A stretch of DNA of 64,000 nt from Candidatus Moraniibacteriota bacterium (GCA_016699795.1 CP065011.1:755449-819448), one strand, 5' to 3'; counted from the first letter of the stretch, positions 1 to 64,000 are shown. Notes: a model not told the origin generated them from the letters alone. Numbers and translations: made by a program.

Positions 1-3
1 AAT

Positions 4-1722
4 ATGAAAAAATTTAATAAACAAATTCCTGTTTTTTTAATAACAAGTATTATTCTTCTTGGAACAGTATTGTTTATTCGAAATAATTTAAATATTTTTC
101 ACACTTCTTGGGAAATTTCTGCAGAACCTTCTTCTGTAGATGCAAAAATAGAATCAACAACTGCAGGATCAAGTCCTATTTTATTAAATGCTGGGATGGA
201 GCAACAACAATCAACTCAAAATAAACCACTTTACTGGGAAGGAGGATCTCAAATAGGTTTAAGAAATATACAGTTTCACTCGATGAAGGGTGGGAAGGAT
301 AGTCATAGTGGCGACTATTATGCTCGATTGGAAATGCCTGCAAATCAAAGTGGCTCTGTTTGGATTTATCAATCAGGAAGGAATATAGACGTTTCTGGTT
401 TTAGTCAAATAACCTATTCCACATATGTTCGTTATAGTCGTCTTAAAAAAGTTTCTTTAGAAATAAAAGAATTTAATTCTTCGAATTTAGAAATTGCAAG
501 ACAAACAAGTGTACCATTGGGAAATAATGAATGGAAATGGAACAAAGGAAAACAAACATTTACTCTTAACTCTGCAACTAAAAGAGTTACATTTGCTGTT
601 GTGGCAGAACTCATGAATATACCGGGATCTAATATGGCTTATTTGGATGTGGACGATGCTTTTATAGAAACTTCTAGGACACCACGTAATGGGCCAAGTA
701 TGGGAGTTCATTCTGCTATAGAATATCCCACATCTTCCGCAATTATTTCAGAGATGGCGAATATGGATACTTTATTAGGGGCTGATATGGATCGATTCGG
801 TTTAAACTGGTCACTTGTAGAAAAAACAAAAGGCTCTTATTCTTGGGATCGATATGATACCATCATTAACACACTTTATAATAAAGAAATAAAACCACTT
901 GTTATTATTACCACTTCTCCAATGTGGATAAATAAATGTCCTAGTGACTTTTCTTCTCAAAATAGATGCTTAAATTATGTTCCTCAGAATGAAGGAGATT
1001 TTGAAAAGTGGGTTTCTGAATATGAAAAATTTGTACGAATGGCGGTTTCTCGCTATAAAAATAAAGTAAAGCATTGGGAAATAGGAAATGAAGTTAATAT
1101 CCAACAATTTTGGGAACCTGCTCCGAATATAAAACAATTTGCTAAGTTTTCCTATAGAATACATAAAGCCATCCTTGCAATAGATCCGAATGCTTCAGTT
1201 GCTATAGGGGGTCTTACTATTCTTAATCATGCCTATGCATCTCCTCAAATAGCGGGAAAAGATTTTATAGCGGGGCTTTATAGAGAATGGAAACTGATCG
1301 ATCCTACGTTTAAGCCTTCTATTTTTAGTATTCATCCCTATCCATTTGGCGGTGAAGCATTAACACCTCAGGCAGGAACTTCTAATAAAAATTCATTTCT
1401 TGATGTAGAAACTATTCATAACACACTCAATACACATGGAACAGGAAATGAACGTATTTGGATAACAGAATTTGGTTGGAGATCTTGTAAAGATATTTCT
1501 GGATCAACTAAATGTAATGAGCCATATACATTACAACAACAAAGCACGTATTTACAACAAGGAATGGATTATCTTTTGCGCAATTGGTCTTATGTTGATA
1601 TCGTCACGTGGTTTTGGCTTTATGATAGACCAGATTCAAAAAATCTTTATGGATTTGGACTTATAAACAAAGATAAACAAATAACAAGTACGGGTAATGT
1701 ATATAAACAGTATTCTCAATAA
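4..1722 (+). CDS. Membrane-anchored glycoside hydrolase, clan GH-A (GH5/GH39-like (beta/alpha)8 glycosidase)
   Basis: 572-aa ORF with an N-terminal hydrophobic anchor (FLITSIILLGTVLF). The motif HWEIGNEVN matches the clan GH-A acid/base NE(P) strand. WITEFGW matches the nucleophile TEFG strand near the C-terminus. Confidence 0.6.
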   Translation: MKKFNKQIPVFLITSIILLGTVLFIRNNLNIFHTSWEISAEPSSVDAKIESTTAGSSPILLNAGMEQQQSTQNKPLYWEGGSQIGLRNIQFHSMKGGKDSHSGDYYARLEMPANQSGSVWIYQSGRNIDVSGFSQITYSTYVRYSRLKKVSLEIKEFNSSNLEIARQTSVPLGNNEWKWNKGKQTFTLNSATKRVTFAVVAELMNIPGSNMAYLDVDDAFIETSRTPRNGPSMGVHSAIEYPTSSAIISEMANMDTLLGADMDRFGLNWSLVEKTKGSYSWDRYDTIINTLYNKEIKPLVIITTSPMWINKCPSDFSSQNRCLNYVPQNEGDFEKWVSEYEKFVRMAVSRYKNKVKHWEIGNEVNIQQFWEPAPNIKQFAKFSYRIHKAILAIDPNASVAIGGLTILNHAYASPQIAGKDFIAGLYREWKLIDPTFKPSIFSIHPYPFGGEALTPQAGTSNKNSFLDVETIHNTLNTHGTGNERIWITEFGWRSCKDISGSTKCNEPYTLQQQSTYLQQGMDYLLRNWSYVDIVTWFWLYDRPDSKNLYGFGLINKDKQITSTGNVYKQYSQ

Positions 1723-1890
1723 TACCTTTTACATTTTATGAGTAATAATGTTAATAATAAAGTTTTAGATCATCATATTGATTGATATTTATGTAAAATT
1801 GAATCAGAAGTTTTATTCGATATTTTTATTTGCATCCTCTTCCTCGTTTCGTGTATAATAAGATGGATAATTTATAATAAAAAGAAAATT

Positions 1891-2631
1891 ATGTTAGTAG
1901 AAAATAAAGTAGCTCTTATCACAGGAGCGGGGCAGGGTATTGGTCGGGGTATTGCATTGACTCTTGCAAAAGAAGGTGCGCATATTATCGTGTCCGATAT
2001 CAATTTTGAAAATGCCCAAAAAGTAGCTGAGGAAGCGAGAGGCTTCGGTTCAGAAGTTGAAGTTGTGGGATGTGATGTTTCCAACAAAGAAAGTGTTTCG
2101 GAAATGTTTCGAAAAGTCGATGAAAAATTTGGACGACTTGATATTCTCGTAAATAATGCTGGTATTTTCCCTTTTTCTCCTTTAATAGATATGGAAGAAT
2201 CACAATGGGATAAAGTAATGGAAGTGAATGTAAAGAGTTTGTATTATTGTACACGAGAAGCTTTGAAAAGACTTCCTGAAGGAGGACGAATTATAACTGT
2301 ATCTTCCATAGCTTCCATAATTGGATTTGAAGGACTTACTCATTATTGTGCTTCTAAGGGTGCTGTAAACGGATTTACACATGCATTGTCATTAGAATTA
2401 GCACCTAAAGGAATTACGGTTAACGCTGTTGCTCCAGGAGCTATCAGTACCCCAGGTGCAGATTCTGGCGTTGATGAAGAAACAACAAATCAATTCTTGA
2501 AAACAATTCCTATGGGAAGAAAAGGACAGCCTGAAGACATTGCGAATGCAGTAACATTTCTTGCTTCTGATCGCGCATCCTATATTACAGGACAAGTTAT
2601 TGTTGTTGATGGTGGTTGGACAATTCGATAG
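1891..2631 (+). CDS. SDR-family oxidoreductase (3-oxoacyl-ACP reductase FabG-like)
   Basis: Rossmann motif ALITGAGQGIGRGIAL, NNAG, and the catalytic YxxxK signature YCASKGAV. Length 246 aa is typical of classical SDRs. Confidence 0.85.
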   Translation: MLVENKVALITGAGQGIGRGIALTLAKEGAHIIVSDINFENAQKVAEEARGFGSEVEVVGCDVSNKESVSEMFRKVDEKFGRLDILVNNAGIFPFSPLIDMEESQWDKVMEVNVKSLYYCTREALKRLPEGGRIITVSSIASIIGFEGLTHYCASKGAVNGFTHALSLELAPKGITVNAVAPGAISTPGADSGVDEETTNQFLKTIPMGRKGQPEDIANAVTFLASDRASYITGQVIVVDGGWTIR

Positions 2632-2656
2632 AAATTTTTTCTTAAAAAATAAAAAA

Positions 2657-2684
2657 AGAGTTGTTTTCGAACAGCTCTTTTTTA
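2657..2684 (+). terminator. Rho-independent terminator after the SDR gene
   Basis: Hairpin agagttg-ttttcgaa-cagctct (one G-U pair) followed by a T-run. Confidence 0.45.
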
Positions 2685-2733
2685 TAAGAAAGAAATTTCA
2701 GGAAAAGAACATTTTTTTGTAAGATTTATTGAT

Positions 2734-3282
2734 ATGAAAATAGCTATAGGAACACTTCGAAAACCGAAAATTGATGGAGTAAAAAAAGCCGTAGAAACAT
2801 GTCCTTATTTTGATTCTTTTAGAGATTCTATACAGTATGTTTCAATGGAAACACCCTCTGATATTTCTCACATGCCTATCTCAATAGAACAGATTATGTT
2901 GGGAGCAAATAATCGAGCTAGGAATCTTTTGCAGTCCGTTCCAGGCGCTGATTATTTTGTGGGTATTGAAGGTGGAACGGAGAGATTTGGAGAAAAATCG
3001 TATGTATTTGGATGTGTTTTTATTCTTAATAATAAAGGAGAGGGTCATTATGGTTTTTCTCCTATGGTGGAAGTACCTTCGATTATCGATGATATGATTT
3101 ATAAAGAGGGAAAAGAGTTAGGACCTATTATGAAGGAGCTTTCTGGAGGAAAAGATGTTCGATCAGAAAATGGGAGTATGGGAATGTGGACAGATAATAT
3201 GCTTGTGAGACGTGATGAATTCGTGCTCGCTTTTTATTCTGCAATTGCACCTTTTTTTAATGAATATTATTTAAAAAAATGA
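2734..3282 (+). CDS. YjjX-family non-canonical purine NTP phosphatase (inosine/xanthosine triphosphatase-like)
   Basis: 182 aa. VGIEGG and ELGPIMKEL segments align with E. coli YjjX (VAIEAGI ... ALGPVMSRY). Start has the MKIAIGT pattern typical of the family. Confidence 0.5.
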   Translation: MKIAIGTLRKPKIDGVKKAVETCPYFDSFRDSIQYVSMETPSDISHMPISIEQIMLGANNRARNLLQSVPGADYFVGIEGGTERFGEKSYVFGCVFILNNKGEGHYGFSPMVEVPSIIDDMIYKEGKELGPIMKELSGGKDVRSENGSMGMWTDNMLVRRDEFVLAFYSAIAPFFNEYYLKK

Positions 3283-3503
3283 AAATTTTTGTAAAGGTTA
3301 AAGCAGGTGCAAGAACGGATTTTGTAGAAAGAAAAGATGAAACACATTTTTTTGTTTTGGTTAAAGCGCAGCCAGAACATGGAAAGGCAAATGTTCGTGT
3401 AGAGAAACTACTAGCAAAGTTTTTAGATATTTCCCGATCTCGCATTTCTCTTCGTTCGGGAATAGCGAGTAAGCAAAAGGTGTTTGATATTGATATGAAA
3501 TAA
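3279..3503 (+). CDS. DUF167/YggU-family small protein
   Basis: 74 aa with the KVKAGARTD...GKANVRVEKLLAKFL pattern characteristic of YggU/UPF0235. Its ATG overlaps the upstream stop by 4 bp (ATGA), implying translational coupling. Confidence 0.6.
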   Translation: MKIFVKVKAGARTDFVERKDETHFFVLVKAQPEHGKANVRVEKLLAKFLDISRSRISLRSGIASKQKVFDIDMK

Positions 3504-3529
3504 GACGCAAGAATTTTCTTGCGTCTTTA
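3504..3529 (+). terminator. Rho-independent terminator
   Basis: Perfect hairpin agacgcaaga-attt-tcttgcgtct followed by ttt. Confidence 0.55.
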
Positions 3530-3766
3530 GGGGAGGGTTACTTTTGAGGGTAACTATTTTTGATTTGCGTATACCACAAAATCCCTTGAGTATTCGAGAT
3601 ATTTTTTCAGAAAACGGTTTTGGGTATTTATTTCTGTATAATAAGATTTATTTTTATAGGGTTGTTAGTATGTCTAATTATTTTTTATTCAATTTGAGGA
3701 AGATGTGTTTAAATTTTCTTTAAAAAAGAACCTATGTTATTATAGGGAAATAATAAAATATTTTTT

Positions 3767-4351
3767 ATGGCATACGGAAAAATAATACCCGGACTTATTT
3801 TAGAAGGAGAGCCTGCTCCTTACGGAGTGATTAATGAGCGTGCTGTCAGAGCAGGGGCAGGACTTATGTTCGCTATTGGATTTTTTACTCTCATGACCAT
3901 GTATTTTGAAAGGAACCTCCTCTTAGCTTTCTGGGTTATTTTGGTTTTTTGGATTGACTTTATTTTGAAAGTTTTTATTGGTCCAGAAATATCTCTTTTT
4001 GGAAGAATTGGAAAATTACTGGTGAAAAATCAAAGACCAGAATATGTGGGTGCAATTCAAAAACGGTTTGCATGGAGTATTGGTCTTGTAATGTCGAGTG
4101 CAGTACTGGGTTTTATCAGTTACCAATTATTTTTTGCAACTCAATGTACGCAGACTGTTGTGGGATCTGGTTCAAATTGTATTATTCCCATGATTTTATG
4201 TGGAATTTGTTTGATATTTATGTGGCTTGAATCGGCTGTTGGTTTTTGTGTGGGATGTGTTATTTATCAATGGTTGGTAAAAAGGGGTGTTATAAAACAG
4301 AAAGAATTTTCACCAGTCTGTCCTGGCGGTGTCTGTAGTGTGGAAAAATAA
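3767..4351 (+). CDS. DUF4395-like integral membrane protein
   Basis: 194 aa with multiple hydrophobic helices and a Cys-rich C-terminus (CPGGVCSVEK). Resembles DUF4395 membrane proteins; family assignment is from memory. Confidence 0.4.
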   Translation: MAYGKIIPGLILEGEPAPYGVINERAVRAGAGLMFAIGFFTLMTMYFERNLLLAFWVILVFWIDFILKVFIGPEISLFGRIGKLLVKNQRPEYVGAIQKRFAWSIGLVMSSAVLGFISYQLFFATQCTQTVVGSGSNCIIPMILCGICLIFMWLESAVGFCVGCVIYQWLVKRGVIKQKEFSPVCPGGVCSVEK

Positions 4352-4391
4352 ATTTTTATGTCTTCTTTTTAAATTAAAAAATAAAGTACGT

Positions 4392-6263
4392 ATGAAAACA
4401 AAAAAACAAAAAAATCTTTTTTCCATAGCCATTATTTTTTCTGTGATTTCTATAGTTTTTCTTTCAGGGAAAATACTTTCGATTCAGAAAAACCCTTATC
4501 TTTCTTCTTTGAAAGAAGATTTTTTTTACGGAGTTGATGCTAAGTCAGAACAGGGAGAAGGGGTGGGGCAATTAATAAGTAATTATGGACAGGAGAAGAA
4601 AATTACAGAGACACCTTCGATAACAAGTACTACCACTCAAACTCCGAGCGCTATTCAAATGCAAGAGAATGTACCTAATCAAGAAAAAGATGAAATTAAA
4701 AACGACAAAGATGTGCCTATATGTGTTTATGTGTATTCAAGCTGGAGTGTTTGTAGCTCGGAAAATATCCAGACAAGAAAGGTTATCACTAAAGAACCTA
4801 AAAATTGTTTAGAAAAGAACAAACCCGAAGTGCTCAAGAAATGTGTTTATAAAAAAGAAGATACCCAAATAAATTCTCAGATTGAAACAATAAATCAAAA
4901 TAGAGAAGAGGTTACTGTTCAAGAAAAACTTCCTCAATGTGGTTACTTATATTCGGATTGGGGTGTATGCAAGTCGGATGGGAAACGATACCGAACGGTT
5001 TTGTCTAGAACTCCAAATAAATGTAAGGAATACAAACCTCCCGTCCTTAAAGAAACTTGTGAAAAACAGAAGGACACCATTTCTTTGAATGAAGAAAAAG
5101 TAAAAAATAAAGAAGAAACGAATAAGCAAGAAGAAAATAATGTTGAAAATAGAAAAGTTTCTTTTGTTGGTCTAAAAAATAACATCGCTATATCTGGTCC
5201 TTATGAAATTAAATCTCAAATTCAAGATGCTTTGAAGGTGGAATACTACTTAGAACAATCCCCATCAGGAATGAATTACTATCTCGGAGCTGCTTATCTT
5301 TCTATAGAAGGATATTGGGTCTATGGTTTTGATTCCTCTCGCTTTCCAAATGGAAAATTTTCTTTGTATGCCAAAGTGCAAGATGTTTCAGGAGAATATA
5401 AGGGTGAGGGAATTTTGGTTTTAATTGATAATGTTTTATCTCAACCAAAAACCGTTGAACCAAAAGCTATTGAATCAAATGCAGTTATTCAAAATTCTGA
5501 TAATACAATGAAAGAAAATTTTAATGGAGCTACAACGCAGGATTGGCAGTTAAGTTATTTTGGATCTTTGTATTGCTTGGAACAATCGGACTGCGCTGCG
5601 AATGCTGATCCTGATAAAGATAGCTTGAAGAATGCTGAGGAATTTCGTTATGGGACGGATCCGAATAATCCAGATACTGATAAAGATAGTTTTTTGGATG
5701 GAGATGAAATACGAAATGGATTCAATCCTTTAAAATCTTCTCCAGGAGATAAACGAGATAAAATTGCCTTTCAGAGTCCTAAGGTAGAAGGTGAAGTGCA
5801 TGAAGAAGCCTATCAAGTAAATAATGTTAAGAAAACTGTTGATCAAACAGGGTCAAATGTTCTTCTTATAGAAGGAAAAGGGCTTCCAAATAGTTTTGTG
5901 ACGGTGTATGTATTTAGTGAAATCCCCGTTGTTTTGACGGTAGAAACAGATAAAGATGGGAATTGGTCATATATTCTCGACAAAGATTTAGAGGATGGAG
6001 AACATCAAGTTTATGTTGCTGTAACGAATAATTTGGGAAAGATAACTGCAAAAAGCAACCCACTTGTCTTTATAAAGACAGCGCAAGCATTGGAAATTGT
6101 AAATGATAAGCAGATTTCAGAAAATGTTGAATCACCCACGAAGAGTAGATTTTTTGAAGATACTTTTTTTCTTTTCGTTGCTATTTTTACTGGTGTTGTG
6201 TTGGCTGTTTTGGGAATTGGTTTTTTTCACTTGAGAAATATTCGAAATTATAGTGGGGATTGA
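4392..6263 (+). CDS. Secreted/surface repeat protein with TSP3-like Ca-binding repeats and a C-terminal TM anchor
   Basis: Signal/anchor region after Met22. Two ~45-aa Cys-containing repeats (CVYVYSSWSVCSS...C...C / CGYLYSDWGVCKS...C...C). Acidic DPDKDS...YGTDPNNPDTDKDSFLDGDE repeats. Terminal hydrophobic helix FLFVAIFTGVVLAVLGIGFF followed by a basic tail. Confidence 0.55.
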   Translation: MKTKKQKNLFSIAIIFSVISIVFLSGKILSIQKNPYLSSLKEDFFYGVDAKSEQGEGVGQLISNYGQEKKITETPSITSTTTQTPSAIQMQENVPNQEKDEIKNDKDVPICVYVYSSWSVCSSENIQTRKVITKEPKNCLEKNKPEVLKKCVYKKEDTQINSQIETINQNREEVTVQEKLPQCGYLYSDWGVCKSDGKRYRTVLSRTPNKCKEYKPPVLKETCEKQKDTISLNEEKVKNKEETNKQEENNVENRKVSFVGLKNNIAISGPYEIKSQIQDALKVEYYLEQSPSGMNYYLGAAYLSIEGYWVYGFDSSRFPNGKFSLYAKVQDVSGEYKGEGILVLIDNVLSQPKTVEPKAIESNAVIQNSDNTMKENFNGATTQDWQLSYFGSLYCLEQSDCAANADPDKDSLKNAEEFRYGTDPNNPDTDKDSFLDGDEIRNGFNPLKSSPGDKRDKIAFQSPKVEGEVHEEAYQVNNVKKTVDQTGSNVLLIEGKGLPNSFVTVYVFSEIPVVLTVETDKDGNWSYILDKDLEDGEHQVYVAVTNNLGKITAKSNPLVFIKTAQALEIVNDKQISENVESPTKSRFFEDTFFLFVAIFTGVVLAVLGIGFFHLRNIRNYSGD

Positions 6264-6273
6264 GTGTATTCTT

Positions 6274-7617
6274 ATGAAAAAGATCTTCTATAAAGCATTG
6301 GAGTTTATTCGAGAAAATCCGAAGGTTCTTCCATCTTTTTTTCTTGTAGTTGCGATTCCATTGGTTATTTTCATACATTCAAGGATGATAATTTCGAGTT
6401 TTGAAAAAAACATTGACACAATCATTCAAGCAGAAGCTGTTTTGGTGGAAAATATTATTACGTATTGGATAGGGGAAAAAATTGAGAATGAAGAAGAGCT
6501 TCAATCTCTTATAAAAGATATCGTTGAAAAAAACGAAAGAGTGGCATCTCTTTCAATACTAAAATCTTCAGATGGGGGTCAGAAGTTTTATGTTTTTTCT
6601 TCTGATAAAGAAGAATTGATCGGGTCTGAGAATTCGGGTATTCAAAATTTGTTGGCATGGAATACGCCCGAAGGAATAGCTACATTGGGCTTTGATGAAA
6701 ATGGTCGTTACTGGAATGTGGTAAAGAGTATTCACACCATTCATAATGAGAAAATCGGATTGATTTCGATGAATTTTTCTCTTCGAGAAAGCGATCTTTT
6801 GATCGAAAAAACTTTAAATAATTCTTTTTGGATTCTTGTTGCTACTATAGGAATCGTCTTACTTCTTATGGCAAATCAGATAAGACTTTTTCAATATGTT
6901 TTTCTGGCCCAAAAACTTCGTGAAATCGATCGAATGAAAGACATGTTTATTTCTATGGCAAGTCATGAATTGCGTTCACCTCTTACTGCGATCAAAGGAA
7001 ATATTGAATTTTTAAAAGAAAAACAAGAAGAAACTTTGGCAGATAAAGAAAGTCGATATTTTTTGGAGAATATTAATATCTCTGTGAATCGATTGGATGA
7101 TTTGGTGGATGACATGTTGGATGTTTCACGAATTGAAGGAAATCGCATCCCTATAAAATTAGTTTTGATGGAGCCAAAAGATATTATTGAGAGTTCTTTG
7201 AGAGAAATGCAACCTTACGCAACGAAAAAAGGACTTGATTTATCTTTAACTTCTTATGAGGCTGGAAATATTTTTGTTGATTCTGATAGGCTCAAACAAA
7301 TTTTGGTAAACTTGGTCGGAAATGCTATCAAATATACAGAAACGGGTAGTGTAAAAGTTTCTACGAAAATAAAAAATAAGGAATATTTGATAATGGTTGC
7401 AGATACGGGCTTCGGAATTTCCTCCGAAGATCAAAAAAAGCTTTTTCTTAAATTTTCCCGTATTCAAAATGGGAAAACGCAGGGAATAAAAGGAACGGGG
7501 CTTGGTTTGTGGATTACACAAGAACTTGCTCAAAAAATGAATGCTCATATTTCTTTAGAAAGTATAGAAGGTGTGGGATCTCATTTCTCTATTTGTTTTC
7601 CTTTGAAAAGAGGGTAA
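6274..7617 (+). CDS. Sensor histidine kinase
   Basis: H-box MASHELRSPLTAIKG. N-box LVGNAIKYT. G-boxes DTGFGI and GTGLGLWIT. Two N-terminal TM segments. Confidence 0.9.
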   Translation: MKKIFYKALEFIRENPKVLPSFFLVVAIPLVIFIHSRMIISSFEKNIDTIIQAEAVLVENIITYWIGEKIENEEELQSLIKDIVEKNERVASLSILKSSDGGQKFYVFSSDKEELIGSENSGIQNLLAWNTPEGIATLGFDENGRYWNVVKSIHTIHNEKIGLISMNFSLRESDLLIEKTLNNSFWILVATIGIVLLLMANQIRLFQYVFLAQKLREIDRMKDMFISMASHELRSPLTAIKGNIEFLKEKQEETLADKESRYFLENINISVNRLDDLVDDMLDVSRIEGNRIPIKLVLMEPKDIIESSLREMQPYATKKGLDLSLTSYEAGNIFVDSDRLKQILVNLVGNAIKYTETGSVKVSTKIKNKEYLIMVADTGFGISSEDQKKLFLKFSRIQNGKTQGIKGTGLGLWITQELAQKMNAHISLESIEGVGSHFSICFPLKRG

Positions 7618-7663
7618 TTTTTTTGTAGATGAAAGAAAGGGTTTGTTTCTTGCGTAATAAAGA

Positions 7664-8305
7664 TTGAGTTTCTTGAAACGAAGGTTATATTTCACAGAGG
7701 TTTACAAAAATTTTCGAAAATTTTTTGGTATGTTTGATTCTCAGCTCTGTATAGGGATAAATGATGAGGATTTAGTTTCTCGTTCTCTTTTAAATCGAGA
7801 TTTTTTCGGTTGTCTTGTGAAGCGATATGAGGCCCCACTTCTTCGGTATATTCATCGTATTACGAATGTTTCTTCTGAAGAGGCTCATGATCTTTTGCAA
7901 GAAAGTTTCATTAAGGCTTATAGCAATCTTAATGGTTTTGATGTAACACTCTCTTTTTCTTCATGGATGTATCGAATTGTTTATCATCAGGTTATAAGTG
8001 CTTATAGAAAAAAATCAATTCGTCCTGAGGGGCATCTTTTGGATATTGATGATGAAATTCTTGGGAGGATAAAAACGGAAGAAAATATTCTGAAAGATAT
8101 AGAAAGAAAGGATATTTCTCGACTTGTACAAGAGGCTATTGAAAGTTTGGATGAAAAATATCGAGAAGTAATAGTTCTTTATTATTTAGAAGAAAAAAAT
8201 TATCAAGAAATTTCAGATATTCTTGAAAAGCCACCAGGAACTATTGCGACATTGTTGAATCGAGCGAAAAAAAAGCTTCGAGAGCTTTTATATAAGAAAT
8301 ATTGA
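7664..8305 (+). CDS. ECF (sigma-70 family, group 4) RNA polymerase sigma factor
   Basis: Sigma region 2 (FSSWMYRIVYHQ) and region 4 HTH (YQEISDILEKPPGTIATLLNRAKKKLRELL). True start may be Met at 7733. Confidence 0.85.
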   Translation: MSFLKRRLYFTEVYKNFRKFFGMFDSQLCIGINDEDLVSRSLLNRDFFGCLVKRYEAPLLRYIHRITNVSSEEAHDLLQESFIKAYSNLNGFDVTLSFSSWMYRIVYHQVISAYRKKSIRPEGHLLDIDDEILGRIKTEENILKDIERKDISRLVQEAIESLDEKYREVIVLYYLEEKNYQEISDILEKPPGTIATLLNRAKKKLRELLYKKY

Positions 8306-8308
8306 TCT

Positions 8309-9076
8309 ATGAAAGAAGAATTTTCTCAAAGTGTTTTAGAAAAAATTGAACAAAGAGGCATAGCACCAAAACCGCGATGGCGTTTTATTTTTCATGATGT
8401 TTTATTGTGGTTTTTCTGGGCAATCGCGCTTTTATTTGGAAGTATAACATTTTCTGTTATCGCCTTTATTTCTATAAATAATAGTTGGATACTGGAGCGT
8501 TTTCTTAGATTTTCCCAAGTAAGTATCCTTGTAGAAATTATTCCCTTTCTTTGGATACTTGCCTTTGTTTTGTTTTTTGGAATTTCTTATTGGAATGCGA
8601 TAAAAACTAAACATGGATATCGCTTTCATATGAAAATTGTTTTGGGAAATATTTTTCTTTCTTTTCTTTTTGGAATGATGCTTTATTTTTTTGGAATGGG
8701 ACATTCTGTAGAAAAATTTGTAGGAAAGCATATTCCTCCTTATAGGCCGTTTGAAGAACGTCAAGAAATGATGTGGACACGACCTCATGAGGGGTTTCTT
8801 GGAGGTATTATTCTTTCTATTGAAAAAGAGAACGATTTTATTCTTCGTGATTCTTCGTCACGCATTTGGTTAATAAAAAATAATTCTGGAAATAGAGAAT
8901 TTGTTTTGATTGGAAATCGTGTTCATGTCTTGGGGGAAGAAGATTTAAGAGAAGGCGAATATATTTTTATTGCCGAAAGTATATTTCCAGGGAAAGTTCG
9001 AGGAAGTCATTTTCAATTTTTTCAGTATCCTTCAGGAGCACCTAAAAGGGGATGTTGTCACGAAATACTTCCTTAA
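8309..9076 (+). CDS. Multi-pass membrane protein immediately downstream of the ECF sigma (possible anti-sigma factor)
   Basis: Short cytoplasmic N-terminus then several TM helices. The 3-bp gap after the sigma gene suggests co-transcription. The anti-sigma role is inferred from position only. Confidence 0.3.
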   Translation: MKEEFSQSVLEKIEQRGIAPKPRWRFIFHDVLLWFFWAIALLFGSITFSVIAFISINNSWILERFLRFSQVSILVEIIPFLWILAFVLFFGISYWNAIKTKHGYRFHMKIVLGNIFLSFLFGMMLYFFGMGHSVEKFVGKHIPPYRPFEERQEMMWTRPHEGFLGGIILSIEKENDFILRDSSSRIWLIKNNSGNREFVLIGNRVHVLGEEDLREGEYIFIAESIFPGKVRGSHFQFFQYPSGAPKRGCCHEILP

Positions 9077-9325
9077 AAGATAAGTTGTTGAATTTTTCTC
9101 ACAGGTTTCAAATTTTACTTCGCATTGATGAAAATTTCATCACGAAAGGTTTTTGGTAAAGGTTTTCCTAAATAAAAAATAGAGAATTGCAAAAATTAAA
9201 TTCTATTCAAATGTGCTTTGAAGCTAAAGGGGACACGTTTAAATCCGGTTGACAAAAAATATTTCTTTTGGAAGTGTGTCGTTTTCTGTGCTACACTAAT
9301 AACTTGCACAAAAGAAGAGAAAACT

Positions 9326-10591
9326 ATGTCTTTTGATTTTGAGAAAAAAAAGAAGAGTAAGAAAAAGAAGTTTTTTTTCGTTGTTTTGTTTTCTTTCTCT
9401 CTTTTTGTTTCTTGGAAATTATTAATAGGATCGACAAAAAATGATAATCCTATAGAAAGTACCCATGCACGAAAAGTTTTGGGTGTAGAAGATTTTTTGG
9501 AAACTTCCCCACAAGAAAAGGAAAAATCCTATGTAGAATATATGGTTTCTGAAGGGGATATTCCAGCTGATGTTTTCTTCTCTCAAGCAAAGTGGGATGC
9601 AAATGATATCGCAAACCTTCTGGATTCTTCCAAGGATATTTATGATTTTACTAATCTTAAAATTGGGCGGAAATTACGTTTTTTCTTTCTCGATGGGGAA
9701 AAAGCGACGCGTATGGAATATGATCGCGATACGGAGAGAAGTATTATCTGCGATCGGGAAGAAAAAAAATTCTCTGTTCGTGAAGAAGTTATTTCTTATG
9801 CAATAGAAAAAGAAAAGACGGAAATTACTATCGATTCATTTTTTTATGCAGACGCACTTGAATCTGGTTTGACGGAGTCAACAATTTTAGATTTGGCGGA
9901 TGTCTTTGCTTATGCTATAGATTTTTCAACTGAAATACAGCAGGGGGATTATTCTGAGATTGTGTATGAAAAAAGATATAAAGATGGAGAAAGGGGTCCT
10001 GACGGAAGGGTTCTTGTTGCAAGTTTTGAAAATAGTGGAAAAAAACATTTTGCTTATTATTTCGAACATGAAGGAAAATCTGGTTATTATGATGAGGAGG
10101 GGCGAGAAATTGTGCGACAATTTTTGAAAGCACCTTTAAATTTTCGTAGAATCACTTCTGGTTTTACGGGAGCACGATTACATCCTATAACAAGGACAGT
10201 TTCTGCTCATTATCAAATTGATTATTCTGCAAGCGTAGGAACTCCTGTGGTTTCTACTGCAAGAGGAACGCTAATAAGTGCCACTTGGGAAGGTGGATGG
10301 GGAAATATGGTTCGCATCCGGCATGATAATGGATACACGACACATTATGCTCATTTGAGCGCCTTTGCTAAAGGTGTGAAATCGGGAGGGAGTATTTCTC
10401 AAGGTCAAGTTATTGGCTATGTCGGTTCGACGGGATGGTCCACAGGTCCACATCTTGATTATGGAATGAAGCTTAATGGTGCGCCTATAAATCCTCTCAA
10501 AATAGATCAACCAAAAGGACCTCTTTTGGAAGGGGAGCTTCTTGAAAAATTTTGGGAACAAAAATCTCAATATGATCAATTATTAAATTGA
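9326..10591 (+). CDS. M23-family (LytM-like) peptidoglycan endopeptidase
   Basis: Lys-rich N-terminus plus TM. C-terminal M23 motifs HYAHLS and GSTGWSTGPHLDY. The annotated ORF begins at 9218, but the Met at 9326 followed by a signal-like segment is more plausible. Confidence 0.8.
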   Translation: MSFDFEKKKKSKKKKFFFVVLFSFSLFVSWKLLIGSTKNDNPIESTHARKVLGVEDFLETSPQEKEKSYVEYMVSEGDIPADVFFSQAKWDANDIANLLDSSKDIYDFTNLKIGRKLRFFFLDGEKATRMEYDRDTERSIICDREEKKFSVREEVISYAIEKEKTEITIDSFFYADALESGLTESTILDLADVFAYAIDFSTEIQQGDYSEIVYEKRYKDGERGPDGRVLVASFENSGKKHFAYYFEHEGKSGYYDEEGREIVRQFLKAPLNFRRITSGFTGARLHPITRTVSAHYQIDYSASVGTPVVSTARGTLISATWEGGWGNMVRIRHDNGYTTHYAHLSAFAKGVKSGGSISQGQVIGYVGSTGWSTGPHLDYGMKLNGAPINPLKIDQPKGPLLEGELLEKFWEQKSQYDQLLN

Positions 10592-10596
10592 TATAT

Positions 10597-11367
10597 TTAT
10601 ACTTTCATTCCATATCCCTTGGAAAATAGATGGGCAAGAATTTGCCAAAGAGCGGCAATAAGTCCAATCATAACAAAAGAACTAAGATAGGGATCGGTTG
10701 TGGCAATTCCAAACATAGAAAATCGAAGACCATCGATCATATAATAGAGAGGATTAAAAAGAAGAATTTTTTGCCAATAAGAAGGAAGCATCTCAATAGA
10801 ATAAAAAATCCCCCCAGTAAAACTTAAAGGCATCACAATAAGAAGTGGAAAGAGGGAGAGTTGTTCGAAGTTTTTTGCCCAAATACCAACAAGAACTCCG
10901 AGAAGTGAAAAAATGAAAGCTGAAAGAAAAGAGAAAAAGAGAGCGAGAAAAGGATGTATAACAGAAATATCAACGAAGAATAATGCGGAAAAGTAAATAA
11001 GAAATCCTATAAAAAGAGCTCGAACGGTACCACCAAGAGCAAATCCTAGAATAATCTCTTTGTAGGTTATGGGGGTAGTAAGCATATCAATAATAGTTCC
11101 TGAGAATCGAGGGAAATAAATTCCACTTGATGAAGCGCTGAGAGCATTGGTTACTAATGCCATCATAATAAGTCCTGGAACGATGTACTGACCATATTCT
11201 AGGGAATTTTTCATGGAAAGACTTGTTCCTACAGTAGCTCCAAAAACAATAAAATAAAGGAAAGTGGAGAGAGTAGGGGAAATAATGGTCTGAAGAATGA
11301 CCTGGCGAGTTCTTTGAACTTCTCTATAAAAAATAGCTCCGAGTGCAATAAAATTAAGATATACCAT
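10597..11367 (-). CDS. ABC-2 type transporter permease
   Basis: 256 aa with 6 predicted TM helices, immediately downstream (minus strand) of an ABC ATPase. Confidence 0.75.
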   Translation of the reverse strand: MVYLNFIALGAIFYREVQRTRQVILQTIISPTLSTFLYFIVFGATVGTSLSMKNSLEYGQYIVPGLIMMALVTNALSASSSGIYFPRFSGTIIDMLTTPITYKEIILGFALGGTVRALFIGFLIYFSALFFVDISVIHPFLALFFSFLSAFIFSLLGVLVGIWAKNFEQLSLFPLLIVMPLSFTGGIFYSIEMLPSYWQKILLFNPLYYMIDGLRFSMFGIATTDPYLSSFVMIGLIAALWQILAHLFSKGYGMKV

Positions 11368-11373
11368 AGAGCC

Positions 11374-12297
11374 TTATTTCTTTTGGATGAGTTGCATAAA
11401 TATTTCTTCTAAGGAGCTCGTCTTTGTATCAATGTCACGAACTCGTATATCAAGACTTTTGAGCTCATTAAGAAGAGAGAGAGGAGAATCATTTTCTTTG
11501 GTAACGAAAAATCTCAATGTTAGACCTTCATGTATCAATTCGAACTTATGATGTTCGAGTGTTTTAGGAATAGAAAGGAGTGGTGTTTGAAGATGGAGAT
11601 CGATTCGTTTTTTTCCGAGTTTCTTGAGAAAAGAGGCGGTTTCTCCTACAGCTATTATTTTTCCATTGTCTATAATACCGATTCTATCAGCCATTTCTTC
11701 AGCTTCTTTGAGGTAGTGAGTGGTAAGAATTATAGTGGTTCCTTGCTCTTTAAGTTTTTGAATTTCTTGATACATTTCGTGACGAAGCTCTACATCAACT
11801 CCGGCAGTAGGTTCGTCAAGAAAAAGTATCTGAGGTTCATTCATAAGCGCTTTCGCTATAAGTACACGACGCTTCATTCCTCCTGAAAGGTTTTTAACTT
11901 TTTCTGTTCGCTTGTCCCAAAGAGAAAGTGATGTGAGTGTTTTTTGAATAAGAGGAAGATTTTTTGGCTTTCCATAAAGACCTCTTTGGAAAATAAGTGT
12001 CTCCAAAACAGTAGAAAAAATATCAAGAGTAAGTTCTTGAGGAACAACTCCTATATATTGCTTAGCTTTTTGACTTTCATGATCAATATTGTGATCAAAT
12101 ACAGAAATAAATCCAGAAGTTTTTTTGACATAGCCAGTAATACATCCAATAAGTGTTGTTTTGCCAGCACCATTGGGACCAAGAAGTGCAAAAAGTTCAC
12201 CCTGTTTGATATCGAGAGAGATATCATTGAGGGCATACATTCCTTTGGAATAAGATTTGGTGAGATTTTTTATTGAAATAGCAATATCCATAGCCAA
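11374..12297 (-). CDS. ABC transporter ATP-binding protein
   Basis: Walker A GPNGAGKTT, signature LSGGMKRR, Walker B LFLDEPTAGVD. Confidence 0.9.
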   Translation of the reverse strand: MAMDIAISIKNLTKSYSKGMYALNDISLDIKQGELFALLGPNGAGKTTLIGCITGYVKKTSGFISVFDHNIDHESQKAKQYIGVVPQELTLDIFSTVLETLIFQRGLYGKPKNLPLIQKTLTSLSLWDKRTEKVKNLSGGMKRRVLIAKALMNEPQILFLDEPTAGVDVELRHEMYQEIQKLKEQGTTIILTTHYLKEAEEMADRIGIIDNGKIIAVGETASFLKKLGKKRIDLHLQTPLLSIPKTLEHHKFELIHEGLTLRFFVTKENDSPLSLLNELKSLDIRVRDIDTKTSSLEEIFMQLIQKK

Positions 12298-12548
12298 AAA
12301 GCTATCACGGTATGAAATATTTGTCGAGAGGGATTTACTTAAAAGAAGAAAAAATAAATCTTTTCAAGAAAGAAAGAAGGGTGTAAAGTGATAGTATAAA
12401 GTGTATTATTTATTGGGAAGAATGGAGATTAAAAAATGATAAAGAAGGACTTTAATTCTTGGAGGTTAAAAATAAAATAGATGAAGAAATTTGTGTATTT
12501 GTATTGGTAAAATGAAGTAAAAAGTAGAATATAGTAAATTAATTTACA

Positions 12549-13553
12549 TTGTGTATGGATATTGAATGTATTAAAAAATGGTCAAAATCACATAGAATCA
12601 TAGTGGCTTCCATTATTTTTGTTCTTGTTGTTGTTTTTGTTTTGATAGTAAATAAAAAGAGTAATTTAGGAACATTCTCTTCATACGAACAAGGGCTTTC
12701 AGGAAGTACCTATGAAAACGTAGCAGGACAAAGAAAAAATTCTCTTCCTATGGGAGTATCTCCAGAAAATACTTCTTTTGAAAGTTCTCTCGTTTCGGAT
12801 CAATCTTCCTTGGATGTTCCGGTTTCGCAAAATGAAATCATGATGGGTGTTGAAAAAGAAACCGAACAGCAAAAAATTATCAAAGAAGGAGATCTTACTT
12901 TAAAAATAAAAAATGTAGATATTACTTTGGAGGAAATCCGAGGAGTTGTGGAATATCACAAAGGAATTATTTTTGGTACTCAAATAAATAGAGATTCTCA
13001 GGGATTGAGAAGGGGTGTGATAACGGTAAAAGTTCCAGTTGATGCTTTTGATGGAGCAATGATTGGTATAAAAGAAAAAGCCTTACTCGTGTTGTATGAG
13101 AATACTACGGGACAAGACATAACAGATCAATACGTAGATCTTCAAGCAAGACTCAAAAACAAACAAGCAGAAGAAACTGCCTTTATAAAAATAATGGCAG
13201 ATGTAAAAGACTCAGATAGTATTATAAAAGTAACCAAAGAACTTTCTCGTGTTCGTGGAGAAATCGAAAGGCTTCAAGCGCAAATTCGCAATCTTGAAGC
13301 AAAAACAGATATGTCCACAATAAGAATTACTATTTCTGAAGATCAAGAAATTACATTGACAGATACGTGGCGCCCTTGGCAAGAAGTGAAGGATAGAGTA
13401 AATGAATTGTTGGATTCTTTCCGTTCCACAGTGAATTTTTTCATCGTTCTTTTTGTGTGGTTTCTCCCTCTTTTGATTGTTTGGGGAATTATTTTTGTAG
13501 GAACATTCTTTCTTGTCCGAAAAATATACAGAAAGTTTTTGCAGAAGAAATAA
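12549..13553 (+). CDS. DUF4349-like protein (N-terminal TM, coiled coil, C-terminal TM)
   Basis: N-terminal hydrophobic helix, central coiled-coil (LQARLKNKQAEE...RLQAQIRNLEAK) and C-terminal TM. Architecture and VKVPVDAFD segment resemble DUF4349. Confidence 0.45.
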   Translation: MCMDIECIKKWSKSHRIIVASIIFVLVVVFVLIVNKKSNLGTFSSYEQGLSGSTYENVAGQRKNSLPMGVSPENTSFESSLVSDQSSLDVPVSQNEIMMGVEKETEQQKIIKEGDLTLKIKNVDITLEEIRGVVEYHKGIIFGTQINRDSQGLRRGVITVKVPVDAFDGAMIGIKEKALLVLYENTTGQDITDQYVDLQARLKNKQAEETAFIKIMADVKDSDSIIKVTKELSRVRGEIERLQAQIRNLEAKTDMSTIRITISEDQEITLTDTWRPWQEVKDRVNELLDSFRSTVNFFIVLFVWFLPLLIVWGIIFVGTFFLVRKIYRKFLQKK

Positions 13554-13872
13554 AAAATTTAAATTCTGAAAACTCGTTTTAAAAATAGAATTCTTTTTGT
13601 TTGTTCTTGCGAGGGATAAATGAGCTTTTCTGTGTTTTTTCTGGCTCATAAATAACCAAGAGTGTAGGTGTTTAAAATACTTTAGTTTGAGAAGAGAATG
13701 CTTTTTTAAAAAGAATACTCCTTTTTTTAAAGGCATTCTTTTCAAATTGATTTTTGCAGAGTAAAGTAGAAGGGCACTGTTACTAATTTTTGTTTTTCTT
13801 GGAATTTTCATGAAAAATTTGGAATTTTTATTATTAAAACAAGAGTGGTCATAGTCTCGAAAATATCTATCA

Positions 13873-16863
13873 ATGCTGAATATTATATGTATGAAATATC
13901 AACCTCGAAAAATTGAGAAAAAATGGCAAAAATATTGGGAAGAAAAGAAGACATTCAAAGACTATTCGAAAAAAGAGAAATTTTACGCTTTGGATATGTT
14001 TCCCTATCCATCAGGATCAGGTCTTCACGTAGGACACCCTAAAGGATATATCGCAACAGATATTTCTGCGCGTTTTGAAATTTTACGAGGAAAGAGTGTT
14101 CTTCATCCGATGGGCTGGGATGCCTTTGGACTTCCCGCAGAAAATTATGCTATCAAAAACAAAATACATCCTAGTGTTGCGGTGAAAGAAAATATAAAAA
14201 AATTCAAAGAACAACTTCGAAAAATTGGATTTACGTATGATTGGGATCGAGAAATTAACACAACAGATCCAAAATATTATAGGTTCACGCAATGGATATT
14301 TCTTAAAATGTTTGAAAAAGGTCTTGCTTATGAATCCTATGAACCAATTAATTGGTGTCCAGGATGTAAGACAGGTTTGGCAAATGAGGATTTGGAAAAT
14401 GGATTGTGTGAACGGTGTGGATCTGAAATTGAACAAAAACCAATGCGTCAGTGGGTACTAAAGATGACGGAGTATGCCGATCGACTTCTTGAAGATTTGG
14501 ATATAAAAGATTTAGATTGGGAAAAATCCATTATAGATCAACAGAAAAATTGGATAGGTCGTTCAGAAGGAGTTGTTGTAAAATTCCCTCTTAGTATTGA
14601 GAAAGATGAAGCGACGAAGCAATCCAAAAAAAGTGCGTATGAAGAAGGAATTAATAGTCAAAAAAGTACCCATGATAAAAATTTTATCGAAGTCTTTACG
14701 ACGCGAGTAGATACTATTTTTGGATGTACCTATATCGTCGTTGCTCCGGAGCATCCTTTGATGAAATCTCTTTCTTCTTGTTCCTCTCGCAAAGAAAAAA
14801 CTTTAGAAATCTGTATTTCAAATTTGGATGAAGTAAAGCATTATATTGAACAAGCAAAGAAAAAAACGGTGATGCAAAGAACGGAGCTTGCCAAAGAAAA
14901 AACGGGAGTTGAGCTTAAAGGAGTGCGAGTAATAAATCCATTCAATGGAGAATCTGTCCCAGTGTTTGTTGCTGATTATGTATTAGGTTCTTATGGTACT
15001 GGTGCAGTTATGGCTGTTCCATCTCATGATGATCGGGATTTTGAATTTGCAAAAAAGTATAATCTTCCACTTCGTCAGTCGGTAGCTATTCTTTTTTCGG
15101 ATTTAGAGGGAAAGGATGCGGTTAGAAAGGATGCTGAAACTGTCCGTCGAAGAACAGCATTTGCTTTTTTAAAGCATTGGTCTGAAGATGCGTATCTTTG
15201 TCTTGATTGGGAGAAATTTGGCTGGCATTCAGGAATTATTGGAGGTGTTGAAGATAAAGAACAATTTTTAGATACAGCAAAACGTGAAATTATCGAAGAA
15301 ACAGGATATCAAAATCCAGAATTTGTTCGTTTTCTTGGAGGAGAAATACATACACATTTTTATGCGGCACATAAAGGAATAAATAGATATGCTGAAGGAA
15401 GGGGAATGGTATTTCAACTTAAAAATGATAAATGGAAATCGCCGAAAGAGGAAGAAACTTTGAATCATAAAGCTGTATGGATAACGGGCGATAAAATGAA
15501 AAGTTTTTTGAATCTCGAGAATTTTGAATATATGTGGGAGATTCTTTGTGGTAAAAAATCAGAATGTTTTACTGGAGAAGGAGTGCTGGTAGATTCAGGA
15601 GAATTCACGGGACTTTCTTCTCAAGAGGCGCGAGAAAAAATGACGAAATGGCTTGAGAAAAAAGAAAATGGAAAAAGAACGGTGAATTATAAAATGAGGG
15701 ATTGGGTTTTTTCTCGTCAAAGGTATTGGGGCGAGCCCATACCTATTATTCATTGTAAGCAATGTAGGGCTGTGGGAGTTCCTGAGGAACAATTGCCAGT
15801 TATACTGCCCGATGTGAACTCTTATGAACCTACAGGAACGGGAGAATCACCTCTTTCTGGGATTGAAAGTTGGGTTAATACCGTATGCCCCAAATGTGGT
15901 GGGCCAGCGAAACGTGAGACGAATACAATGCCTCAATGGGCGGGATCATCGTGGTACTATCTTTCTTATATTGTAAAAGTTGATTCTGAATTTCAATTCT
16001 CAAATTCTAGTCTTTATAGTCAATGGCTTCCTGTAGATCTTTATGTAGGGGGAGCAGAACATGCGACGAGACATCTTCTTTATGCTAGATTTTGGCATAA
16101 ATTTTTGTATGACATAGGAATAGTTCCTACGAAAGAGCCTTTCAAAAAATTAGTACATGTGGGGCTTATCAATGCTGCAGATGGTCGCAAAATGAGTAAA
16201 CGCTGGAATAATGTTATTAATCCTGACGATGTAGTGGCAGAATTTGGCGCCGATTCTTTGCGATTGTATGAAATGTTTATGGGGCCTTTTACACAAAAAA
16301 TTGCATGGAATACAGAAGGGGTGAGTGGTGTGAGAAGATTTCTTGAAAAAGTTTGGCGACTTGGAGAAAGAGTCTCGATAGATAATCAGCTTGTAATGAA
16401 AGATACGACTAAAAACTTGCTTCATAAAACTATTAAAAAAGTAACAGAAGATATTGAAAATTTTCGATTTAATACAGCGATAAGTTCCCTTATGATTCTT
16501 TCTCATGATATGGAAAAAGAAAAAGAACTTCCAGGTGAACTGTATAAAATTTTTCTCCTTCTTTTGTCTCCCTTTGCTCCTCATATAGCAGAAGAGCTTT
16601 GGGAAAAAATGGGACATAAAACATCTATTTTTCTTGAGTCATGGCCGGAATATAGCAAGGAAAATATACAGGATGCTTATAGCAATTTTGTTTTTCAAGT
16701 GAATGGAAAAACTCGAGATATACTTGTATTGAAGACAAATATTTCTGAAGAAGAAATTAAAAATAACGCACTTTCAAATCAGAAAGTACAAAAATTTATT
16801 GAAGGAAAAGAAATCCGAAAAATTATTTTTGTAAAAGGAAAATTGATAAATATTGTTGTGTGA
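13873..16863 (+). CDS. leuS: Leucyl-tRNA synthetase with an inserted Nudix-hydrolase domain
   Basis: HIGH motif HVGHPKGY and KMSKS motif KMSKRW. Editing-domain block GTGAVMAVPSHDDRDFEFAKKYNLPL. Catalytic-core blocks VNYKMRDWVFSRQRYWGEPIP and LYVGGAEHATRHLLYARFWHKF. Between editing and catalytic blocks (aa ~415-565, nt ~15115-15570) sits a perfect Nudix box GGVEDKEQFLDTAKREIIEETGY. The Met at 13891 may be the true start. Confidence 0.95.
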   Translation: MLNIICMKYQPRKIEKKWQKYWEEKKTFKDYSKKEKFYALDMFPYPSGSGLHVGHPKGYIATDISARFEILRGKSVLHPMGWDAFGLPAENYAIKNKIHPSVAVKENIKKFKEQLRKIGFTYDWDREINTTDPKYYRFTQWIFLKMFEKGLAYESYEPINWCPGCKTGLANEDLENGLCERCGSEIEQKPMRQWVLKMTEYADRLLEDLDIKDLDWEKSIIDQQKNWIGRSEGVVVKFPLSIEKDEATKQSKKSAYEEGINSQKSTHDKNFIEVFTTRVDTIFGCTYIVVAPEHPLMKSLSSCSSRKEKTLEICISNLDEVKHYIEQAKKKTVMQRTELAKEKTGVELKGVRVINPFNGESVPVFVADYVLGSYGTGAVMAVPSHDDRDFEFAKKYNLPLRQSVAILFSDLEGKDAVRKDAETVRRRTAFAFLKHWSEDAYLCLDWEKFGWHSGIIGGVEDKEQFLDTAKREIIEETGYQNPEFVRFLGGEIHTHFYAAHKGINRYAEGRGMVFQLKNDKWKSPKEEETLNHKAVWITGDKMKSFLNLENFEYMWEILCGKKSECFTGEGVLVDSGEFTGLSSQEAREKMTKWLEKKENGKRTVNYKMRDWVFSRQRYWGEPIPIIHCKQCRAVGVPEEQLPVILPDVNSYEPTGTGESPLSGIESWVNTVCPKCGGPAKRETNTMPQWAGSSWYYLSYIVKVDSEFQFSNSSLYSQWLPVDLYVGGAEHATRHLLYARFWHKFLYDIGIVPTKEPFKKLVHVGLINAADGRKMSKRWNNVINPDDVVAEFGADSLRLYEMFMGPFTQKIAWNTEGVSGVRRFLEKVWRLGERVSIDNQLVMKDTTKNLLHKTIKKVTEDIENFRFNTAISSLMILSHDMEKEKELPGELYKIFLLLLSPFAPHIAEELWEKMGHKTSIFLESWPEYSKENIQDAYSNFVFQVNGKTRDILVLKTNISEEEIKNNALSNQKVQKFIEGKEIRKIIFVKGKLINIVV

Positions 16864-17007
16864 AGTTGATAAAAATTTTGATTGTAGGGTAGAAAAAGTC
16901 CTTCTTATAAAACGTGTTTCCTTTTAATGCTTTCTTAGTTAGTGAGATATATAATGCAAAGAGTGCTCTGTTTTGGTTTCGTATTATTAATTAATCCTTA
17001 TATATAC

Positions 17008-17435
17008 ATGGATCGAGAGAAAATCATTACTCTATTAAAAAATCAACATCGAATGCTACAGCTGATCTTACGAGAGTGCTTGAAATTTTTGATTCAGGAG
17101 AGGATGAGAGAATAGGAGATGTTATTTTACATTTGAATACATTTAAAAAAAATTTAGTAGCACATTTGAAATTGGAGGACGAAAAGTTTTATCCAGACTA
17201 CTTCAATACAAAAGAAGAAAATGAAAGAGCTGTTGAGATGGGCAAACAATTAATCGAAGAAATGAATAATATTGCAAAAGACGTTTTAAATTTTCTGGAT
17301 ACCTATACAAGTGTTGATTCAATTAGAAATGCTAAAGAAGATTTTAGAAAAGAATTTTTAGGCATTATGAGCACACTTAATATGAGAATAGAGACAGAAG
17401 AAGAGGATTTATATGATATGTATTTACTTTCTTAA
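17008..17435 (+). pseudogene. Hemerythrin-like (HHE cation-binding) domain gene, apparently frameshifted
   Basis: A short ORF (17008-17115, MDREKIITLLKNQHRMLQ...) continues in another frame as a 17076-17435 ORF carrying the H-x-x-x-E-x-x-x-F-P pattern (AHLKLEDEKFYPDY). Together they would form a ~140-aa hemerythrin-like protein; the join lies in a T5-containing stretch. Confidence 0.35.
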
Positions 17436-17549
17436 AAATTACTAAGAAACTATCTTTGATGTTTCTCATAAAAAGAGAAAAGTCTTCCGAATCATTTTTA
17501 CTTTCCTCGTCCCTTTTTTAGAATTTCTTTCTCTCGCATTCAATCTTTC

Positions 17550-17585
17550 CCCCCGCGAAAGCGGGGGACTAGCCGATTCTTTTTA
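17550..17585 (+). terminator. Stem-loop with GAAA tetraloop (putative terminator)
   Basis: cccccgc-gaaa-gcggggg, a 7-bp GC stem, with a T-run 11 nt downstream. Confidence 0.4.
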
Positions 17586-17675
17586 TGCCAGAGTGTAAAG
17601 CTTATTAAAGATAAATACATTGTGTATAAAAAAGTATTGCTTGATTTTTGCTTTATTTTTTGATACTATTTCTCT

Positions 17676-18541
17676 ATGAATCCACTGAAAAAAACTTCAC
17701 TTTTCTGGGATGTAAATTGCCAAGAATTGGATGAAAATATCCATGGTGAATTTATTGTGTCTCGTATACTTTCCTTTGGAAATGAAGAAGATGTTTCTTG
17801 GATGATGAAAACATATACAAAAAAACAGCTCGAAGAAATTTTTCAAAAATACGAAAAAGTTCTCGATGAAAAATCGAGAAATTATTGGTTTATTTTCTTT
17901 ACAGTACATGGCTTATGTATCCCGAAACTATCAATCACCAAACAAAGTGCGTTTTCGAAAAGATAAAAGATATTCCTCTTTTGGAACGTTTTTATCTTGC
18001 TGGAGGAACAGCACTTGCTATAGAAATCGGACATCGTATTTCTGTGGATTTAGACTTTTTTTCATTACAGAGATTTGAGAGAGAAAAATTAAAAAAATAT
18101 CTTTCTCAAAAAGGATCTATGACTCTCGTTTCTGAAGATGAAGGAACACTTCATTGTATTCTAGATGGAGTGAAACTAAGTTTTTTGGAGTATCCTTACA
18201 AAATGCTTTTTGAATTCGTGGAATTTTCTGGGATAAAACTTGCAGATGAAAGAGATATTGCTTCGATGAAAATAGACGCTGTTTCTTCTCGAGGAAGTAA
18301 AAAAGATTTTATCGATATATATTTTCTCCTCAAAAAATATAAACTTTCCGAAATAATAGGATGCTTTGAGGAGAAATTTAGTGATATACAGTACAATACC
18401 ATCCATATATACAAAAGCTTAGTTTTTTTCGAAAATGCAGACCTTGAGCCTATGCCAGTTATGATCGTTCCCCTTGATTGGGAAGGGGTGAAAAAATATA
18501 TTACTCACGAAGTAATGAATATGCAGGAGAAGAGTCTTTAA
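17676..18541 (+). pseudogene. AbiEii/AbiGii-type nucleotidyltransferase (type IV TA toxin family) with an N-terminal extension; frame change near 17880-17900
   Basis: C-terminal part (frame of 17885-18541) has the family signature FYLAGGTALAIEIGHRISVDLDFF. The N-terminal 96-aa ORF (17676-17966, LFWDVNCQELDENIHGEFIVSRILSFGNEEDVSWMMKTY) ends inside a T-rich run (tggtttattttctttac). The downstream frame is open from 17870 with no ATG, so a single gene with one indel is the most economical reading. Confidence 0.55.
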
Positions 18542-18600
18542 TTCATATATATTTTTTAATGTCTTTTTGAGTGAGTTCTTGTTTTTATTTTTATACTTTT

Positions 18601-18744
18601 CTTTTCTGTCTTTGTGAGGCTGTACTCAGTCGTGGCAAATCAGTCCGATCCGAGTCATTGCGAGGAGGAGTCTTCGCGTGAAGTGGCAATCCAGAGCTCA
18701 TTCCTCCCCCTGAGGAAAAGGGGGATTGAGGGGGATTTTCTTTT
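18601..18744 (+). repeat. Conserved intergenic element R1 (copy of R2 at 56505-56642)
   Basis: About 140 bp, nearly identical to 56505-56642 (core cagtccgat.cga.tcattgcgaggaggagtcttcgcgtgaagtggcaatccagagct.attcctcccccT.ag.aaaagggggattgagggggattttcttt). Contains a cccccT-N7-aggggg hairpin followed by a T-rich tail. Confidence 0.7.
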
Positions 18745-18853
18745 TCGTTTTTATGAGTGTGGTGAAGCAAACCAGGAATTTCGGATGGACCGCCACGTCG
18801 AGGACTCCTCGCGGATATGGAAAGAGGGGAAAAATGGATAATAGTCTTGACTT

Positions 18854-20026
18854 TTGTCCATTATGCTGTACTATAGTCTATATAAAGTATTAAGCCAAAA
18901 GAGTATGTACAGAAGGCAAATAGAGCGTATCAAAAAGGATCTTGAGAAAAAAATGGTTTTTATCGTGGGTCCTCGCCAGGTTGGAAAAACATGGCTTTCC
19001 AAAGAAATCGGCAAGAGCTTTGAACATGCAGTTTATCTCAATTATGATCGATCACAAGATCGTCAAATTATACAAAAAGAAATTTGGCCTCAGAAAACCG
19101 AACTCTTGATTTTTGATGAACTTCACAAAATGAAAGGATGGAAGACCTATCTTAAAGGTGTTTTTGATACAAAACCCGAACATTTAAAAATTTTAGTCAC
19201 AGGAAGTGCTCGGCTCAATACATTTCGTAAGGCTGGTGATTCGTTGGTTGGTCGGTTTTTTGTACATCAACTTCTTCCTTTTTCTCTTTCAGAGCTTAAA
19301 TATGCAAAAGTTTTCTTTGATATAGATCGATTTATTGTGCGGGGTGGTTTTCCAGAACCGTTTTTGGCCGAAAGTGATCAAGATGCTGATCGATGGAGGA
19401 ATCAATATGCTGATGGTTTGATAAGACAAGATATTTTAGATTTTGAAACCGTTCACAATTTTCGAGCTATACAAATGGTATTGGATTTACTTCGAGAAAA
19501 AGTCGGTTCACCTGTTTCATATCGTTCGATTGCTGAAGATGTGCAAATTTCTCCCACGACGGTTAAAAGATACATTGAAATTTTTGAGAGCCTCTCTATT
19601 GTTTTTAGAATTACCCCCTATTCAAAAAATATCGCACGCTCGATTTTGAAAGAACCAAAAATATATTTCTTTGATACGGGTATGGTTTCTGGAGATGATG
19701 GGGCAATGTTTGAAAATTTTGTAGCATTGAGTTTGTTTAAACATGTTTTGGGAAAAAGTGATGAAACGGGAAAGACATTTGATCTTCGATATCTCCGAAC
19801 CAAAGAAGGAAAAGAAGTTGACTTTGCTGTGACTGAAAATGGTAAAATTATTGAGATTGTTGAAGCGAAGTTAAAAGATGATGAATTAAATACTACATTG
19901 AAATACTTTTTCAAAAAATACGCACTTAAATCAGTCCAAGTGGTCAAAGAAATCAAAAGAGAAAAAACGATTGAGAATATAGAGATAGTATCGGCACGAA
20001 ACTATCTAAAAGACCTTTATTTATAA
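18854..20026 (+). CDS. AAA-family ATPase (AAA_14 plus DUF4143-type)
   Basis: Walker A VGPRQVGKTWL and Walker B LLIFDELH. Size ~390 aa and C-terminal region match the widespread AAA+DUF4143 ATPases. Stop lies 14 bp before the giant gene ORF. Confidence 0.8.
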   Translation: MSIMLYYSLYKVLSQKSMYRRQIERIKKDLEKKMVFIVGPRQVGKTWLSKEIGKSFEHAVYLNYDRSQDRQIIQKEIWPQKTELLIFDELHKMKGWKTYLKGVFDTKPEHLKILVTGSARLNTFRKAGDSLVGRFFVHQLLPFSLSELKYAKVFFDIDRFIVRGGFPEPFLAESDQDADRWRNQYADGLIRQDILDFETVHNFRAIQMVLDLLREKVGSPVSYRSIAEDVQISPTTVKRYIEIFESLSIVFRITPYSKNIARSILKEPKIYFFDTGMVSGDDGAMFENFVALSLFKHVLGKSDETGKTFDLRYLRTKEGKEVDFAVTENGKIIEIVEAKLKDDELNTTLKYFFKKYALKSVQVVKEIKREKTIENIEIVSARNYLKDLYL

Positions 20027-20040
20027 AAATAAATTCCTTC

Positions 20041-23000
20041 TTGTTCCAAAGGTGTTTCTGTGGTACTTTTAAGAGTGTTCTTCTCGATACTTCAAAAAGA
20101 AAAAAGATGCATGAAGCAACCATAAAAAGACAATCATTTTTTTCTTTTTCTCTCTCCCTCTTACTCGGATGTCTTGGAGCCTTTTTTTCTTTTTCTTCTC
20201 CTACTCATGCTTCCACTGTAACCTGGACAGGAACAACAAGCACTGCTTGGACTACAGTAACGAACTGGAATACAGGAACTGTTCCTACAAGCACAGATGA
20301 TGTTGTTATAAATTACACAGGAACGAATCAACCTACACTCGATGTAAATGGTGGAACCATTACTATACAATCTCTTACTCTTGGAGGAGGAGCATCAACT
20401 TCTACTCTTACTATGAGTAATGGGTATAGACTCGATGATATCAATAGAAAACTTCTTGTTACGGGAAATGTTACGATTCTTGATAAAGGATATCTTACGC
20501 ATACAGCAAACGGATCAGCGGAAACGCATAGACTTCTCATGAGTGTCGGAGGGAATCTCGATGTTCAAACTGGAGGACAGATTAATGTAGATGGGAAGGG
20601 GTATGCGGATGGATCAACTCCAAGCGGATCAAGAACGAGTGGTGTTGCAGGTGGAACTTATGGGGGAGTCGGGAGTAGTAGTGTTGTTGCAACATATGGT
20701 TCCATTAATCATCCTGTTAATATTGGAGGTGCTGGTTATTATAATAATGGAGGGATCGGTGGGGGATCGGTGGTTATATTCACAATTGGGAATATAATTA
20801 TAAATGGAAAAGTGACATCAAAAGGAATAACTGCTGGAGGTGCTGGTGGCTCAGTAAATATCTTAGGAGATTTCTTTTCTGGTTCCGGATCTGTTGAAGT
20901 AAATGGCTCATCTCTTGCTGGATATAATGGTGGTGGCGGTCGCATTGCCGTAAAACTCACCTCCGGAAATGATTTTGGATTCGTCACGATGCAAGCGTAT
21001 GGAGCCCCCGGAGCTGGCGCTGGAACCGTCTACACCGAGACTGCAAGTCAAGGATCCGGAAATGGAACGGTGATTATTGATAATAATAATGTTTCTTCTT
21101 CTGTATTTACCGCTATTCCTTCTACCCAAACTTGGACTATTAAAAATCTAATTGTAAAAAACAAAGGAAAAATCAGCGTTCCTACCGGGACCACTCTCAT
21201 ACTTGATAATCCCGATTCTGTAACCGGACTTTCTGGAGTCTCCGCAATAGAAAGTGGTATCGCTCTTCGAGGAGGAATTTTTGATCTTCCTCAGGGGTCT
21301 CTTACTATTGAAAACTGGGCGCTTATTGCAGATCTTCCTCATACGCTCAATGGAGATATTACGGTAAAATCCGGAGGGTATATGACGCATAGCGCTAACA
21401 CGAATACGGAAGCATACAAAATGAACCTTACAATTAATGGTAATCTCGATGTTCAAACCGGAGGACAGATTAATGTAGATAGGAAAGGGTATGGAACAGG
21501 ATATGGACCAGGATATTGTGGTGAAAGGGGTGCTTATGGAGGACAAAGTGAAAATGTAAGCTGTCTAACATACGGATCTATAATGAATCCTATAAATTTA
21601 GGATCTGATAGTGGAGGAGGTGCTGTTATTTTGAATATTTTTGGAGTAACTACCTTAAATGGTACTATTTCATCTAGTAGTTTTGATGCTTATAGAGGGT
21701 CTGGAGGAGGTGTAAATATTATCACTCATATTCTTAATGGATCAGGTTCAATTAAGACAACTGCAATGTCTCGTTCTGGTGGTGGACGAATTGCGGTAAA
21801 ACTTACTTCCGGAAATGACTTCGGATCCGTTGTTATGCAAGCGTATGGTGCAGCTGCCGGCACCATCTACACCGAAACCGCAAGTCAGGGCACGGGAAAC
21901 GGAGCAGTAACGATTGATAATAACAATCAAACTTCTTCCGTTTTCACTGCTATCCCCTCCACTCAAACATGGACCATTAAAAATCTAGTCGTAAAAAATA
22001 GAGGAAAAATCAGCGTTCCTACCGGGACCACTCTCATACTTGATAATCCCGATTCTGTAACCGGACTTTCTGGAGTCTCCGCAATAGAAAGTGGTATCGC
22101 TCTTCGAGGAGGAATTTTTGATCTTCCTCAGGGGTCTCTTACTATTGAAAACTGGGCGCTTATTGCAGATCTTCCTCATACGCTCAATGGAGATATTACG
22201 GTAAAATCCGGAGGGTATATGACGCATAGCGCTAACACGAATACGGAAGCATACAAAATGAACCTTACAATTAATGGTAATCTCGATGTTCAAATTGGAG
22301 GAAAGATTAATGTGGATGGGAGGGGATATGGGGCGGGGTATGGACCGGGAATTTGTAAATACAATAATACTTTTACTGCTTCATATGGAGGAAATAATAT
22401 AGTGGATTGTGGCGGATTTGTTTACGGATCTCTTTATAATCCAGTTAATTTAGGAACTGGAGGGAATAATAATTCAGGGGGGGGGATCTATTGTTTTGAA
22501 TGTTGCTGAATCAGTAATTATTTCTGGCTCAGTAACAGCAAATTCTGGATCTTCAAGTAATACAGGCACAGGAGGATCTATTAATATAATTACTGGAAGC
22601 ATAAGTGGTTCAGGATCTTTAAAGGCAAATATGATTTCTAATGCTGGCGGAAGCAGTGGTGGTCGCATCGCCGTTAAACTTACTTCAGGAAATGATTTTG
22701 GGTCGATTGTAATGCAGGTATTTGGAGGACCCTCAGGATGTGGAGCTTTTCCTTGTGGAACCGCAGCAGCCGGCACTATCTACACTGAAACTGCCTCTCA
22801 AGGCCCCAACAATGGCACCCTCACCATAGACAATAACAATCAAACAGCTACCGTCCAAACCCTCATCCCCCAAGACAACTTCACCAACAACTCCCTCTCC
22901 CTTGGAAACATCATTGTAAAAAACAAAGGACTTCTTGCCATTCCTACAGGAACCACTCTTAACACTACAGGAGACATAACCATAGGAACTCTTAACTCTT

Positions 23001-26000
23001 CTACTGACACCTCACACATAGTAGCCAATGGAACAGGAACTCTCATTTCTACCAATCTCACTATTCATGGAGTAAGTGGTACAGGAGCATCCATAAACAC
23101 CAACACGAAAGGTTACACTCCTACTCTTGGAACAGGAGCAGGAACAACAGGCTCTCTTGGATATGGATCAGGAGGAACATATGGAGGAAGAGGAGGAAAT
23201 AGTAGTGATGGAGCAACTTCCCCTAACACCTATGGAAATGACTTTGTTCCCGAAGATCTTGGAAGTGGAGGAGGAAAGTCTACAGGAGGAACAGGAGGAG
23301 GAGATATACGAATCAGAACGAATAACAATCTCAACCTCTATGGAACCATATCCAGTAACGGTAGCGCTGGACTCACCAATGGTGGAGGAGGATCAGGAGG
23401 ATCTATAAACATACTCTATGCAAAAAACTTCACCATAAACGGTGGAAAGCTTCAAGCCAATGGTGGGGCGGGACAAGGTGGTGGAGGAGGAGGGGGAGGA
23501 GGAAGAATCGCCTATGCCTATGAAAACAAAACATTTACCAATCAAACGATTCAAACACTCGGAGGAACAAAAGGAGCTACCGCACCTGCAACTGATGGAA
23601 GCGCAGGTTCACTTAAATCTGGATACCTTGCTGGTTCTCTTATCTCTTCAGCATTTGATTCCAGTAGTGATGCTAATGTCATGGGAACAATAGAATGGAA
23701 AGAAAATGAAATACTCCCAACAGGTTCTTCAGTAACTCTTTCTCTCAAAACTGCAGGAACGAAAGGAAATCTTTCTTCTTCCCCCTGGATACAAATAGCA
23801 CAATCTACTCCCTCTTCTCTTACTACACATTGTACAAAAAACAATACAACGGTAAGTTGCACAGCCAGTGCTATCCCTCAAGATATGAAAGATATCTTTG
23901 AAGATCGCTTCTTTCAATACAAAGTAGATCTTTCTTCTCCTGACCTTCTTTCTCAACCTCAAGTCGATGATGTAAAAGTAGGCTATGTTGTGAATGCTTT
24001 CCCTATGATTCAAAATGTAACCACTACTCCCAATACTGATAAAACAGTAACTATCACGTACGAAACAAAAGATGAAGATACCAATACCGGAACCAATACT
24101 CCAGGAATAGTTACTCCGAGCTTTGAATACTACAATGGAAGTAGTTGGATCAATATCGCTTCCAATACTCTAGCTCCCGAAGATATACAAAACAAAACAG
24201 TGAATCAAGATACGTACACAACACACAGTGCTACCTGGACTCCTTCTCTCGTAAGTGAATCTTTCTATCTTACCAATGCAAAAATCCGTGTAACCGTAAG
24301 TGACAATGAAGGAGCGAATAATATCGCACGAGCTGAATCAAATACCTTTACCCTCGATACAAAAACTCCCACCAATCCCTCCCTCCTTGTTGATGCTTCC
24401 ACTCAAGACCTCACCATTCCCTCCACCACATCTGTTCTTACTCTTGGAGTCAGTGATGACTCTCCAACACAGATGAAGATTTCTCTTGACGAAAACCTTA
24501 CCAACTCTCCTTGGGAACCTTTTAATGCAACGGTAACAATAAAACTCGAAACTGATCCCGACATTGTCTATACTCGCTTCAAAGATCAATACGGGAATGA
24601 AACACAAACCATACACACAACTACTCCAGAAACTCCTACACGAGTCATTTCTCAAGATACGAGTAATATGCTTCTTACCCCTCCAGAATACCGAGCCTTC
24701 GTAGGATTCAAAACAATAGAAGAACCTCCAACAGGATTCGGAAACTACAAACTCTATAGAAGTGATGACGCTACTACCTATACGCTTCAAAATATCATAA
24801 CCTCAAGAACAACAAACTTCCTTACTGATGCTACCCCACAACCAGACATTCTCTACACCTACAAAGCAAAGACAACAGACACACCAGGAAATGTTTCTTT
24901 CTTCTCACAAACCGTTACGATGAAAGCAAATGGTATTCAAGACTTCGGAGAAGGTGGAGGAGGATCAGATCAAACCCCTCCTGTTCTACAAAACGTAACC
25001 GTAGAATCTAAAGACACCACAACCGTAACTATCACATGGGAAACAGATGAACTCTCTGACTCTCGTGTAGAATATGCAACCACTCCCAACACCTATACCA
25101 AACAAACAGGAGTCTCTACCTATGCTGACACCCAAGCACAATCAGGACTTCATAGAGTCACTCTTACCAACCTCACACCAAACACTCCCTACTTCTTTAG
25201 AGTTGCCTCTACTGATCCTCAAGGCAATACCGGAGTCAATGACAATAATGGCAATGGATATGAAGTCACAACGAATCCTGGACCTTCTATCAGTGGTGTA
25301 GCGGTATCAAGTGCTTCTAACACACAAGCAACCATATTCTGGAATACGAATGTCCCTGCAGACTCTGTACTCCATTACAGTGAAAACAAGAATGGATCTC
25401 TTATCGATCCTATCACTCTCTCCGGATCAAGTGTTCTTACAAAAAATCATCAAGTAACCTTAGATGCTCTTACTCAAGGAACCACCTACTATTTCTACGT
25501 TACCTCCACCGACTCACAAGGAAACATTGCCAATGACAATAATGGAGGAAACTATTTTCAATTCTCTACAACACTCGACGAAACACCTCCTACCATAACG
25601 AATCTTCAAACATCTCTTATCTCAAATGACAAAGCAGTTATTACAGCAAACACAGATGAAGAAGCATCCTTCCTCCTTCAGTACAGAAAAAAAGGAAGCC
25701 TTACCTTCACACAAACAGAACAAGGAACAACATACGATAGATCTCACTACAGGGTACTCGATACTCTTACTCCTGATACAGAGTATGAATATCAAGTGAG
25801 TGTTAAAGATATCAATCAAAACGAATCACAGAGTGATATACAAACAATGAAAACAACCTTAGATCCAGAATACAATCATGCACCTCTTTCAAAGATTCAT
25901 ACTATCAGTGATCCTCCTAAAGTACTCACTGATCAAAAAGCAGTCATAACCTTCCAGACGGATCAAGCAGCAAACTGCATCCTTGAATATGGAACCCAAT

Positions 26001-27415
26001 CAAGAAACTACCAAGAAGTTCCTCAAACAGAAGCGACAGGAATCTATGACACACTCCATTCCCTGCATCTTGGAGGACTCATCTTTAACACAACCTACTT
26101 CTACAAACTTCTTTGTGAAGATAATCTTGGAACCCTCATAGAGAGTGAAGAAAAAAGCTTCACAACAAAACTCAAACAAGTAGACAGTGGAAGTGAACAA
26201 GCAGAATCTACTCCTCCCTCTATCTCAGGAGTCAAAGTCAAAGACATTACAGGAGAGAGTGCAGTGGTGAGTTGGGAGACGGATGAAGTTTCTGATAGTA
26301 GAGTAAAATATGGTACGACAAAAGACCTTGAATATGCCACAATTGATAGTATTACAGGTTTCGACCCCACCAAATACACCACCTCCCACTCCGTAACTCT
26401 TCGAGGTCTCATCCCATCTACTAAATACTTCTTCTCCACAGGATCTTCCGACACCGCCGGAAACATAGGCACCTCCTCCCAACAAACCTTCCAAACGCAA
26501 TCTCCTTCTTCCATCTCTTCCATTAAAGCTTCTTCCAAACAAATAGGGGAAACAACTATCACATGGAAAACTTCCACTCCCACTACCTCTATTGTTGAAT
26601 ATGGAAACACAGAAAACTATGGACAAACAAGAAAAAGTGAAGAACTCAAAAAAGATCATGAAATTATCATAAACAATCTTTTAGAAAACTCTACCTACCA
26701 CTTCCGAGTAAAAGGAGAAGATGAATCAAAAAATCTCTTCTCTTCTTCCGACTCTACCTTTGAACCAAAGTCTCCACCACAAATCAAAGAAATCAAGATA
26801 GAAGTTCTTTCAGACAGAGAAGCAAAAGTAAACTTCCTTACTGATACTCTTACCGACTCTCTTGTAACCTACAAAAACAAAAACAAAGAAGAAGATCAAA
26901 AGAGTGAAGGAAATCCCTCCCTCCTCCAAACTCACTCCCTCACCCTCAAAGAACTCACTCCTGGAGAAAACTACGTTCTTACTGTACGAGTCAGAGATGA
27001 TATGGGAAATGAAACTCTCTCTGATGAGATAGAATTCACTATGCAAAAAGATGAAACTTCTCCTACAGTAGAAAGAGTCTCTACCGACTCCGCTCTTTCA
27101 CAAAACGGAAAAGTACAAATGATTATTAACTGGCAAACAGATGAAGATGCTTCTTCCTCCCTCATCTACAAAGAAGGAAGAGCAGGAGAAGAAAAAACAG
27201 TGAATGTAAGTTCTTCCCCAACAAAGAATCACATCATTGTACTCACCTCTTGGAAACCAGGAACTCTCTACTCTTACAAAGTCATAGTAAAAGATCTGAG
27301 TGGGAATGAAACCATAACCAAAGACTACATCACCCTTACACCACAAACAAAAGAATCTGTTGTAGAACTCATCATAAAGAACTTCAAAGAAATCTTTGCT
27401 TGGACGGGAGGGTAG
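20041..27415 (+). CDS. Giant secreted surface protein, copy 1 (beta-helix-like Gly-rich module array plus ~10 FN3-like domains); interrupted by a 1-nt frameshift at a G9 tract
   Basis: ORFs 20041-22509 and 22496-27415 join into one ~2457-aa protein if one G is removed from the tract at 22477-22485 (gives ...NNNSGGGSIVLNVAESVIISGSV, matching sibling modules such as GGGAVILNIFGVTTLNG). Signal peptide follows the Met at 20107 (FFSFSLSLLLGCLGAFFSFSSPTHA). Contains ~280-aa tandem modules (GNLDVQTGGQINVD...GRIAVKLTSGNDFG...AGTIYTETASQG...TIDNNN) and repeated W-x-T-D...Y-G/Y-F-R-V FN3-like domains. Confidence 0.85.
21167..21478 (+). repeat. Intragenic ~312-bp near-perfect direct repeat (partner 22005-22316)
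   Basis: Encodes the identical ~104-aa stretch KISVPTGTTLILDNPDSVTGL...NLTINGNLDVQ in two successive modules of giant gene 1. The DNA is essentially identical. Confidence 0.8.
22477..22485 (+). repeat. G9 homopolymer at the frameshift site of giant gene 1
   Basis: Nine consecutive G at 22477-22485. Reading frame switches exactly here; G8 would give a continuous ORF. Confidence 0.85.
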
Positions 27416-27425
27416 GAGGGGAGAT
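24352..27425 (+). repeat. 3.06-kb block essentially identical to 60652-63726 (3' halves of the two giant genes)
   Basis: Translations are identical over ~1020 aa from LDTKTPTNPSLLVDASTQDL to the stop and a few bp beyond. The one exception is an ~80-bp divergent patch at 26290-26370 / 62590-62670. Confidence 0.9.
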
Positions 27426-27652
27426 TTATAAGGAAGAGGGATCTTTTGACTCATACGGTCGAAAAGAGAGAGGAAAATTTATTTATCTTGATTTTTAGCA
27501 AGGTATATTTCTTAAGGGGACGAAGAGAATTTTTCTCGATTGTACACCACATACTCTTGACAAAAATAAAAAATATCAGTAAATTTTGTTTTACTTGAAG
27601 AGAAAATTTCAAGGTATTTTTCAGTTCTTTCCTAAAATAGAGAGGTTGTTCT

Positions 27653-28162
27653 ATGAGTGTATTATCTGAGATTCGGAGAATTCTCTGCGAGAATCAAAAT
27701 GTGATTCTCGTCGATGAAAAAGAGCAAGTAAATATAGGTGGAGAATACAGGCGAGGAAAGGATCATATTATAGACATGTTCATCGCTCCCAATAAAAGTG
27801 GGACATTATATGATCCAGACTCACTGCAAAAGTTGTTAAATTCTTTCGACTTTGGTTATGAAGCGTTCCAAACGAACCCTTTTTTAATTGAAGATGGAAG
27901 AATGGAACTAGGTTCTCTTTTTTTTGAGGAGAAAGTTGGGAAAGTTTCCATTACAACGCAGATAACTATCTTTGATGAAGAGTTATCAAAAAGTAGTCTA
28001 TCTGGAAATGTAAAGGAGAAAACGACTTGTCGAGATATGTATAGACATATACATGTGAGGTTATTCCCCAATATAGAAATTGCTCAGATGGCAATTTTTG
28101 AGGGAGGTTTCATGTCTCGTATCACTCTTCGAGAACTTGAAAATTATAAAAAGAAAAAATAA
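27653..28162 (+). CDS. Hypothetical protein
   Basis: 169-aa ORF with a good start context and a terminator downstream. No motif recognised. Confidence 0.4.
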   Translation: MSVLSEIRRILCENQNVILVDEKEQVNIGGEYRRGKDHIIDMFIAPNKSGTLYDPDSLQKLLNSFDFGYEAFQTNPFLIEDGRMELGSLFFEEKVGKVSITTQITIFDEELSKSSLSGNVKEKTTCRDMYRHIHVRLFPNIEIAQMAIFEGGFMSRITLRELENYKKKK

Positions 28163-28180
28163 AAGGATTCTATTTATTTT

Positions 28181-28213
28181 CCGTCGATACCTATGTATAT
28201 CGACGGTTTTTTA
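28181..28213 (+). terminator. Rho-independent terminator
   Basis: ccgtcgata-cctatgta-tatcgacgg followed by tttttta. Confidence 0.6.
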
Positions 28214-28315
28214 TTTTCAAATGTATGAATAGAAAAGAGAATAAAAGATAAAATTTTATTCAAAGAGAAAAATACTCCATGAAGAGATATTTCCAAATAA
28301 AATTTTTATAGAAAT

Positions 28316-28368
28316 TTGACATTTATTTCGAGACTGTATACTATAAATGCAAATGATTTGCATTTATT
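28316..28368 (+). promoter_or_regulatory. Sigma70-like promoter (TTGACA-N17-TACTAT) overlapped by a perfect palindromic operator (putative Zur box)
   Basis: -35 ttgaca at 28316-28321 and -10 tactat at 28339-28344. Palindrome aaatgcaaat-g-atttgcattt at 28345-28365 (extended, taaatgcaaatgatttgcattta) lies immediately upstream of the Fur-family gene. Confidence 0.55.
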
Positions 28369-28800
28369 ATGAAAAAAGACACGAGCCATTTCCAACAAAA
28401 GGGAAAAAAAAGAATGACGAAGGTCAGAAAAGCTCTTTTGTCTTTGTTTGAAGTCCAGGACAAACCTTTTTCAGCAGAAGAAGTTGCTCAATATTTGAAG
28501 AGTTTAAATATAGTCTTTGATCTTACTACGGTATACCGACAATTACAGTCATTTAAAGAGGAGGGTTTTCTTGAATATTGCGATATTCCCGGTCAAACCA
28601 GATTTTATGAAGTAAAAAATCAACATCATCATCACTTTGTTTGTGAACAATGTGAAGAAAAAGAATGTTTTGAAGAAGATTTTATGAAAGAGGCTTTACA
28701 AAAAGCAATATTTTTTTTGGAGTCTTGTGGATTAAAGGTTCGATCTCATTCATTTTCGTTTTCAGGTTTATGTAAAAAATGTCAGATGTATAAAAAATAA
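28369..28800 (+). CDS. zur: Fur-family metalloregulator (zinc uptake regulator Zur-like)
   Basis: Fur-family motifs HHHHFVCEQCEEKECF and a C-terminal CKKC. Directly precedes znuACB. The true start may be the Met at 28414 (MTKVRKALLSLFEV). Confidence 0.75.
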   Translation: MKKDTSHFQQKGKKRMTKVRKALLSLFEVQDKPFSAEEVAQYLKSLNIVFDLTTVYRQLQSFKEEGFLEYCDIPGQTRFYEVKNQHHHHFVCEQCEEKECFEEDFMKEALQKAIFFLESCGLKVRSHSFSFSGLCKKCQMYKK

Positions 28801-28824
28801 TGTATAAAAGGAAATATAGTCTTT

Positions 28825-29838
28825 ATGAATAAGAAAAATCAATTTATTGTAGGGTTTGGTTTTTTAGGAATTTTTTTTATCCTCGGATCTCTTTTTCTTT
28901 TTCTAAAAAAAGATACTCAGGAAATAATGCCTGTTTCAGAAGAATTTGAGAAAAAAGAAAAGCTTCAAATAATTGCGAGTTTTTATCCAATAGCTTTTAT
29001 GGCAGAAGAAATTGGGGGAGATCGTATAAACGTTATTAATATTGCGGAAGCTAAAGATGTGCATTCGTATCAACCAACTCCCGGAGATATTGCAAAAATG
29101 TTTGATTCAAACCTTGTTATTTTTCAGGGAAAAGGGCTTGAATTATGGACGGAAGATTTGCCTGTGCAATTGGAAGATAAGGGCGTAAAAACACTTTCTC
29201 TTTTTGACCAAATGGATTCGGTGGAAAGTATTTCTCAAGAAATTATAAAGGTCGACGATGAAGATCATTCATCACATTCAGATGAAAAAGAGGCATCTCT
29301 CGAAGAAGAACATAATCATGGGTCTTTTGATCCTCATATGTGGCTTGATCCAGTGCTTGCACAAAATATGATAGATTTCATAGAAAAGAAATTTTCAGAA
29401 ATAGACAGTGAATACGCATCTTCTTATAAGAAAAACGCAGAAAATCTAAAAAATCGTTTTAAAGAAGTGGATAGAAAATATGCAGAAACTCTTGATGTAT
29501 GTCAACGAAATGAGGTGATTGTTTCTCATGATGCATTTAGATACATTGCTCGTCGTTATGGGTTTACTACACATGCTATAGCTGGACTTTCGACTATGGA
29601 TGAACCATCTGCTAAGATTCTTACTGAATTAAAGGAGGAAGCTCGTGAGGGAATTACCCATATTCTTGTAGAAGAGGGAGGTTTGAAACGTTTTTCCGAA
29701 ACTCTCTCTTTAGAGACGGGTCTTTCCATGTTAGAAATTAATCCTCTTGGACGAGGTCCTCTTGACGAAAATAAAGATTTTTTCGATGTACTTGATTCAA
29801 ATTTATATTCATTTTCTCAAGCGCTTGGATGTAATTGA
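28825..29838 (+). CDS. znuA: Zinc ABC transporter substrate-binding protein (ZnuA/TroA-like, cluster 9)
   Basis: Signal/anchor sequence. His/acidic-rich loop DDEDHSSHSDEKEASLEEEHNHGSFDPHMWLDP typical of ZnuA. Conserved DPHMWLDP metal-binding region. Confidence 0.8.
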   Translation: MNKKNQFIVGFGFLGIFFILGSLFLFLKKDTQEIMPVSEEFEKKEKLQIIASFYPIAFMAEEIGGDRINVINIAEAKDVHSYQPTPGDIAKMFDSNLVIFQGKGLELWTEDLPVQLEDKGVKTLSLFDQMDSVESISQEIIKVDDEDHSSHSDEKEASLEEEHNHGSFDPHMWLDPVLAQNMIDFIEKKFSEIDSEYASSYKKNAENLKNRFKEVDRKYAETLDVCQRNEVIVSHDAFRYIARRYGFTTHAIAGLSTMDEPSAKILTELKEEAREGITHILVEEGGLKRFSETLSLETGLSMLEINPLGRGPLDENKDFFDVLDSNLYSFSQALGCN

Positions 29839-29887
29839 AATATTGTTTGTGTAGTTTCCGGTGTTTTAAAAGTAAGAGAATGTTTCT

Positions 29888-30682
29888 ATGAAAGAGATGT
29901 CTACAAAAGATATTGTGCATTGTGAACATATAACTGTGAAACGGGGAGATTTTTTGGCATTGGATGATGTCTCTTTCCGTATTCAATATGGTGAATATGT
30001 TGGAATTGTTGGTCCAAATGGGGCAGGGAAAACCACACTCCTTTTAGCTATTCTTGGTATTATTTCCCCAAATAAAGGTTTTATTTCATTAGCACCTGAT
30101 GTGCGCATTGGATATGTTCCCCAGAAATATTTTCCCAATAATACATTTCCTGTTTCTGTCTCAGAAATAGTAGCTATGGGATTTGGACAGAAAAGTTTTC
30201 TTTTTTGGAAGAAAAAGGAGAAAGAGGAAAAAATAAAAAATGTACTGGAATCAGTAGGTCTTTCTGCTTCCTTTATGCAAAGAAATTTTAATGATCTTTC
30301 TGGTGGTCAAAAGCAAAGAGTTATTATTGCACGAGCACTTGTTCATGAACCCAACCTTCTTCTCTTCGATGAACCTACAAGTGGAGTTGATCATATAAAT
30401 CGAATTCGGATGTATGAATTATTAGCAGAATTGAATAAGCAAAAAGGCATAACTATTCTTTTTGTTTCTCACGAAATAGAGCATGTAGTAAAAATGTGTA
30501 AGAGGATTCTTTGTTTGGATCGACATCTTCATGAAGGATGCACTCCTATGGAGTTTCTTGAATTAGGTTCAGAAAAAACAAAAGAAGTTGTTCTTAAAAG
30601 TATTACCCCCATTCATCACACTATTCAAACCGAAAAAAATGAGAAGCATACATTGTCCGCACATAAAGAAAATTTACTATGA
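29888..30682 (+). CDS. znuC: Zinc ABC transporter ATP-binding protein
   Basis: Walker A GPNGAGKTT, signature LSGGQKQRVIIARAL, Walker B LLLFDEPTSGVD. Confidence 0.85.
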   Translation: MKEMSTKDIVHCEHITVKRGDFLALDDVSFRIQYGEYVGIVGPNGAGKTTLLLAILGIISPNKGFISLAPDVRIGYVPQKYFPNNTFPVSVSEIVAMGFGQKSFLFWKKKEKEEKIKNVLESVGLSASFMQRNFNDLSGGQKQRVIIARALVHEPNLLLFDEPTSGVDHINRIRMYELLAELNKQKGITILFVSHEIEHVVKMCKRILCLDRHLHEGCTPMEFLELGSEKTKEVVLKSITPIHHTIQTEKNEKHTLSAHKENLL

Positions 30683-31500
30683 CATTTTTTGATATTATAA
30701 TGTTAGATTTTGCACAAAGAGCCTTTTTTATTGGTATTCTAGCTGCTTTTATTTCAGGAATTCTTGGAACCTATGTGGTTGCGGGTCGGTATGCCATTTT
30801 TTCTGATATGCTGGCACATACCTCATTGGCTGGTGTAGGAATAGGAATACTTTTTGGCTTTTCTCCTTCTTTAGGTGGTCTTGGTATTGCTTTATTGAGC
30901 GCTTTCGTTTTGTGGTTTTTTATGAGAGATAAACAGTACACGTCCGATGCTGTAACTATGGTTTTACTTTCTGGTGGTTTGGCTTTAGCTCTCGTCCTTT
31001 CTCATTTTGCAAAAAATAATACCATTTCATTGGAAACATTTCTCTTTGGAAGTGTTCTTACTGTTCGTCCTGAGGAAGTCTGGTATTTTTTGGGAGCTTC
31101 AGTATGTATCGGAACCTTTTTGCTCTTTTTTGGATCAAAACTTAAAACTATTGTGCTTGATCCTTCGTATGCAAAAAGCGAATCTCGAATTTCGACTTCT
31201 CTTATTGAATTGTTTTTCTTTTTGAGCGTAGCTATTTTTGTAGGTTTTTCTCTTAAGATTATCGGAGGACTTCTTATTGGTGCTCTTTTGGTTATTGCTG
31301 TTGTTACAGCACAATCGTTTTGTAAAAGTTTTTTCTCAGTTCTTCTTTGGAGTGTTTTTTTTAATGTTCTTGCTGTGATTATAGGAATTTTCCTTTCTTT
31401 TTATTTGGATATTCCTACGGGACCCTCTATAGTTCTTTTTCTTATATTTCAATGGATTTTTGTGGGAATTCTTCGTTTGGGGATATTACGTTTTTCTTGA
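30679..31500 (+). CDS. znuB: Zinc ABC transporter permease (ABC-3 family)
   Basis: 273-aa polytopic membrane protein overlapping znuC by 4 bp. N-terminal DFAQRAFFIGILAAFISGILGTYVV is typical of ZnuB/MntB. Confidence 0.8.
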   Translation: MTFFDIIMLDFAQRAFFIGILAAFISGILGTYVVAGRYAIFSDMLAHTSLAGVGIGILFGFSPSLGGLGIALLSAFVLWFFMRDKQYTSDAVTMVLLSGGLALALVLSHFAKNNTISLETFLFGSVLTVRPEEVWYFLGASVCIGTFLLFFGSKLKTIVLDPSYAKSESRISTSLIELFFFLSVAIFVGFSLKIIGGLLIGALLVIAVVTAQSFCKSFFSVLLWSVFFNVLAVIIGIFLSFYLDIPTGPSIVLFLIFQWIFVGILRLGILRFS

Positions 31501-31518
31501 GTCTAGTGTTGTTTTCTC

Positions 31519-33696
31519 TTGCGTCTTCTTTTTATTGTGTTAGAGTTCTTATATATGGAAAGAATAAGAATATTCGGGAAAAATTTTTTTAAGAAATGCG
31601 GTGTATTTTTACGTGAATTTGCCGTTGTTTTGATTTTTGTTTTGATTTTTTCTGGAGTAGGTGTTGTGGGAGGTGTTGTATATTTATATAAATATGAAAT
31701 TCCTGATTTAGAACAATTAGGATCTGACTCACTTTCTCAAACAACAATAATTTATGACCGTACAGGACAACATATTCTTTATGAACTGTATGGCGAAGAA
31801 AATCGAAAGATTATTCCTCATGAAAAAATTCCTGATGTTTTTCGTAACGCAACTTTGATTACGGAAGATGCTCAATTTTATAAACATTTTGGAATAGATA
31901 TTTTTGCAGTTTTTCGAGCTTTTCGAGTAAATATGCAAAGCGGATCCATACAAGAAGGGGGTTCGACTATTACAATGCAATTAGCAAGAAATTTATACTT
32001 GAATAGGAAGCAAACACTAGAAAGAAAAATAACAGAAGCTTTTATTGCTGTGAAACTCGAACAATTATATTCGAAAGATGAGCTTCTGGATTGGTATCTA
32101 AATACAGTTCCTTATGGAAATAATGCTTATGGTATTCAGTCTGCAGCAAAGACATTTTTTAATAAAGATGCTCAGGATATAACACCAGATGAGGCAGCTC
32201 TTCTTGCTGCGCTTCCGAAGGCAACGACTTACTATTCTCCTTATGGAAATAACACTAATGAATTAATTCAACAACAAAAAAAGATTTTGGAAAAAATGTT
32301 TCTTGCAAATATGCTTTCTGAATCACAGTACCGTGAAGCTCTTGGAAGAAATACTTTACAATATCTTGTTTCTCCAAAAAAAGCCATTGTTGCGCCTCAT
32401 TTTGTTTTTTATGTTATTTCAGAATTAGAAAAATTATACGGAGAAGAAGCTCTTCGAGCAGGAGGTTTTCATGTGTATACTACTTTAGATTTAGATATGC
32501 AGAAAAAAGCAGAAGAAGTTGTTTCTGCAGGAGCCTTCTCAAATATATATTCTCACGGAGCTGAAAATTCTTCACTTGTAGCAATTGATCCAAAAAATGG
32601 AAACGTTCTGGCTATGGTAGGAAGTCGAGATTATTATGATAAAACTATCGATGGCGAAGTGAATGTTGCAACAAGATTGAGACAGCCAGGATCTACTTTT
32701 AAGCCTATAGCATATGCAAAAGCCTTAGAGTTGGGCTTGGAGCCAGAATCTCTTATTTATGATGTGCCAACAAGTTTCGGTCCTGATGGAACGGGAGGAG
32801 AATATATTCCCCAAAATTACAGTGGAAAATTTTTTGGTTTAGTGACGTTCAAAGATGCTTTGGCCATGTCACTCAATATCCCTGCTGTTAAAATTCTTTA
32901 TATTGCAGGTCTGGAAAATACATTAGAATTTGCAAAACGACTCGGTATAACAAGTCTTACTGATAAAAATCGATATGGATTATCTCTTGTTCTTGGAGGA
33001 GGAGAGGTTTCATTATTGGAATTAACGGGGGCTTTTAGTGTTTTTGCTCATGATGGTATAAAAGGAGATGTCTCTGGCATACTTCGTATAACGGGACCAA
33101 CGGGGAATGAAATTGATCGTTTTGAAAGTCAGGGAGAGCGAGTTATGGATGCTCAAGTAGCAAGAAAAATAAACGCTATGTTAAGTGATAATTCGGCAAG
33201 AGCTCCTGTCTTTGGATCGAATAGTTCTTTGGTTATACCAAATGCTTCTGTAGCGATAAAGACGGGAACGACTCAAGAATATCGAGATGGTTGGGCTGTG
33301 GGATATACCCCAGATATTACTATAGGCGTATGGTCTGGAAATAATGATAATCGACCTATGACATCAGGATCAGCTGGAGTTTTTGTTTCAGCGCCTATCT
33401 GGAATACATATATGTCATATGCGTTGGAAAGAATTGGGAAAAAAAGCAGTTTTATTCCTCCAGAAAAAGGTATAAATAAAAATAAAGTTCCTATGGTTGG
33501 GGGGTACGCTTCGACTGAAAAAAAGAACAAAAGAAGCTTACTTTATTATATGGCCGAACAAAATTATCCCGGCGCTCCTTTGTATGATAAAGCAATGATC
33601 GCTAGATGGGATTCGGCAATAAAAAATCATTCTGACGATGACGATGATGACGATGACGATGATGATGACAAAAAAAAGAAAAAGAAGAAAAATTAG
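31519..33696 (+). CDS. Class A penicillin-binding protein (bifunctional glycosyltransferase/transpeptidase, PBP1A-like) with a poly-Asp/poly-Lys C-terminal tail
   Basis: GT51 motifs EDAQFYKHFGID and GGSTITMQLARNLYL. Transpeptidase motifs STFKP (SxxK) and KTGTT. C-terminus SDDDDDDDDDDDDKKKKKKKN. Confidence 0.9.
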   Translation: MRLLFIVLEFLYMERIRIFGKNFFKKCGVFLREFAVVLIFVLIFSGVGVVGGVVYLYKYEIPDLEQLGSDSLSQTTIIYDRTGQHILYELYGEENRKIIPHEKIPDVFRNATLITEDAQFYKHFGIDIFAVFRAFRVNMQSGSIQEGGSTITMQLARNLYLNRKQTLERKITEAFIAVKLEQLYSKDELLDWYLNTVPYGNNAYGIQSAAKTFFNKDAQDITPDEAALLAALPKATTYYSPYGNNTNELIQQQKKILEKMFLANMLSESQYREALGRNTLQYLVSPKKAIVAPHFVFYVISELEKLYGEEALRAGGFHVYTTLDLDMQKKAEEVVSAGAFSNIYSHGAENSSLVAIDPKNGNVLAMVGSRDYYDKTIDGEVNVATRLRQPGSTFKPIAYAKALELGLEPESLIYDVPTSFGPDGTGGEYIPQNYSGKFFGLVTFKDALAMSLNIPAVKILYIAGLENTLEFAKRLGITSLTDKNRYGLSLVLGGGEVSLLELTGAFSVFAHDGIKGDVSGILRITGPTGNEIDRFESQGERVMDAQVARKINAMLSDNSARAPVFGSNSSLVIPNASVAIKTGTTQEYRDGWAVGYTPDITIGVWSGNNDNRPMTSGSAGVFVSAPIWNTYMSYALERIGKKSSFIPPEKGINKNKVPMVGGYASTEKKNKRSLLYYMAEQNYPGAPLYDKAMIARWDSAIKNHSDDDDDDDDDDDDKKKKKKKN

Positions 33697-33726
33697 CAAT
33701 TATGTGATATAGTATATTTATATTTT

Positions 33727-36168
33727 ATGGAAAAGGATAAAAAAATAAAAGAAAAAGAAAAAAGCGAGAAGGAGGATAAAAAGAATTCTTCTGTGGAGTG
33801 GTTTCGATTTTTTGGCTCAACAAGAGAAATTCGAAGAAGTGTCGCTGCTTTGTTTACTTTTGCTTTTTTTATATTTTTTACTTTTTCTTTCTTTTCAAGT
33901 GCTGGAATTTTAGGAGAATATGCAAATTCTTTCTCTGGTATGATTTTTGGCTGGGGAAAATGGATTTTTCCTATTCTACTTCTTGCAGTAACATGGTTTC
34001 TTTTGCAAGGAGGTGCGCATCTTTATTATGTAAGTATTTTTTCTCTCGTTATTTGTTTTTTGGCACTTTTGGGAATATTTCATCTTTTTGTGGAGCCTTC
34101 TGAAATTTCTCAAGCTGTATTTGAGGGACGGGCTGGTGGATATATAGGCTATATAATAGTATCAGCGATGATTCCTCTTTTGGGTTTTTTTGTTTCTTCT
34201 ATTTTTCTTTTTATTTTCTTTTTTTCGGGAATGCTTATAGCATTTGGAGTCTCTTTATTTCCTTTCATACCGAAGCTAAAAAGTAAGAAAGGGGAAGGCG
34301 AAGGGGATGTGAATGAGGGGCTTGATGGAGGAATAGAGAAGCTAAATGATTTAGAAAATAGTGAGAATACTATACACGGGGATGAATTTTCGGATAATTT
34401 TGAATATAAAGAAAAGGACTCATTGATAGAGATATCGCATCCTCAAGTTACGAATGTCCAATTTGAAAAAGATCATTTTATAACAGATATTGAATTTCAG
34501 AATAAAAATAATAGAGAACAAAAAAACATCGAGGAAGATAAAGAATATGAGAGTGGGAAAATTGGAAAATTCTTCTTCGAGGAAGAAATAGAGAAAAAGA
34601 AAAAATCTAAGAAAAAGAAATTTATTAAATGGACCCTTCCTCCATTGAGTCTTCTTTCCAAATCAAGTGAAACTGCAGATTCTGGAGATGCAAAAAAGAA
34701 AAAGAAAATTGTTGTCGAAACTTTAGCTCATTTTGGGATAGCAGTGGTTCCTGTGGAAGAGCGTGTTGGGCCAACGGTTACACAATATCGATTTCGTCCT
34801 GCTGCAGGAGTTAAATTAGAAAAAATTCTTGGTTTAACGAATAATCTCACACTTGCTCTTAAGGCACATTCAATTCGATTAGAAGCTCCTATTCCGGGAG
34901 AGGATCTTATTGGTATAGAAGTTCCTAATGAACGAATTGCCAAAGTTTCTCTTTTTGAAGTTTTGAAAAGTCCACAATTTCAAGAACTTATTGAAAAAAA
35001 GAAACTTCCTGTAGCTCTTGGAAAAGATGTTTCCGGAAAAGTCGTATTCGGAACTTTGACATCTATGCCACATTTATTGATTGCAGGAACTACTGGATCA
35101 GGAAAAAGTGTTTGCATAAATTCTCTCATTCTTTCTCTTTTATTTGCTTATGGGCCTAAAGAGCTCCGTCTTATTTTAGTGGATCCTAAACAAGTTGAAC
35201 TTTCTCAATATAGTAACCTTCCTTTATTAAAGGGTTGTGTCATTATTGATATGAAAAAGGCTGTAGGAGCTCTTAGCTGGGCAATAATTGAAATGGAAGA
35301 TCGATACTCTTTATTAACAAAACAGGGAGTAAGAGACATTCTTTCTTATAATGAGAAAATTCGAACACATCAATATGAAGAAGGGGAAGAAGAATTGAAA
35401 CCACTCCCTTTCATTGTTATTGTTCTGGAAGAATTTTCTGATCTTATGATGACGAACAAAAAGGACGTCGAGGCTGTTGTTGCTCGTTTAGCTCAAAAAT
35501 CAAGAGCTGTGGGCATACATCTTATTCTTTGTATGCAACGTCCAAGTGTTGAAACGGTTACAGGTCTTATAAAAACGAATATTTCAACAAGAATTTCTTT
35601 TAAAGTAGCTTCACAAATTGATTCTCGAACTATTCTTGATCAAGCAGGAGCAGAAAAACTTCTGGGAAATGGTGATATGCTTTTCAAAATATCAGAAGAT
35701 CCTAAACCTCGACGTATTCAGGGTGTTTATGTATCGACCGAAGAAGTACAAGCTGTCGTTGAATTTATTATTCAAAATAATAAAAAGTATCAAGAGAATG
35801 AAATAAGTGAGTCTATTGAAGAATTTGAAAATCAAAATGAAAATGAAAATACTAAACTCATAGAAAAAAAGGTAGGAACTCAAAATGAAGATGATATGGA
35901 CTTTGAACGATACGGCAAAGAGCGTGAAAGAGATAGCCTTTTTGAAGAAGCGAAAAATCTTGTTATTTCTGGAGGAGAAGCCTCCGCATCACTTTTACAA
36001 CGACAATTAAGTGTTGGCTATAACCGTGCGGCAAAACTTCTTGATGCTTTGGAAGAAGAGGGTATAATTGGGCCAAAGAATGGCGCAAAAGGACGCGTTG
36101 TCCTTGTTGATTCGAAAATTTCTGAAGTTGTTTTGGATGAAGAAAATAAGCGAGATATTGTCGATTAA
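33727..36168 (+). CDS. ftsK: DNA translocase FtsK/SpoIIIE
   Basis: N-terminal TM helices and a linker. Motor-domain Walker A GTTGSGKS. C-terminal gamma (winged-helix) domain LLQRQLSVGYNRAAKLLDALEEEGIIGP. Confidence 0.92.
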   Translation: MEKDKKIKEKEKSEKEDKKNSSVEWFRFFGSTREIRRSVAALFTFAFFIFFTFSFFSSAGILGEYANSFSGMIFGWGKWIFPILLLAVTWFLLQGGAHLYYVSIFSLVICFLALLGIFHLFVEPSEISQAVFEGRAGGYIGYIIVSAMIPLLGFFVSSIFLFIFFFSGMLIAFGVSLFPFIPKLKSKKGEGEGDVNEGLDGGIEKLNDLENSENTIHGDEFSDNFEYKEKDSLIEISHPQVTNVQFEKDHFITDIEFQNKNNREQKNIEEDKEYESGKIGKFFFEEEIEKKKKSKKKKFIKWTLPPLSLLSKSSETADSGDAKKKKKIVVETLAHFGIAVVPVEERVGPTVTQYRFRPAAGVKLEKILGLTNNLTLALKAHSIRLEAPIPGEDLIGIEVPNERIAKVSLFEVLKSPQFQELIEKKKLPVALGKDVSGKVVFGTLTSMPHLLIAGTTGSGKSVCINSLILSLLFAYGPKELRLILVDPKQVELSQYSNLPLLKGCVIIDMKKAVGALSWAIIEMEDRYSLLTKQGVRDILSYNEKIRTHQYEEGEEELKPLPFIVIVLEEFSDLMMTNKKDVEAVVARLAQKSRAVGIHLILCMQRPSVETVTGLIKTNISTRISFKVASQIDSRTILDQAGAEKLLGNGDMLFKISEDPKPRRIQGVYVSTEEVQAVVEFIIQNNKKYQENEISESIEEFENQNENENTKLIEKKVGTQNEDDMDFERYGKERERDSLFEEAKNLVISGGEASASLLQRQLSVGYNRAAKLLDALEEEGIIGPKNGAKGRVVLVDSKISEVVLDEENKRDIVD

Positions 36169-36194
36169 GTTTTTTCTGTGCTAGTATTCGTTAC

Positions 36195-37190
36195 ATGGTA
36201 CCGAAAGTTGGTTTTATACGAAAGAAAGTCCGCTCTCTGACTCTGGGAGAGAGAATTATAAAAACTCGAAATGAGCGAGGTTTGAGTTTGGTAGAAATTT
36301 CAAAACACACAGGAATACGAACAAAGTATTTGGAGGCTATTGAAAAAGGAGATATGAATGCTTTACCCGCCCCTGTGTATGTACATGGTTTTTTGCGTTC
36401 TTATGCGCGATATCTTGGCGAAGATGAAGAGAGATTTATCGTTTTGTTTGATAGAGAAAGAGGAATAGCAAAAAATCTTTCTTTAAAAGATAATGATGAG
36501 GAGCAATCAAGAAATCTTTGGAGCTCTCCAAAACCTTTAGTATCTCATGCTATTACGCCGAGTTTTTTAATTTCTTTTCTTTTTCTCTTTCTTTTTCTTG
36601 GGGGGCTTTGGTATATTTACTCTGGACTTTCTAAATTCGTTTCTGAACCTCAGATTTTCATAGCATCTCCAGAAGGGGGCTCTATAATAAAAGGATCCTC
36701 GGTTTTACTAGAAGGAAAAACAGATGTTAATGCTGAACTTTATGTAAATGATCGAAAAGTATTAGTCGATGAATCGGGGAATTTTTCTGAACGTATAGAA
36801 ATTCGAAAGGGAACAAACACATTAGTCCTTCGATCAAAAAATGCATTTGAAAAAGAAATAGAAAAAACAGTGACAGTTATAGGTGAATGGGAGGATGTTG
36901 TTGAAAAAATTTCTGAAAACGAAAAACAATTATTACCTTTTTTTCTTGAAAATCGATCAAATATCTCAGTGAAGATTCAAATATCTATTGACTCTGGAAC
37001 TATTCAGGAATTCACTCTTCAGAAAAAAGAAAAGAAAGAATTTTTTGGGAATGAAAAAGCTGTAATTTCATCTGATATTGGAAAAGATGTATATATTCAG
37101 TTTGGGGATGAAACAGCGAGTAGTTTGGATTCCTCTCCAGGTAAGATTTCTGAAAAAGAAATAATTTTTTCAAAGATGAAGGAAGAATAG
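36195..37190 (+). CDS. rodZ: RodZ-like HTH (XRE) cytoskeleton-associated membrane protein
   Basis: N-terminal HTH LGERIIKTRNERGLSLVEISKHTGIRTKYLEAIEKGDMNALPAPVYVHGFLRSYARYLG closely matches the RodZ N-terminus. Followed by a TM helix and an extracytoplasmic domain. Confidence 0.6.
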   Translation: MVPKVGFIRKKVRSLTLGERIIKTRNERGLSLVEISKHTGIRTKYLEAIEKGDMNALPAPVYVHGFLRSYARYLGEDEERFIVLFDRERGIAKNLSLKDNDEEQSRNLWSSPKPLVSHAITPSFLISFLFLFLFLGGLWYIYSGLSKFVSEPQIFIASPEGGSIIKGSSVLLEGKTDVNAELYVNDRKVLVDESGNFSERIEIRKGTNTLVLRSKNAFEKEIEKTVTVIGEWEDVVEKISENEKQLLPFFLENRSNISVKIQISIDSGTIQEFTLQKKEKKEFFGNEKAVISSDIGKDVYIQFGDETASSLDSSPGKISEKEIIFSKMKEE

Positions 37191-37277
37191 CAAAAGTGTG
37201 TTAGTATTGCGTATACTATGTATAATAGATATGATTCATAAGAAATTAATTTCTATAAAGTCTAAGAAAAGAACAGT

Positions 37278-38291
37278 ATGGTTAAGAAAAAGGAAAAATC
37301 AGCAGAAGATCAAAAAAATACTCTCGGAGCAGTTGTAAATGAAATTCGAGAACGATTCGGGGAGGGTATTATTATGAAATTGGGCGATGTAAAAAAGGTT
37401 GATGTAGAGGCAATACCAACAGGATCTGTATCTTTGGATATGGCATTGGGAATAGGAGGTATTCCTCGAGGAAGAGTGATTGAAATTTATGGGCCAGAAT
37501 CTTCTGGAAAAACAACATTAGCGCTTCATATTATTGCTAACTCTCAGAAAAAAGGAGGAACCGCTGCTTTTGTGGATGCTGAACATGCACTTGATCCTGA
37601 ATATGCTAAAAAGATAGGTGTCGATGTTGATAATATTCTTATTTCTCAACCTGATGCAGGGGAACAAGCTCTTGATATTGTGGAAACATTAGTGCGAAGT
37701 GGTGTTGTCGACGTTATCGTTATCGATTCCGTGGCGGCACTTGTTCCTCGAGCTGAAATTGAGGGGGAGATGGGTGATCAACATGTTGGACGTCAGGCTC
37801 GTCTTATGTCTCAAGCTCTTCGCAAACTTACACCTATCGTTTCTCGGGCAAATACAACTGTTATATTCATCAATCAAATCCGTATGAAGATCGGAGTGAT
37901 GTTTGGTAACCCCGAAACAACAACAGGAGGACAGGCATTAAAATTTTATTCTTCTGTTCGATTGGAAGTTCGAAAAGCAGCTCAGATAAAGAAAAATGAT
38001 GAAGTGGTAGGAAATCGTGTTAAAGTAAAAGTGGTAAAAAATAAAGTAGCACCACCATTTCGAACGGCTGAATTTGATATTATGTATAATGAAGGAATTT
38101 CTCTTTCAGGAGATCTTATAGATACTGGATCTGAACGTGGAGTTGTAAAGAAATCTGGAAATTCTTATTCGTATGGAGAGATAAAATTAGGAACTGGAAG
38201 AGAGAAGGCAAAACAATTTCTTCGAGAAAATCTTGATATTTTAGAAGAAATAAAGACTAAAATTATGGAAACAACGAGTAGTAATGTATAA
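37278..38291 (+). CDS. recA: Recombinase RecA
   Basis: Walker [14 protein letters not shown]; conserved [42 protein letters not shown]. Confidence 0.97.
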
Positions 38292-38329
38292 TATTTAGAA
38301 TAAAAATCATTTTATCTTAATTCGATATC

Positions 38330-38358
38330 TTGACAAAGGAAGATATTCCCTTTATAGT
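38330..38358 (+). promoter_or_regulatory. Sigma70-like promoter upstream of rpoB (TTGACA-N17-TATAGT)
   Basis: ttgaca at 38330-38335, 17-nt spacer, tatagt at 38353-38358, about 180 nt upstream of the rpoB start. Confidence 0.45.
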
Positions 38359-38537
38359 TTGGACTATTCAAGAATTTGGACTGATTTTCTTCCTTTTTTC
38401 GGGCTCGCAGAAATTTAAGAAAAATGTGTCAAGGGTGATGGCATTTTTTCGTTTTACAAGAAAGAAATAATTATTGAAGAACCTCTATTTTCTCTCCATC
38501 TAGTTTTATCGGGAGGGACGAATATGGGTGTGTTTTT

Positions 38538-41500
38538 ATGCATACGGAGTACAAAGAATTAAAAGTTAAAAAAGTCGTTGGAGAAAAGTCTTCTCTTTCT
38601 CGAAGAAAGTCCTTTCAAAAACGCATAACCGTATCCTTGCCAAATCTTATAGAGGCACAAACAAATTCTTATCGTTGGTTTTTGGACAAAGGCATCGAAG
38701 AGCTTTTTAAAGAGGTAAATCCTATTACTGATTTTACCGGAAAAGATTTGGAATTAAGTATCACTGATTATTATCTTGATCGTGCAAAATTTGATGAACG
38801 AACTACGAAAGCAAAAAATCTTTCTTACGAAGCTCCTCTACGAGCAAAAGCGAAATTAATTATAAAAAAAACAGGAGAAGTCCAAGAGCAAGAAATTTAT
38901 CTTGGGGACTTTCCTATTATGACTGACCGGGGAAGTTTTATTGTAAATGGAGTAGAAAGAGTAGTTGTAAGTCAATTAATTCGAAGCCCCGGAGTTTTTT
39001 TCACCATGAACTACCAAAAAGGAAAAAAACTTTTTGGAGCTAAGGTTATACCAAATCGAGGAGCTTGGCTTGAAATTGAGACGGATGCTGATGGTGCATT
39101 GTGGGTAAAAATTGATCGAAAACGAAAAGCTCCTATTACAGCTTTACTTCGAGCTTTCGGATATTCTTCAAATGAAGAAATCGTAAAACTTTTTTCTCAA
39201 GATGCATTTAAAGATACTGATTTTATAACACAAACACTCAGTAAAGATATTTCTACCAATAGTGGAGAAGGATATATCGAAATCTATAAAAGACTTCGTC
39301 CTGGAGATTATGCTACCGAAGAAAACGCGAAACAAATGATTGATTCGATGTTTTTTAGCTTTGAACGTTATGACTTTGGATCAGTAGGACGATATCGTCT
39401 TAACCAACGATTAGGTATTGAGAGAGAGAATAATGAAGAAAATAGAGTTCTTCTTTTGGAAGATTTGGTTGAAATTATTCGTGAAATAATGCGACTTAAT
39501 AATGATCCTGAATCACTTCCTGATGATATCGATCATTTGGGAAATCGTCGTGTGCGTGGTGTGGGAGAACTTGTTCAAAATAAACTTCGTGTGGGAATTT
39601 ATCGAATGGTTCGAAATATCAAAGATAGAATGAGTACCTGTGACATTACGACAGTTATGCCTGGACAGCTTATTAATCCAAGACCTGTCGCAGCTTCGAT
39701 AAAAGAGTTTTTTTCAAGCTCTCAGTTGTCACAATTCATGGATCAAATTAACCCTTTAGCTGAGCTTGAACATAAACGTCGTCTATCCGCTATGGGACCT
39801 GGAGGTTTAACTCGTGAGCGAGCAGGTTTTGAAGTCCGTGACGTTCACCATTCTCATTATGGAAGAATTTGTCCAGTACAGACTCCAGAAGGTCCAAATA
39901 TTGGACTTGTAGGACATATGGCAACATATGCTCGTATTAATGAGTATGGATTTTTGGAAACCCCTTATCTTGTGGTAAATCATTCAGCAATAGGAAAAGA
40001 TGAATTAAAGGGACGAATTCTTTCTGAAAATATCAAAGGAATTGCTCAATCGGGAGAAAAAATTACAGAAGAGCTTGCTAAAAAAATTGCTAAAAAAATG
40101 GGAGATAAAGGAGTAATGGTTGTTCCTTATGTAAGTGAAAAAATTGAATATCTTAACGCTATTGTTGAAGATAAACACAGCATTGCTCATGCTGGCGTTA
40201 CTATGGACGATGATTTTAACATTATCGATCCTATGGTAGATGCAAGAGATCATGGGCATCCAGGAAGTGTTCCTCATGAAAAAATTGATTATATTGACGT
40301 TAGTGCCAAGCAATGTATTTCTGTTGCAACATCACTTATTCCTTTCTTAGAGCATGATGATGCCAACCGTGCATTGATGGGTTCTAATATGCAACGACAG
40401 GCAGTTTCTTGTGTTTTACCAGACTCACCTATCGTGGGTACAGGAATTGAAGATAAAGCTGCTGCTGATTCTGGACAGGTAGTTTTGGCCCAGAAAGAAG
40501 GAGAGATTATCTCAGTTGACGCACGAAGGGTTATTGTTCGAGAAACTCCCAAAGATACTAAGAAAAAATATTTTGATAGAGAATATCCTTTGTTGTCATT
40601 TGCTAAATCCAATGCCTTTTCTAGTATAAATCAGACACCAAGAGTGTCTCGTGGAGATAAAGTAAAGAAAGGTGATCTTTTGGCTGACGGAGCTTCAACT
40701 GATAATGGAGAACTTGCTCTCGGACAAAATATTCTTGTAGCATTTGTTCCTTGGGAAGGATATAACTTTGAAGACGCTATTATTATTTCTGAGCGTTTAC
40801 TTCAACAAGATCGTTACACCTCAATTCATATTGAAGATTTTGTTTTGGATGTGCGTGATACCAAGCTTGGGCCAGAAGTTGTAACGAGAGATATTCCTAA
40901 TATTGGAGAAGATCGCCTTCGAAATTTGGATGAGACAGGAATTATTCGTATCGGTGCTGAAATTTCTTCGGGTGATATTCTTATTGGAAAGATTACTCCA
41001 AAAGGAGAGGGTGATTTGACTGCTGAAGAACGATTGCTCCGAGCTATTTTTGGAGAGAAGTCAAAAGATGTAAAAGACTCCTCTTTATATCTTCCTCATG
41101 GAGAGCATGGAAAAATTGTTGATATCAAGATTTTTTCTCGAGAACAAGGAGATAAATTGTCGAGTGGTGTTATAGAACAAATTCAAGTTTCTGTTGCACA
41201 GCTTCGTAAAATATCTGTTGGAGATAAACTTGCGGGACGTCATGGAAATAAGGGTGTTATCTCTCGAATTGCTCCTGTTGAAGATATGCCATTTTTACCA
41301 GATGGAACTCCTGTGGATATGGTGCTTAATCCTCTTGGAGTAGCGAGTCGTATGAACATTGGACAGATACTCGAAACTCACCTTGGTTGGGCAGCAAAAG
41401 AATTGGGTTATAAAGTAGCCACTCCTGCATTGGACGGAATTTCTGAAGATCGTATTAAAGAAGAATTAAGAAAAGCTGGACTTCCAGAAGATGGAAAAGC

Positions 41501-42023
41501 TCAACTTTGTGATGGTAAATCCGGTCGTCTTTTGGATAATAAGTCTACCGTTGGTGTTATGTATGTGATGAAACTTAATCACCTCGTGGAAGACAAATTG
41601 CACATGAGATCTATCGGTCCGTACTCACTTATTACACAGCAACCTTTAGGAGGAAAAGCTCAATTTGGAGGACAGCGGTTTGGAGAAATGGAAGTGTGGG
41701 CATTGGAAGGATATGGAAGTGCTCATACTCTTCAAGAAATGCTTACAATCAAATCAGACGATGTTTTGGGACGATCGAAGGCTTACGAATCAATTATTAA
41801 AGGAGAGCCTATTAAGAGTCCTAATATACCAGCATCTTTCCATGTGCTTATTAATGAATTGAAAGGATTATGTTTGGACGTTGAACTTATTGGAAGTCGT
41901 GAAGAAGAAATTGTTGAAGAGTATTCTAAAACGGACGAACAGAAAGAAGATCAAAAAAATAATTTGAAGGAAGAAATCGTAGATACTATTCAAGAAGAAA
42001 CTTCTTCCAAATCATCAAAGTAA
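38538..42023 (+). CDS. rpoB: DNA-directed RNA polymerase subunit beta
   Basis: 1161 aa with hallmark blocks [55 protein letters not shown] and [16 protein letters not shown]. Confidence 0.98.
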   Translation: [1161 protein letters not shown]

Positions 42024-42070
42024 AGTATAAAAAAACGTTTCAATCACTATAACCTTTCTAGAAGAATACT

Positions 42071-45000
42071 ATGGATATAATAACGAAATTGAGTGACTTT
42101 GAGGGAGTTCGACTCAAGCTGGCCAGTCCGGAAAATATTACCGATTGGTCGAGTGGAGAAGTTACTAAGCCAGAGACGATTAACTATCGTACTCAGCGTT
42201 ACGAGATGGAGGGATTGTTTTGTGAGCGAATTTTCGGACCTGCAAAAGATTGGGAATGTTATTGCGGAAAGTATAAGAGGATTCGATATAAGGGCGTTGT
42301 TTGTGACAAATGTGGAGTAGAAGTTACGCGGTCTATTATTCGTCGTGAGCGAATGGGTCATATCAAATTGGCGACTCCAGTTTCTCACATTTGGTTTTTA
42401 CGTGGAGTTCCTTCACGTATTGGATTGGCTTTGGGAATTTCCTCTTCTGACGTAGAGCGTATTATTTATTTTGCTTCCTATATTGTTATGAGTGTCAATG
42501 AAGACGCTCGAGAGCAAGCTCTTTCTCAATTAGAAAGTGAATATCGTTCGCGTCGTAAAGAAATGCAGGCTAAGTTCGATGGTGATGAACGACAAGAACA
42601 AAACGAAGAACTTCAAGATCTTTACAAGAGAACAAAAGAAGATCTTTCTGATCTTAAGCCAATGAAAATCTTAAGTGAAGTTCAATATTTCAATCTTTCT
42701 ACAAAATTTGGACAAGTTTTTTCAGCTGGTATTGGAGCAGAGGCCGTTCGAAGTATTTTTGAAAAGATGGATTTGAAAGCTGAAATTAAGAAATTGGAAG
42801 AACAGATTGAAGAAGGTGTAGATTCTATTGATAGAAAAAAGACTTTTCAAAGACTTAAATTCTTTCGTGGAGCCTATAGAGCTGATATTAAATTAGAATG
42901 GATGCTCCCAACATTTATACCTGTTATTCCTCCAGATTTGCGACCAATGGTAGCACTCGATGGAGGTCGATTTGCAACATCTGATTTGAATGATCTTTAT
43001 CGAAGAATAATCAATAGAAACAATAGACTTCGAAAACTTAAAGAGCTTGGAGCTCCTGAGGTTATTACAAGAAATGAAAAACGAATGCTCCAAGAAGCTG
43101 TAGACGCTCTCTTTGATAACAGTGTTCGTAGAGGACAAGCTTCAGTTGCTGCTTCTACTGGACAAAGAAGAGCATTGCGTTCTTTGGCAGATGTACTCAA
43201 AGGAAAACAAGGACGATTCCGACAAAACCTTTTGGGAAAACGAGTCGATTATTCAGGACGAAGTGTTATTGTGGTAGGACCAAAATTGAAACTTCATCAA
43301 GCTGGACTTCCGAAAAAAATGGCACTTGAGCTTTTCAAGCCGTTTATTATTAATAAACTTATTGAAAAAGAATTTGCTCATAATGTTCGAACCGCAGGAA
43401 GAATGGTAGATGCTGAAACAGAAGAAGCTTATGAGATCTTGGACGATATCATTTCCCATCACTATGTTCTTCTTAACCGAGCACCAACCTTGCACAGACT
43501 TTCTATTCAGGCTTTTCAACCTGTTCTTATAGAAGGAAAAGCTATTCAAGTGCATCCTATGGTTTGTGCAGCTTTCAATGCTGACTTTGATGGAGATCAG
43601 ATGGCTGTTCATGTTCCTCTTACTGATCAGGCAAGAAAAGAAAGTGCAGAACTCATGCTTGCATCTAAGAATCTCTTGAAACCAGCAAGTGGTGAACCGA
43701 TTGCTATTCCTACTCTCGATATGGTTTTGGGTATTTACTACCTCACCCATATCTATTTAGGAGCGAAGGGTGAAGGGCGTGTTTTCTCGGGAATTGAAGA
43801 AGCTATAATGGCTTATGAATACGATTTTCTTGCTATAAATGCAAAGATTAAAGTTGATATCGACGGTGAAATCAAAGAAACTTCTGTTGGACGACTTTTG
43901 TTTAATGAAGTTTTGCCAAAAGAATTAGGCTTCGTGAATGAGGAAATGACGAAAAAAGAATTGAAAAAAATTACAGCGAAAATTCTTGAATTAATGGGAC
44001 AACAAGCAACGGCTGATTTCATAGATCGTATTAAAGATCTCGGATTTCGTTCGGTGAGCACCTCAGGTATCAGTTGGGGAATGAATGATTTACATGTTCC
44101 AACAAAGAAAAAAGCTCTTATTGAAGAGGCGGAAGAAAAGATTATAACATTAGGAGGGCAATACGCCATGGGACTTCTTACAAAAGAAGAACAGAAGGTA
44201 AAAACGATTGAAATCTGGAATGAAACGAAAAATAAGATAACTGATGCTGTTCGTGAATCATTAGATAAGGAAGGTCCTGTATATTCAATGGTGTATTCGA
44301 AAGCAAGAGGTTCTGAATCAGTTGTTGTTCAGATGATGGGTATGAAAGGCTTGGTAGCCGGACCTACTGGAGAAACTATTGAACTTCCTGTAAAAAGTTC
44401 GTTCAAAGAAGGTTTTAACGTTTTGGAATATTTCATATCTACTCACGGAGCAAGAAAAGGAACGGCAGATACGGCTCTTCGTACAGCTACCGCAGGATAT
44501 CTTACTCGTCGTTTAGTAGATGTATCTCAGGATGTTATTGTTCGTGAAGAGGATTGTGGAGATACTGAAGGAGCTTATATACATCGAGAAGATAGTGATG
44601 GTATCGGCCAGGATTTTGCTAGTCGAGTTGAGGGACGTGTTTTAGTGGAGGATATTAAAAAGCCTGGAACTAAAAAAGTGATTGCAAAATGTGGAGAGCT
44701 TATAAACAAAGAACAAGCTCGAACCATTGCTGATGAAGGAATTGAAAAAGTTAAACTTCGAACAGCGATTACATGTTGTTCTCATTATGGCGTATGTCAG
44801 AAATGTTATGGCATTGATCTTGGTCGGGGAGAATTAGTTAAATTGGGGCAAGCGGTAGGGACTGTGGCTGCTCAGGCTATTGGAGAGCCAGGAACACAGC
44901 TTACTATGCGTACGTTCCATATCGGAGGTGTTGTAGGAGGTGCTGACATTACACAAGGACTTCCTCGTGTTGAAGAAATTTTTGAAGCAAGAACTCCAAA

Positions 45001-45661
45001 GGGAGAAGCTGTTATCGTAGAAGAGGAAGGTGTTGTTCGAGAAATAATTGATGATGGAGGAAAAGCTGTAAAAATTATTTTAGAAACTTCTTCACCCAAA
45101 TCAATCGAAATAAAGGAATATGTAGTCCCTAAAGGGGTGGATATTCAAGTTTCTAAGGGAGATCTTGTTAAAAAAGGAACACCTCTTACTGAAGGACATA
45201 TTGATCTTAAGAAGCTCTATAAGATATTGGGACAAGATTCGCTTCATCGTTACATTGTTCGTGAAATTCAACAGATATATGCTTCTCAAGGTGAAGGTGT
45301 AAATGATAAGCATATTGAACTTATGATTCGTCAAATGCTTTCGAGAATTCTTATTGTGGATTCCGGAGATACAGATTTCGTAACGGATGATGTAGTAGAA
45401 AGAGATCTTTTCTTAGAGGCCAATGAAGAGGTGAAAGCCCAGGGAGGAAAACCCGCTCAAGGAGACAGACTTCTTATGGGTATAACTAAAGTGGCACTTT
45501 CCACAGAATCATTCCTGAGTGCAGCATCTTTTCAAGAAACAGCGCGTGTGCTTATTAACGCAGCTGTAACTGGAAAAGTAGATAAACTTCGAGGATTGAA
45601 AGAAAATGTTATTATCGGTCGACTTATTCCAGCTGGAACTGGATTTCGACAGAAGAAATAA
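42071..45661 (+). CDS. rpoC: DNA-directed RNA polymerase subunit beta'
   Basis: 1196 aa with zinc-finger CYCGKYK...CDKCGVEV, the catalytic NADFDGD motif, and the trigger-loop/bridge-helix blocks. Confidence 0.98.
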   Translation: MDIITKLSDFEGVRLKLASPENITDWSSGEVTKPETINYRTQRYEMEGLFCERIFGPAKDWECYCGKYKRIRYKGVVCDKCGVEVTRSIIRRERMGHIKLATPVSHIWFLRGVPSRIGLALGISSSDVERIIYFASYIVMSVNEDAREQALSQLESEYRSRRKEMQAKFDGDERQEQNEELQDLYKRTKEDLSDLKPMKILSEVQYFNLSTKFGQVFSAGIGAEAVRSIFEKMDLKAEIKKLEEQIEEGVDSIDRKKTFQRLKFFRGAYRADIKLEWMLPTFIPVIPPDLRPMVALDGGRFATSDLNDLYRRIINRNNRLRKLKELGAPEVITRNEKRMLQEAVDALFDNSVRRGQASVAASTGQRRALRSLADVLKGKQGRFRQNLLGKRVDYSGRSVIVVGPKLKLHQAGLPKKMALELFKPFIINKLIEKEFAHNVRTAGRMVDAETEEAYEILDDIISHHYVLLNRAPTLHRLSIQAFQPVLIEGKAIQVHPMVCAAFNADFDGDQMAVHVPLTDQARKESAELMLASKNLLKPASGEPIAIPTLDMVLGIYYLTHIYLGAKGEGRVFSGIEEAIMAYEYDFLAINAKIKVDIDGEIKETSVGRLLFNEVLPKELGFVNEEMTKKELKKITAKILELMGQQATADFIDRIKDLGFRSVSTSGISWGMNDLHVPTKKKALIEEAEEKIITLGGQYAMGLLTKEEQKVKTIEIWNETKNKITDAVRESLDKEGPVYSMVYSKARGSESVVVQMMGMKGLVAGPTGETIELPVKSSFKEGFNVLEYFISTHGARKGTADTALRTATAGYLTRRLVDVSQDVIVREEDCGDTEGAYIHREDSDGIGQDFASRVEGRVLVEDIKKPGTKKVIAKCGELINKEQARTIADEGIEKVKLRTAITCCSHYGVCQKCYGIDLGRGELVKLGQAVGTVAAQAIGEPGTQLTMRTFHIGGVVGGADITQGLPRVEEIFEARTPKGEAVIVEEEGVVREIIDDGGKAVKIILETSSPKSIEIKEYVVPKGVDIQVSKGDLVKKGTPLTEGHIDLKKLYKILGQDSLHRYIVREIQQIYASQGEGVNDKHIELMIRQMLSRILIVDSGDTDFVTDDVVERDLFLEANEEVKAQGGKPAQGDRLLMGITKVALSTESFLSAASFQETARVLINAAVTGKVDKLRGLKENVIIGRLIPAGTGFRQKK

Positions 45662-45702
45662 CTTTCTATAGGGACGTGCTTGAAAGTATAGAAAAAGAAA
45701 AA

Positions 45703-45734
45703 AGGAACATTACTTTGAAATGTTCCTTTTTTTG
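45703..45734 (+). terminator. Bidirectional rho-independent terminator between convergent rpoC and the lipoprotein gene
   Basis: aggaacat-tactttgaa-atgttcct, an 8-bp stem, flanked by an A-run upstream and a T7 run downstream. Confidence 0.7.
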
Positions 45735-45775
45735 ATTTGTCCTCCTTATGTTTAAGGGAGATCGGGGGTGGCGGG

Positions 45776-46132
45776 TTAACGCCAATGTCTCCTGTCGTCA
45801 TCACGATAATGGCGAGGAGGTTTGTTGTGCCTCCTATCATCATCACGATGATGGCGGGGTGGAGGCGGCGGCCTTCTGTCATACCTGTCATCATGGTGGT
45901 AATGACGAGGTGGAGGAGGTGGGGGCCGTCTATGATGACGATGATCATCATAATAGACAATGTGACGAGGAGGCGAAACCCTCCTATACCTACTGTCGAT
46001 TACTGCCTGTCCCAATGCGGTGCCGATGGCGGATCCAATGAGGGCTCCGCCAAAAGATGCCTCTCCTTCGGGTGTTGATACACACCCACCAAGAAGGATA
46101 AGGGATAAGAATACAACAAGCACGATCTTCAT
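45776..46132 (-). CDS. Lipoprotein with a glycine-zipper segment and a His/Pro/Arg/Asp-rich low-complexity C-terminal region
   Basis: Start at Met31 of the 148-aa ORF (MKIVLVVFLSLILLGGC, lipobox LLGGC) with GGAGAG spacing before the ATG. GGALIGSAIGTALG glycine zipper. Tail repeats HRRPPPPPPRHYHHDDRYDRRPPPPPRHHRDDDRRH. Confidence 0.65.
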   Translation of the reverse strand: MKIVLVVFLSLILLGGCVSTPEGEASFGGALIGSAIGTALGQAVIDSRYRRVSPPRHIVYYDDHRHHRRPPPPPPRHYHHDDRYDRRPPPPPRHHRDDDRRHNKPPRHYRDDDRRHWR

Positions 46133-46358
46133 GGTAATCTCTCTCCGTTGTTGTAAGAAAAGAACTAAACGTAATATATCTATACACCATTTTATCATTT
46201 TTGTCAATAGTTTAAAATTCAAAGTGATGGAATGTTCGGTACTATTTTGTTGAAAAGGAAGAAGGGGGTATAATGGGATTTGTTACTAATTTTCATTTTC
46301 TTCTGCAATTTTCGAATTTTCACTGCAAATTGGATGAAAATTTCATTTACGAAAAGGG

Positions 46359-47324
46359 ATGAGTAATGGTCCTATAATAGAAAGAAGAAAAAATAGGTAT
46401 ACAATAAATATGGAAGAAAAAAAAGACTTTTCTCAGAAGAAAAAAAGAATAAAAAAAATTGCCAAAATAGTGGGTATTATTATTTGCATATATATACTCT
46501 TTCGTTTTTTTATGGGTATTCTTTTTCAGCCATCACATGATCGTGATTGGGAATTAGGACAAGAAAAGCTCCCAAAATTTACTTTTCTTGAAAACGGTCG
46601 CGTTCAAATAGAAAATTTTAGAAATTTTAATTGGAAAGAAGAAGGCGTCGCAGATATTCAATATGAAACAAGAGAATTTGATTTGAAAAAAATTGAAACC
46701 GTAGATGTGTTTATTTCCCACTTTGATGACTTTGAGGGATTGGCGCATATTTTTGTTAGCTTTGGTTTTCGAAACGGAAGACATGCGGTGATTTCTTTGG
46801 AAACAAGAAGAGAGAAGGATGAAGAATTTTCTCCATTATTAGGTATTTTTCGCCAATTTGAAATTATCTATGTGGTAGGTTCTGAAGAAGATATTGTAGG
46901 ACTTCGCACAGATGTACGAAAAGAACGTGTCTATCTTTATCCTACGAAAGCAACTCCAGAACATGCGAGAAGTTTATTTCTTGCGCTTGCCCAAGATATT
47001 AATGATGTTTATGATGAGCCGAGAATATATAATACTCTTACAAAAAACTGTACAAATGAAATAACTCGTCGAGTAGAAGGTATATCTAGTATAGAGTTTC
47101 CTTTAACATGGAAAACTATTCTTCCTGGATACTTCGATGAAGTTCTTTATGAAGCGGGTGTTTTGAATGCTGAGGGGAATTTTTCTGACGTAAAATCTGG
47201 ACATCTTATTCCCAATGATCGGGTGGATCGTTACGATGTTTCCTATAGCAAAAATATTCGTGATTATCTTCCTTATCGAAAAAATTTGCCCCCAGAGAAG
47301 GACGAGAATACTATAGAAAAATAA
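46359..47324 (+). CDS. Hypothetical membrane-anchored protein (DUF4105-like?)
   Basis: N-terminal Lys-rich segment then a TM helix (IVGIIICIYILFRFFMGILF), with a ~250-aa soluble domain. Family guess is from memory only. Confidence 0.4.
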   Translation: MSNGPIIERRKNRYTINMEEKKDFSQKKKRIKKIAKIVGIIICIYILFRFFMGILFQPSHDRDWELGQEKLPKFTFLENGRVQIENFRNFNWKEEGVADIQYETREFDLKKIETVDVFISHFDDFEGLAHIFVSFGFRNGRHAVISLETRREKDEEFSPLLGIFRQFEIIYVVGSEEDIVGLRTDVRKERVYLYPTKATPEHARSLFLALAQDINDVYDEPRIYNTLTKNCTNEITRRVEGISSIEFPLTWKTILPGYFDEVLYEAGVLNAEGNFSDVKSGHLIPNDRVDRYDVSYSKNIRDYLPYRKNLPPEKDENTIEK

Positions 47325-47341
47325 TAAGTAATTATATATGT

Positions 47342-47728
47342 ATGAAAAAAGGATATAGCGTTAACCTCGAACAGGATACCCTTGAAAATGAAAATTTTCG
47401 AAAAGTGCTTTTCACGGCCAATCATATGCAGTTGGTTCTTATGACTGTTCCTAGCGGTCAGGATATAGGTTTGGAAACTCATCAGGATCATGATCAGTTT
47501 ATTCGGATTGAAGCAGGGGAAGGAAAGGCTATAATTTCAGGAGAGGAATTTCTTCTTCAAGATGGAAGTGCTGTAATTATTCCATCCGGAAACGAACATA
47601 ATATTATAAACACAGGAAAAGATCCTCTTCGTCTTTATACCGTATATTCCCCAGCCGAACATTCAGATGGTACGATTCATGTTACTAAAGCTGAGGCTGA
47701 AGAATACGAAAAAAAGCATCACGAATAA
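47342..47728 (+). CDS. Cupin-domain protein
   Basis: 128 aa with cupin motifs G(x)5HxH (GLETHQDHDQF) and G(x)5PxG(x)2H-like (IIPSGNEHNIIN). Confidence 0.65.
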   Translation: MKKGYSVNLEQDTLENENFRKVLFTANHMQLVLMTVPSGQDIGLETHQDHDQFIRIEAGEGKAIISGEEFLLQDGSAVIIPSGNEHNIINTGKDPLRLYTVYSPAEHSDGTIHVTKAEAEEYEKKHHE

Positions 47729-47747
47729 GAATAAAATATTTCTGGAT

Positions 47748-48965
47748 ATGGGGAGTCAACGAGATGAAATAGCACCTTTAGCCGAAAGGATGAGGCCCCG
47801 GACATTTGACGAGTTTTCAGGACAATCTGATATTGTGGGCGAATCTTCATTTTTGAGAAACGCTGTTTTAAAAGATCAAGTTCCCTCTCTTATTTTTTGG
47901 GGTCCTCCAGGAACAGGAAAAACAACATTAGCTCGAATAGTAGCTTCTGAAACAAAAGGCTTTTTTGTTCATATTTCTGCAACATCATCGGGAAAAAAGG
48001 TTCTCCAAAGTATAGTAGAAAAGGCTCGTAAAGATCTTGAAAATAGACAAAAAACATTTGTTTTTATTGATGAAATTCATCGTTGGAATAAGGCTCAGCA
48101 AGATGCTCTTCTTCCTAGTGTGGAAGATGGAACAGTTATTCTTATAGGAGCAACAACGGAAAATCCTAGTTTTGAGGTAAATTCAGCTCTTCTTTCGCGG
48201 TGTCGAGTTATTATTCTTCGTCGTCTCGAAGATGAAGCTCTTTTTGCTATTGTATCTCAAGCTCTTCAAGATAATGAGAGAGGTTTGGGCACACTAAAAC
48301 TAGAGTTCGAAGAAGGTATACTTGAGCTTCTTGTGGGTTTTTCTCATGGAGATGCTCGTTATGCGCTTAATGCCTTGGAGGCTTGTTCAAAATTTGGAAA
48401 AAAAATTACCAAAAAAATACTTCAAAATATTTTACAAACATCACATCTTCTCTATGACAAAAAAGGAGAAGAACATTTTAATATTATATCAGCTCTTCAT
48501 AAATCTATGCGTGGAGGAGATGCTAATGCTTCTGTTTATTGGATGACAAGAATGCTTGAAGGGGGAGAAGATCCTTTGTATGTAGCGAGGCGTCTTGTTC
48601 GATTTGCGTCGGAAGATATAGGCCTTGCCAACAATACAGCATTACTTTTGGCAAACGCGGTTTTTGATGCGTGTCATAAACTTGGTATGCCTGAATGTGG
48701 AGTCCACCTTGCACAATGCGTTATCTATCTTGCAAATTCTCCCAAATCGGTAGTGGCTTATGATGCATATACATATGCAAGAAAAGATGTGCTTCAATAT
48801 GGGAATCTTCCTGTCCCGCTTCATTTAAGAAATGCTCCAACGAAGTTTATGAAGGATATTGGTTATGGCGTTGGATATAAATATACCCCCAAAGAAAAAA
48901 GTGAAAATCAACGTTATCTCCCAGATGAACTAACGGGAAGAAATTATACACAGGGGAGTTTATAA
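47748..48965 (+). CDS. rarA: Replication-associated recombination protein A (RarA/MgsA AAA+ ATPase)
   Basis: Walker [15 protein letters not shown], Walker [22 protein letters not shown], sensor and C-terminal MgsA helical domain. ORF opens at 47667, but the Met at 47748 fits family N-termini. Confidence 0.9.
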
Positions 48966-48968
48966 ATT

Positions 48969-50324
48969 TCAGCGTGATTTCTTGAGATATTCTTTTATTT
49001 GTTTTTTATAATCTTCCCATTGTTTTTCTGACCAATCCTTTGGTTTCTCGGTAAGATCTACGTCTTCCGGTTTAGGATAATTTTTTGGATCATCATAGAC
49101 GCTAAAAAATTCTTTATCAATAATAATATTACCATTTGCATCAGAAACCGTTTGTTTAAAAACAGTTTTAAGTGTGCCATTTTCTTCATTTTTTTCTAGC
49201 GTTCTCGGTTCCTCAACTGTTACTTTTCGTCCGTCATTTGTTCCGTATATGCGAAAAATTAATTCTTTCCCTTTTATTTCTCCCTGAATAAGAATGTGTC
49301 CAGGGGTGTTATTGACAAATCGCATATCAGGCATAGGCACATAAACACTCGCATCAAAACCGATAGGTTCATAATATTTTACAGGGTAGGAGTGAGCTTG
49401 TCGCATAGTAATTTTTAATCCAGAAAATATAGCCGCACGAAAAAGAGTTGTGGATACCTGGCAAATACCTCCGCCATATTCTGGTTCAGTTCTGTTGTTA
49501 CGGATAACGAGCTCTGGTCGCCAGCCGTTCTTTTCATCTACCTCTCCTAAAATTTCCACAAAAGAAAATTCTTCCCCAGGTTTTATGAGTGCTCCATGAT
49601 ATTTTTCATAACCAAAGCGAATATTAAAAAGACGATCTTGAGAAGATCCAGAGAAATTACTTCGACCTTCACCAATAAGAGAAGTTATCCCAAAATTTTC
49701 TGCATTCGAGGATGTTATTTTTGCAGGAATAATTTCTGTGGGAAGTGTGATGGTAATATCTTCTTTTTGTTGAGATGAAAATATCTTTTCTAAAGCATCT
49801 ATGATGCTATCTGAGCTTTCTTGAATTTTTATTTGATAACCATCTGATCCTGGGTGAAAAACATCTACTCTATTTTCTTCAGTAAGTTCAAATTTTGCAT
49901 TCACTGGAGCTACTTTTGATTTTTCAAAGAGTTTTTCTGTATATGTATAAACAGCTTGTTTATCAATGATTACTTCTCTCAGAAGTGTTCGTTGGTGAGC
50001 GCTTCTTGTGGATGTTTCAAGGCTACACAAAGGGTGAGGATTAAGACAAATATCCGTTTTTACAAAAGAGGAAGGTTCTGAAGTAGTTTTTATAAAAAAA
50101 TCAAATGATCCCCATGAATTATAGGTTTTCCAAGAAAGGGTTTCAGAGAACTTTTCTCCAACAGAGAGAAATATCGCAGGGTTTGTAATCTTAATCTCCG
50201 CATGAACATCTGACGAAGAAATAAATAGTAAAGGAAAGACAAAAAAAACCATGAGTAAATCTTTATAAGAATGGTTTTTGGATGAAAACGTGAGTGAGAT
50301 AGTGTTTACTCCTTTTTTCCTCAT
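48969..50324 (-). CDS. VanW-family protein
   Basis: N-terminal signal/anchor. C-terminal VanW-like region with GGGICQVSTTLFRAAIFSGL. Confidence 0.65.
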   Translation of the reverse strand: MRKKGVNTISLTFSSKNHSYKDLLMVFFVFPLLFISSSDVHAEIKITNPAIFLSVGEKFSETLSWKTYNSWGSFDFFIKTTSEPSSFVKTDICLNPHPLCSLETSTRSAHQRTLLREVIIDKQAVYTYTEKLFEKSKVAPVNAKFELTEENRVDVFHPGSDGYQIKIQESSDSIIDALEKIFSSQQKEDITITLPTEIIPAKITSSNAENFGITSLIGEGRSNFSGSSQDRLFNIRFGYEKYHGALIKPGEEFSFVEILGEVDEKNGWRPELVIRNNRTEPEYGGGICQVSTTLFRAAIFSGLKITMRQAHSYPVKYYEPIGFDASVYVPMPDMRFVNNTPGHILIQGEIKGKELIFRIYGTNDGRKVTVEEPRTLEKNEENGTLKTVFKQTVSDANGNIIIDKEFFSVYDDPKNYPKPEDVDLTEKPKDWSEKQWEDYKKQIKEYLKKSR

Positions 50325-50511
50325 AAGAAGAGCATAGCGTATTTTTTGGTATTCGAAAAGGGTTTTTGTTTTTGATAGAACAGAAAGAGTACAATAAGAG
50401 ATCTTCTAAACAGAAAGTTCATTCTTGAAGTTAAAAGAAAAAAATCTCTTGTAAATAAAAAGAAGAAGAATTTTGCAGGATTCTTCTTCTTTCTTTTTTT
50501 AATAGAATGGT

Positions 50512-51087
50512 TTAGAAACCGCGAACTTGAATTTTCTTCACTCTATTAATATCGGCTTTTGGAAGGCGTATAGTAAGAATTCCATTTTTAAGAGAAGCTT
50601 CAGATTTATCAGGGATAACATCGACAGGAAGAACGACAGAGCGAGAGAAAGATCCCCAATAACACTCTTGATAATAAAAATTATCACTACTAATTTCTTC
50701 TTCATTCGAACGCTCTCCTCGAATAGTGATCATGTCATTGTTGATAGCGACATCAAGATCTTCAGGTTTTACTCCAGCTATAGTGGATTTGATAACAATC
50801 TCATTTTCGGTTTGGTACATATCGATAGTGAGCTGTCCATCTGGATCATCAGAAGAATTTGAAACCTGACGCATTTGAGGGCGTGGTTCATCAGTTTGAA
50901 TTTGTGGGCTATAAGCGGGTTGAGTGTGACGCATTGGTGTTTCCATATTTGTTGTTATAGGTGCTATTGGTTGAGATATTTCTTCTTCTTCATCGGAATA
51001 AACTGGCATAGCCCGTCCTTGGTGGAAGGATTCTTCGGCCTTTGCTCCAGTTAACCTTTCAAGAAAAGATCGTTTTTCTTTTGTCAT
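50512..51087 (-). CDS. Hsp20/alpha-crystallin family small heat-shock protein
   Basis: Alpha-crystallin-domain pattern ...ITIRGERSNEEE...GSFSRSVVLPVDV...ASLKNGILTIRLPK. Disordered Glu/Gln/Pro-rich N-terminal arm. Confidence 0.85.
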   Translation of the reverse strand: MTKEKRSFLERLTGAKAEESFHQGRAMPVYSDEEEEISQPIAPITTNMETPMRHTQPAYSPQIQTDEPRPQMRQVSNSSDDPDGQLTIDMYQTENEIVIKSTIAGVKPEDLDVAINNDMITIRGERSNEEEISSDNFYYQECYWGSFSRSVVLPVDVIPDKSEASLKNGILTIRLPKADINRVKKIQVRGF

Positions 51088-51170
51088 ACATTTTTGTTTA
51101 TATTTACGAAGTTACCCTTTCCTTTTTTAATTATAATATGTTCGAAAAATCCATGCAAGTTTTTTGTTTT

Positions 51171-51635
51171 TTAGGAGAAAAATAACAAGAGAATACTGTT
51201 GTATAAACCATGGATAAATATTGCTAATAAGCCAAAAATTAAAATATAAAGGGTTGATGATTTTTGAATTCCCAAAGACCAAAATATTGAAGTTATGATG
51301 TGAATAAAAGAAGGAAAAAAAACAGCAATGGAAAATATGTTTTTTTCAGGAGAGGAAAATATAAGAGAAATTTCGAGAAGAGAAAAGCCTAAAGCAAAAA
51401 ATAATCCTAGAATAACTGTATTCCAAATTGACTGTTGGGAAGATAATAATTTTTTGAGAAAAAGAAATTTCATTCCTTCTTCTATGAAAACAAAAGAAAA
51501 TAAAAGGAAGAAAGGAATAAAGGCTGTGGAGGGAAATAACGTTACGAGAAATGATTGAAAAAGAAAAGAAGCTATAGCAGAAAATATTCCGTAAATAAGA
51601 GCTAAGAAATAGAATTTTGGAGAAAAATAAAGCAT
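51171..51635 (-). CDS. Small polytopic membrane protein
   Basis: 154 aa with 4-5 hydrophobic helices. Immediately downstream of valS on the minus strand, with start and stop codons abutting. Confidence 0.4.
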   Translation of the reverse strand: MLYFSPKFYFLALIYGIFSAIASFLFQSFLVTLFPSTAFIPFFLLFSFVFIEEGMKFLFLKKLLSSQQSIWNTVILGLFFALGFSLLEISLIFSSPEKNIFSIAVFFPSFIHIITSIFWSLGIQKSSTLYILIFGLLAIFIHGLYNSILLLFFS

Positions 51636-54325
51636 TACGCTATTTTTTCAAACATTTGTTTAAGTTCTTTCTTTTGTTTTTGAATTTCATGAAGTTTTTC
51701 TTGGGATTCTTTTACTATATTTTCAGGAGCGTTATTTCTGTAAGAAGGATTATCTAATCTTTTTCTGAGAGAATCTTCATAGAGAGTAAGTTTTTCAATT
51801 TCTTTTTGGAGGCGTAATTTTTCAGCTTCTTTATCAATGATATTTTCTTGGGGAATATGGAGAAGAATGTGAGCAGATACGGATTGTGAAAGACAAGGCA
51901 TTTTTGGATTTTCTGAAATAAGAAATGAAATTTCGGAAATACCTGTTTTGAGAGAAGTAATAAGACTCGCATTTCTTTCCAAAAGATCGAAAAGTTTTTC
52001 TGAATTTTTGGGAAGGGAAATGATAAGTGTGATTTTTTTGGCTGGTTCTATATGATAATGAGAACGAAGATTTCGAATAGCCACTATAATATCAACAATG
52101 ATCTGAAATTCTTCTGAATTTTTTACATTTTTTGAATAAGCATCCGCTGATGGCCAGGAAGAAACGAGAAGTAAATTTTCCTTTTTATTTCGAAAACTTT
52201 CCCAGAGTGTTTCCGTAACGAAAGGCATAAAAGGATGCCAAAGTTTGAGGAGATCTTTGAAAACAAACAAAAGAATGTCCTCTGTTTCTTTAATGTTTTT
52301 TTCGAATTTCACAGTTTCTATATACCAATCAGCAAAGATATTCCAAGTGAATTCTCGGAGACGTTCGCCTGCTTGAGAAAATCGAAAATGATCAAAATCC
52401 TCTGTGACATTTTCAATAAGAGCTTTCATTTTTGAAAGTATGAAATAAGAAGAATCAAGCGTTATATTCTTTGGTAGGGAGGAAGGGCTTTCTTTTGAGG
52501 AAGATCGGTCTAGAATAAAGCGAGCTATATTCCAAAGCTTATTAGTAAAATTTCTATATTGAGCTATTTTTTCATCACTAAGGCGGAGATCGTTTCCAGG
52601 AGTATTTCCCAAAAGAAGAGAAAGACGAACAGCATCTGTTCCATATTTTTCAATAACATCCAACGGATCAATGACATTTCCTAATGACTTGCTCATCTTT
52701 TTTCCATTTTCATCACGAACAAGACCATGAAGATAAACTGTTTTGAAAGGAACTTCTTCCAAAAGATAGGTGCTCATAAGGATCATTCGAGCAACCCAAA
52801 AAAAGAGAATGTCATAGCCTGTTTCCAAAACGTTATTGGGATGATAAAGAGAAAGGTCATTTGTTTTTTCGGGCCAACCGAGTGTGGAAAACGTCCAAAG
52901 ACCTGATGAAAACCATGTATCTAGAGTGTCATTGTCTTGTTTCCATCCCAAACCTTTCGGGGGAATAACGTCGCAATACAACTCATCTTTTCGATACCAA
53001 ACAGGAATGCGATGGCCATACCAAATTTGTCGTGAAATGCACCAATCGCGAAGATTGTCGATCCAATGAAAATAGGTTTTCTCAAACCGTTTAGGAAGGA
53101 TGTTAATATCCTTATTTTTTACGGCATTTTGCATGAGTTTTTTGAGTGTGGTTTTCTTGTTGTTTCGTGTAAAAGTTTTATTTACATCAACAAACCATTG
53201 TTTTTTTATTTGAGGTTCTATAATGCCACCCCCACGAGAATTTATTGCTATATTGTGCTTGTAACCTTCTTCTATGCGGACAAGAAGATTTTTTTTCTTA
53301 AGTTTTTCTATGATTTTTTTCCGTGCTTTGAAAATATCAAGACCCAAAAATTCTTCTGAAATATTAAGCATCCGACCGTCATAATCAATGATTTGTTCTT
53401 TTTCGAGATTGTGGCGCTCTGCTATTTCAAAATCCGTAGCGTCATGCCAAGGTGTAATAGTCATAGCACCAGTTCCAAATTCTTGATCGATGGCAGTATC
53501 CTTAATAAGTGTTGCGGTAATGGGTGTATCGTCGATCCATTCTATTTGGAATGTTTGCCCGTGAGTATATTGAGAATATCTTGCATCATCAGGATGCACA
53601 ACGACATATTTATCTTTAAATTTTGTCTCTGGACGAGAGGTTCCTATAACAAAAGGTCCATATTGAAAGTAATAAAAGGGGATACTTTCTTCTTTCCATT
53701 CTACCTCATCGTCAGATACGGTTGTTTGCATTTTTGGATCCCAATTAACAATACGATCTCCTCGGTAAATAATGCCATCATCAAACATTTTTTTGAAAGC
53801 GGTATTTACAGCATAATGTCTTTTTTCGTCCAGAGTGAAAGCTTCTCGACTCCAATCAAGGGAGGATCCCATTTTTTTTATTTGATTGACGATAAAATCA
53901 TGACTTTCTTGGGCAAATTCATGTACACGAAGCAAAAATTCTTCTCGGCCGAGATCATGCCTATTTTTCTTTTCATTGAGCCAAAGAATACGTTCGACTT
54001 TTTCTTGCGTTGCAATAGCTGAGTGATCTGTTCCTGGAAGCCAAAGCGTTTTTTTGCCAGTCATTCGAGCATAACGAATCATGGAATCTTCGAGGGCAAG
54101 CATGGCTGCATGTCCGATGTGAAGATGTCCCGTTACATTGGGTGGGGGAAGAACTATACAAAAAGAGGGTGCATTTTTTTTGGTAATACCTTTTTGTATA
54201 CAAATATCAGGATTGAAAAATCCGCTATCTGTCCATTTAGTATAAATGGAATCTTCGTAAAGTTTGGGCTCATAAATTTTAGAAAGCTTTTTCATATGTG
54301 TTCTATGATAACACTTTTGACTCAT
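51635..54325 (-). CDS. valS: Valyl-tRNA synthetase
   Basis: HIGH motif PPPNVTGHLHIGHA and KMSKS motif KMSKSLGN. Editing-domain and anticodon-binding blocks. C-terminal coiled coil typical of ValS. Confidence 0.95.
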   Translation of the reverse strand: MSQKCYHRTHMKKLSKIYEPKLYEDSIYTKWTDSGFFNPDICIQKGITKKNAPSFCIVLPPPNVTGHLHIGHAAMLALEDSMIRYARMTGKKTLWLPGTDHSAIATQEKVERILWLNEKKNRHDLGREEFLLRVHEFAQESHDFIVNQIKKMGSSLDWSREAFTLDEKRHYAVNTAFKKMFDDGIIYRGDRIVNWDPKMQTTVSDDEVEWKEESIPFYYFQYGPFVIGTSRPETKFKDKYVVVHPDDARYSQYTHGQTFQIEWIDDTPITATLIKDTAIDQEFGTGAMTITPWHDATDFEIAERHNLEKEQIIDYDGRMLNISEEFLGLDIFKARKKIIEKLKKKNLLVRIEEGYKHNIAINSRGGGIIEPQIKKQWFVDVNKTFTRNNKKTTLKKLMQNAVKNKDINILPKRFEKTYFHWIDNLRDWCISRQIWYGHRIPVWYRKDELYCDVIPPKGLGWKQDNDTLDTWFSSGLWTFSTLGWPEKTNDLSLYHPNNVLETGYDILFFWVARMILMSTYLLEEVPFKTVYLHGLVRDENGKKMSKSLGNVIDPLDVIEKYGTDAVRLSLLLGNTPGNDLRLSDEKIAQYRNFTNKLWNIARFILDRSSSKESPSSLPKNITLDSSYFILSKMKALIENVTEDFDHFRFSQAGERLREFTWNIFADWYIETVKFEKNIKETEDILLFVFKDLLKLWHPFMPFVTETLWESFRNKKENLLLVSSWPSADAYSKNVKNSEEFQIIVDIIVAIRNLRSHYHIEPAKKITLIISLPKNSEKLFDLLERNASLITSLKTGISEISFLISENPKMPCLSQSVSAHILLHIPQENIIDKEAEKLRLQKEIEKLTLYEDSLRKRLDNPSYRNNAPENIVKESQEKLHEIQKQKKELKQMFEKIA

Positions 54326-54436
54326 ATGACAAGAGAAAATGAGTGGTTGTGTGTTTGGGCTATAAGGAAAAATTGACGAAGAATTTTTTTGCTTTTAGAA
54401 TAGAAATCAGTATTTTGAACAGAGAGGAAAAACGTA

Positions 54437-54633
54437 TGTTAGAAATTACTACGAAGTTGTTTGTTTTGTCTAGTAGATTTTTTCGAAGTGAAGAAGAAAA
54501 TCGTATTGATGATCTTCAAAAAGAGAACGCTCTTCTTCGAGAAAAAATTTCTCTTTTAGAATATGAACTTGATTCTATGGGACAGATTACAAGATCACTC
54601 TATTGGAAAAAATATTGTAGTCACCAACAATAA
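54437..54633 (+). CDS. Small coiled-coil protein (FtsB/DivIC-like?)
   Basis: Short hydrophobic N-terminus then a heptad leucine pattern (DDLQKENALLREKISLLEYELD). Assignment is speculative. Confidence 0.25.
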
Positions 54634-54696
54634 AAAACTCTAGCCGTCGATTATTACAAAGAATAATTGACGGTTTTTATTTTTTTAAAGAAGTGA

Positions 54697-55824
54697 TTAT
54701 TTCATAGTGTGAGCATAGTCTTCAAGAGAGAAGTTTGCTCGAGCCTCGAGATTTTTCCAAAGAGTAGAAGCTTTTTGTTTTTCAGAATCAGAAAATAAAT
54801 CCCAACGGAGTAATCCGGCTATACCAATCATGGCGGCATTATCAAGAGAAAGATCTTTTTGAGGAAGTCGGAGAAAAATATGAGGAAACTTTTCGTCGAT
54901 GCATTTTTTGAGCATTTCTCGTAAATGAATATTAGCGCTTACGCCTCCAGCAATGAGTACTGACTGAATAGAAAAACGTTCAATTGCTTTTTGTGTTTTG
55001 GATAATAAAACATCAACACAAGCATCTTCAAATCCAGCACTCACTGCCTTTTGAAAATGTTTCGGAAGAGGATCATTTTCAGAGAGATTGTTTTCTTTGC
55101 GATACGTTTTTACGGTATAAAGAACTGCTGTTTTGAGACCAGAAAAAGAAAAGTGAAAATTAGGAGAATGTATCATTGGGCGAGGAAATTGAATGATATT
55201 TTCATTTCCATTTTCATTTCGAAATTCTTGTGCAAGGCGAGAAATTTCTGGTCCACCTGGATAAGGAAGTCCCAGAACACGGGCTGTTTTGTCGAAAGCT
55301 TCTCCAACGGCATCATCTTGCGTTTCACCAATAATAGAATAAGAAAAATGTTCTTTCATTAAAACGAGTTGTGTGTGACCACCACTTACTACGAGAGCGA
55401 GAAGGGGAAATCGTAAGGAATCAATAACGGTATCATTTTCATCTTTTGGTGCAAAATTGGCATAAATATGACCTTCTATATGATGTATTCCCAGAAGAGG
55501 CTTCTTCCAAAGCCAAGAAAGTGTTTGTGCTGTAGTGGTTCCTACAAGAAGAGCAGGAATAAGTCCTGGTGCGATAGTTACGGCGAGAGCATCTAAGGAT
55601 TCAATGGAACATCGAGCTTGAGAGAGAGTATTCTCGATAACGGGTAATATGTTTTTGGTGTGTTCTCGAGCTGCTAGATTGGGTATAACTCCGCCATTTT
55701 GAGAATGAATCTGTGTTTGAGAAGATATAACATTAGAAAGAACGTGTATACTATTATTTTTCTTTTCGATAATAGCGCAGGCAGTATCGTCGCAAGAAGT
55801 TTCTAGGGAAAGAATTGTTGACAT
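54697..55824 (-). CDS. tsaD: tRNA N6-adenosine threonylcarbamoyltransferase TsaD (Kae1/YgjD family)
   Basis: N-terminal LSLETSCDDTACAI. Metal-binding GIHHIEGHI. C-terminal SGGVSAN block. Confidence 0.92.
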   Translation of the reverse strand: MSTILSLETSCDDTACAIIEKKNNSIHVLSNVISSQTQIHSQNGGVIPNLAAREHTKNILPVIENTLSQARCSIESLDALAVTIAPGLIPALLVGTTTAQTLSWLWKKPLLGIHHIEGHIYANFAPKDENDTVIDSLRFPLLALVVSGGHTQLVLMKEHFSYSIIGETQDDAVGEAFDKTARVLGLPYPGGPEISRLAQEFRNENGNENIIQFPRPMIHSPNFHFSFSGLKTAVLYTVKTYRKENNLSENDPLPKHFQKAVSAGFEDACVDVLLSKTQKAIERFSIQSVLIAGGVSANIHLREMLKKCIDEKFPHIFLRLPQKDLSLDNAAMIGIAGLLRWDLFSDSEKQKASTLWKNLEARANFSLEDYAHTMK

Positions 55825-55891
55825 ATTGCTAAAAATAGGTTATTTTTGAATGATATGTGCGATTTATTGAAGAGGAAAATATGCTCGTTTT

Positions 55892-56494
55892 ATGGGAAAA
55901 AATGAAAATGCTCAAGAAAAAGACGAATTAAATAATAGTAGCGATAAAGATCTTGTTTTGCAAATCCGAAAAGGAAATGAAAAATATTTTAATGATCTCC
56001 TTGGTCGTTACCGAGAAAAATTGTTTTTTTACCTTAGGCATTTTGTGGGGGGGAAAGAAGAGGCGGAAGATCTTTTGCAAAATGTTTTTGTAAAAGCATA
56101 TGAAAAATTTTCAAGTTTTGATCAAGAAAGGCAATTCTCTTCTTGGATTTATAGAATTGCTCACAATGAAGCAGTAAATTATCTTAAGAGAAGAAGTCAA
56201 AAAATATTTCTTTCTTGGGAAGATATTGTAACTGCCAAAGATCGATTAGAATCTTCGAGTAAGGAACGATCAGCTCAAGAAGAATGGATTCGCAAAGAAG
56301 TTCGTGATGATGTTCGGCTTGCTCTAGAAAGATTGAATGAAAAGTATAGAGAAATATTGATACTGCGATTTTATTTGGATCATTCGTATGAAGAGATAGC
56401 AAAGATTATTGATAGACCAACAAATACCGTAGGAACACTCATTAGTCGAGCAAAAAAAAGACTTCTTCGAGAGATGAATACTTTAGTAAAATAA
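55892..56494 (+). CDS. ECF sigma factor, paralog of the 7664-8305 gene
   Basis: Region 2 DLLQNVFVKAYEKFSSFD...FSSWIYRIAHNEA. Region 4 SYEEIAKIIDRPTNTVGTLISRAKKRLLREM. Confidence 0.85.
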   Translation: MGKNENAQEKDELNNSSDKDLVLQIRKGNEKYFNDLLGRYREKLFFYLRHFVGGKEEAEDLLQNVFVKAYEKFSSFDQERQFSSWIYRIAHNEAVNYLKRRSQKIFLSWEDIVTAKDRLESSSKERSAQEEWIRKEVRDDVRLALERLNEKYREILILRFYLDHSYEEIAKIIDRPTNTVGTLISRAKKRLLREMNTLVK

Positions 56495-56504
56495 AAAAGT
56501 TTTC

Positions 56505-56642
56505 TCTTTTCCGTCTTTGTAAGTGTAGCGAAGCAATCCAGTCCGATTCGAATCATTGCGAGGAGGAGTCTTCGCGTGAAGTGGCAATCCAGAGCTAATT
56601 CCTCCCCCTTAGAAAAAGGGGGATTGAGGGGGATTTTCTTTG
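56505..56642 (+). repeat. Conserved intergenic element R2 (copy of R1)
   Basis: Near-identical to 18601-18744. Followed to ~56700 by a tail (ccccctcgaagactcgggtactccc) complementary to the core gagtcttcg segment. Confidence 0.7.
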
Positions 56643-56813
56643 TATGAAATTCTTTTGTGAAATCAATACAAATCCCTCCCCCTCGAAGACTCGGGTACTC
56701 CCTTTTAGCAAAGGGAGAGAAGATATAAAAAAAGTGAAAAAACTCAATTTCCAAAAAAATAAAAAAATGATACTATAGAAATGTTATGAATAAAAAATAG
56801 AAGAAAAACAAAT

Positions 56814-59800
56814 GTGAAGAATGACTTTAAAAAAGAATTTTTCTTTCACTTTTCCCTTCCTTTTCTTTTTGGAATTCTTTGTGTTTTCTTTTTTTCTTTT
56901 TCTTCTCCTACTCATGCTTCCACTGTAACCTGGACAGGAACAACAAGCACTGCTTGGACTACAGTAACGAACTGGAATACAGGAACTGTTCCTACAAGCA
57001 CAGATGATGTTGTTATAAATTACACAGGAACGAATCAACCTACACTCGATGTAAATGGTGGAACCATTACTATACAATCTCTTACTCTTGGAGGAGGAGC
57101 ATCAACTTCTACTCTTACTATGAGTAATGGGTACAACGGAAATGATACAAACAAAAAATTGAATGTTACAGGAAATGTTACGATTCTCAACAATGGTTAC
57201 CTTACCCACACCGCAAACACTACTACAGAAACCCATAGACTCTTTATGGATATCGGAGGGAATCTCGATGTTCAGACAGGAGGGCAGATTAATGTGGATG
57301 TTAAAGGATATAGTAGTGGACCAGGAAATGGGGGCTGTTCAAGTCAAGGCGCTTCTTATGGTGGACAAGGTGGCTGTGGTTCTACTTTTATCGATACTTA
57401 TGGGTCAATCTCTGATCCCGTAAATATAGGAAGCGGAGGCGCTGGCAATGGGACGCTTGGCGGGGGTTCTACTGTTCTTGAAGTTGTCGGAGAAACAACG
57501 ATTAATGGGATTGTTGCTTCTAGTAGTATTTCATCTGCAAATCGGTGTGGCTCAGGAGGAACTATCTCTTTAAAAACAGGTTCACTTAACGGCTCTGGTC
57601 TTATTCGTGCGGATGGAGTAGTAGCTTCATATGGGACTTCGCAGGGAATTGGGGGGGGTGGTCGTATTGCTATAAAGCTCACGTCTAGTAATAATTTTGG
57701 ATCTGTTATGATGCGGGCATATGGTTATGGTGGTGCAGCAGCCGGTACCATCTACACTGAAACGGCAAGTCAAAGAGAGGGGAATGGAACGGTAATTATT
57801 GATAATAACAATCAAAATTCTTCCGTTTTTACCGCTATTCCCGCAACACAAACATGGACGATTAAAAATCTTGTCCTAAAAAACAAAGGACAAATCAGTG
57901 TACCAACAGGAACGACGTTGGATATTAGTAATGTAACAATTACCACAACAGACGCCACTCCCATAAGTGGAATAATGGTAAATGGTGGAACTTTTATCCC
58001 TCCATTAAATACCCATTCTTTTTCTCTTCCTCTTTTTTACAATTTTTACGCTCCCTATACCATCACTGGAGATCTTACTCTCGGTGGAGGATCAGCTCAG
58101 ACACAACTTATTATTACCAACGGATCCCCAACAAACAAATTCACTGTTACCGGAAATGTTACGATTCTCAATAATGGTTATCTTACTCATACCAGTGACT
58201 ATTCTTCCGAGACCCATCGTCTTTTTATGGACATAGGAGGAAACCTTGACATTCAAACCGGAGGACAAATTAATGCTGATGATAAGGGATATGGTAGTGG
58301 TCCGGGTTATGGAGGAACAAATCCATATTGTGGATCTTATGGTGGTCAAGCCCTTCCTTTGGGCGTTACTTATGGGTCTATTACTTCACCAGTTAACTAT
58401 GGCAGTGGTGGGGGAACAAATGTGTATGGTGGTGGGTCTATTCAATTAACAGTTTCAAGAAATACAAATATAGCAGGAATTGTTAGTTCAAGCTCAACTG
58501 TTTATAACGGATCTCGATCGGGGTCAGGCGGATCTGTTAATATTATTACAGAAACTCTTTCTGGTTCGGGAAGTATAATTACCAAAGGGGCTCAATCTCC
58601 TTGTGGTGCAGGTGGACGTATTGCTGTCAAACTTACCTCTGGAAACGATTTCGGATTAGTAACAATGCAATCATTTGGAGTGGGTGGAGCTGCCGGAACC
58701 ATCTACACTGAAACTGTCTCTCAAGGCCCCAACAATGGCACCCTCACCATAGACAACAACAACATTTCCACTTCAGCCCAAACCCTCATCCCCCAAGACA
58801 ACTTCACCAACAACTCCCTCTCTCTCGGAAACATCATTGTAAAAAACAAAGGACTTCTTGCCATTCCTACAGGAACCACTCTTAACACTACAGGAGACAT
58901 AACCATAGGAACTCTTAACTCTTCTACTGACACCTCACACATAGTAGCCAATGGAACAGGAACTCTCATTTCTACCAATCTCACTATTCATGGAGTAAGT
59001 GGTACAGGAGCATCCATAAACACCAACACGAAAGGTTACACTCCTACTCTTGGAACAGGAGCAGGAACAACAGGCTCTCTTGGATATGGATCAGGAGGAA
59101 CATATGGAGGAAGAGGAGGAAATAGTAGTGATGGAGCAACTTCCCCTAACACCTATGGAAATGACTTTGTTCCCGAAGATCTTGGAAGTGGAGGAGGAAA
59201 GTCTACAGGAGGAACAGGAGGAGGAGATATACGAATCAGAACGAATAACAATCTCAACCTCTATGGAACCATATCCAGTAACGGTAGCGCTGGACTCACC
59301 AATGGTGGAGGAGGATCAGGAGGATCTATAAACATACTCTATGCAAAAAACTTCACCATAAACGGTGGAAAGCTTCAAGCCAATGGTGGGGCGGGACAAG
59401 GTGGTGGAGGAGGAGGGGGAGGAGGAAGAATCGCCTATGCCTATGAAAACAAAACATTTACCAATCAAACGATTCAAACACTCGGAGGAACAAAAGGAGC
59501 TACCGCACCTGCAACTGATGGAAGCGCAGGTTCACTTAAATCTGGATACCTTGCTGGTTCTCTTATCTCTTCAGCATTTGATTCCAGTAGTGATGCTAAT
59601 GTCATGGGAACAATAGAATGGAAAGAAAATGAAATACTCCCAGCAAATACAACCGTAACCATCTCTCTCAAAACTGCAGGAACGAAAGAAAATCTTTCTT
59701 CTTCCCCCTGGACACAACTTGCACAGTCCACTGCTTCTTCTCTTACCTCAGGATGTACAAAGAATGGAATCAATGTTATCTGCTCTCTTTCTTCTATCCC

Positions 59801-62800
59801 TAATACTCTACGAGATACTATAGGAGATCGCTTCTTTCAATACAAAGTAGATCTTTCTTCTCCTGACCTTCTTTCTCAACCTCAAGTCGATGATGTAAGT
59901 GTTTCCTATGTTGTAAACGCTCCTCCTGAAATAGAATCAGTAAGTGCTTCTCAATCTACTCCCAATGATACCATTACCTTTACCTACAGTATTCAAGATA
60001 TCGATACACAAACAGGAACCTATACTCCCAACTACATCACTCCTACCTTTGAATATTCTCTTGATGATGGATCAAGCTGGCATACCATCTCTTCTTCATT
60101 CTTTACCTACAACAGCGCACCCTTTGGAGGAGATATTTCTGATCAAAACGCTGATACTATCATGGAGAATAAAGTTACCGATACCTACAAAACCTATTCC
60201 ATTAATTGGAACGCTCAACAACAACTCGGTCTTAATACACAAACAAACAATGTACGCATACGACTCACCATTACAGACAATGAAGCAGCAAACAATAACA
60301 AATTCCTTGTAAGTGATCCTTTTGGTATAGACACAAGACCTCTTACCTCCATTACCGTTTCTCAATCATACCAAGAAGCTACACTCGGACAGGTTCTCAT
60401 TTCCTATGACTATGAGATTCAACCTACTATCCAAAACAATACAACACTCACTCTTGAATACTTCAATGGAAGTACATGGATAGAAGCAGTAAGTGTAACA
60501 GGGGATATCGGACTCAATGTATCTACAGGAAACAAAAGTCTGGTATGGATTCCAAAAACAGATATCCCTGAACATTTCTCTTCTACCTCCAGAGTTCGAC
60601 TCATCGCTTCGTATCAAGTTGCTTCATACACCATGACTTCAGTAAACTACACCCTCGATACAAAAACTCCCACCAATCCCTCCCTCCTTGTTGATGCTTC
60701 CACTCAAGACCTCACCATTCCCTCCACCACATCTGTTCTTACTCTTGGAGTCAGTGATGACTCTCCAACACAGATGAAGATTTCTCTTGACGAAAACCTT
60801 ACCAACTCTCCTTGGGAACCTTTTAATGCAACGGTAACAATAAAACTCGAAACTGATCCCGACATTGTCTATACTCGCTTCAAAGATCAATACGGGAATG
60901 AAACACAAACCATACACACAACTACTCCAGAAACTCCTACACGAGTCATTTCTCAAGATACGAGTAATATGCTTCTTACCCCTCCAGAATACCGAGCCTT
61001 CGTAGGATTCAAAACAATAGAAGAACCTCCAACAGGATTCGGAAACTACAAACTCTATAGAAGTGATGACGCTACTACCTATACGCTTCAAAATATCATA
61101 ACCTCAAGAACAACAAACTTCCTTACTGATGCTACCCCACAACCAGACATTCTCTACACCTACAAAGCAAAGACAACAGACACACCAGGAAATGTTTCTT
61201 TCTTCTCACAAACCGTTACGATGAAAGCAAATGGTATTCAAGACTTCGGAGAAGGTGGAGGAGGATCAGATCAAACCCCTCCTGTTCTACAAAACGTAAC
61301 CGTAGAATCTAAAGACACCACAACCGTAACTATCACATGGGAAACAGATGAACTCTCTGACTCTCGTGTAGAATATGCAACCACTCCCAACACCTATACC
61401 AAACAAACAGGAGTCTCTACCTATGCTGACACCCAAGCACAATCAGGACTTCATAGAGTCACTCTTACCAACCTCACACCAAACACTCCCTACTTCTTTA
61501 GAGTTGCCTCTACTGATCCTCAAGGCAATACCGGAGTCAATGACAATAATGGCAATGGATATGAAGTCACAACGAATCCTGGACCTTCTATCAGTGGTGT
61601 AGCGGTATCAAGTGCTTCTAACACACAAGCAACCATATTCTGGAATACGAATGTCCCTGCAGACTCTGTACTCCATTACAGTGAAAACAAGAATGGATCT
61701 CTTATCGATCCTATCACTCTCTCCGGATCAAGTGTTCTTACAAAAAATCATCAAGTAACCTTAGATGCTCTTACTCAAGGAACCACCTACTATTTCTACG
61801 TTACCTCCACCGACTCACAAGGAAACATTGCCAATGACAATAATGGAGGAAACTATTTTCAATTCTCTACAACACTCGACGAAACACCTCCTACCATAAC
61901 GAATCTTCAAACATCTCTTATCTCAAATGACAAAGCAGTTATTACAGCAAACACAGATGAAGAAGCATCCTTCCTCCTTCAGTACAGAAAAAAAGGAAGC
62001 CTTACCTTCACACAAACAGAACAAGGAACAACATACGATAGATCTCACTACAGGGTACTCGATACTCTTACTCCTGATACAGAGTATGAATATCAAGTGA
62101 GTGTTAAAGATATCAATCAAAACGAATCACAGAGTGATATACAAACAATGAAAACAACCTTAGATCCAGAATACAATCATGCACCTCTTTCAAAGATTCA
62201 TACTATCAGTGATCCTCCTAAAGTACTCACTGATCAAAAAGCAGTCATAACCTTCCAGACGGATCAAGCAGCAAACTGCATCCTTGAATATGGAACCCAA
62301 TCAAGAAACTACCAAGAAGTTCCTCAAACAGAAGCGACAGGAATCTATGACACACTCCATTCCCTGCATCTTGGAGGACTCATCTTTAACACAACCTACT
62401 TCTACAAACTTCTTTGTGAAGATAATCTTGGAACCCTCATAGAGAGTGAAGAAAAAAGCTTCACAACAAAACTCAAACAAGTAGACAGTGGAAGTGAACA
62501 AGCAGAATCTACTCCTCCCTCTATCTCAGGAGTCAAAGTCAAAGACATTACAGGAGAGAGTGCAGTGGTGAGTTGGGAGACGGATGAAGTTTCAAACTCA
62601 CAGGTGAGATATGGGACGACGAAGGAGACTCTTCAATTTGGTGGTGACAGTCTTGTCAACTTCGACCCCACCAAATACACCACCTCCCACTCCGTAACTC
62701 TGCGAGGTCTCATCCCATCTACTAAATACTTCTTCTCCACAGGATCTTCCGACACCGCCGGAAACATAGGCACCTCCTCCCAACAAACCTTCCAAACGCA

Positions 62801-63716
62801 ATCTCCTTCTTCCATCTCTTCCATTAAAGCTTCTTCCAAACAAATAGGGGAAACAACTATCACATGGAAAACTTCCACTCCCACTACCTCTATTGTTGAA
62901 TATGGAAACACAGAAAACTATGGACAAACAAGAAAAAGTGAAGAACTCAAAAAAGATCATGAAATTATCATAAACAATCTTTTAGAAAACTCTACCTACC
63001 ACTTCCGAGTAAAAGGAGAAGATGAATCAAAAAATCTCTTCTCTTCTTCCGACTCTACCTTTGAACCAAAGTCTCCACCACAAATCAAAGAAATCAAGAT
63101 AGAAGTTCTTTCAGACAGAGAAGCAAAAGTAAACTTCCTTACTGATACTCTTACCGACTCTCTTGTAACCTACAAAAACAAAAACAAAGAAGAAGATCAA
63201 AAGAGTGAAGGAAATCCCTCCCTCCTCCAAACTCACTCCCTCACCCTCAAAGAACTCACTCCTGGAGAAAACTACGTTCTTACTGTACGAGTCAGAGATG
63301 ATATGGGAAATGAAACTCTCTCTGATGAGATAGAATTCACTATGCAAAAAGATGAAACTTCTCCTACAGTAGAAAGAGTCTCTACCGACTCCGCTCTTTC
63401 ACAAAACGGAAAAGTACAAATGATTATTAACTGGCAAACAGATGAAGATGCTTCTTCCTCCCTCATCTACAAAGAAGGAAGAGCAGGAGAAGAAAAAACA
63501 GTGAATGTAAGTTCTTCCCCAACAAAGAATCACATCATTGTACTCACCTCTTGGAAACCAGGAACTCTCTACTCTTACAAAGTCATAGTAAAAGATCTGA
63601 GTGGGAATGAAACCATAACCAAAGACTACATCACCCTTACACCACAAACAAAAGAATCTGTTGTAGAACTCATCATAAAGAACTTCAAAGAAATCTTTGC
63701 TTGGACGGGAGGGTAG
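56814..63716 (+). CDS. Giant secreted surface protein, copy 2 (intact 2300-aa ORF; beta-helix-like Gly-rich modules plus FN3-like domain array)
   Basis: Signal peptide FFFHFSLPFLFGILCVFFFSFSSPTHA. N-terminal 78 aa after the signal are identical to copy 1. Modules with GNLD(V/I)QTGGQIN, GRIA(V/I)KLTS.N.FG and AGTIYTETASQ. C-terminal ~1020 aa identical to copy 1. Confidence 0.9.
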   Translation: MKNDFKKEFFFHFSLPFLFGILCVFFFSFSSPTHASTVTWTGTTSTAWTTVTNWNTGTVPTSTDDVVINYTGTNQPTLDVNGGTITIQSLTLGGGASTSTLTMSNGYNGNDTNKKLNVTGNVTILNNGYLTHTANTTTETHRLFMDIGGNLDVQTGGQINVDVKGYSSGPGNGGCSSQGASYGGQGGCGSTFIDTYGSISDPVNIGSGGAGNGTLGGGSTVLEVVGETTINGIVASSSISSANRCGSGGTISLKTGSLNGSGLIRADGVVASYGTSQGIGGGGRIAIKLTSSNNFGSVMMRAYGYGGAAAGTIYTETASQREGNGTVIIDNNNQNSSVFTAIPATQTWTIKNLVLKNKGQISVPTGTTLDISNVTITTTDATPISGIMVNGGTFIPPLNTHSFSLPLFYNFYAPYTITGDLTLGGGSAQTQLIITNGSPTNKFTVTGNVTILNNGYLTHTSDYSSETHRLFMDIGGNLDIQTGGQINADDKGYGSGPGYGGTNPYCGSYGGQALPLGVTYGSITSPVNYGSGGGTNVYGGGSIQLTVSRNTNIAGIVSSSSTVYNGSRSGSGGSVNIITETLSGSGSIITKGAQSPCGAGGRIAVKLTSGNDFGLVTMQSFGVGGAAGTIYTETVSQGPNNGTLTIDNNNISTSAQTLIPQDNFTNNSLSLGNIIVKNKGLLAIPTGTTLNTTGDITIGTLNSSTDTSHIVANGTGTLISTNLTIHGVSGTGASINTNTKGYTPTLGTGAGTTGSLGYGSGGTYGGRGGNSSDGATSPNTYGNDFVPEDLGSGGGKSTGGTGGGDIRIRTNNNLNLYGTISSNGSAGLTNGGGGSGGSINILYAKNFTINGGKLQANGGAGQGGGGGGGGGRIAYAYENKTFTNQTIQTLGGTKGATAPATDGSAGSLKSGYLAGSLISSAFDSSSDANVMGTIEWKENEILPANTTVTISLKTAGTKENLSSSPWTQLAQSTASSLTSGCTKNGINVICSLSSIPNTLRDTIGDRFFQYKVDLSSPDLLSQPQVDDVSVSYVVNAPPEIESVSASQSTPNDTITFTYSIQDIDTQTGTYTPNYITPTFEYSLDDGSSWHTISSSFFTYNSAPFGGDISDQNADTIMENKVTDTYKTYSINWNAQQQLGLNTQTNNVRIRLTITDNEAANNNKFLVSDPFGIDTRPLTSITVSQSYQEATLGQVLISYDYEIQPTIQNNTTLTLEYFNGSTWIEAVSVTGDIGLNVSTGNKSLVWIPKTDIPEHFSSTSRVRLIASYQVASYTMTSVNYTLDTKTPTNPSLLVDASTQDLTIPSTTSVLTLGVSDDSPTQMKISLDENLTNSPWEPFNATVTIKLETDPDIVYTRFKDQYGNETQTIHTTTPETPTRVISQDTSNMLLTPPEYRAFVGFKTIEEPPTGFGNYKLYRSDDATTYTLQNIITSRTTNFLTDATPQPDILYTYKAKTTDTPGNVSFFSQTVTMKANGIQDFGEGGGGSDQTPPVLQNVTVESKDTTTVTITWETDELSDSRVEYATTPNTYTKQTGVSTYADTQAQSGLHRVTLTNLTPNTPYFFRVASTDPQGNTGVNDNNGNGYEVTTNPGPSISGVAVSSASNTQATIFWNTNVPADSVLHYSENKNGSLIDPITLSGSSVLTKNHQVTLDALTQGTTYYFYVTSTDSQGNIANDNNGGNYFQFSTTLDETPPTITNLQTSLISNDKAVITANTDEEASFLLQYRKKGSLTFTQTEQGTTYDRSHYRVLDTLTPDTEYEYQVSVKDINQNESQSDIQTMKTTLDPEYNHAPLSKIHTISDPPKVLTDQKAVITFQTDQAANCILEYGTQSRNYQEVPQTEATGIYDTLHSLHLGGLIFNTTYFYKLLCEDNLGTLIESEEKSFTTKLKQVDSGSEQAESTPPSISGVKVKDITGESAVVSWETDEVSNSQVRYGTTKETLQFGGDSLVNFDPTKYTTSHSVTLRGLIPSTKYFFSTGSSDTAGNIGTSSQQTFQTQSPSSISSIKASSKQIGETTITWKTSTPTTSIVEYGNTENYGQTRKSEELKKDHEIIINNLLENSTYHFRVKGEDESKNLFSSSDSTFEPKSPPQIKEIKIEVLSDREAKVNFLTDTLTDSLVTYKNKNKEEDQKSEGNPSLLQTHSLTLKELTPGENYVLTVRVRDDMGNETLSDEIEFTMQKDETSPTVERVSTDSALSQNGKVQMIINWQTDEDASSSLIYKEGRAGEEKTVNVSSSPTKNHIIVLTSWKPGTLYSYKVIVKDLSGNETITKDYITLTPQTKESVVELIIKNFKEIFAWTGG

Positions 63717-63726
63717 GAGGGGAGAG
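60652..63726 (+). repeat. 3.06-kb block identical to 24352-27425
   Basis: See partner feature. The longest exact repeat in the window, co-oriented and 36 kb apart. Confidence 0.9.
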
Positions 63727-63735
63727 ATTTATTGC

Positions 63736-63815
63736 CTTTTTGTCTTTGTGAGCAGTGATTCCTCCTCCTTCTTCTTCTTCTTCTTATCTTTTCGATCGAT
63801 GAGTCTTCGAGGAAT
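63736..63815 (+). repeat. Degenerate R-element-like sequence downstream of giant gene 2, with a (CTT)n microsatellite
   Basis: Shares the 5' tgtctttgtgag 12-mer and gagtcttcgagg / attcctcctcc motifs with R1/R2. Contains ccttcttcttcttcttctt. Confidence 0.35.
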
Positions 63816-64000
63816 GGAGATTTGACCCGCCTTTGGTGGAAAACTTTCTTAACTCATATTCATAAAAGAAGAAAAGAAATTTTCAAAAAGATCTTATCTA
63901 GAGTATAAAGAAAGAATATTCTTAAATATCTTTTGAAAAAGTTTAGAGAAGCAGATTGTGTATGGAGTATAGATATTCAGCTATTATTTTGGGAAAGAAA

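Follow-up and report, generated by a model that had tools for sequence, protein, structure and literature searches.

Among REP elements, those tagged GTAG and the REPINs are reportedly mobilised by RAYT, and for the CGTC-tagged class we know of no RAYT/Y1 transposase. The NIMEs of Neisseria, in which RS units are flanked by dRS3, often adjoin surface-protein genes, and it has been suggested that recombination near these genes is promoted by dRS3/NIME arrays. The CGTC-tagged REPs have been described by Di Nocera, De Gregorio and Rocco (2013, BMC Genomics 14:522; PMC3733652). According to that article, they carry an unpaired CGTC, TGTC or CCTC head and a CCA tail, and their stems start with A-T pairs, families 1 to 4 having a compact stem of 8-9 bp and a loop of 4-5 nt. 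They are predominantly arranged as inverted dimers, the spacers of which mostly measure 20-100 bp and in some cases contain small stem-loops. The authors name Alphaproteobacteria as the main hosts, with further occurrences in Chlorobi, Bacteroidetes, Spirochaetes and Thermotogae, report no dedicated transposase, and count Neisseria dRS3 (= CGTC-1) and Rickettsia RPE-4 and RPE-6 among the members of the superfamily (PMC3733652).

In this study, we analyzed a window of 64,000 nucleotides from Candidatus Moraniibacteriota bacterium (GCA_016699795.1, CP065011.1:755449-819448) that holds two similar intergenic blocks, R1 and R2, and a shorter third one, R3. An earlier sequence-only reading of this DNA had taken the blocks for a structured RNA element tied to two giant surface-protein genes. 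We consider it probable, with good confidence, that R1 and R2 are composite blocks of REP units belonging to the CGTC-tagged superfamily or to close relatives of it. On this reading, CGTC-tagged REPs also reach into the Candidate Phyla Radiation (CPR; Candidatus Moranbacteria). The genes and repeat segments involved are given below, with positions counted from the first letter of the window.

17885-18541: AbiEii-like ORF, upstream of R1
18601-18744: R1
18854-20026: AAA_14/DUF4143 ATPase gene, downstream of R1 (start probably ATG 18906)
20041: start of giant gene 1, 1.3 kb from R1
55892-56494: ECF sigma gene, upstream of R2
56505-56642: R2
56814-63716: giant gene 2, downstream of R2
18635/18641-18743 versus 56533/56539-56641: aligned R1/R2 segment

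The window also holds rpoB/C, recA, ftsK, leuS and valS, and its best protein hits point to Candidatus Moranbacteria/Moraniibacteriota (CPR).

The near-identity of R1 and R2 asserted by the earlier reading was borne out: MAFFT, a repeat finder and blastn gave 94-95% identity across 103-109 nt, and a 33-nt core (GCGAGGAGGAGTCTTCGCGTGAAGTGGCAATCC) occurs exactly twice in the 64-kb window compared to zero expected occurrences. The blocks have a GC content of about 50%, versus about 32% for the genome. At their 5' ends, they have a motif in common (CTTTTCTGTCTTTGTGAG in R1 and CTTTTCCGTCTTTGTAAG in R2); copies of CTTTTCTGTCTTTGTGAG with two mismatches each were found at 56506 and 63735, the chance expectation being 0.26 when up to three mismatches are allowed. 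R3, previously considered a degenerate third version of the element, shares with the other blocks only this 18-nt motif (two mismatches), ATTCCTCC and the 12-nt string GAGTCTTCGAGG. Set against R1, it looks as if most of units a and b (described below) had been lost, which may hint at an indel of these two units between R3 and R1. A hairpin with a CCCCCT/AGGGGG stem was also confirmed in both R1 and R2, with different loops; however, the claimed bias of changes towards the loop is not strong, since, of the five substitutions that separate the copies over 103 nt, two lie within the loop (two copies, binomial estimate p ~0.04).

Both blocks can be parsed into units of one plan: a head ((C/T)GTC), the 5' arm of a 5-bp closing stem, GAG, a variable inner segment, GAA or GTG, the 3' arm of the closing stem, and a CCAG tail. 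The closing stem is ATTGC/GCAAT or a co-varying version thereof, the head and tail are unpaired, and GAG...GAA/GTG forms a purine-rich internal loop. Unit length is 30-42 nt in the window and reaches 70 nt in relatives. Six units plus fragments were recognized at three sites of the window, and units were found at four further sites in related contigs. The elements are as follows, those marked as grammar matches fitting a permissive form of the unit grammar, which runs head, 5-nt stem, GAG, insert, GAA/GTG, 5-nt stem and tail and allows at most one unpaired stem position.

18607-18643, plus strand: REP unit a1 (TGTC, TTTGT, GAG, GCTGTACTCAGTC, GTG, GCAAA, TCAG); grammar match
18653-18694, plus strand: REP unit b1 (AGTC, ATTGC, GAG, GAGGAGTCTTCGCGTGAA, GTG, GCAAT, CCAG); grammar match
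18705-18725, plus strand: spacer stem-loop TCCCCCT-GAGGAAA-AGGGGGA in MFE and centroid folds; common to R2, where the loop differs
18728-18745, plus strand: second G-run GAGGGGGA followed by T-run TTTTCTTTTT, identical in R1 and R2
18746-18775, plus strand: REP unit c1, a short 30-nt degenerate form (CGTT, TTTAT, GAG, TGTGGT, GAA, GCAAA, CCAG); grammar match
18785-18819, minus strand: REP unit d1, inverted (CATA, TCCGC, GAG, GAGTCCTCGAC, GTG, GCGGT, CCAT)
56512-56541, plus strand: REP unit a2, the canonical 30-nt form (CGTC, TTTGT, AAG, TGTAGC, GAA, GCAAT, CCAG); grammar match
56551-56592, plus strand: REP unit b2 (AATC, ATTGC, GAG, GAGGAGTCTTCGCGTGAA, GTG, GCAAT, CCAG); grammar match, HMM E=0.14
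56603-56623, plus strand: R2 spacer stem-loop TCCCCCTT-AGAAA-AAGGGGGA, from folding
56624-56686, plus strand: R2-specific long inverted repeat TTGAGGGGGA...TTTGTAT / ATACAAA...TCCCCCTCGA, which dominates the MFE fold
56681-56696: CCTCGAAGACTCGGGT, a decayed unit-like fragment whose minus strand reads ...CCCGAGTCTTCGAGG...; the proposed pairing partner of copy 2
63741-63752, plus strand: 5' fragment of a unit in R3 (TGTC, TTTGT, GAG, then CAGTGATTCCTCC), within an 18-nt match with two mismatches
63799-63824, plus strand: decayed unit-like piece GATGAGTCTTCGAGGAATGGAGATTTG, which matches 56681-56692 exactly over 12 nt on the other strand

R1 therefore reads, in order, a1, b1, the stem-loop with its G- and T-runs, c1 and the inverted d1 (four units), and R2 (two units) reads a2, b2 and the same stem-loop with its runs, after which come an inverted repeat peculiar to this copy and decayed fragments. 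The motif that had been singled out as a leader is the head plus 5' stem of a1 and a2. In the closing stem of a1 (TTTGT/GCAAA), all five positions are paired, one of them as G-U. Unit b1 holds the core of the earlier reading, with the hairpin GCGAGGA-GGAG-TCTTCGC. The degenerate heads are those of b1 (AGTC), b2 (AATC) and d1 (CATA), next to TGTC in a1, CGTC in a2 and CGTT in c1. Units c1 and d1 form a dimer with the tails pointing inward and a 9-nt spacer; c1 has a weak match at 18760-18775 to the profile of partner arms introduced below and a counterpart in the Moranbacteria contig L204 (10744-10758). Unit d1 resembles both the unit at 10768-10814 on the minus strand of L204 (CGTC TCCGC GAG ... 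GTG GCGGT CCAG) and the partner in L036 (GGTC ATCGC GAGGAG...GACGTG GCGAT CCAT), and its stem displays compensatory changes. The unit grammar found five units in the window, all inside R1 and R2, compared to a mean of 0.04 in shuffles; it found seven units in the contigs L202 and L204 and none in L001, L011 or L200. A GC-rich island at 45733-46121 was also considered as a REP array and rejected, being a small lipoprotein-like ORF.

The minus-strand translations of the blocks (…LDCFATL…, …LLLAMI…, …TPPRNDS…) resemble a common spurious-ORF motif, and for this reason GTDB representative genomes were scanned with a unit pattern. The pattern was CATTGCGAGGAG-N(5-25)-GCAATCCAG, which R1 and R2 fit with an 18-nt gap (b1 as CATTGCGAGGAG-N18-GCAATCCAG). 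It matched at least 120 GTDB representative loci, versus about six expected by chance according to our own estimate, as well as 66 IMG/VR contigs; a d1-type pattern had no match in viral contigs. The taxa among the matches listed include Bradyrhizobium, sphingomonads, Rickettsia, Micavibrio, Bacteroidia, Verrucomicrobiota, Spirochaetes and others. Among the 196 units in these listed matches, the head is CGTC in 164 (84%) and TGTC in 21, and 146 units (74%) are followed by an inverted downstream partner with the tails inward and a median spacer of 18 nt. The usual inverted partner in the matches listed is CGTC ATTGC GAG CGAAGC GAA GCAAT CCAG.

A non-circular test of membership came from an HMM trained on nothing but the partner arms, sequences that the pattern had not selected. 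Its three best matches in the window were 56526-56541 within a2 (E=0.004), 18654-18694 in b1 (E=0.05) and 56553-56592 in b2 (E=0.14), E-values that are individually marginal (0.004-0.14). In the Moranbacteria contigs L202 and L204, the same HMM recovered units at E-values of 2e-4 to 6e-3.

Several features of the CGTC class, as set out in its description (PMC3733652), were found here. The head is CGTC or TGTC in six of the seven L202/L204 units, the stem opens with A-T pairs (ATTGC/GCAAT or variants), and the units, of about 30-40 nt, end in a CCA(G) tail; the 13 units of the window and of L202/L204 have CCAG (9), CCAT (2), CCGG (1) and TCAG (1). Inverted dimers with the CGTC ends outward are present as well, and their spacers are likewise able to hold small stem-loops: the 90-nt spacer between b1 and d1 contains the CCCCCT stem-loop, c1 and d1 are 9 nt apart, and L202 has dimers at 15716-15849 and 10843-10991. 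As in that description, the units lie just 3' of ORFs in unidirectional gene pairs and have no associated transposase. The gap from the upstream stop codon is 65 nt for a1 (AbiEii-like ORF, 18541), 17 nt for a2 (ECF sigma gene, 56494), 24 nt for R3 (giant gene 2, 63716), and 30 and 25 nt in L202. The taxa in which we found canonical units (Bradyrhizobium, sphingomonads, Rickettsia, Micavibrio, Bacteroidia and Spirochaetes) also mirror the published host range, whereas Patescibacteria/CPR, the phylum of the present host, does not belong to the five phyla named there; no report of REPs in Patescibacteria was found in the literature searched. The stem of 8-9 bp with a 4-5-nt loop that is described for families CGTC-1 to -4 does not occur here; instead, the units combine a closing stem of 5 bp with a GAG/GAA purine loop and an inner hairpin that varies from unit to unit, the inner segment measuring 6-46 nt. 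In addition, several heads are degenerate, and R1 is a four-unit mosaic instead of a simple dimer. By the written descriptions of CGTC-1 to CGTC-4, the unit body CGTCATTGCGAG...GAAGCAATCCAG seems to depart from these families, and the unit type may be a further CGTC family or correspond to the Bradyrhizobium type with a 'different loop' that Di Nocera et al. mention.

Other REP systems are similar in part. Like REPINs and the BIMEs of E. coli, the present elements are short imperfect palindromes with a conserved unpaired tetranucleotide, lie in mosaic intergenic clusters 3' of genes, and include inverted doublets that can form either one long hairpin or two small ones; the roles proposed for both are mRNA 3'-end protection and termination. 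Unlike REPINs, they carry a CGTC-like tag instead of GTAG, and they are conserved across phyla, in contrast to the lineage-specific REPIN-RAYT pairs. No Y1_Tnp/RAYT or other transposase domain was detected in window ORFs of at least 150 aa, which separates them from REPIN/RAYT systems. The blocks may also resemble the NIMEs, which are mosaic arrays built from CGTC-1-type inverted repeats; they differ in that RS and dRS3 do not alternate regularly, units are far less numerous and no sign of targeting by a phage or integrase is seen.

The hairpin predicted inside each unit is genuinely supported by covariation of the closing stem. In a hand-assembled alignment of 12 Moranbacteria units and four canonical units, 91% of the cells are paired, and none of 500 shuffles reached the observed score. 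A switch from U-A to C-G was observed at two pairs (in three and four sequences), with no broken cells, and when the stem was slid along the alignment as a control, paired cells fell to 14-69%. Among 83 unselected partner arms, ATCGC/GCGAT occurs seven times, versus one broken ATCGC/GCAAT. The inner segment is exchanged among units for unrelated small hairpins, such as GTGTTAT-TCCG-ATAACAC, AATTCAT-TCCG-ATGAATT and GTCCC-TTGA-GGGAC.

As whole blocks, R1 and R2 fold better than shuffles, but the z-scores are modest (-2.1 and -3.9, respectively), the sub-parts are unremarkable (-0.5 to +0.9), and the R2 extension (56593-56700) reaches -2.9. The sequence-only reading had further proposed that the core pairs with downstream partners of different sequence and spacing in the two copies, as the signature of a functional RNA structure. 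For copy 1, the partner GTCGAGGACTCCTCGCGG (18797-18814) is indeed complementary to the core and pairs with it in the MFE structure; however, it is simply the inverted unit d1, in which GCGAGGAG is the opposite-strand reading of the 5' part that all units have in common. For copy 2, complementarity is limited to 9 nt (GAGTCTTCG / CGAAGACTC, 56684-92), the string in question lies at 56681-56696 and not at 56676-56692, and the 9-nt pairing competes with a stronger pairing of the G-run and C-run. The fragment containing CGAAGACTC is homologous, in inverted orientation, to the R3 piece and to the inner segment of a unit in L202: positions 56681-56692 are a 12-nt exact inverted match to 63801-63812, GAGTCTTCGAG from the fragment equals the inner segment of the L202 unit at 10955-10991 on the minus strand, and the GATGAGTCTTCGAGGAATGGAGATTTG piece resembles the L202 inner segment TGAGTCTTCGAGCGAA. 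The partners are therefore inverted or decayed copies of the repeat unit, and their complementarity follows from homologous units lying in opposite orientation, not from independent compensatory changes through different sequences.

These results bear directly on the view that the blocks are a cis-regulatory leader or structured RNA controlling the giant surface-protein genes. That both copies lie on the sense strand 5' of the giant loci, are GC-rich and, as whole regions, fold better than shuffles would agree with it. R1, however, precedes the ATPase gene, which has a promoter-like site of its own (TTGACT-16-TACTAT, 18847-18874), and is separated by this gene from giant gene 1; a position upstream of both giant loci thus describes the blocks only loosely, R1 not adjoining giant gene 1. 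A -10-like TGATACTAT (56768-56776, our own reading) lies downstream of R2. No Rfam family matched the window at the gathering threshold, the best sub-threshold hits to R1, searched at E up to 10, being implausible (E at least 0.12), and Rfam returned only tRNAs on canonical loci of other phyla; the covariance-model check thus provided no credible structured-RNA family. Together with the identity of the partners as inverted units, the unremarkable sub-element folds and the state of the relatives (see below), this makes a leader function very improbable, and we regard it as largely refuted. This removes a false lead, namely that of a riboregulator dedicated to the giant surface-protein genes.

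An independent gene for a small RNA or a small protein is harder still to credit. R1 is structured and spanned by a 75-aa ORF (18614-18841), but a scan found no promoter-like site directly upstream of R1 or R2, the frame is interrupted in R2, and an HMMER search against 1.84 billion representatives returned only four spurious matches to low-complexity or repeat proteins. Given this lack of true homologues and the interrupted frame in R2, the ORF is considered non-coding, as had been supposed before. A six-frame concatenated translation of the block, used as a protein query, had no match among the best 8000 candidates (a weak negative), and searches of the full-text literature with the unit sequences gave unrelated primer matches only.

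The terminator/insulator and MITE-like repeat readings, offered earlier as fallbacks, come close to what the evidence supports. GC-rich hairpins and a T-rich run (GGGGGATTTTCTTTTT) soon after upstream stop codons recall Rho-independent terminators; the differences are that the T-run does not directly adjoin a simple hairpin and that about 100 nt of repeat units precede the hairpin. A consensus scan for simple intrinsic terminators found none in R1 or R2. In neither block does a simple stem have a U-tract within 0-2 nt, and only a compound bulged hairpin abuts the U-run, so that the resemblance concerns the possible working of the element and not membership among terminators. According to the predicted structures, 18728-18745 together with 18700-18736 could form such a compound hairpin followed by a U-tract, a terminator-like arrangement; the compound hairpin fold was observed for R2.

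The distribution of units in related genomes argues against a particular tie to the giant genes. The closest relatives, whose sigma factors are 87% and 76% identical, keep the VanW-HSP20-ValRS-TsaD-sigma synteny, and downstream of their sigma gene neither a giant gene nor any unit was found. Units do occur in more distant relatives: in L204, GAAGCAATCCAGGATTTCGAACTGGACCGCCACGTC...TCCTCGCGGA lies 3' of a sigma gene and is nearly the same as the c1-d1 dimer of R1, and in L202, dimers start 25-30 nt after the stop codons of genes for an ABC ATPase and for the large RNR subunit. The related-genome units thus occupy sites between RNR subunit genes, between ABC-transporter genes and 3' of the sigma gene, with no giant gene nearby. 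The sequence-only reading had named many additional copies without positional preference as evidence against itself; at the level of the family, further copies show no preference for giant genes. The link between the R elements and the giant surface-protein genes looks incidental. As for the composite block itself, an R-specific 21-mer (TTGCGAGGAGGAGTCTTCGCG) had no exact match in GTDB representatives, and neither a 25-mer (GAGTCTTCGCGTGAAGTGGCAATCC) nor a junction (CAGTCCGATNCGANTCATTGCGAGG) had one in JGI metagenomes. From the absence of these strings, the composite block may be private to this lineage, though its units are not.

How the two copies arose is a separate matter. The giant genes are paralogues with a mosaic identity of 75-99%, and the N-terminus of the giant protein has two homologues of 57-58% identity on one 1.19-Mb Moraniibacteriota contig. 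One tentative possibility is that the blocks are passive remnants, in which an ancestral segment of R plus giant gene was duplicated and a later rearrangement, including the arrival of the ATPase gene, separated R1 from its gene; this concerns the origin of the copies and is compatible with the units being REPs. The 94-95% identity of R1 and R2 falls within the range of the 5' parts of the giant genes (90-94%), both copies lie 5' of these genes in the same orientation, and it is the whole a-b-stem-loop block that is shared instead of single units. On the other hand, the homology is discontinuous: that of the genes begins at 20179/56886, inside the coding region, and nothing aligns between 18744-20180 and 56642-56887. 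In addition, the ATPase gene is not flanked by a duplication of the kind that would betray an insertion, and in relatives such units occupy many unrelated intergenic sites.

The mosaic identity of the paralogues also suggests gene conversion, which could fit a NIME-like substrate where the repeats promote gene conversion or rearrangement of the paralogues and thereby surface variation. REP pieces lie 5' of both loci, the R3 stump lies 16 nt past the end of the duplicated segment (63725), and dRS3 is equated with CGTC-1 in the CGTC description (PMC3733652). No unit was found 3' of giant gene 1 (27416-27652), however, the 5' boundary of the homology falls within the gene, some 245 nt past R2, the units of relatives flank housekeeping genes, and there is no evidence of recombination at the units themselves. 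A role as recombination substrate is thus quite unlikely.

Under the preferred reading as composite REP blocks, the observed arrangement consists of REP-type hairpin units in clusters, partly as inverted dimers, starting 17-65 nt past the stops of co-oriented upstream genes. The units would spread through some trans-acting enzyme or by recombination, a pair of options that we keep because no transposase is known for CGTC REPs, and the a-b-stem-loop block would have been copied as a single piece, either with the giant-gene duplication or by REP-type dispersal. Its position between the end of the upstream gene and the downstream promoter-like sites would leave the block outside the downstream leaders. 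If transcribed, it would belong to the 3' UTR of the upstream gene and might act there as a barrier or in a terminator-like manner, with the stacked hairpins and the GGGGGATTTTCTTTTT run impeding read-through or degradation by 3' exonucleases.

The head, closing stem and tail are kept by CGTC-type units from Alphaproteobacteria to a CPR genome of about 1 Mb. A more speculative idea, to which we give little credence, is that CGTC units are actively maintained in Moranbacteria by a factor shared with other hosts and, secondarily, act as NIME-like sites that drive variation of the giant proteins. If active maintenance were true, the trans-acting factor would have to be one of the very few genes that these minimal genomes have in common with the remaining hosts; the presence of CGTC REPs in CPR bacteria could then serve to identify it. 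Reduced CPR genomes with such units could narrow the search for the transposase or binding protein of CGTC REPs. Within the CGTC class, the units display a design with a short closing stem and a swappable inner hairpin that differs from the described families, in a host of the Candidate Phyla Radiation. CGTC units also account for a recurrent kind of small spurious ORF, whose peptides include ...HCEE...AIQ, ...LLAM... and ...PRND....

The two giant surface-protein genes are paralogous, and comparison of window positions 20041-27424 with 56814-63725 showed a mosaic of identity levels between them:

20181-20593 and 56888-57300, paralogous segment with 90% identity
22765-23998 and 58688-59921, paralogous segment with 94% identity
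24350-27424 and 60651-63725, paralogous segment with 99% identity

Judging from the sequences, this mosaic looks like the product of gene conversion. Internal repeats of ~840-980 nt are 75-88% identical. Locus 1 is divided into two ORFs with a 14-nt overlap (22496-22509); locus 2 is a single ORF of 2300 aa, and the closest public homologues of the giant proteins (Moraniibacteriota IPN70) have ~800 aa.

Giant gene 2 occupies a site that was also compared with contigs of relatives containing the sigma gene (L001, L011, L200, L202, and L204). The cargo 3' of the conserved TsaD-ECF sigma pair varies by genome, as listed below.

Cargo after the sigma gene
Source genome (56495-63716): giant gene 2
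One relative: glycosyltransferase cluster
Other relatives: tRNA and AI-2E transporter
Another relative: FBP aldolase

Given these differences in cargo, the site appears to be a hotspot for variable insertions.

An identical -10-like string, TACTATAG, was found 3' of both R1 and R2, the near-identical intergenic clusters of CGTC-tagged REP-type units (18869-18876 and 56771-56778, respectively). It is preceded by a -35-like hexamer, TTGACT, on the R1 side and carries a TG extension on the R2 side; these sites may be promoters of the ATPase gene (after R1) and giant gene 2 (after R2). Canonical CGTC...CCAG units are also present in 66 viral or proviral IMG/VR contigs (L134-L199), with two units per contig in some of them.

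Within the coding region of leucyl-tRNA synthetase (LeuRS; 13873-16863, 996 aa), CGACGAAGCAATCCA (14612-14626) resembles the 3' half of a REP unit (E=0.25 with a profile HMM of inverted partner arms of canonical CGTC units), probably by chance. Di Nocera et al. 2013 (PMC3733652) do report CGTC REPs inside tRNA synthetase genes. Residues 451-499 of this LeuRS match a NUDIX domain (E 9e-7), which is an unusual insertion for LeuRS.

The part of the window with the highest GC content (up to 64%), at 45776-46133 on the minus strand, is neither a repeat array nor an RNA gene but a small lipoprotein-like ORF. Its N-terminus is signal/lipobox-like, and it also encodes a glycine-zipper segment along with PPPPPRH/DDR repeats.

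Follow-up and report, generated by a model that had tools for sequence, protein, structure and literature searches.

A nine-G tract at the frame break of a giant gene of Candidatus Moraniibacteriota: candidate slippage switch or consensus error

Introduction

In a MAG of Candidatus Moraniibacteriota available at NCBI as one contig of 1,186,598 bp, the coding sequence of a giant gene is split in two within a run of nine Gs. The question raised by this locus is whether the run is a slippage-prone coding tract that switches the gene on and off or whether the gene is intact and the split is an error in the length of a homopolymer. The earlier note on this DNA had offered phase variation and homopolymer error as the two readings, and they remain the correct pair of alternatives. 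The sequence by itself cannot separate a slippage switch from a one-base assembly error. In Campylobacter, whose genome is low in GC, and in Neisseria, tracts of at least eight Gs or Cs are well known to act as switches (PMC8355987, PMC5084427), and homopolymer contingency loci are also known in Bordetella and M. tuberculosis. Homopolymer indels are, at the same time, a known residual error of R9.4.1-based assemblies (PMC9262707). The DNA analysed here, referred to as the window, is a 64-kb stretch of the contig (64,000 nucleotides) in which all positions are counted from the first nucleotide.

The tract and the split gene

The features of the locus and of its relatives are compiled in Table 1. 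ORF A, whose likely start is ATG 20107 preceded by an A-rich leader, codes for a signal-peptide-like amino terminus, two entire Gly-rich beta modules plus half of module 3. It terminates with a tail read in the shifted frame (...SGGGIYCFECC, followed by the TGA at 22507-22509) whose stop lies 8 codons past the tract. ORF B lies in the -1 frame, opens 11 nt after the tract and begins with MNVAESV. It codes for the remainder of module 3, for a fourth module that contains a poly-Gly run and for an FN3 / Pur_ac_phosph_N-type array, and is without a signal peptide of its own. Scans for promoters and terminators gave counts equal to the shuffled expectation.

Table 1. Position and identity of the tract, of the split gene and of the related giant genes
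Feature	Coordinates in the window	Strand	Description
G9 homopolymer	22477..22485	+	Codes for the Gly-Gly-Gly turn of module 3; the frame break falls here
In-frame peptide spanning the junction			…NNNSGGGSIVLNVAESVIISGSVTANSGSSSNTGTGGSINIITGSISGSGSLK
ORF A	20107..22509 (open from 20041)	+	QQS60963.1 / IPN70_03675, 800 aa
ORF B	22496..27415	+	QQS60964.1, 1,639 aa; separate NCBI CDS from TTG 22496
Copy 1, giant paralog	20107..27415	+	Single gene with G8 (2,435 aa) or G11
Module-3 cassette	22279..22807	+	NLDVQIGGKINVDGRGYGAGYGPGICKYNNTF...TETASQGP; bears the tract
Locus-specific sequence	upstream of 22279		Copy 1 ...YKMNLTINGNLDVQ; second split locus ...HRLFMDVGGNLDVQ
Copy 2, intact paralog	56814..63716	+	QQS60985.1, 2,300 aa
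In-frame G8 within copy 2	57651..57658	+	ATT GGG GGG GGT GGT = IGGGG of the GGGGRIAIK motif
P0002	outside the window		QQS61592.1, 2,140 aa, intact
P0124	outside the window		QQS61620.1, 2,468 aa, intact
Second split locus	outside the window		P0003 (QQS61821.1, 816 aa) + P0123 (QQS61822.1, 1,639 aa)

The tract is found 2.4 kb into a 7.3-kb gene and is made of exactly nine Gs (...AATAATAATTCA GGGGGGGGG ATCTATTG...), the surrounding codons being ...GGA GGG AAT AAT AAT TCA GGGGGGGGG ATC TAT TGT... The frames of ORF A and ORF B change inside this run, as had been reported before. When different tract lengths were simulated, eight Gs gave an open frame of 2,457 codons from 20041, coding for 2,435 aa from ATG 20107, and eleven Gs an open frame of 2,458 codons from the same position, whereas with seven, nine or ten Gs a stop is met 4-8 codons past the tract. 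The in-frame codons across the tract in its G8 form are TCA GGG GGG GGA TCT. Their translation (...NNNSGGGSIVLNVAESVIISGSVTA...) fits the motif GGG[SA]hhLxh of the sibling modules, exemplified by GGGAVILNI in copy 1 and by GGGSTVLEV and GGGSIQLTV in copy 2. Simulated lengths and motif comparison together thus bear out the previous statement that the G8 form reads through and matches the sibling modules. Gain or loss of one G interconverts the full-length and the truncated product, which is a property of contingency loci, as is the presence within an ORF of a tract of at least ~7-8 nt. An alternative genetic code is ruled out as the cause of the split, all other genes of the window being long and intact under table 11.

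The run is the longest stretch of G or C in the window, whose GC content is ~35%. It is followed in length by the G8 of copy 2 and by a G7 at 56047-56053, and no other run reaches 7 nt. The window has 808 homopolymers of at least 5 nt, and only at G9 does a 1-nt indel fuse long open stretches within a gene (2.5 kb on each side). No gene break is found at the other 807, which include 22 A/T runs of 8, the G7 and the G8. Further sites flagged as indel fusions are real gene boundaries (DUF4395 / Big_13 protein, Lnb_N / MgsA and PrsW / ValRS). The coincidence of the G run with the frame break is not due to chance.

The long G run as such is just mildly unusual in so Gly-rich a gene. Copy 1 has 291 Gly codons (10% of them GGG) and 21 Gly-Gly-Gly windows, and runs of at least eight Gs arise in synonymous-codon shuffles of copy 1 in 21%, of copy 2 in 18% and of both genes in 3.5% of cases. 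Dinucleotide shuffling of the window yields 0.6 +/- 0.9 G8 matches against 3 observed, which overlap and correspond to two tracts; 5 of 100 shuffles reach 3. With runs of this length present in ~20% of the synonymous shuffles there is no strong sign of selection for tract mutability. The description of the locus as a classic contingency locus stands for the presence of the tract in an ORF and for the toggling of the frame by ±1 nt. It is weakened by two features which were also counted against a switch, namely the location of the tract 2.4 kb into the gene and not near its 5' end, and the recovery of runs of at least eight Gs in about one shuffled gene in five.

The encoded protein

The amino terminus of the giant protein (…KRQSFFSFSLSLLLGCLGAFFSFSSPTHA/STVTW…), judged by eye to be signal-peptide-like, is followed by module repeats of ~290-390 residues each. 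No match to the module was found among Pfam, NCBIfam and PDB sequences. The module is one of a very large family, for the most part without annotation, of which 418 proteins were retrieved at E<=1e-10; many of them have 3-5 modules apiece, and some distant relatives are labelled G8, Gly_rich_2 or 'autotransporter-associated beta strand'. Module 1 of copy 2, modelled by AlphaFold2 with a 20-sequence alignment, is all-beta at high confidence (pLDDT 87.6, pTM 0.90). Comparison of this model to the PDB with Foldseek gave no significant match (best hit E 0.099 with TM ~0.15; TM 0.14-0.24 among the hits), and the weak neighbours are all beta-helix proteins (Ag43, TibA, IcsA, Ssp, pectate lyases and tailspikes). 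The Gly-Gly-Gly of the model that matches the tract (residues 181-183) forms a turn that leads directly into the longest strand (184-195, pLDDT ~97). A product ending at the tract would therefore be predicted to stop in the middle of a module.

Two Pfam families score above the gathering score in ORF B, PF16656 (5.6e-52, 7 stretches) and PF00041 (1.6e-22), and the same families are present in copy 2. The aspect of the amino terminus, the FN3 arrays and the beta-rich modules suggest that the giant protein is secreted or displayed at the cell surface. Its repeated all-beta Gly-rich modules and their non-significant Foldseek neighbours recall beta-helix adhesins (Ag43, autotransporter passengers) and pectate-lyase folds. 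Unlike the autotransporter/Ag43 adhesins, it has neither a beta-barrel nor an autotransporter Pfam domain, has no significant match to them and carries an FN3 array in its carboxyl-terminal half. From its sequence and the module model, the giant protein is predicted not to be an autotransporter. Note that phase variation of Ag43 operates by Dam/OxyR and not by a repeat tract.

A family of mosaic paralogs

The genome codes for at least five giant paralogs, which occupy ~3% of its 1.19 Mb and are mosaics of identical segments. All copies bear their own putative signal peptides. The frame break of copy 1 recurs, at the same tract, in one other of the five giant genes. At this second split locus, the last module of P0003 is the variant seen in copy 1 and is followed by the same frameshifted tail (...NNNSGGGIYCFECC, then stop), and P0123 also starts with MNVAESV, differing from ORF B at 23 residues that are all within positions 1267-1318. 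Protein identity between the two loci extends over ~77 residues upstream and 1,266 residues downstream of the tract (~4 kb). The two G9 calls consequently count as one observation, and the G9 of the second locus was rejected as an independent confirmation: with identical flanks, no assembler or polisher would treat the reads of the two loci differently, and the tract would be carried along in gene conversion. The module-3 cassette that bears the tract is common only to copy 1 and to this second split locus. Downstream of the tract, its 108 cassette-specific codons are open and keep all module motifs (GGSINIITGS, GGRIAVKLTSGNDFGS and AGTIYTETASQG). P0124 was considered as an in-frame control for the cassette and rejected, its third module being a different variant.

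Downstream of the cassette, copy 1 is 100% protein-identical to P0002 from residue 923 to its end. At the DNA level the last 3 kb of copies 1 and 2 are identical, in blocks of 1.9 kb and 1 kb, save for a 70-nt patch and one SNP. The variable patch (26293-26359) has 38 differences between copies 1 and 2, and the paralogs hold at least three versions of it. The dN/dS ratio is 0.12-0.23 upstream and 0.49-0.51 downstream of the tract. The higher downstream value was listed against a switch, though recent gene conversion makes the comparison uninformative, and it was rejected as a test of selection because the protein identity of copy 1 to an intact paralog from residue 923 reveals recent homogenisation.

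The proposal of the earlier note that only copy 1 would be switchable is not supported. It was right that copy 2 has no homopolymer at the position equivalent to the tract, where its codons are GGC GGG GGT / GGT GGT GGG. Copy 2 has, however, its own in-frame G8 elsewhere, which is a second and equally slippage-prone tract, and QQS61821.1 and QQS61822.1 are split at the same tract as copy 1 with the same tail. The G8 of copy 2 also is an internal control, the assembly having called it in frame.

Relatives of the locus were also sought beyond this genome. Two relatives of ~800 aa (P0043 and P0036) were rejected as parallel truncations, for they start at contig ends and belong to distant organisms. 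The tract with exact flanks and a variable gap had no match in the genome and metagenome contig collections, peptide-seeded searches of the same collections found no second copy of the locus, and look-ups of contigs with the exact ORF A, P0003, RpoB and ZnuA proteins identified no other assembly of the organism on record.

Origin of the frame break

The explanation put first, tentatively and with a chance approaching even, is that the run is a real coding tract, prone to slippage, that works as an ON/OFF switch and was caught here in its OFF state. Slipped-strand mispairing during replication would add or drop one G and so decide whether the distal two thirds of the protein are made. Cells with eight or eleven Gs would make the full-length protein of 2,435 aa with its signal peptide, four Gly-rich beta modules and FN3 array, and cells with seven, nine or ten Gs a truncated product of 800 aa ending in the middle of module 3. 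Gene conversion would have placed the tract-bearing cassette in two of at least five paralogs, and the organism could thereby vary which giant surface proteins are displayed. On this reading the length of the tract would be real and vary in the population.

Several observations argue for such a switch. The break falls exactly in the tract, the G8 form restores the family motif, and downstream the module motifs are kept throughout the 108 codons specific to the cassette. The class of the gene points in the same direction, with a signal-peptide-like amino terminus, all-beta modules whose weak structural neighbours are beta-helix adhesins and pectate lyases, and at least seven FN3-type stretches. 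So does its family, whose five members share identical blocks of kilobase length and have a short hypervariable patch, an arrangement typical of surface proteins that vary. The use of G/C tracts of this size as switches in Campylobacter and Neisseria also speaks for a switch in the present genome, which has a GC content of ~35%.

A consensus error is a serious possibility of somewhat lower probability. The true tract would then have eight (or eleven) Gs, the gene would be intact at both loci and the split would be an artefact of a long-read-based MAG. In the style of its record, a single contig with IPN70_ tags and QQS accessions, the assembly presumably resembles the closed Patescibacteria MAGs of Singleton et al. 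2021 and is hence probably derived from long reads. Those MAGs were built from Nanopore R9.4.1 reads with CANU/Flye and were polished with Racon, two rounds of medaka and one Illumina Racon round, the coverage of the sister Moranbacterales CMAGs being 10-20x for Illumina and 18-41x for Nanopore (PMC8012365). The tract is the longest G/C run of the window and lies inside a genomic duplication of ~4 kb; both are risk factors for consensus errors in long-read assemblies and were counted against a switch. A consensus error would also account for the perfectly intact downstream frame of 1,639 codons, and the same sequence context would give the same systematic error at two loci.

Against this explanation, no loss of frame is seen at any of the remaining 807 homopolymers of the 64 kb, the G8 and the 22 A8/T8 runs included. 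This indicates that residual homopolymer error is rare here and that polishing was effective, and so favours the switch. In R9.4.1 data, most consensus errors at long homopolymers consist in the deletion of 1 nt. A true tract that is in frame, by contrast, would be read as G9 only if a G8 was over-called by one insertion or a G11 under-called by 2 nt, which is a further argument for the switch. Such an error would in addition have had to escape correction by Illumina polishing, which is expected to work in a two-copy repeat with identical copies. Even if the call was wrong, a true G8 or G11 tract would remain slippage-prone by analogy with other bacteria, tracts of such length being hypermutable in the organisms where this was measured (PMC8355987, PMC5084427).

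It is unlikely that the frameshift is real and non-functional, two of the five paralogs being dead by a lesion spread by gene conversion and either being overwritten by conversion or serving as silent donor cassettes. The same lesion is present at two loci and the downstream dN/dS is ~0.5. Moreover, copy 1 is identical to P0002 from residue 923 and shares the 1.9-kb and 1-kb DNA blocks with copy 2, so that the intactness of its downstream part is uninformative on selection. A run of nine Gs is, however, no stable lesion, since in-frame alleles will arise anew by slippage. The 108 cassette-specific codons, present only at the split loci, furthermore cannot be refreshed from intact paralogs and are still open with their motifs.

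Recoding, in which the frame is restored in part of the products as RNA polymerase slips or the ribosome shifts by +1 on the G run, or separate expression of ORF B from TTG 22496 with the G run as a Shine-Dalgarno-like element, is very improbable: a G-rich stretch does lie 10 nt before the in-frame TTG and NCBI annotates ORF B as a CDS of its own from this codon, but known bacterial transcriptional slippage takes place on A/T runs of at least 9 nt and not on G runs, no conserved stimulatory element was seen, and ORF B alone is without signal peptide and starts in the middle of a beta module.

Relation to known systems

The proposed slippage switch is closest to the poly-G/C contingency loci of Campylobacter jejuni, Neisseria meningitidis and Haemophilus (PMC8355987, PMC5084427). 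In common with them, a tract of at least eight Gs lies within an ORF of a low-GC genome, a change of ±1 nt leads to a stop a few codons on, the product is a putative surface protein and the gene is annotated as two adjacent CDSs. The present tract, however, lies far inside its gene and not near the start, and is known from a single assembled length. The host also differs, being an uncultured, non-pathogenic member of the CPR/Patescibacteria, and the tract is not clearly over-represented relative to codon usage.

The locus equally shares traits with R9.4.1 homopolymer artefacts (PMC9262707; PMC8012365), namely a 1-nt discrepancy at the longest homopolymer, a split gene call, a repeat and a MAG probably based on long reads. 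It departs from them in that the window does not show the many broken genes of poorly polished assemblies and in that the error would be an over-call instead of the usual deletion.

The organization of the family finds its counterpart in surface proteins diversified by segmental gene conversion, such as Treponema tprK, Anaplasma msp2 and the variable lipoproteins of Mycoplasma. The likeness resides in the number of paralogs (at least five), the kb-long identical blocks, the shuffled cassettes and the 70-nt patch in at least three versions. The difference is that no dedicated archive of silent cassettes was identified here and that the mosaic is read from one genome.

Conclusions

Slippage at homopolymers is a textbook mechanism and, if confirmed at this locus, would be new only for the phylum. 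In a full-text literature search no paper was retrieved in which 'phase-variable' and 'Candidate Phyla Radiation' occur together. Should the nine-G call be an error, a public 'complete' genome carries two genes of 2,400 aa wrongly annotated as the four CDSs QQS60963/60964 and QQS61821/61822. The fuller proposal is more doubtful than the switch itself. It holds that a poly-G switch carried by a transferable cassette, which two of the gene-converting paralogs (at least five in all) contain, may turn giant adhesin-like proteins of the Moraniibacteriota cell on and off. This would be the first SSR phase variation described in CPR and, together with cassette shuffling, would vary the surface met by hosts and phages. 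If the tract length is real and variable, ultra-small host-dependent CPR bacteria would share the contingency-locus strategy of mucosal pathogens, and the five-member giant family would be a variable interface with their hosts or phages.

The giant paralog family

At least five giant paralogs of 2,140–2,468 aa are found in this 1.19-Mb genome, where they account for ~3% of the coding capacity. Their putative signal peptides are near-identical throughout, as are their first 70 residues, and module variants are shuffled among them. The match list of the word-seeded homolog search is incomplete, and absence from it is not evidence of absence: copy 2 (the intact giant gene), ORF B of copy 1 (the giant gene split at the G9 tract), its counterpart P0123 in the second split locus and the intact paralog P0124 were not among the matches, though present in the collection. 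These four are identical to the query over long stretches and were recovered by exact look-up only.

Features of the giant genes, their flanking genes and their paralogs
Feature	Position	Remarks
DUF6922/AbiEii toxin-antitoxin-like pair and AAA_14/DUF4143 ATPase	17676–18541 and 18854–20026	immediately upstream of copy 1
Nine-glycine run QGGGGGGGGGRIAYAY	23479–23505 and 59403–59429	codons GGT GGA GGA GGA GGG GGA GGA GGA
70-nt hypervariable patch	26293–26359 (copy 1), 62594–62660 (copy 2)	P0123 residues 1267–1318
ECF-type sigma-70 factor gene	55892–56494	directly upstream of copy 2; TIGR02937, 6e-30
G7 tract	56047–56053	in frame inside the sigma-70 gene
G8 tract	57651–57658	in frame within copy 2; codons ATT GGG GGG GGT GGT, motif IGGGGRIAIK
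Giant paralogs outside the window		QQS61592.1, QQS61620.1, QQS61821.1/QQS61822.1

Flanking genes and composition

The ORFs of the toxin-antitoxin-like pair upstream of copy 1 overlap. The AAA_14/DUF4143 gene type likewise adjoins a distant family member on an unrelated JGI contig (L001, 3171–4565). In both giant genes the GC skew flips to ~-0.30 in the FN3 half (24001–26000 and 60001–62000), against +0.1 to +0.25 elsewhere, and the AT skew there reaches +0.2. This flip is presumably a compositional effect of coding rich in Thr, Ser, Asn and Gln and no replication signal.

Homopolymer tracts and glycine codons

The G8 tract of copy 2 is another slippage-prone site besides G9, overlooked in the earlier note; the copy 1 counterpart of its motif is encoded by mixed codons (GGT/GGC/GGA). 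The G7 tract is the third-longest G run in the window. No G run within the codons of the nine-glycine run exceeds five, the homopolymer being avoided there by codon choice, in contrast to the G9 site.

Divergence within and between copies

The internal tandem repeat of copy 1 (20931–21519 versus 21777–22356) has a DNA identity of only 88% and a protein identity of 91%, with a dN/dS of 0.12, values which show the inter-module linker sequence to be under purifying selection and not the product of recent duplication. Copies 1 and 2 differ at 38 positions in the hypervariable patch, the surrounding 3 kb of DNA being otherwise identical, and the second split locus carries a third version. The patch looks like a micro-cassette swapped by segmental gene conversion inside one FN3 domain.
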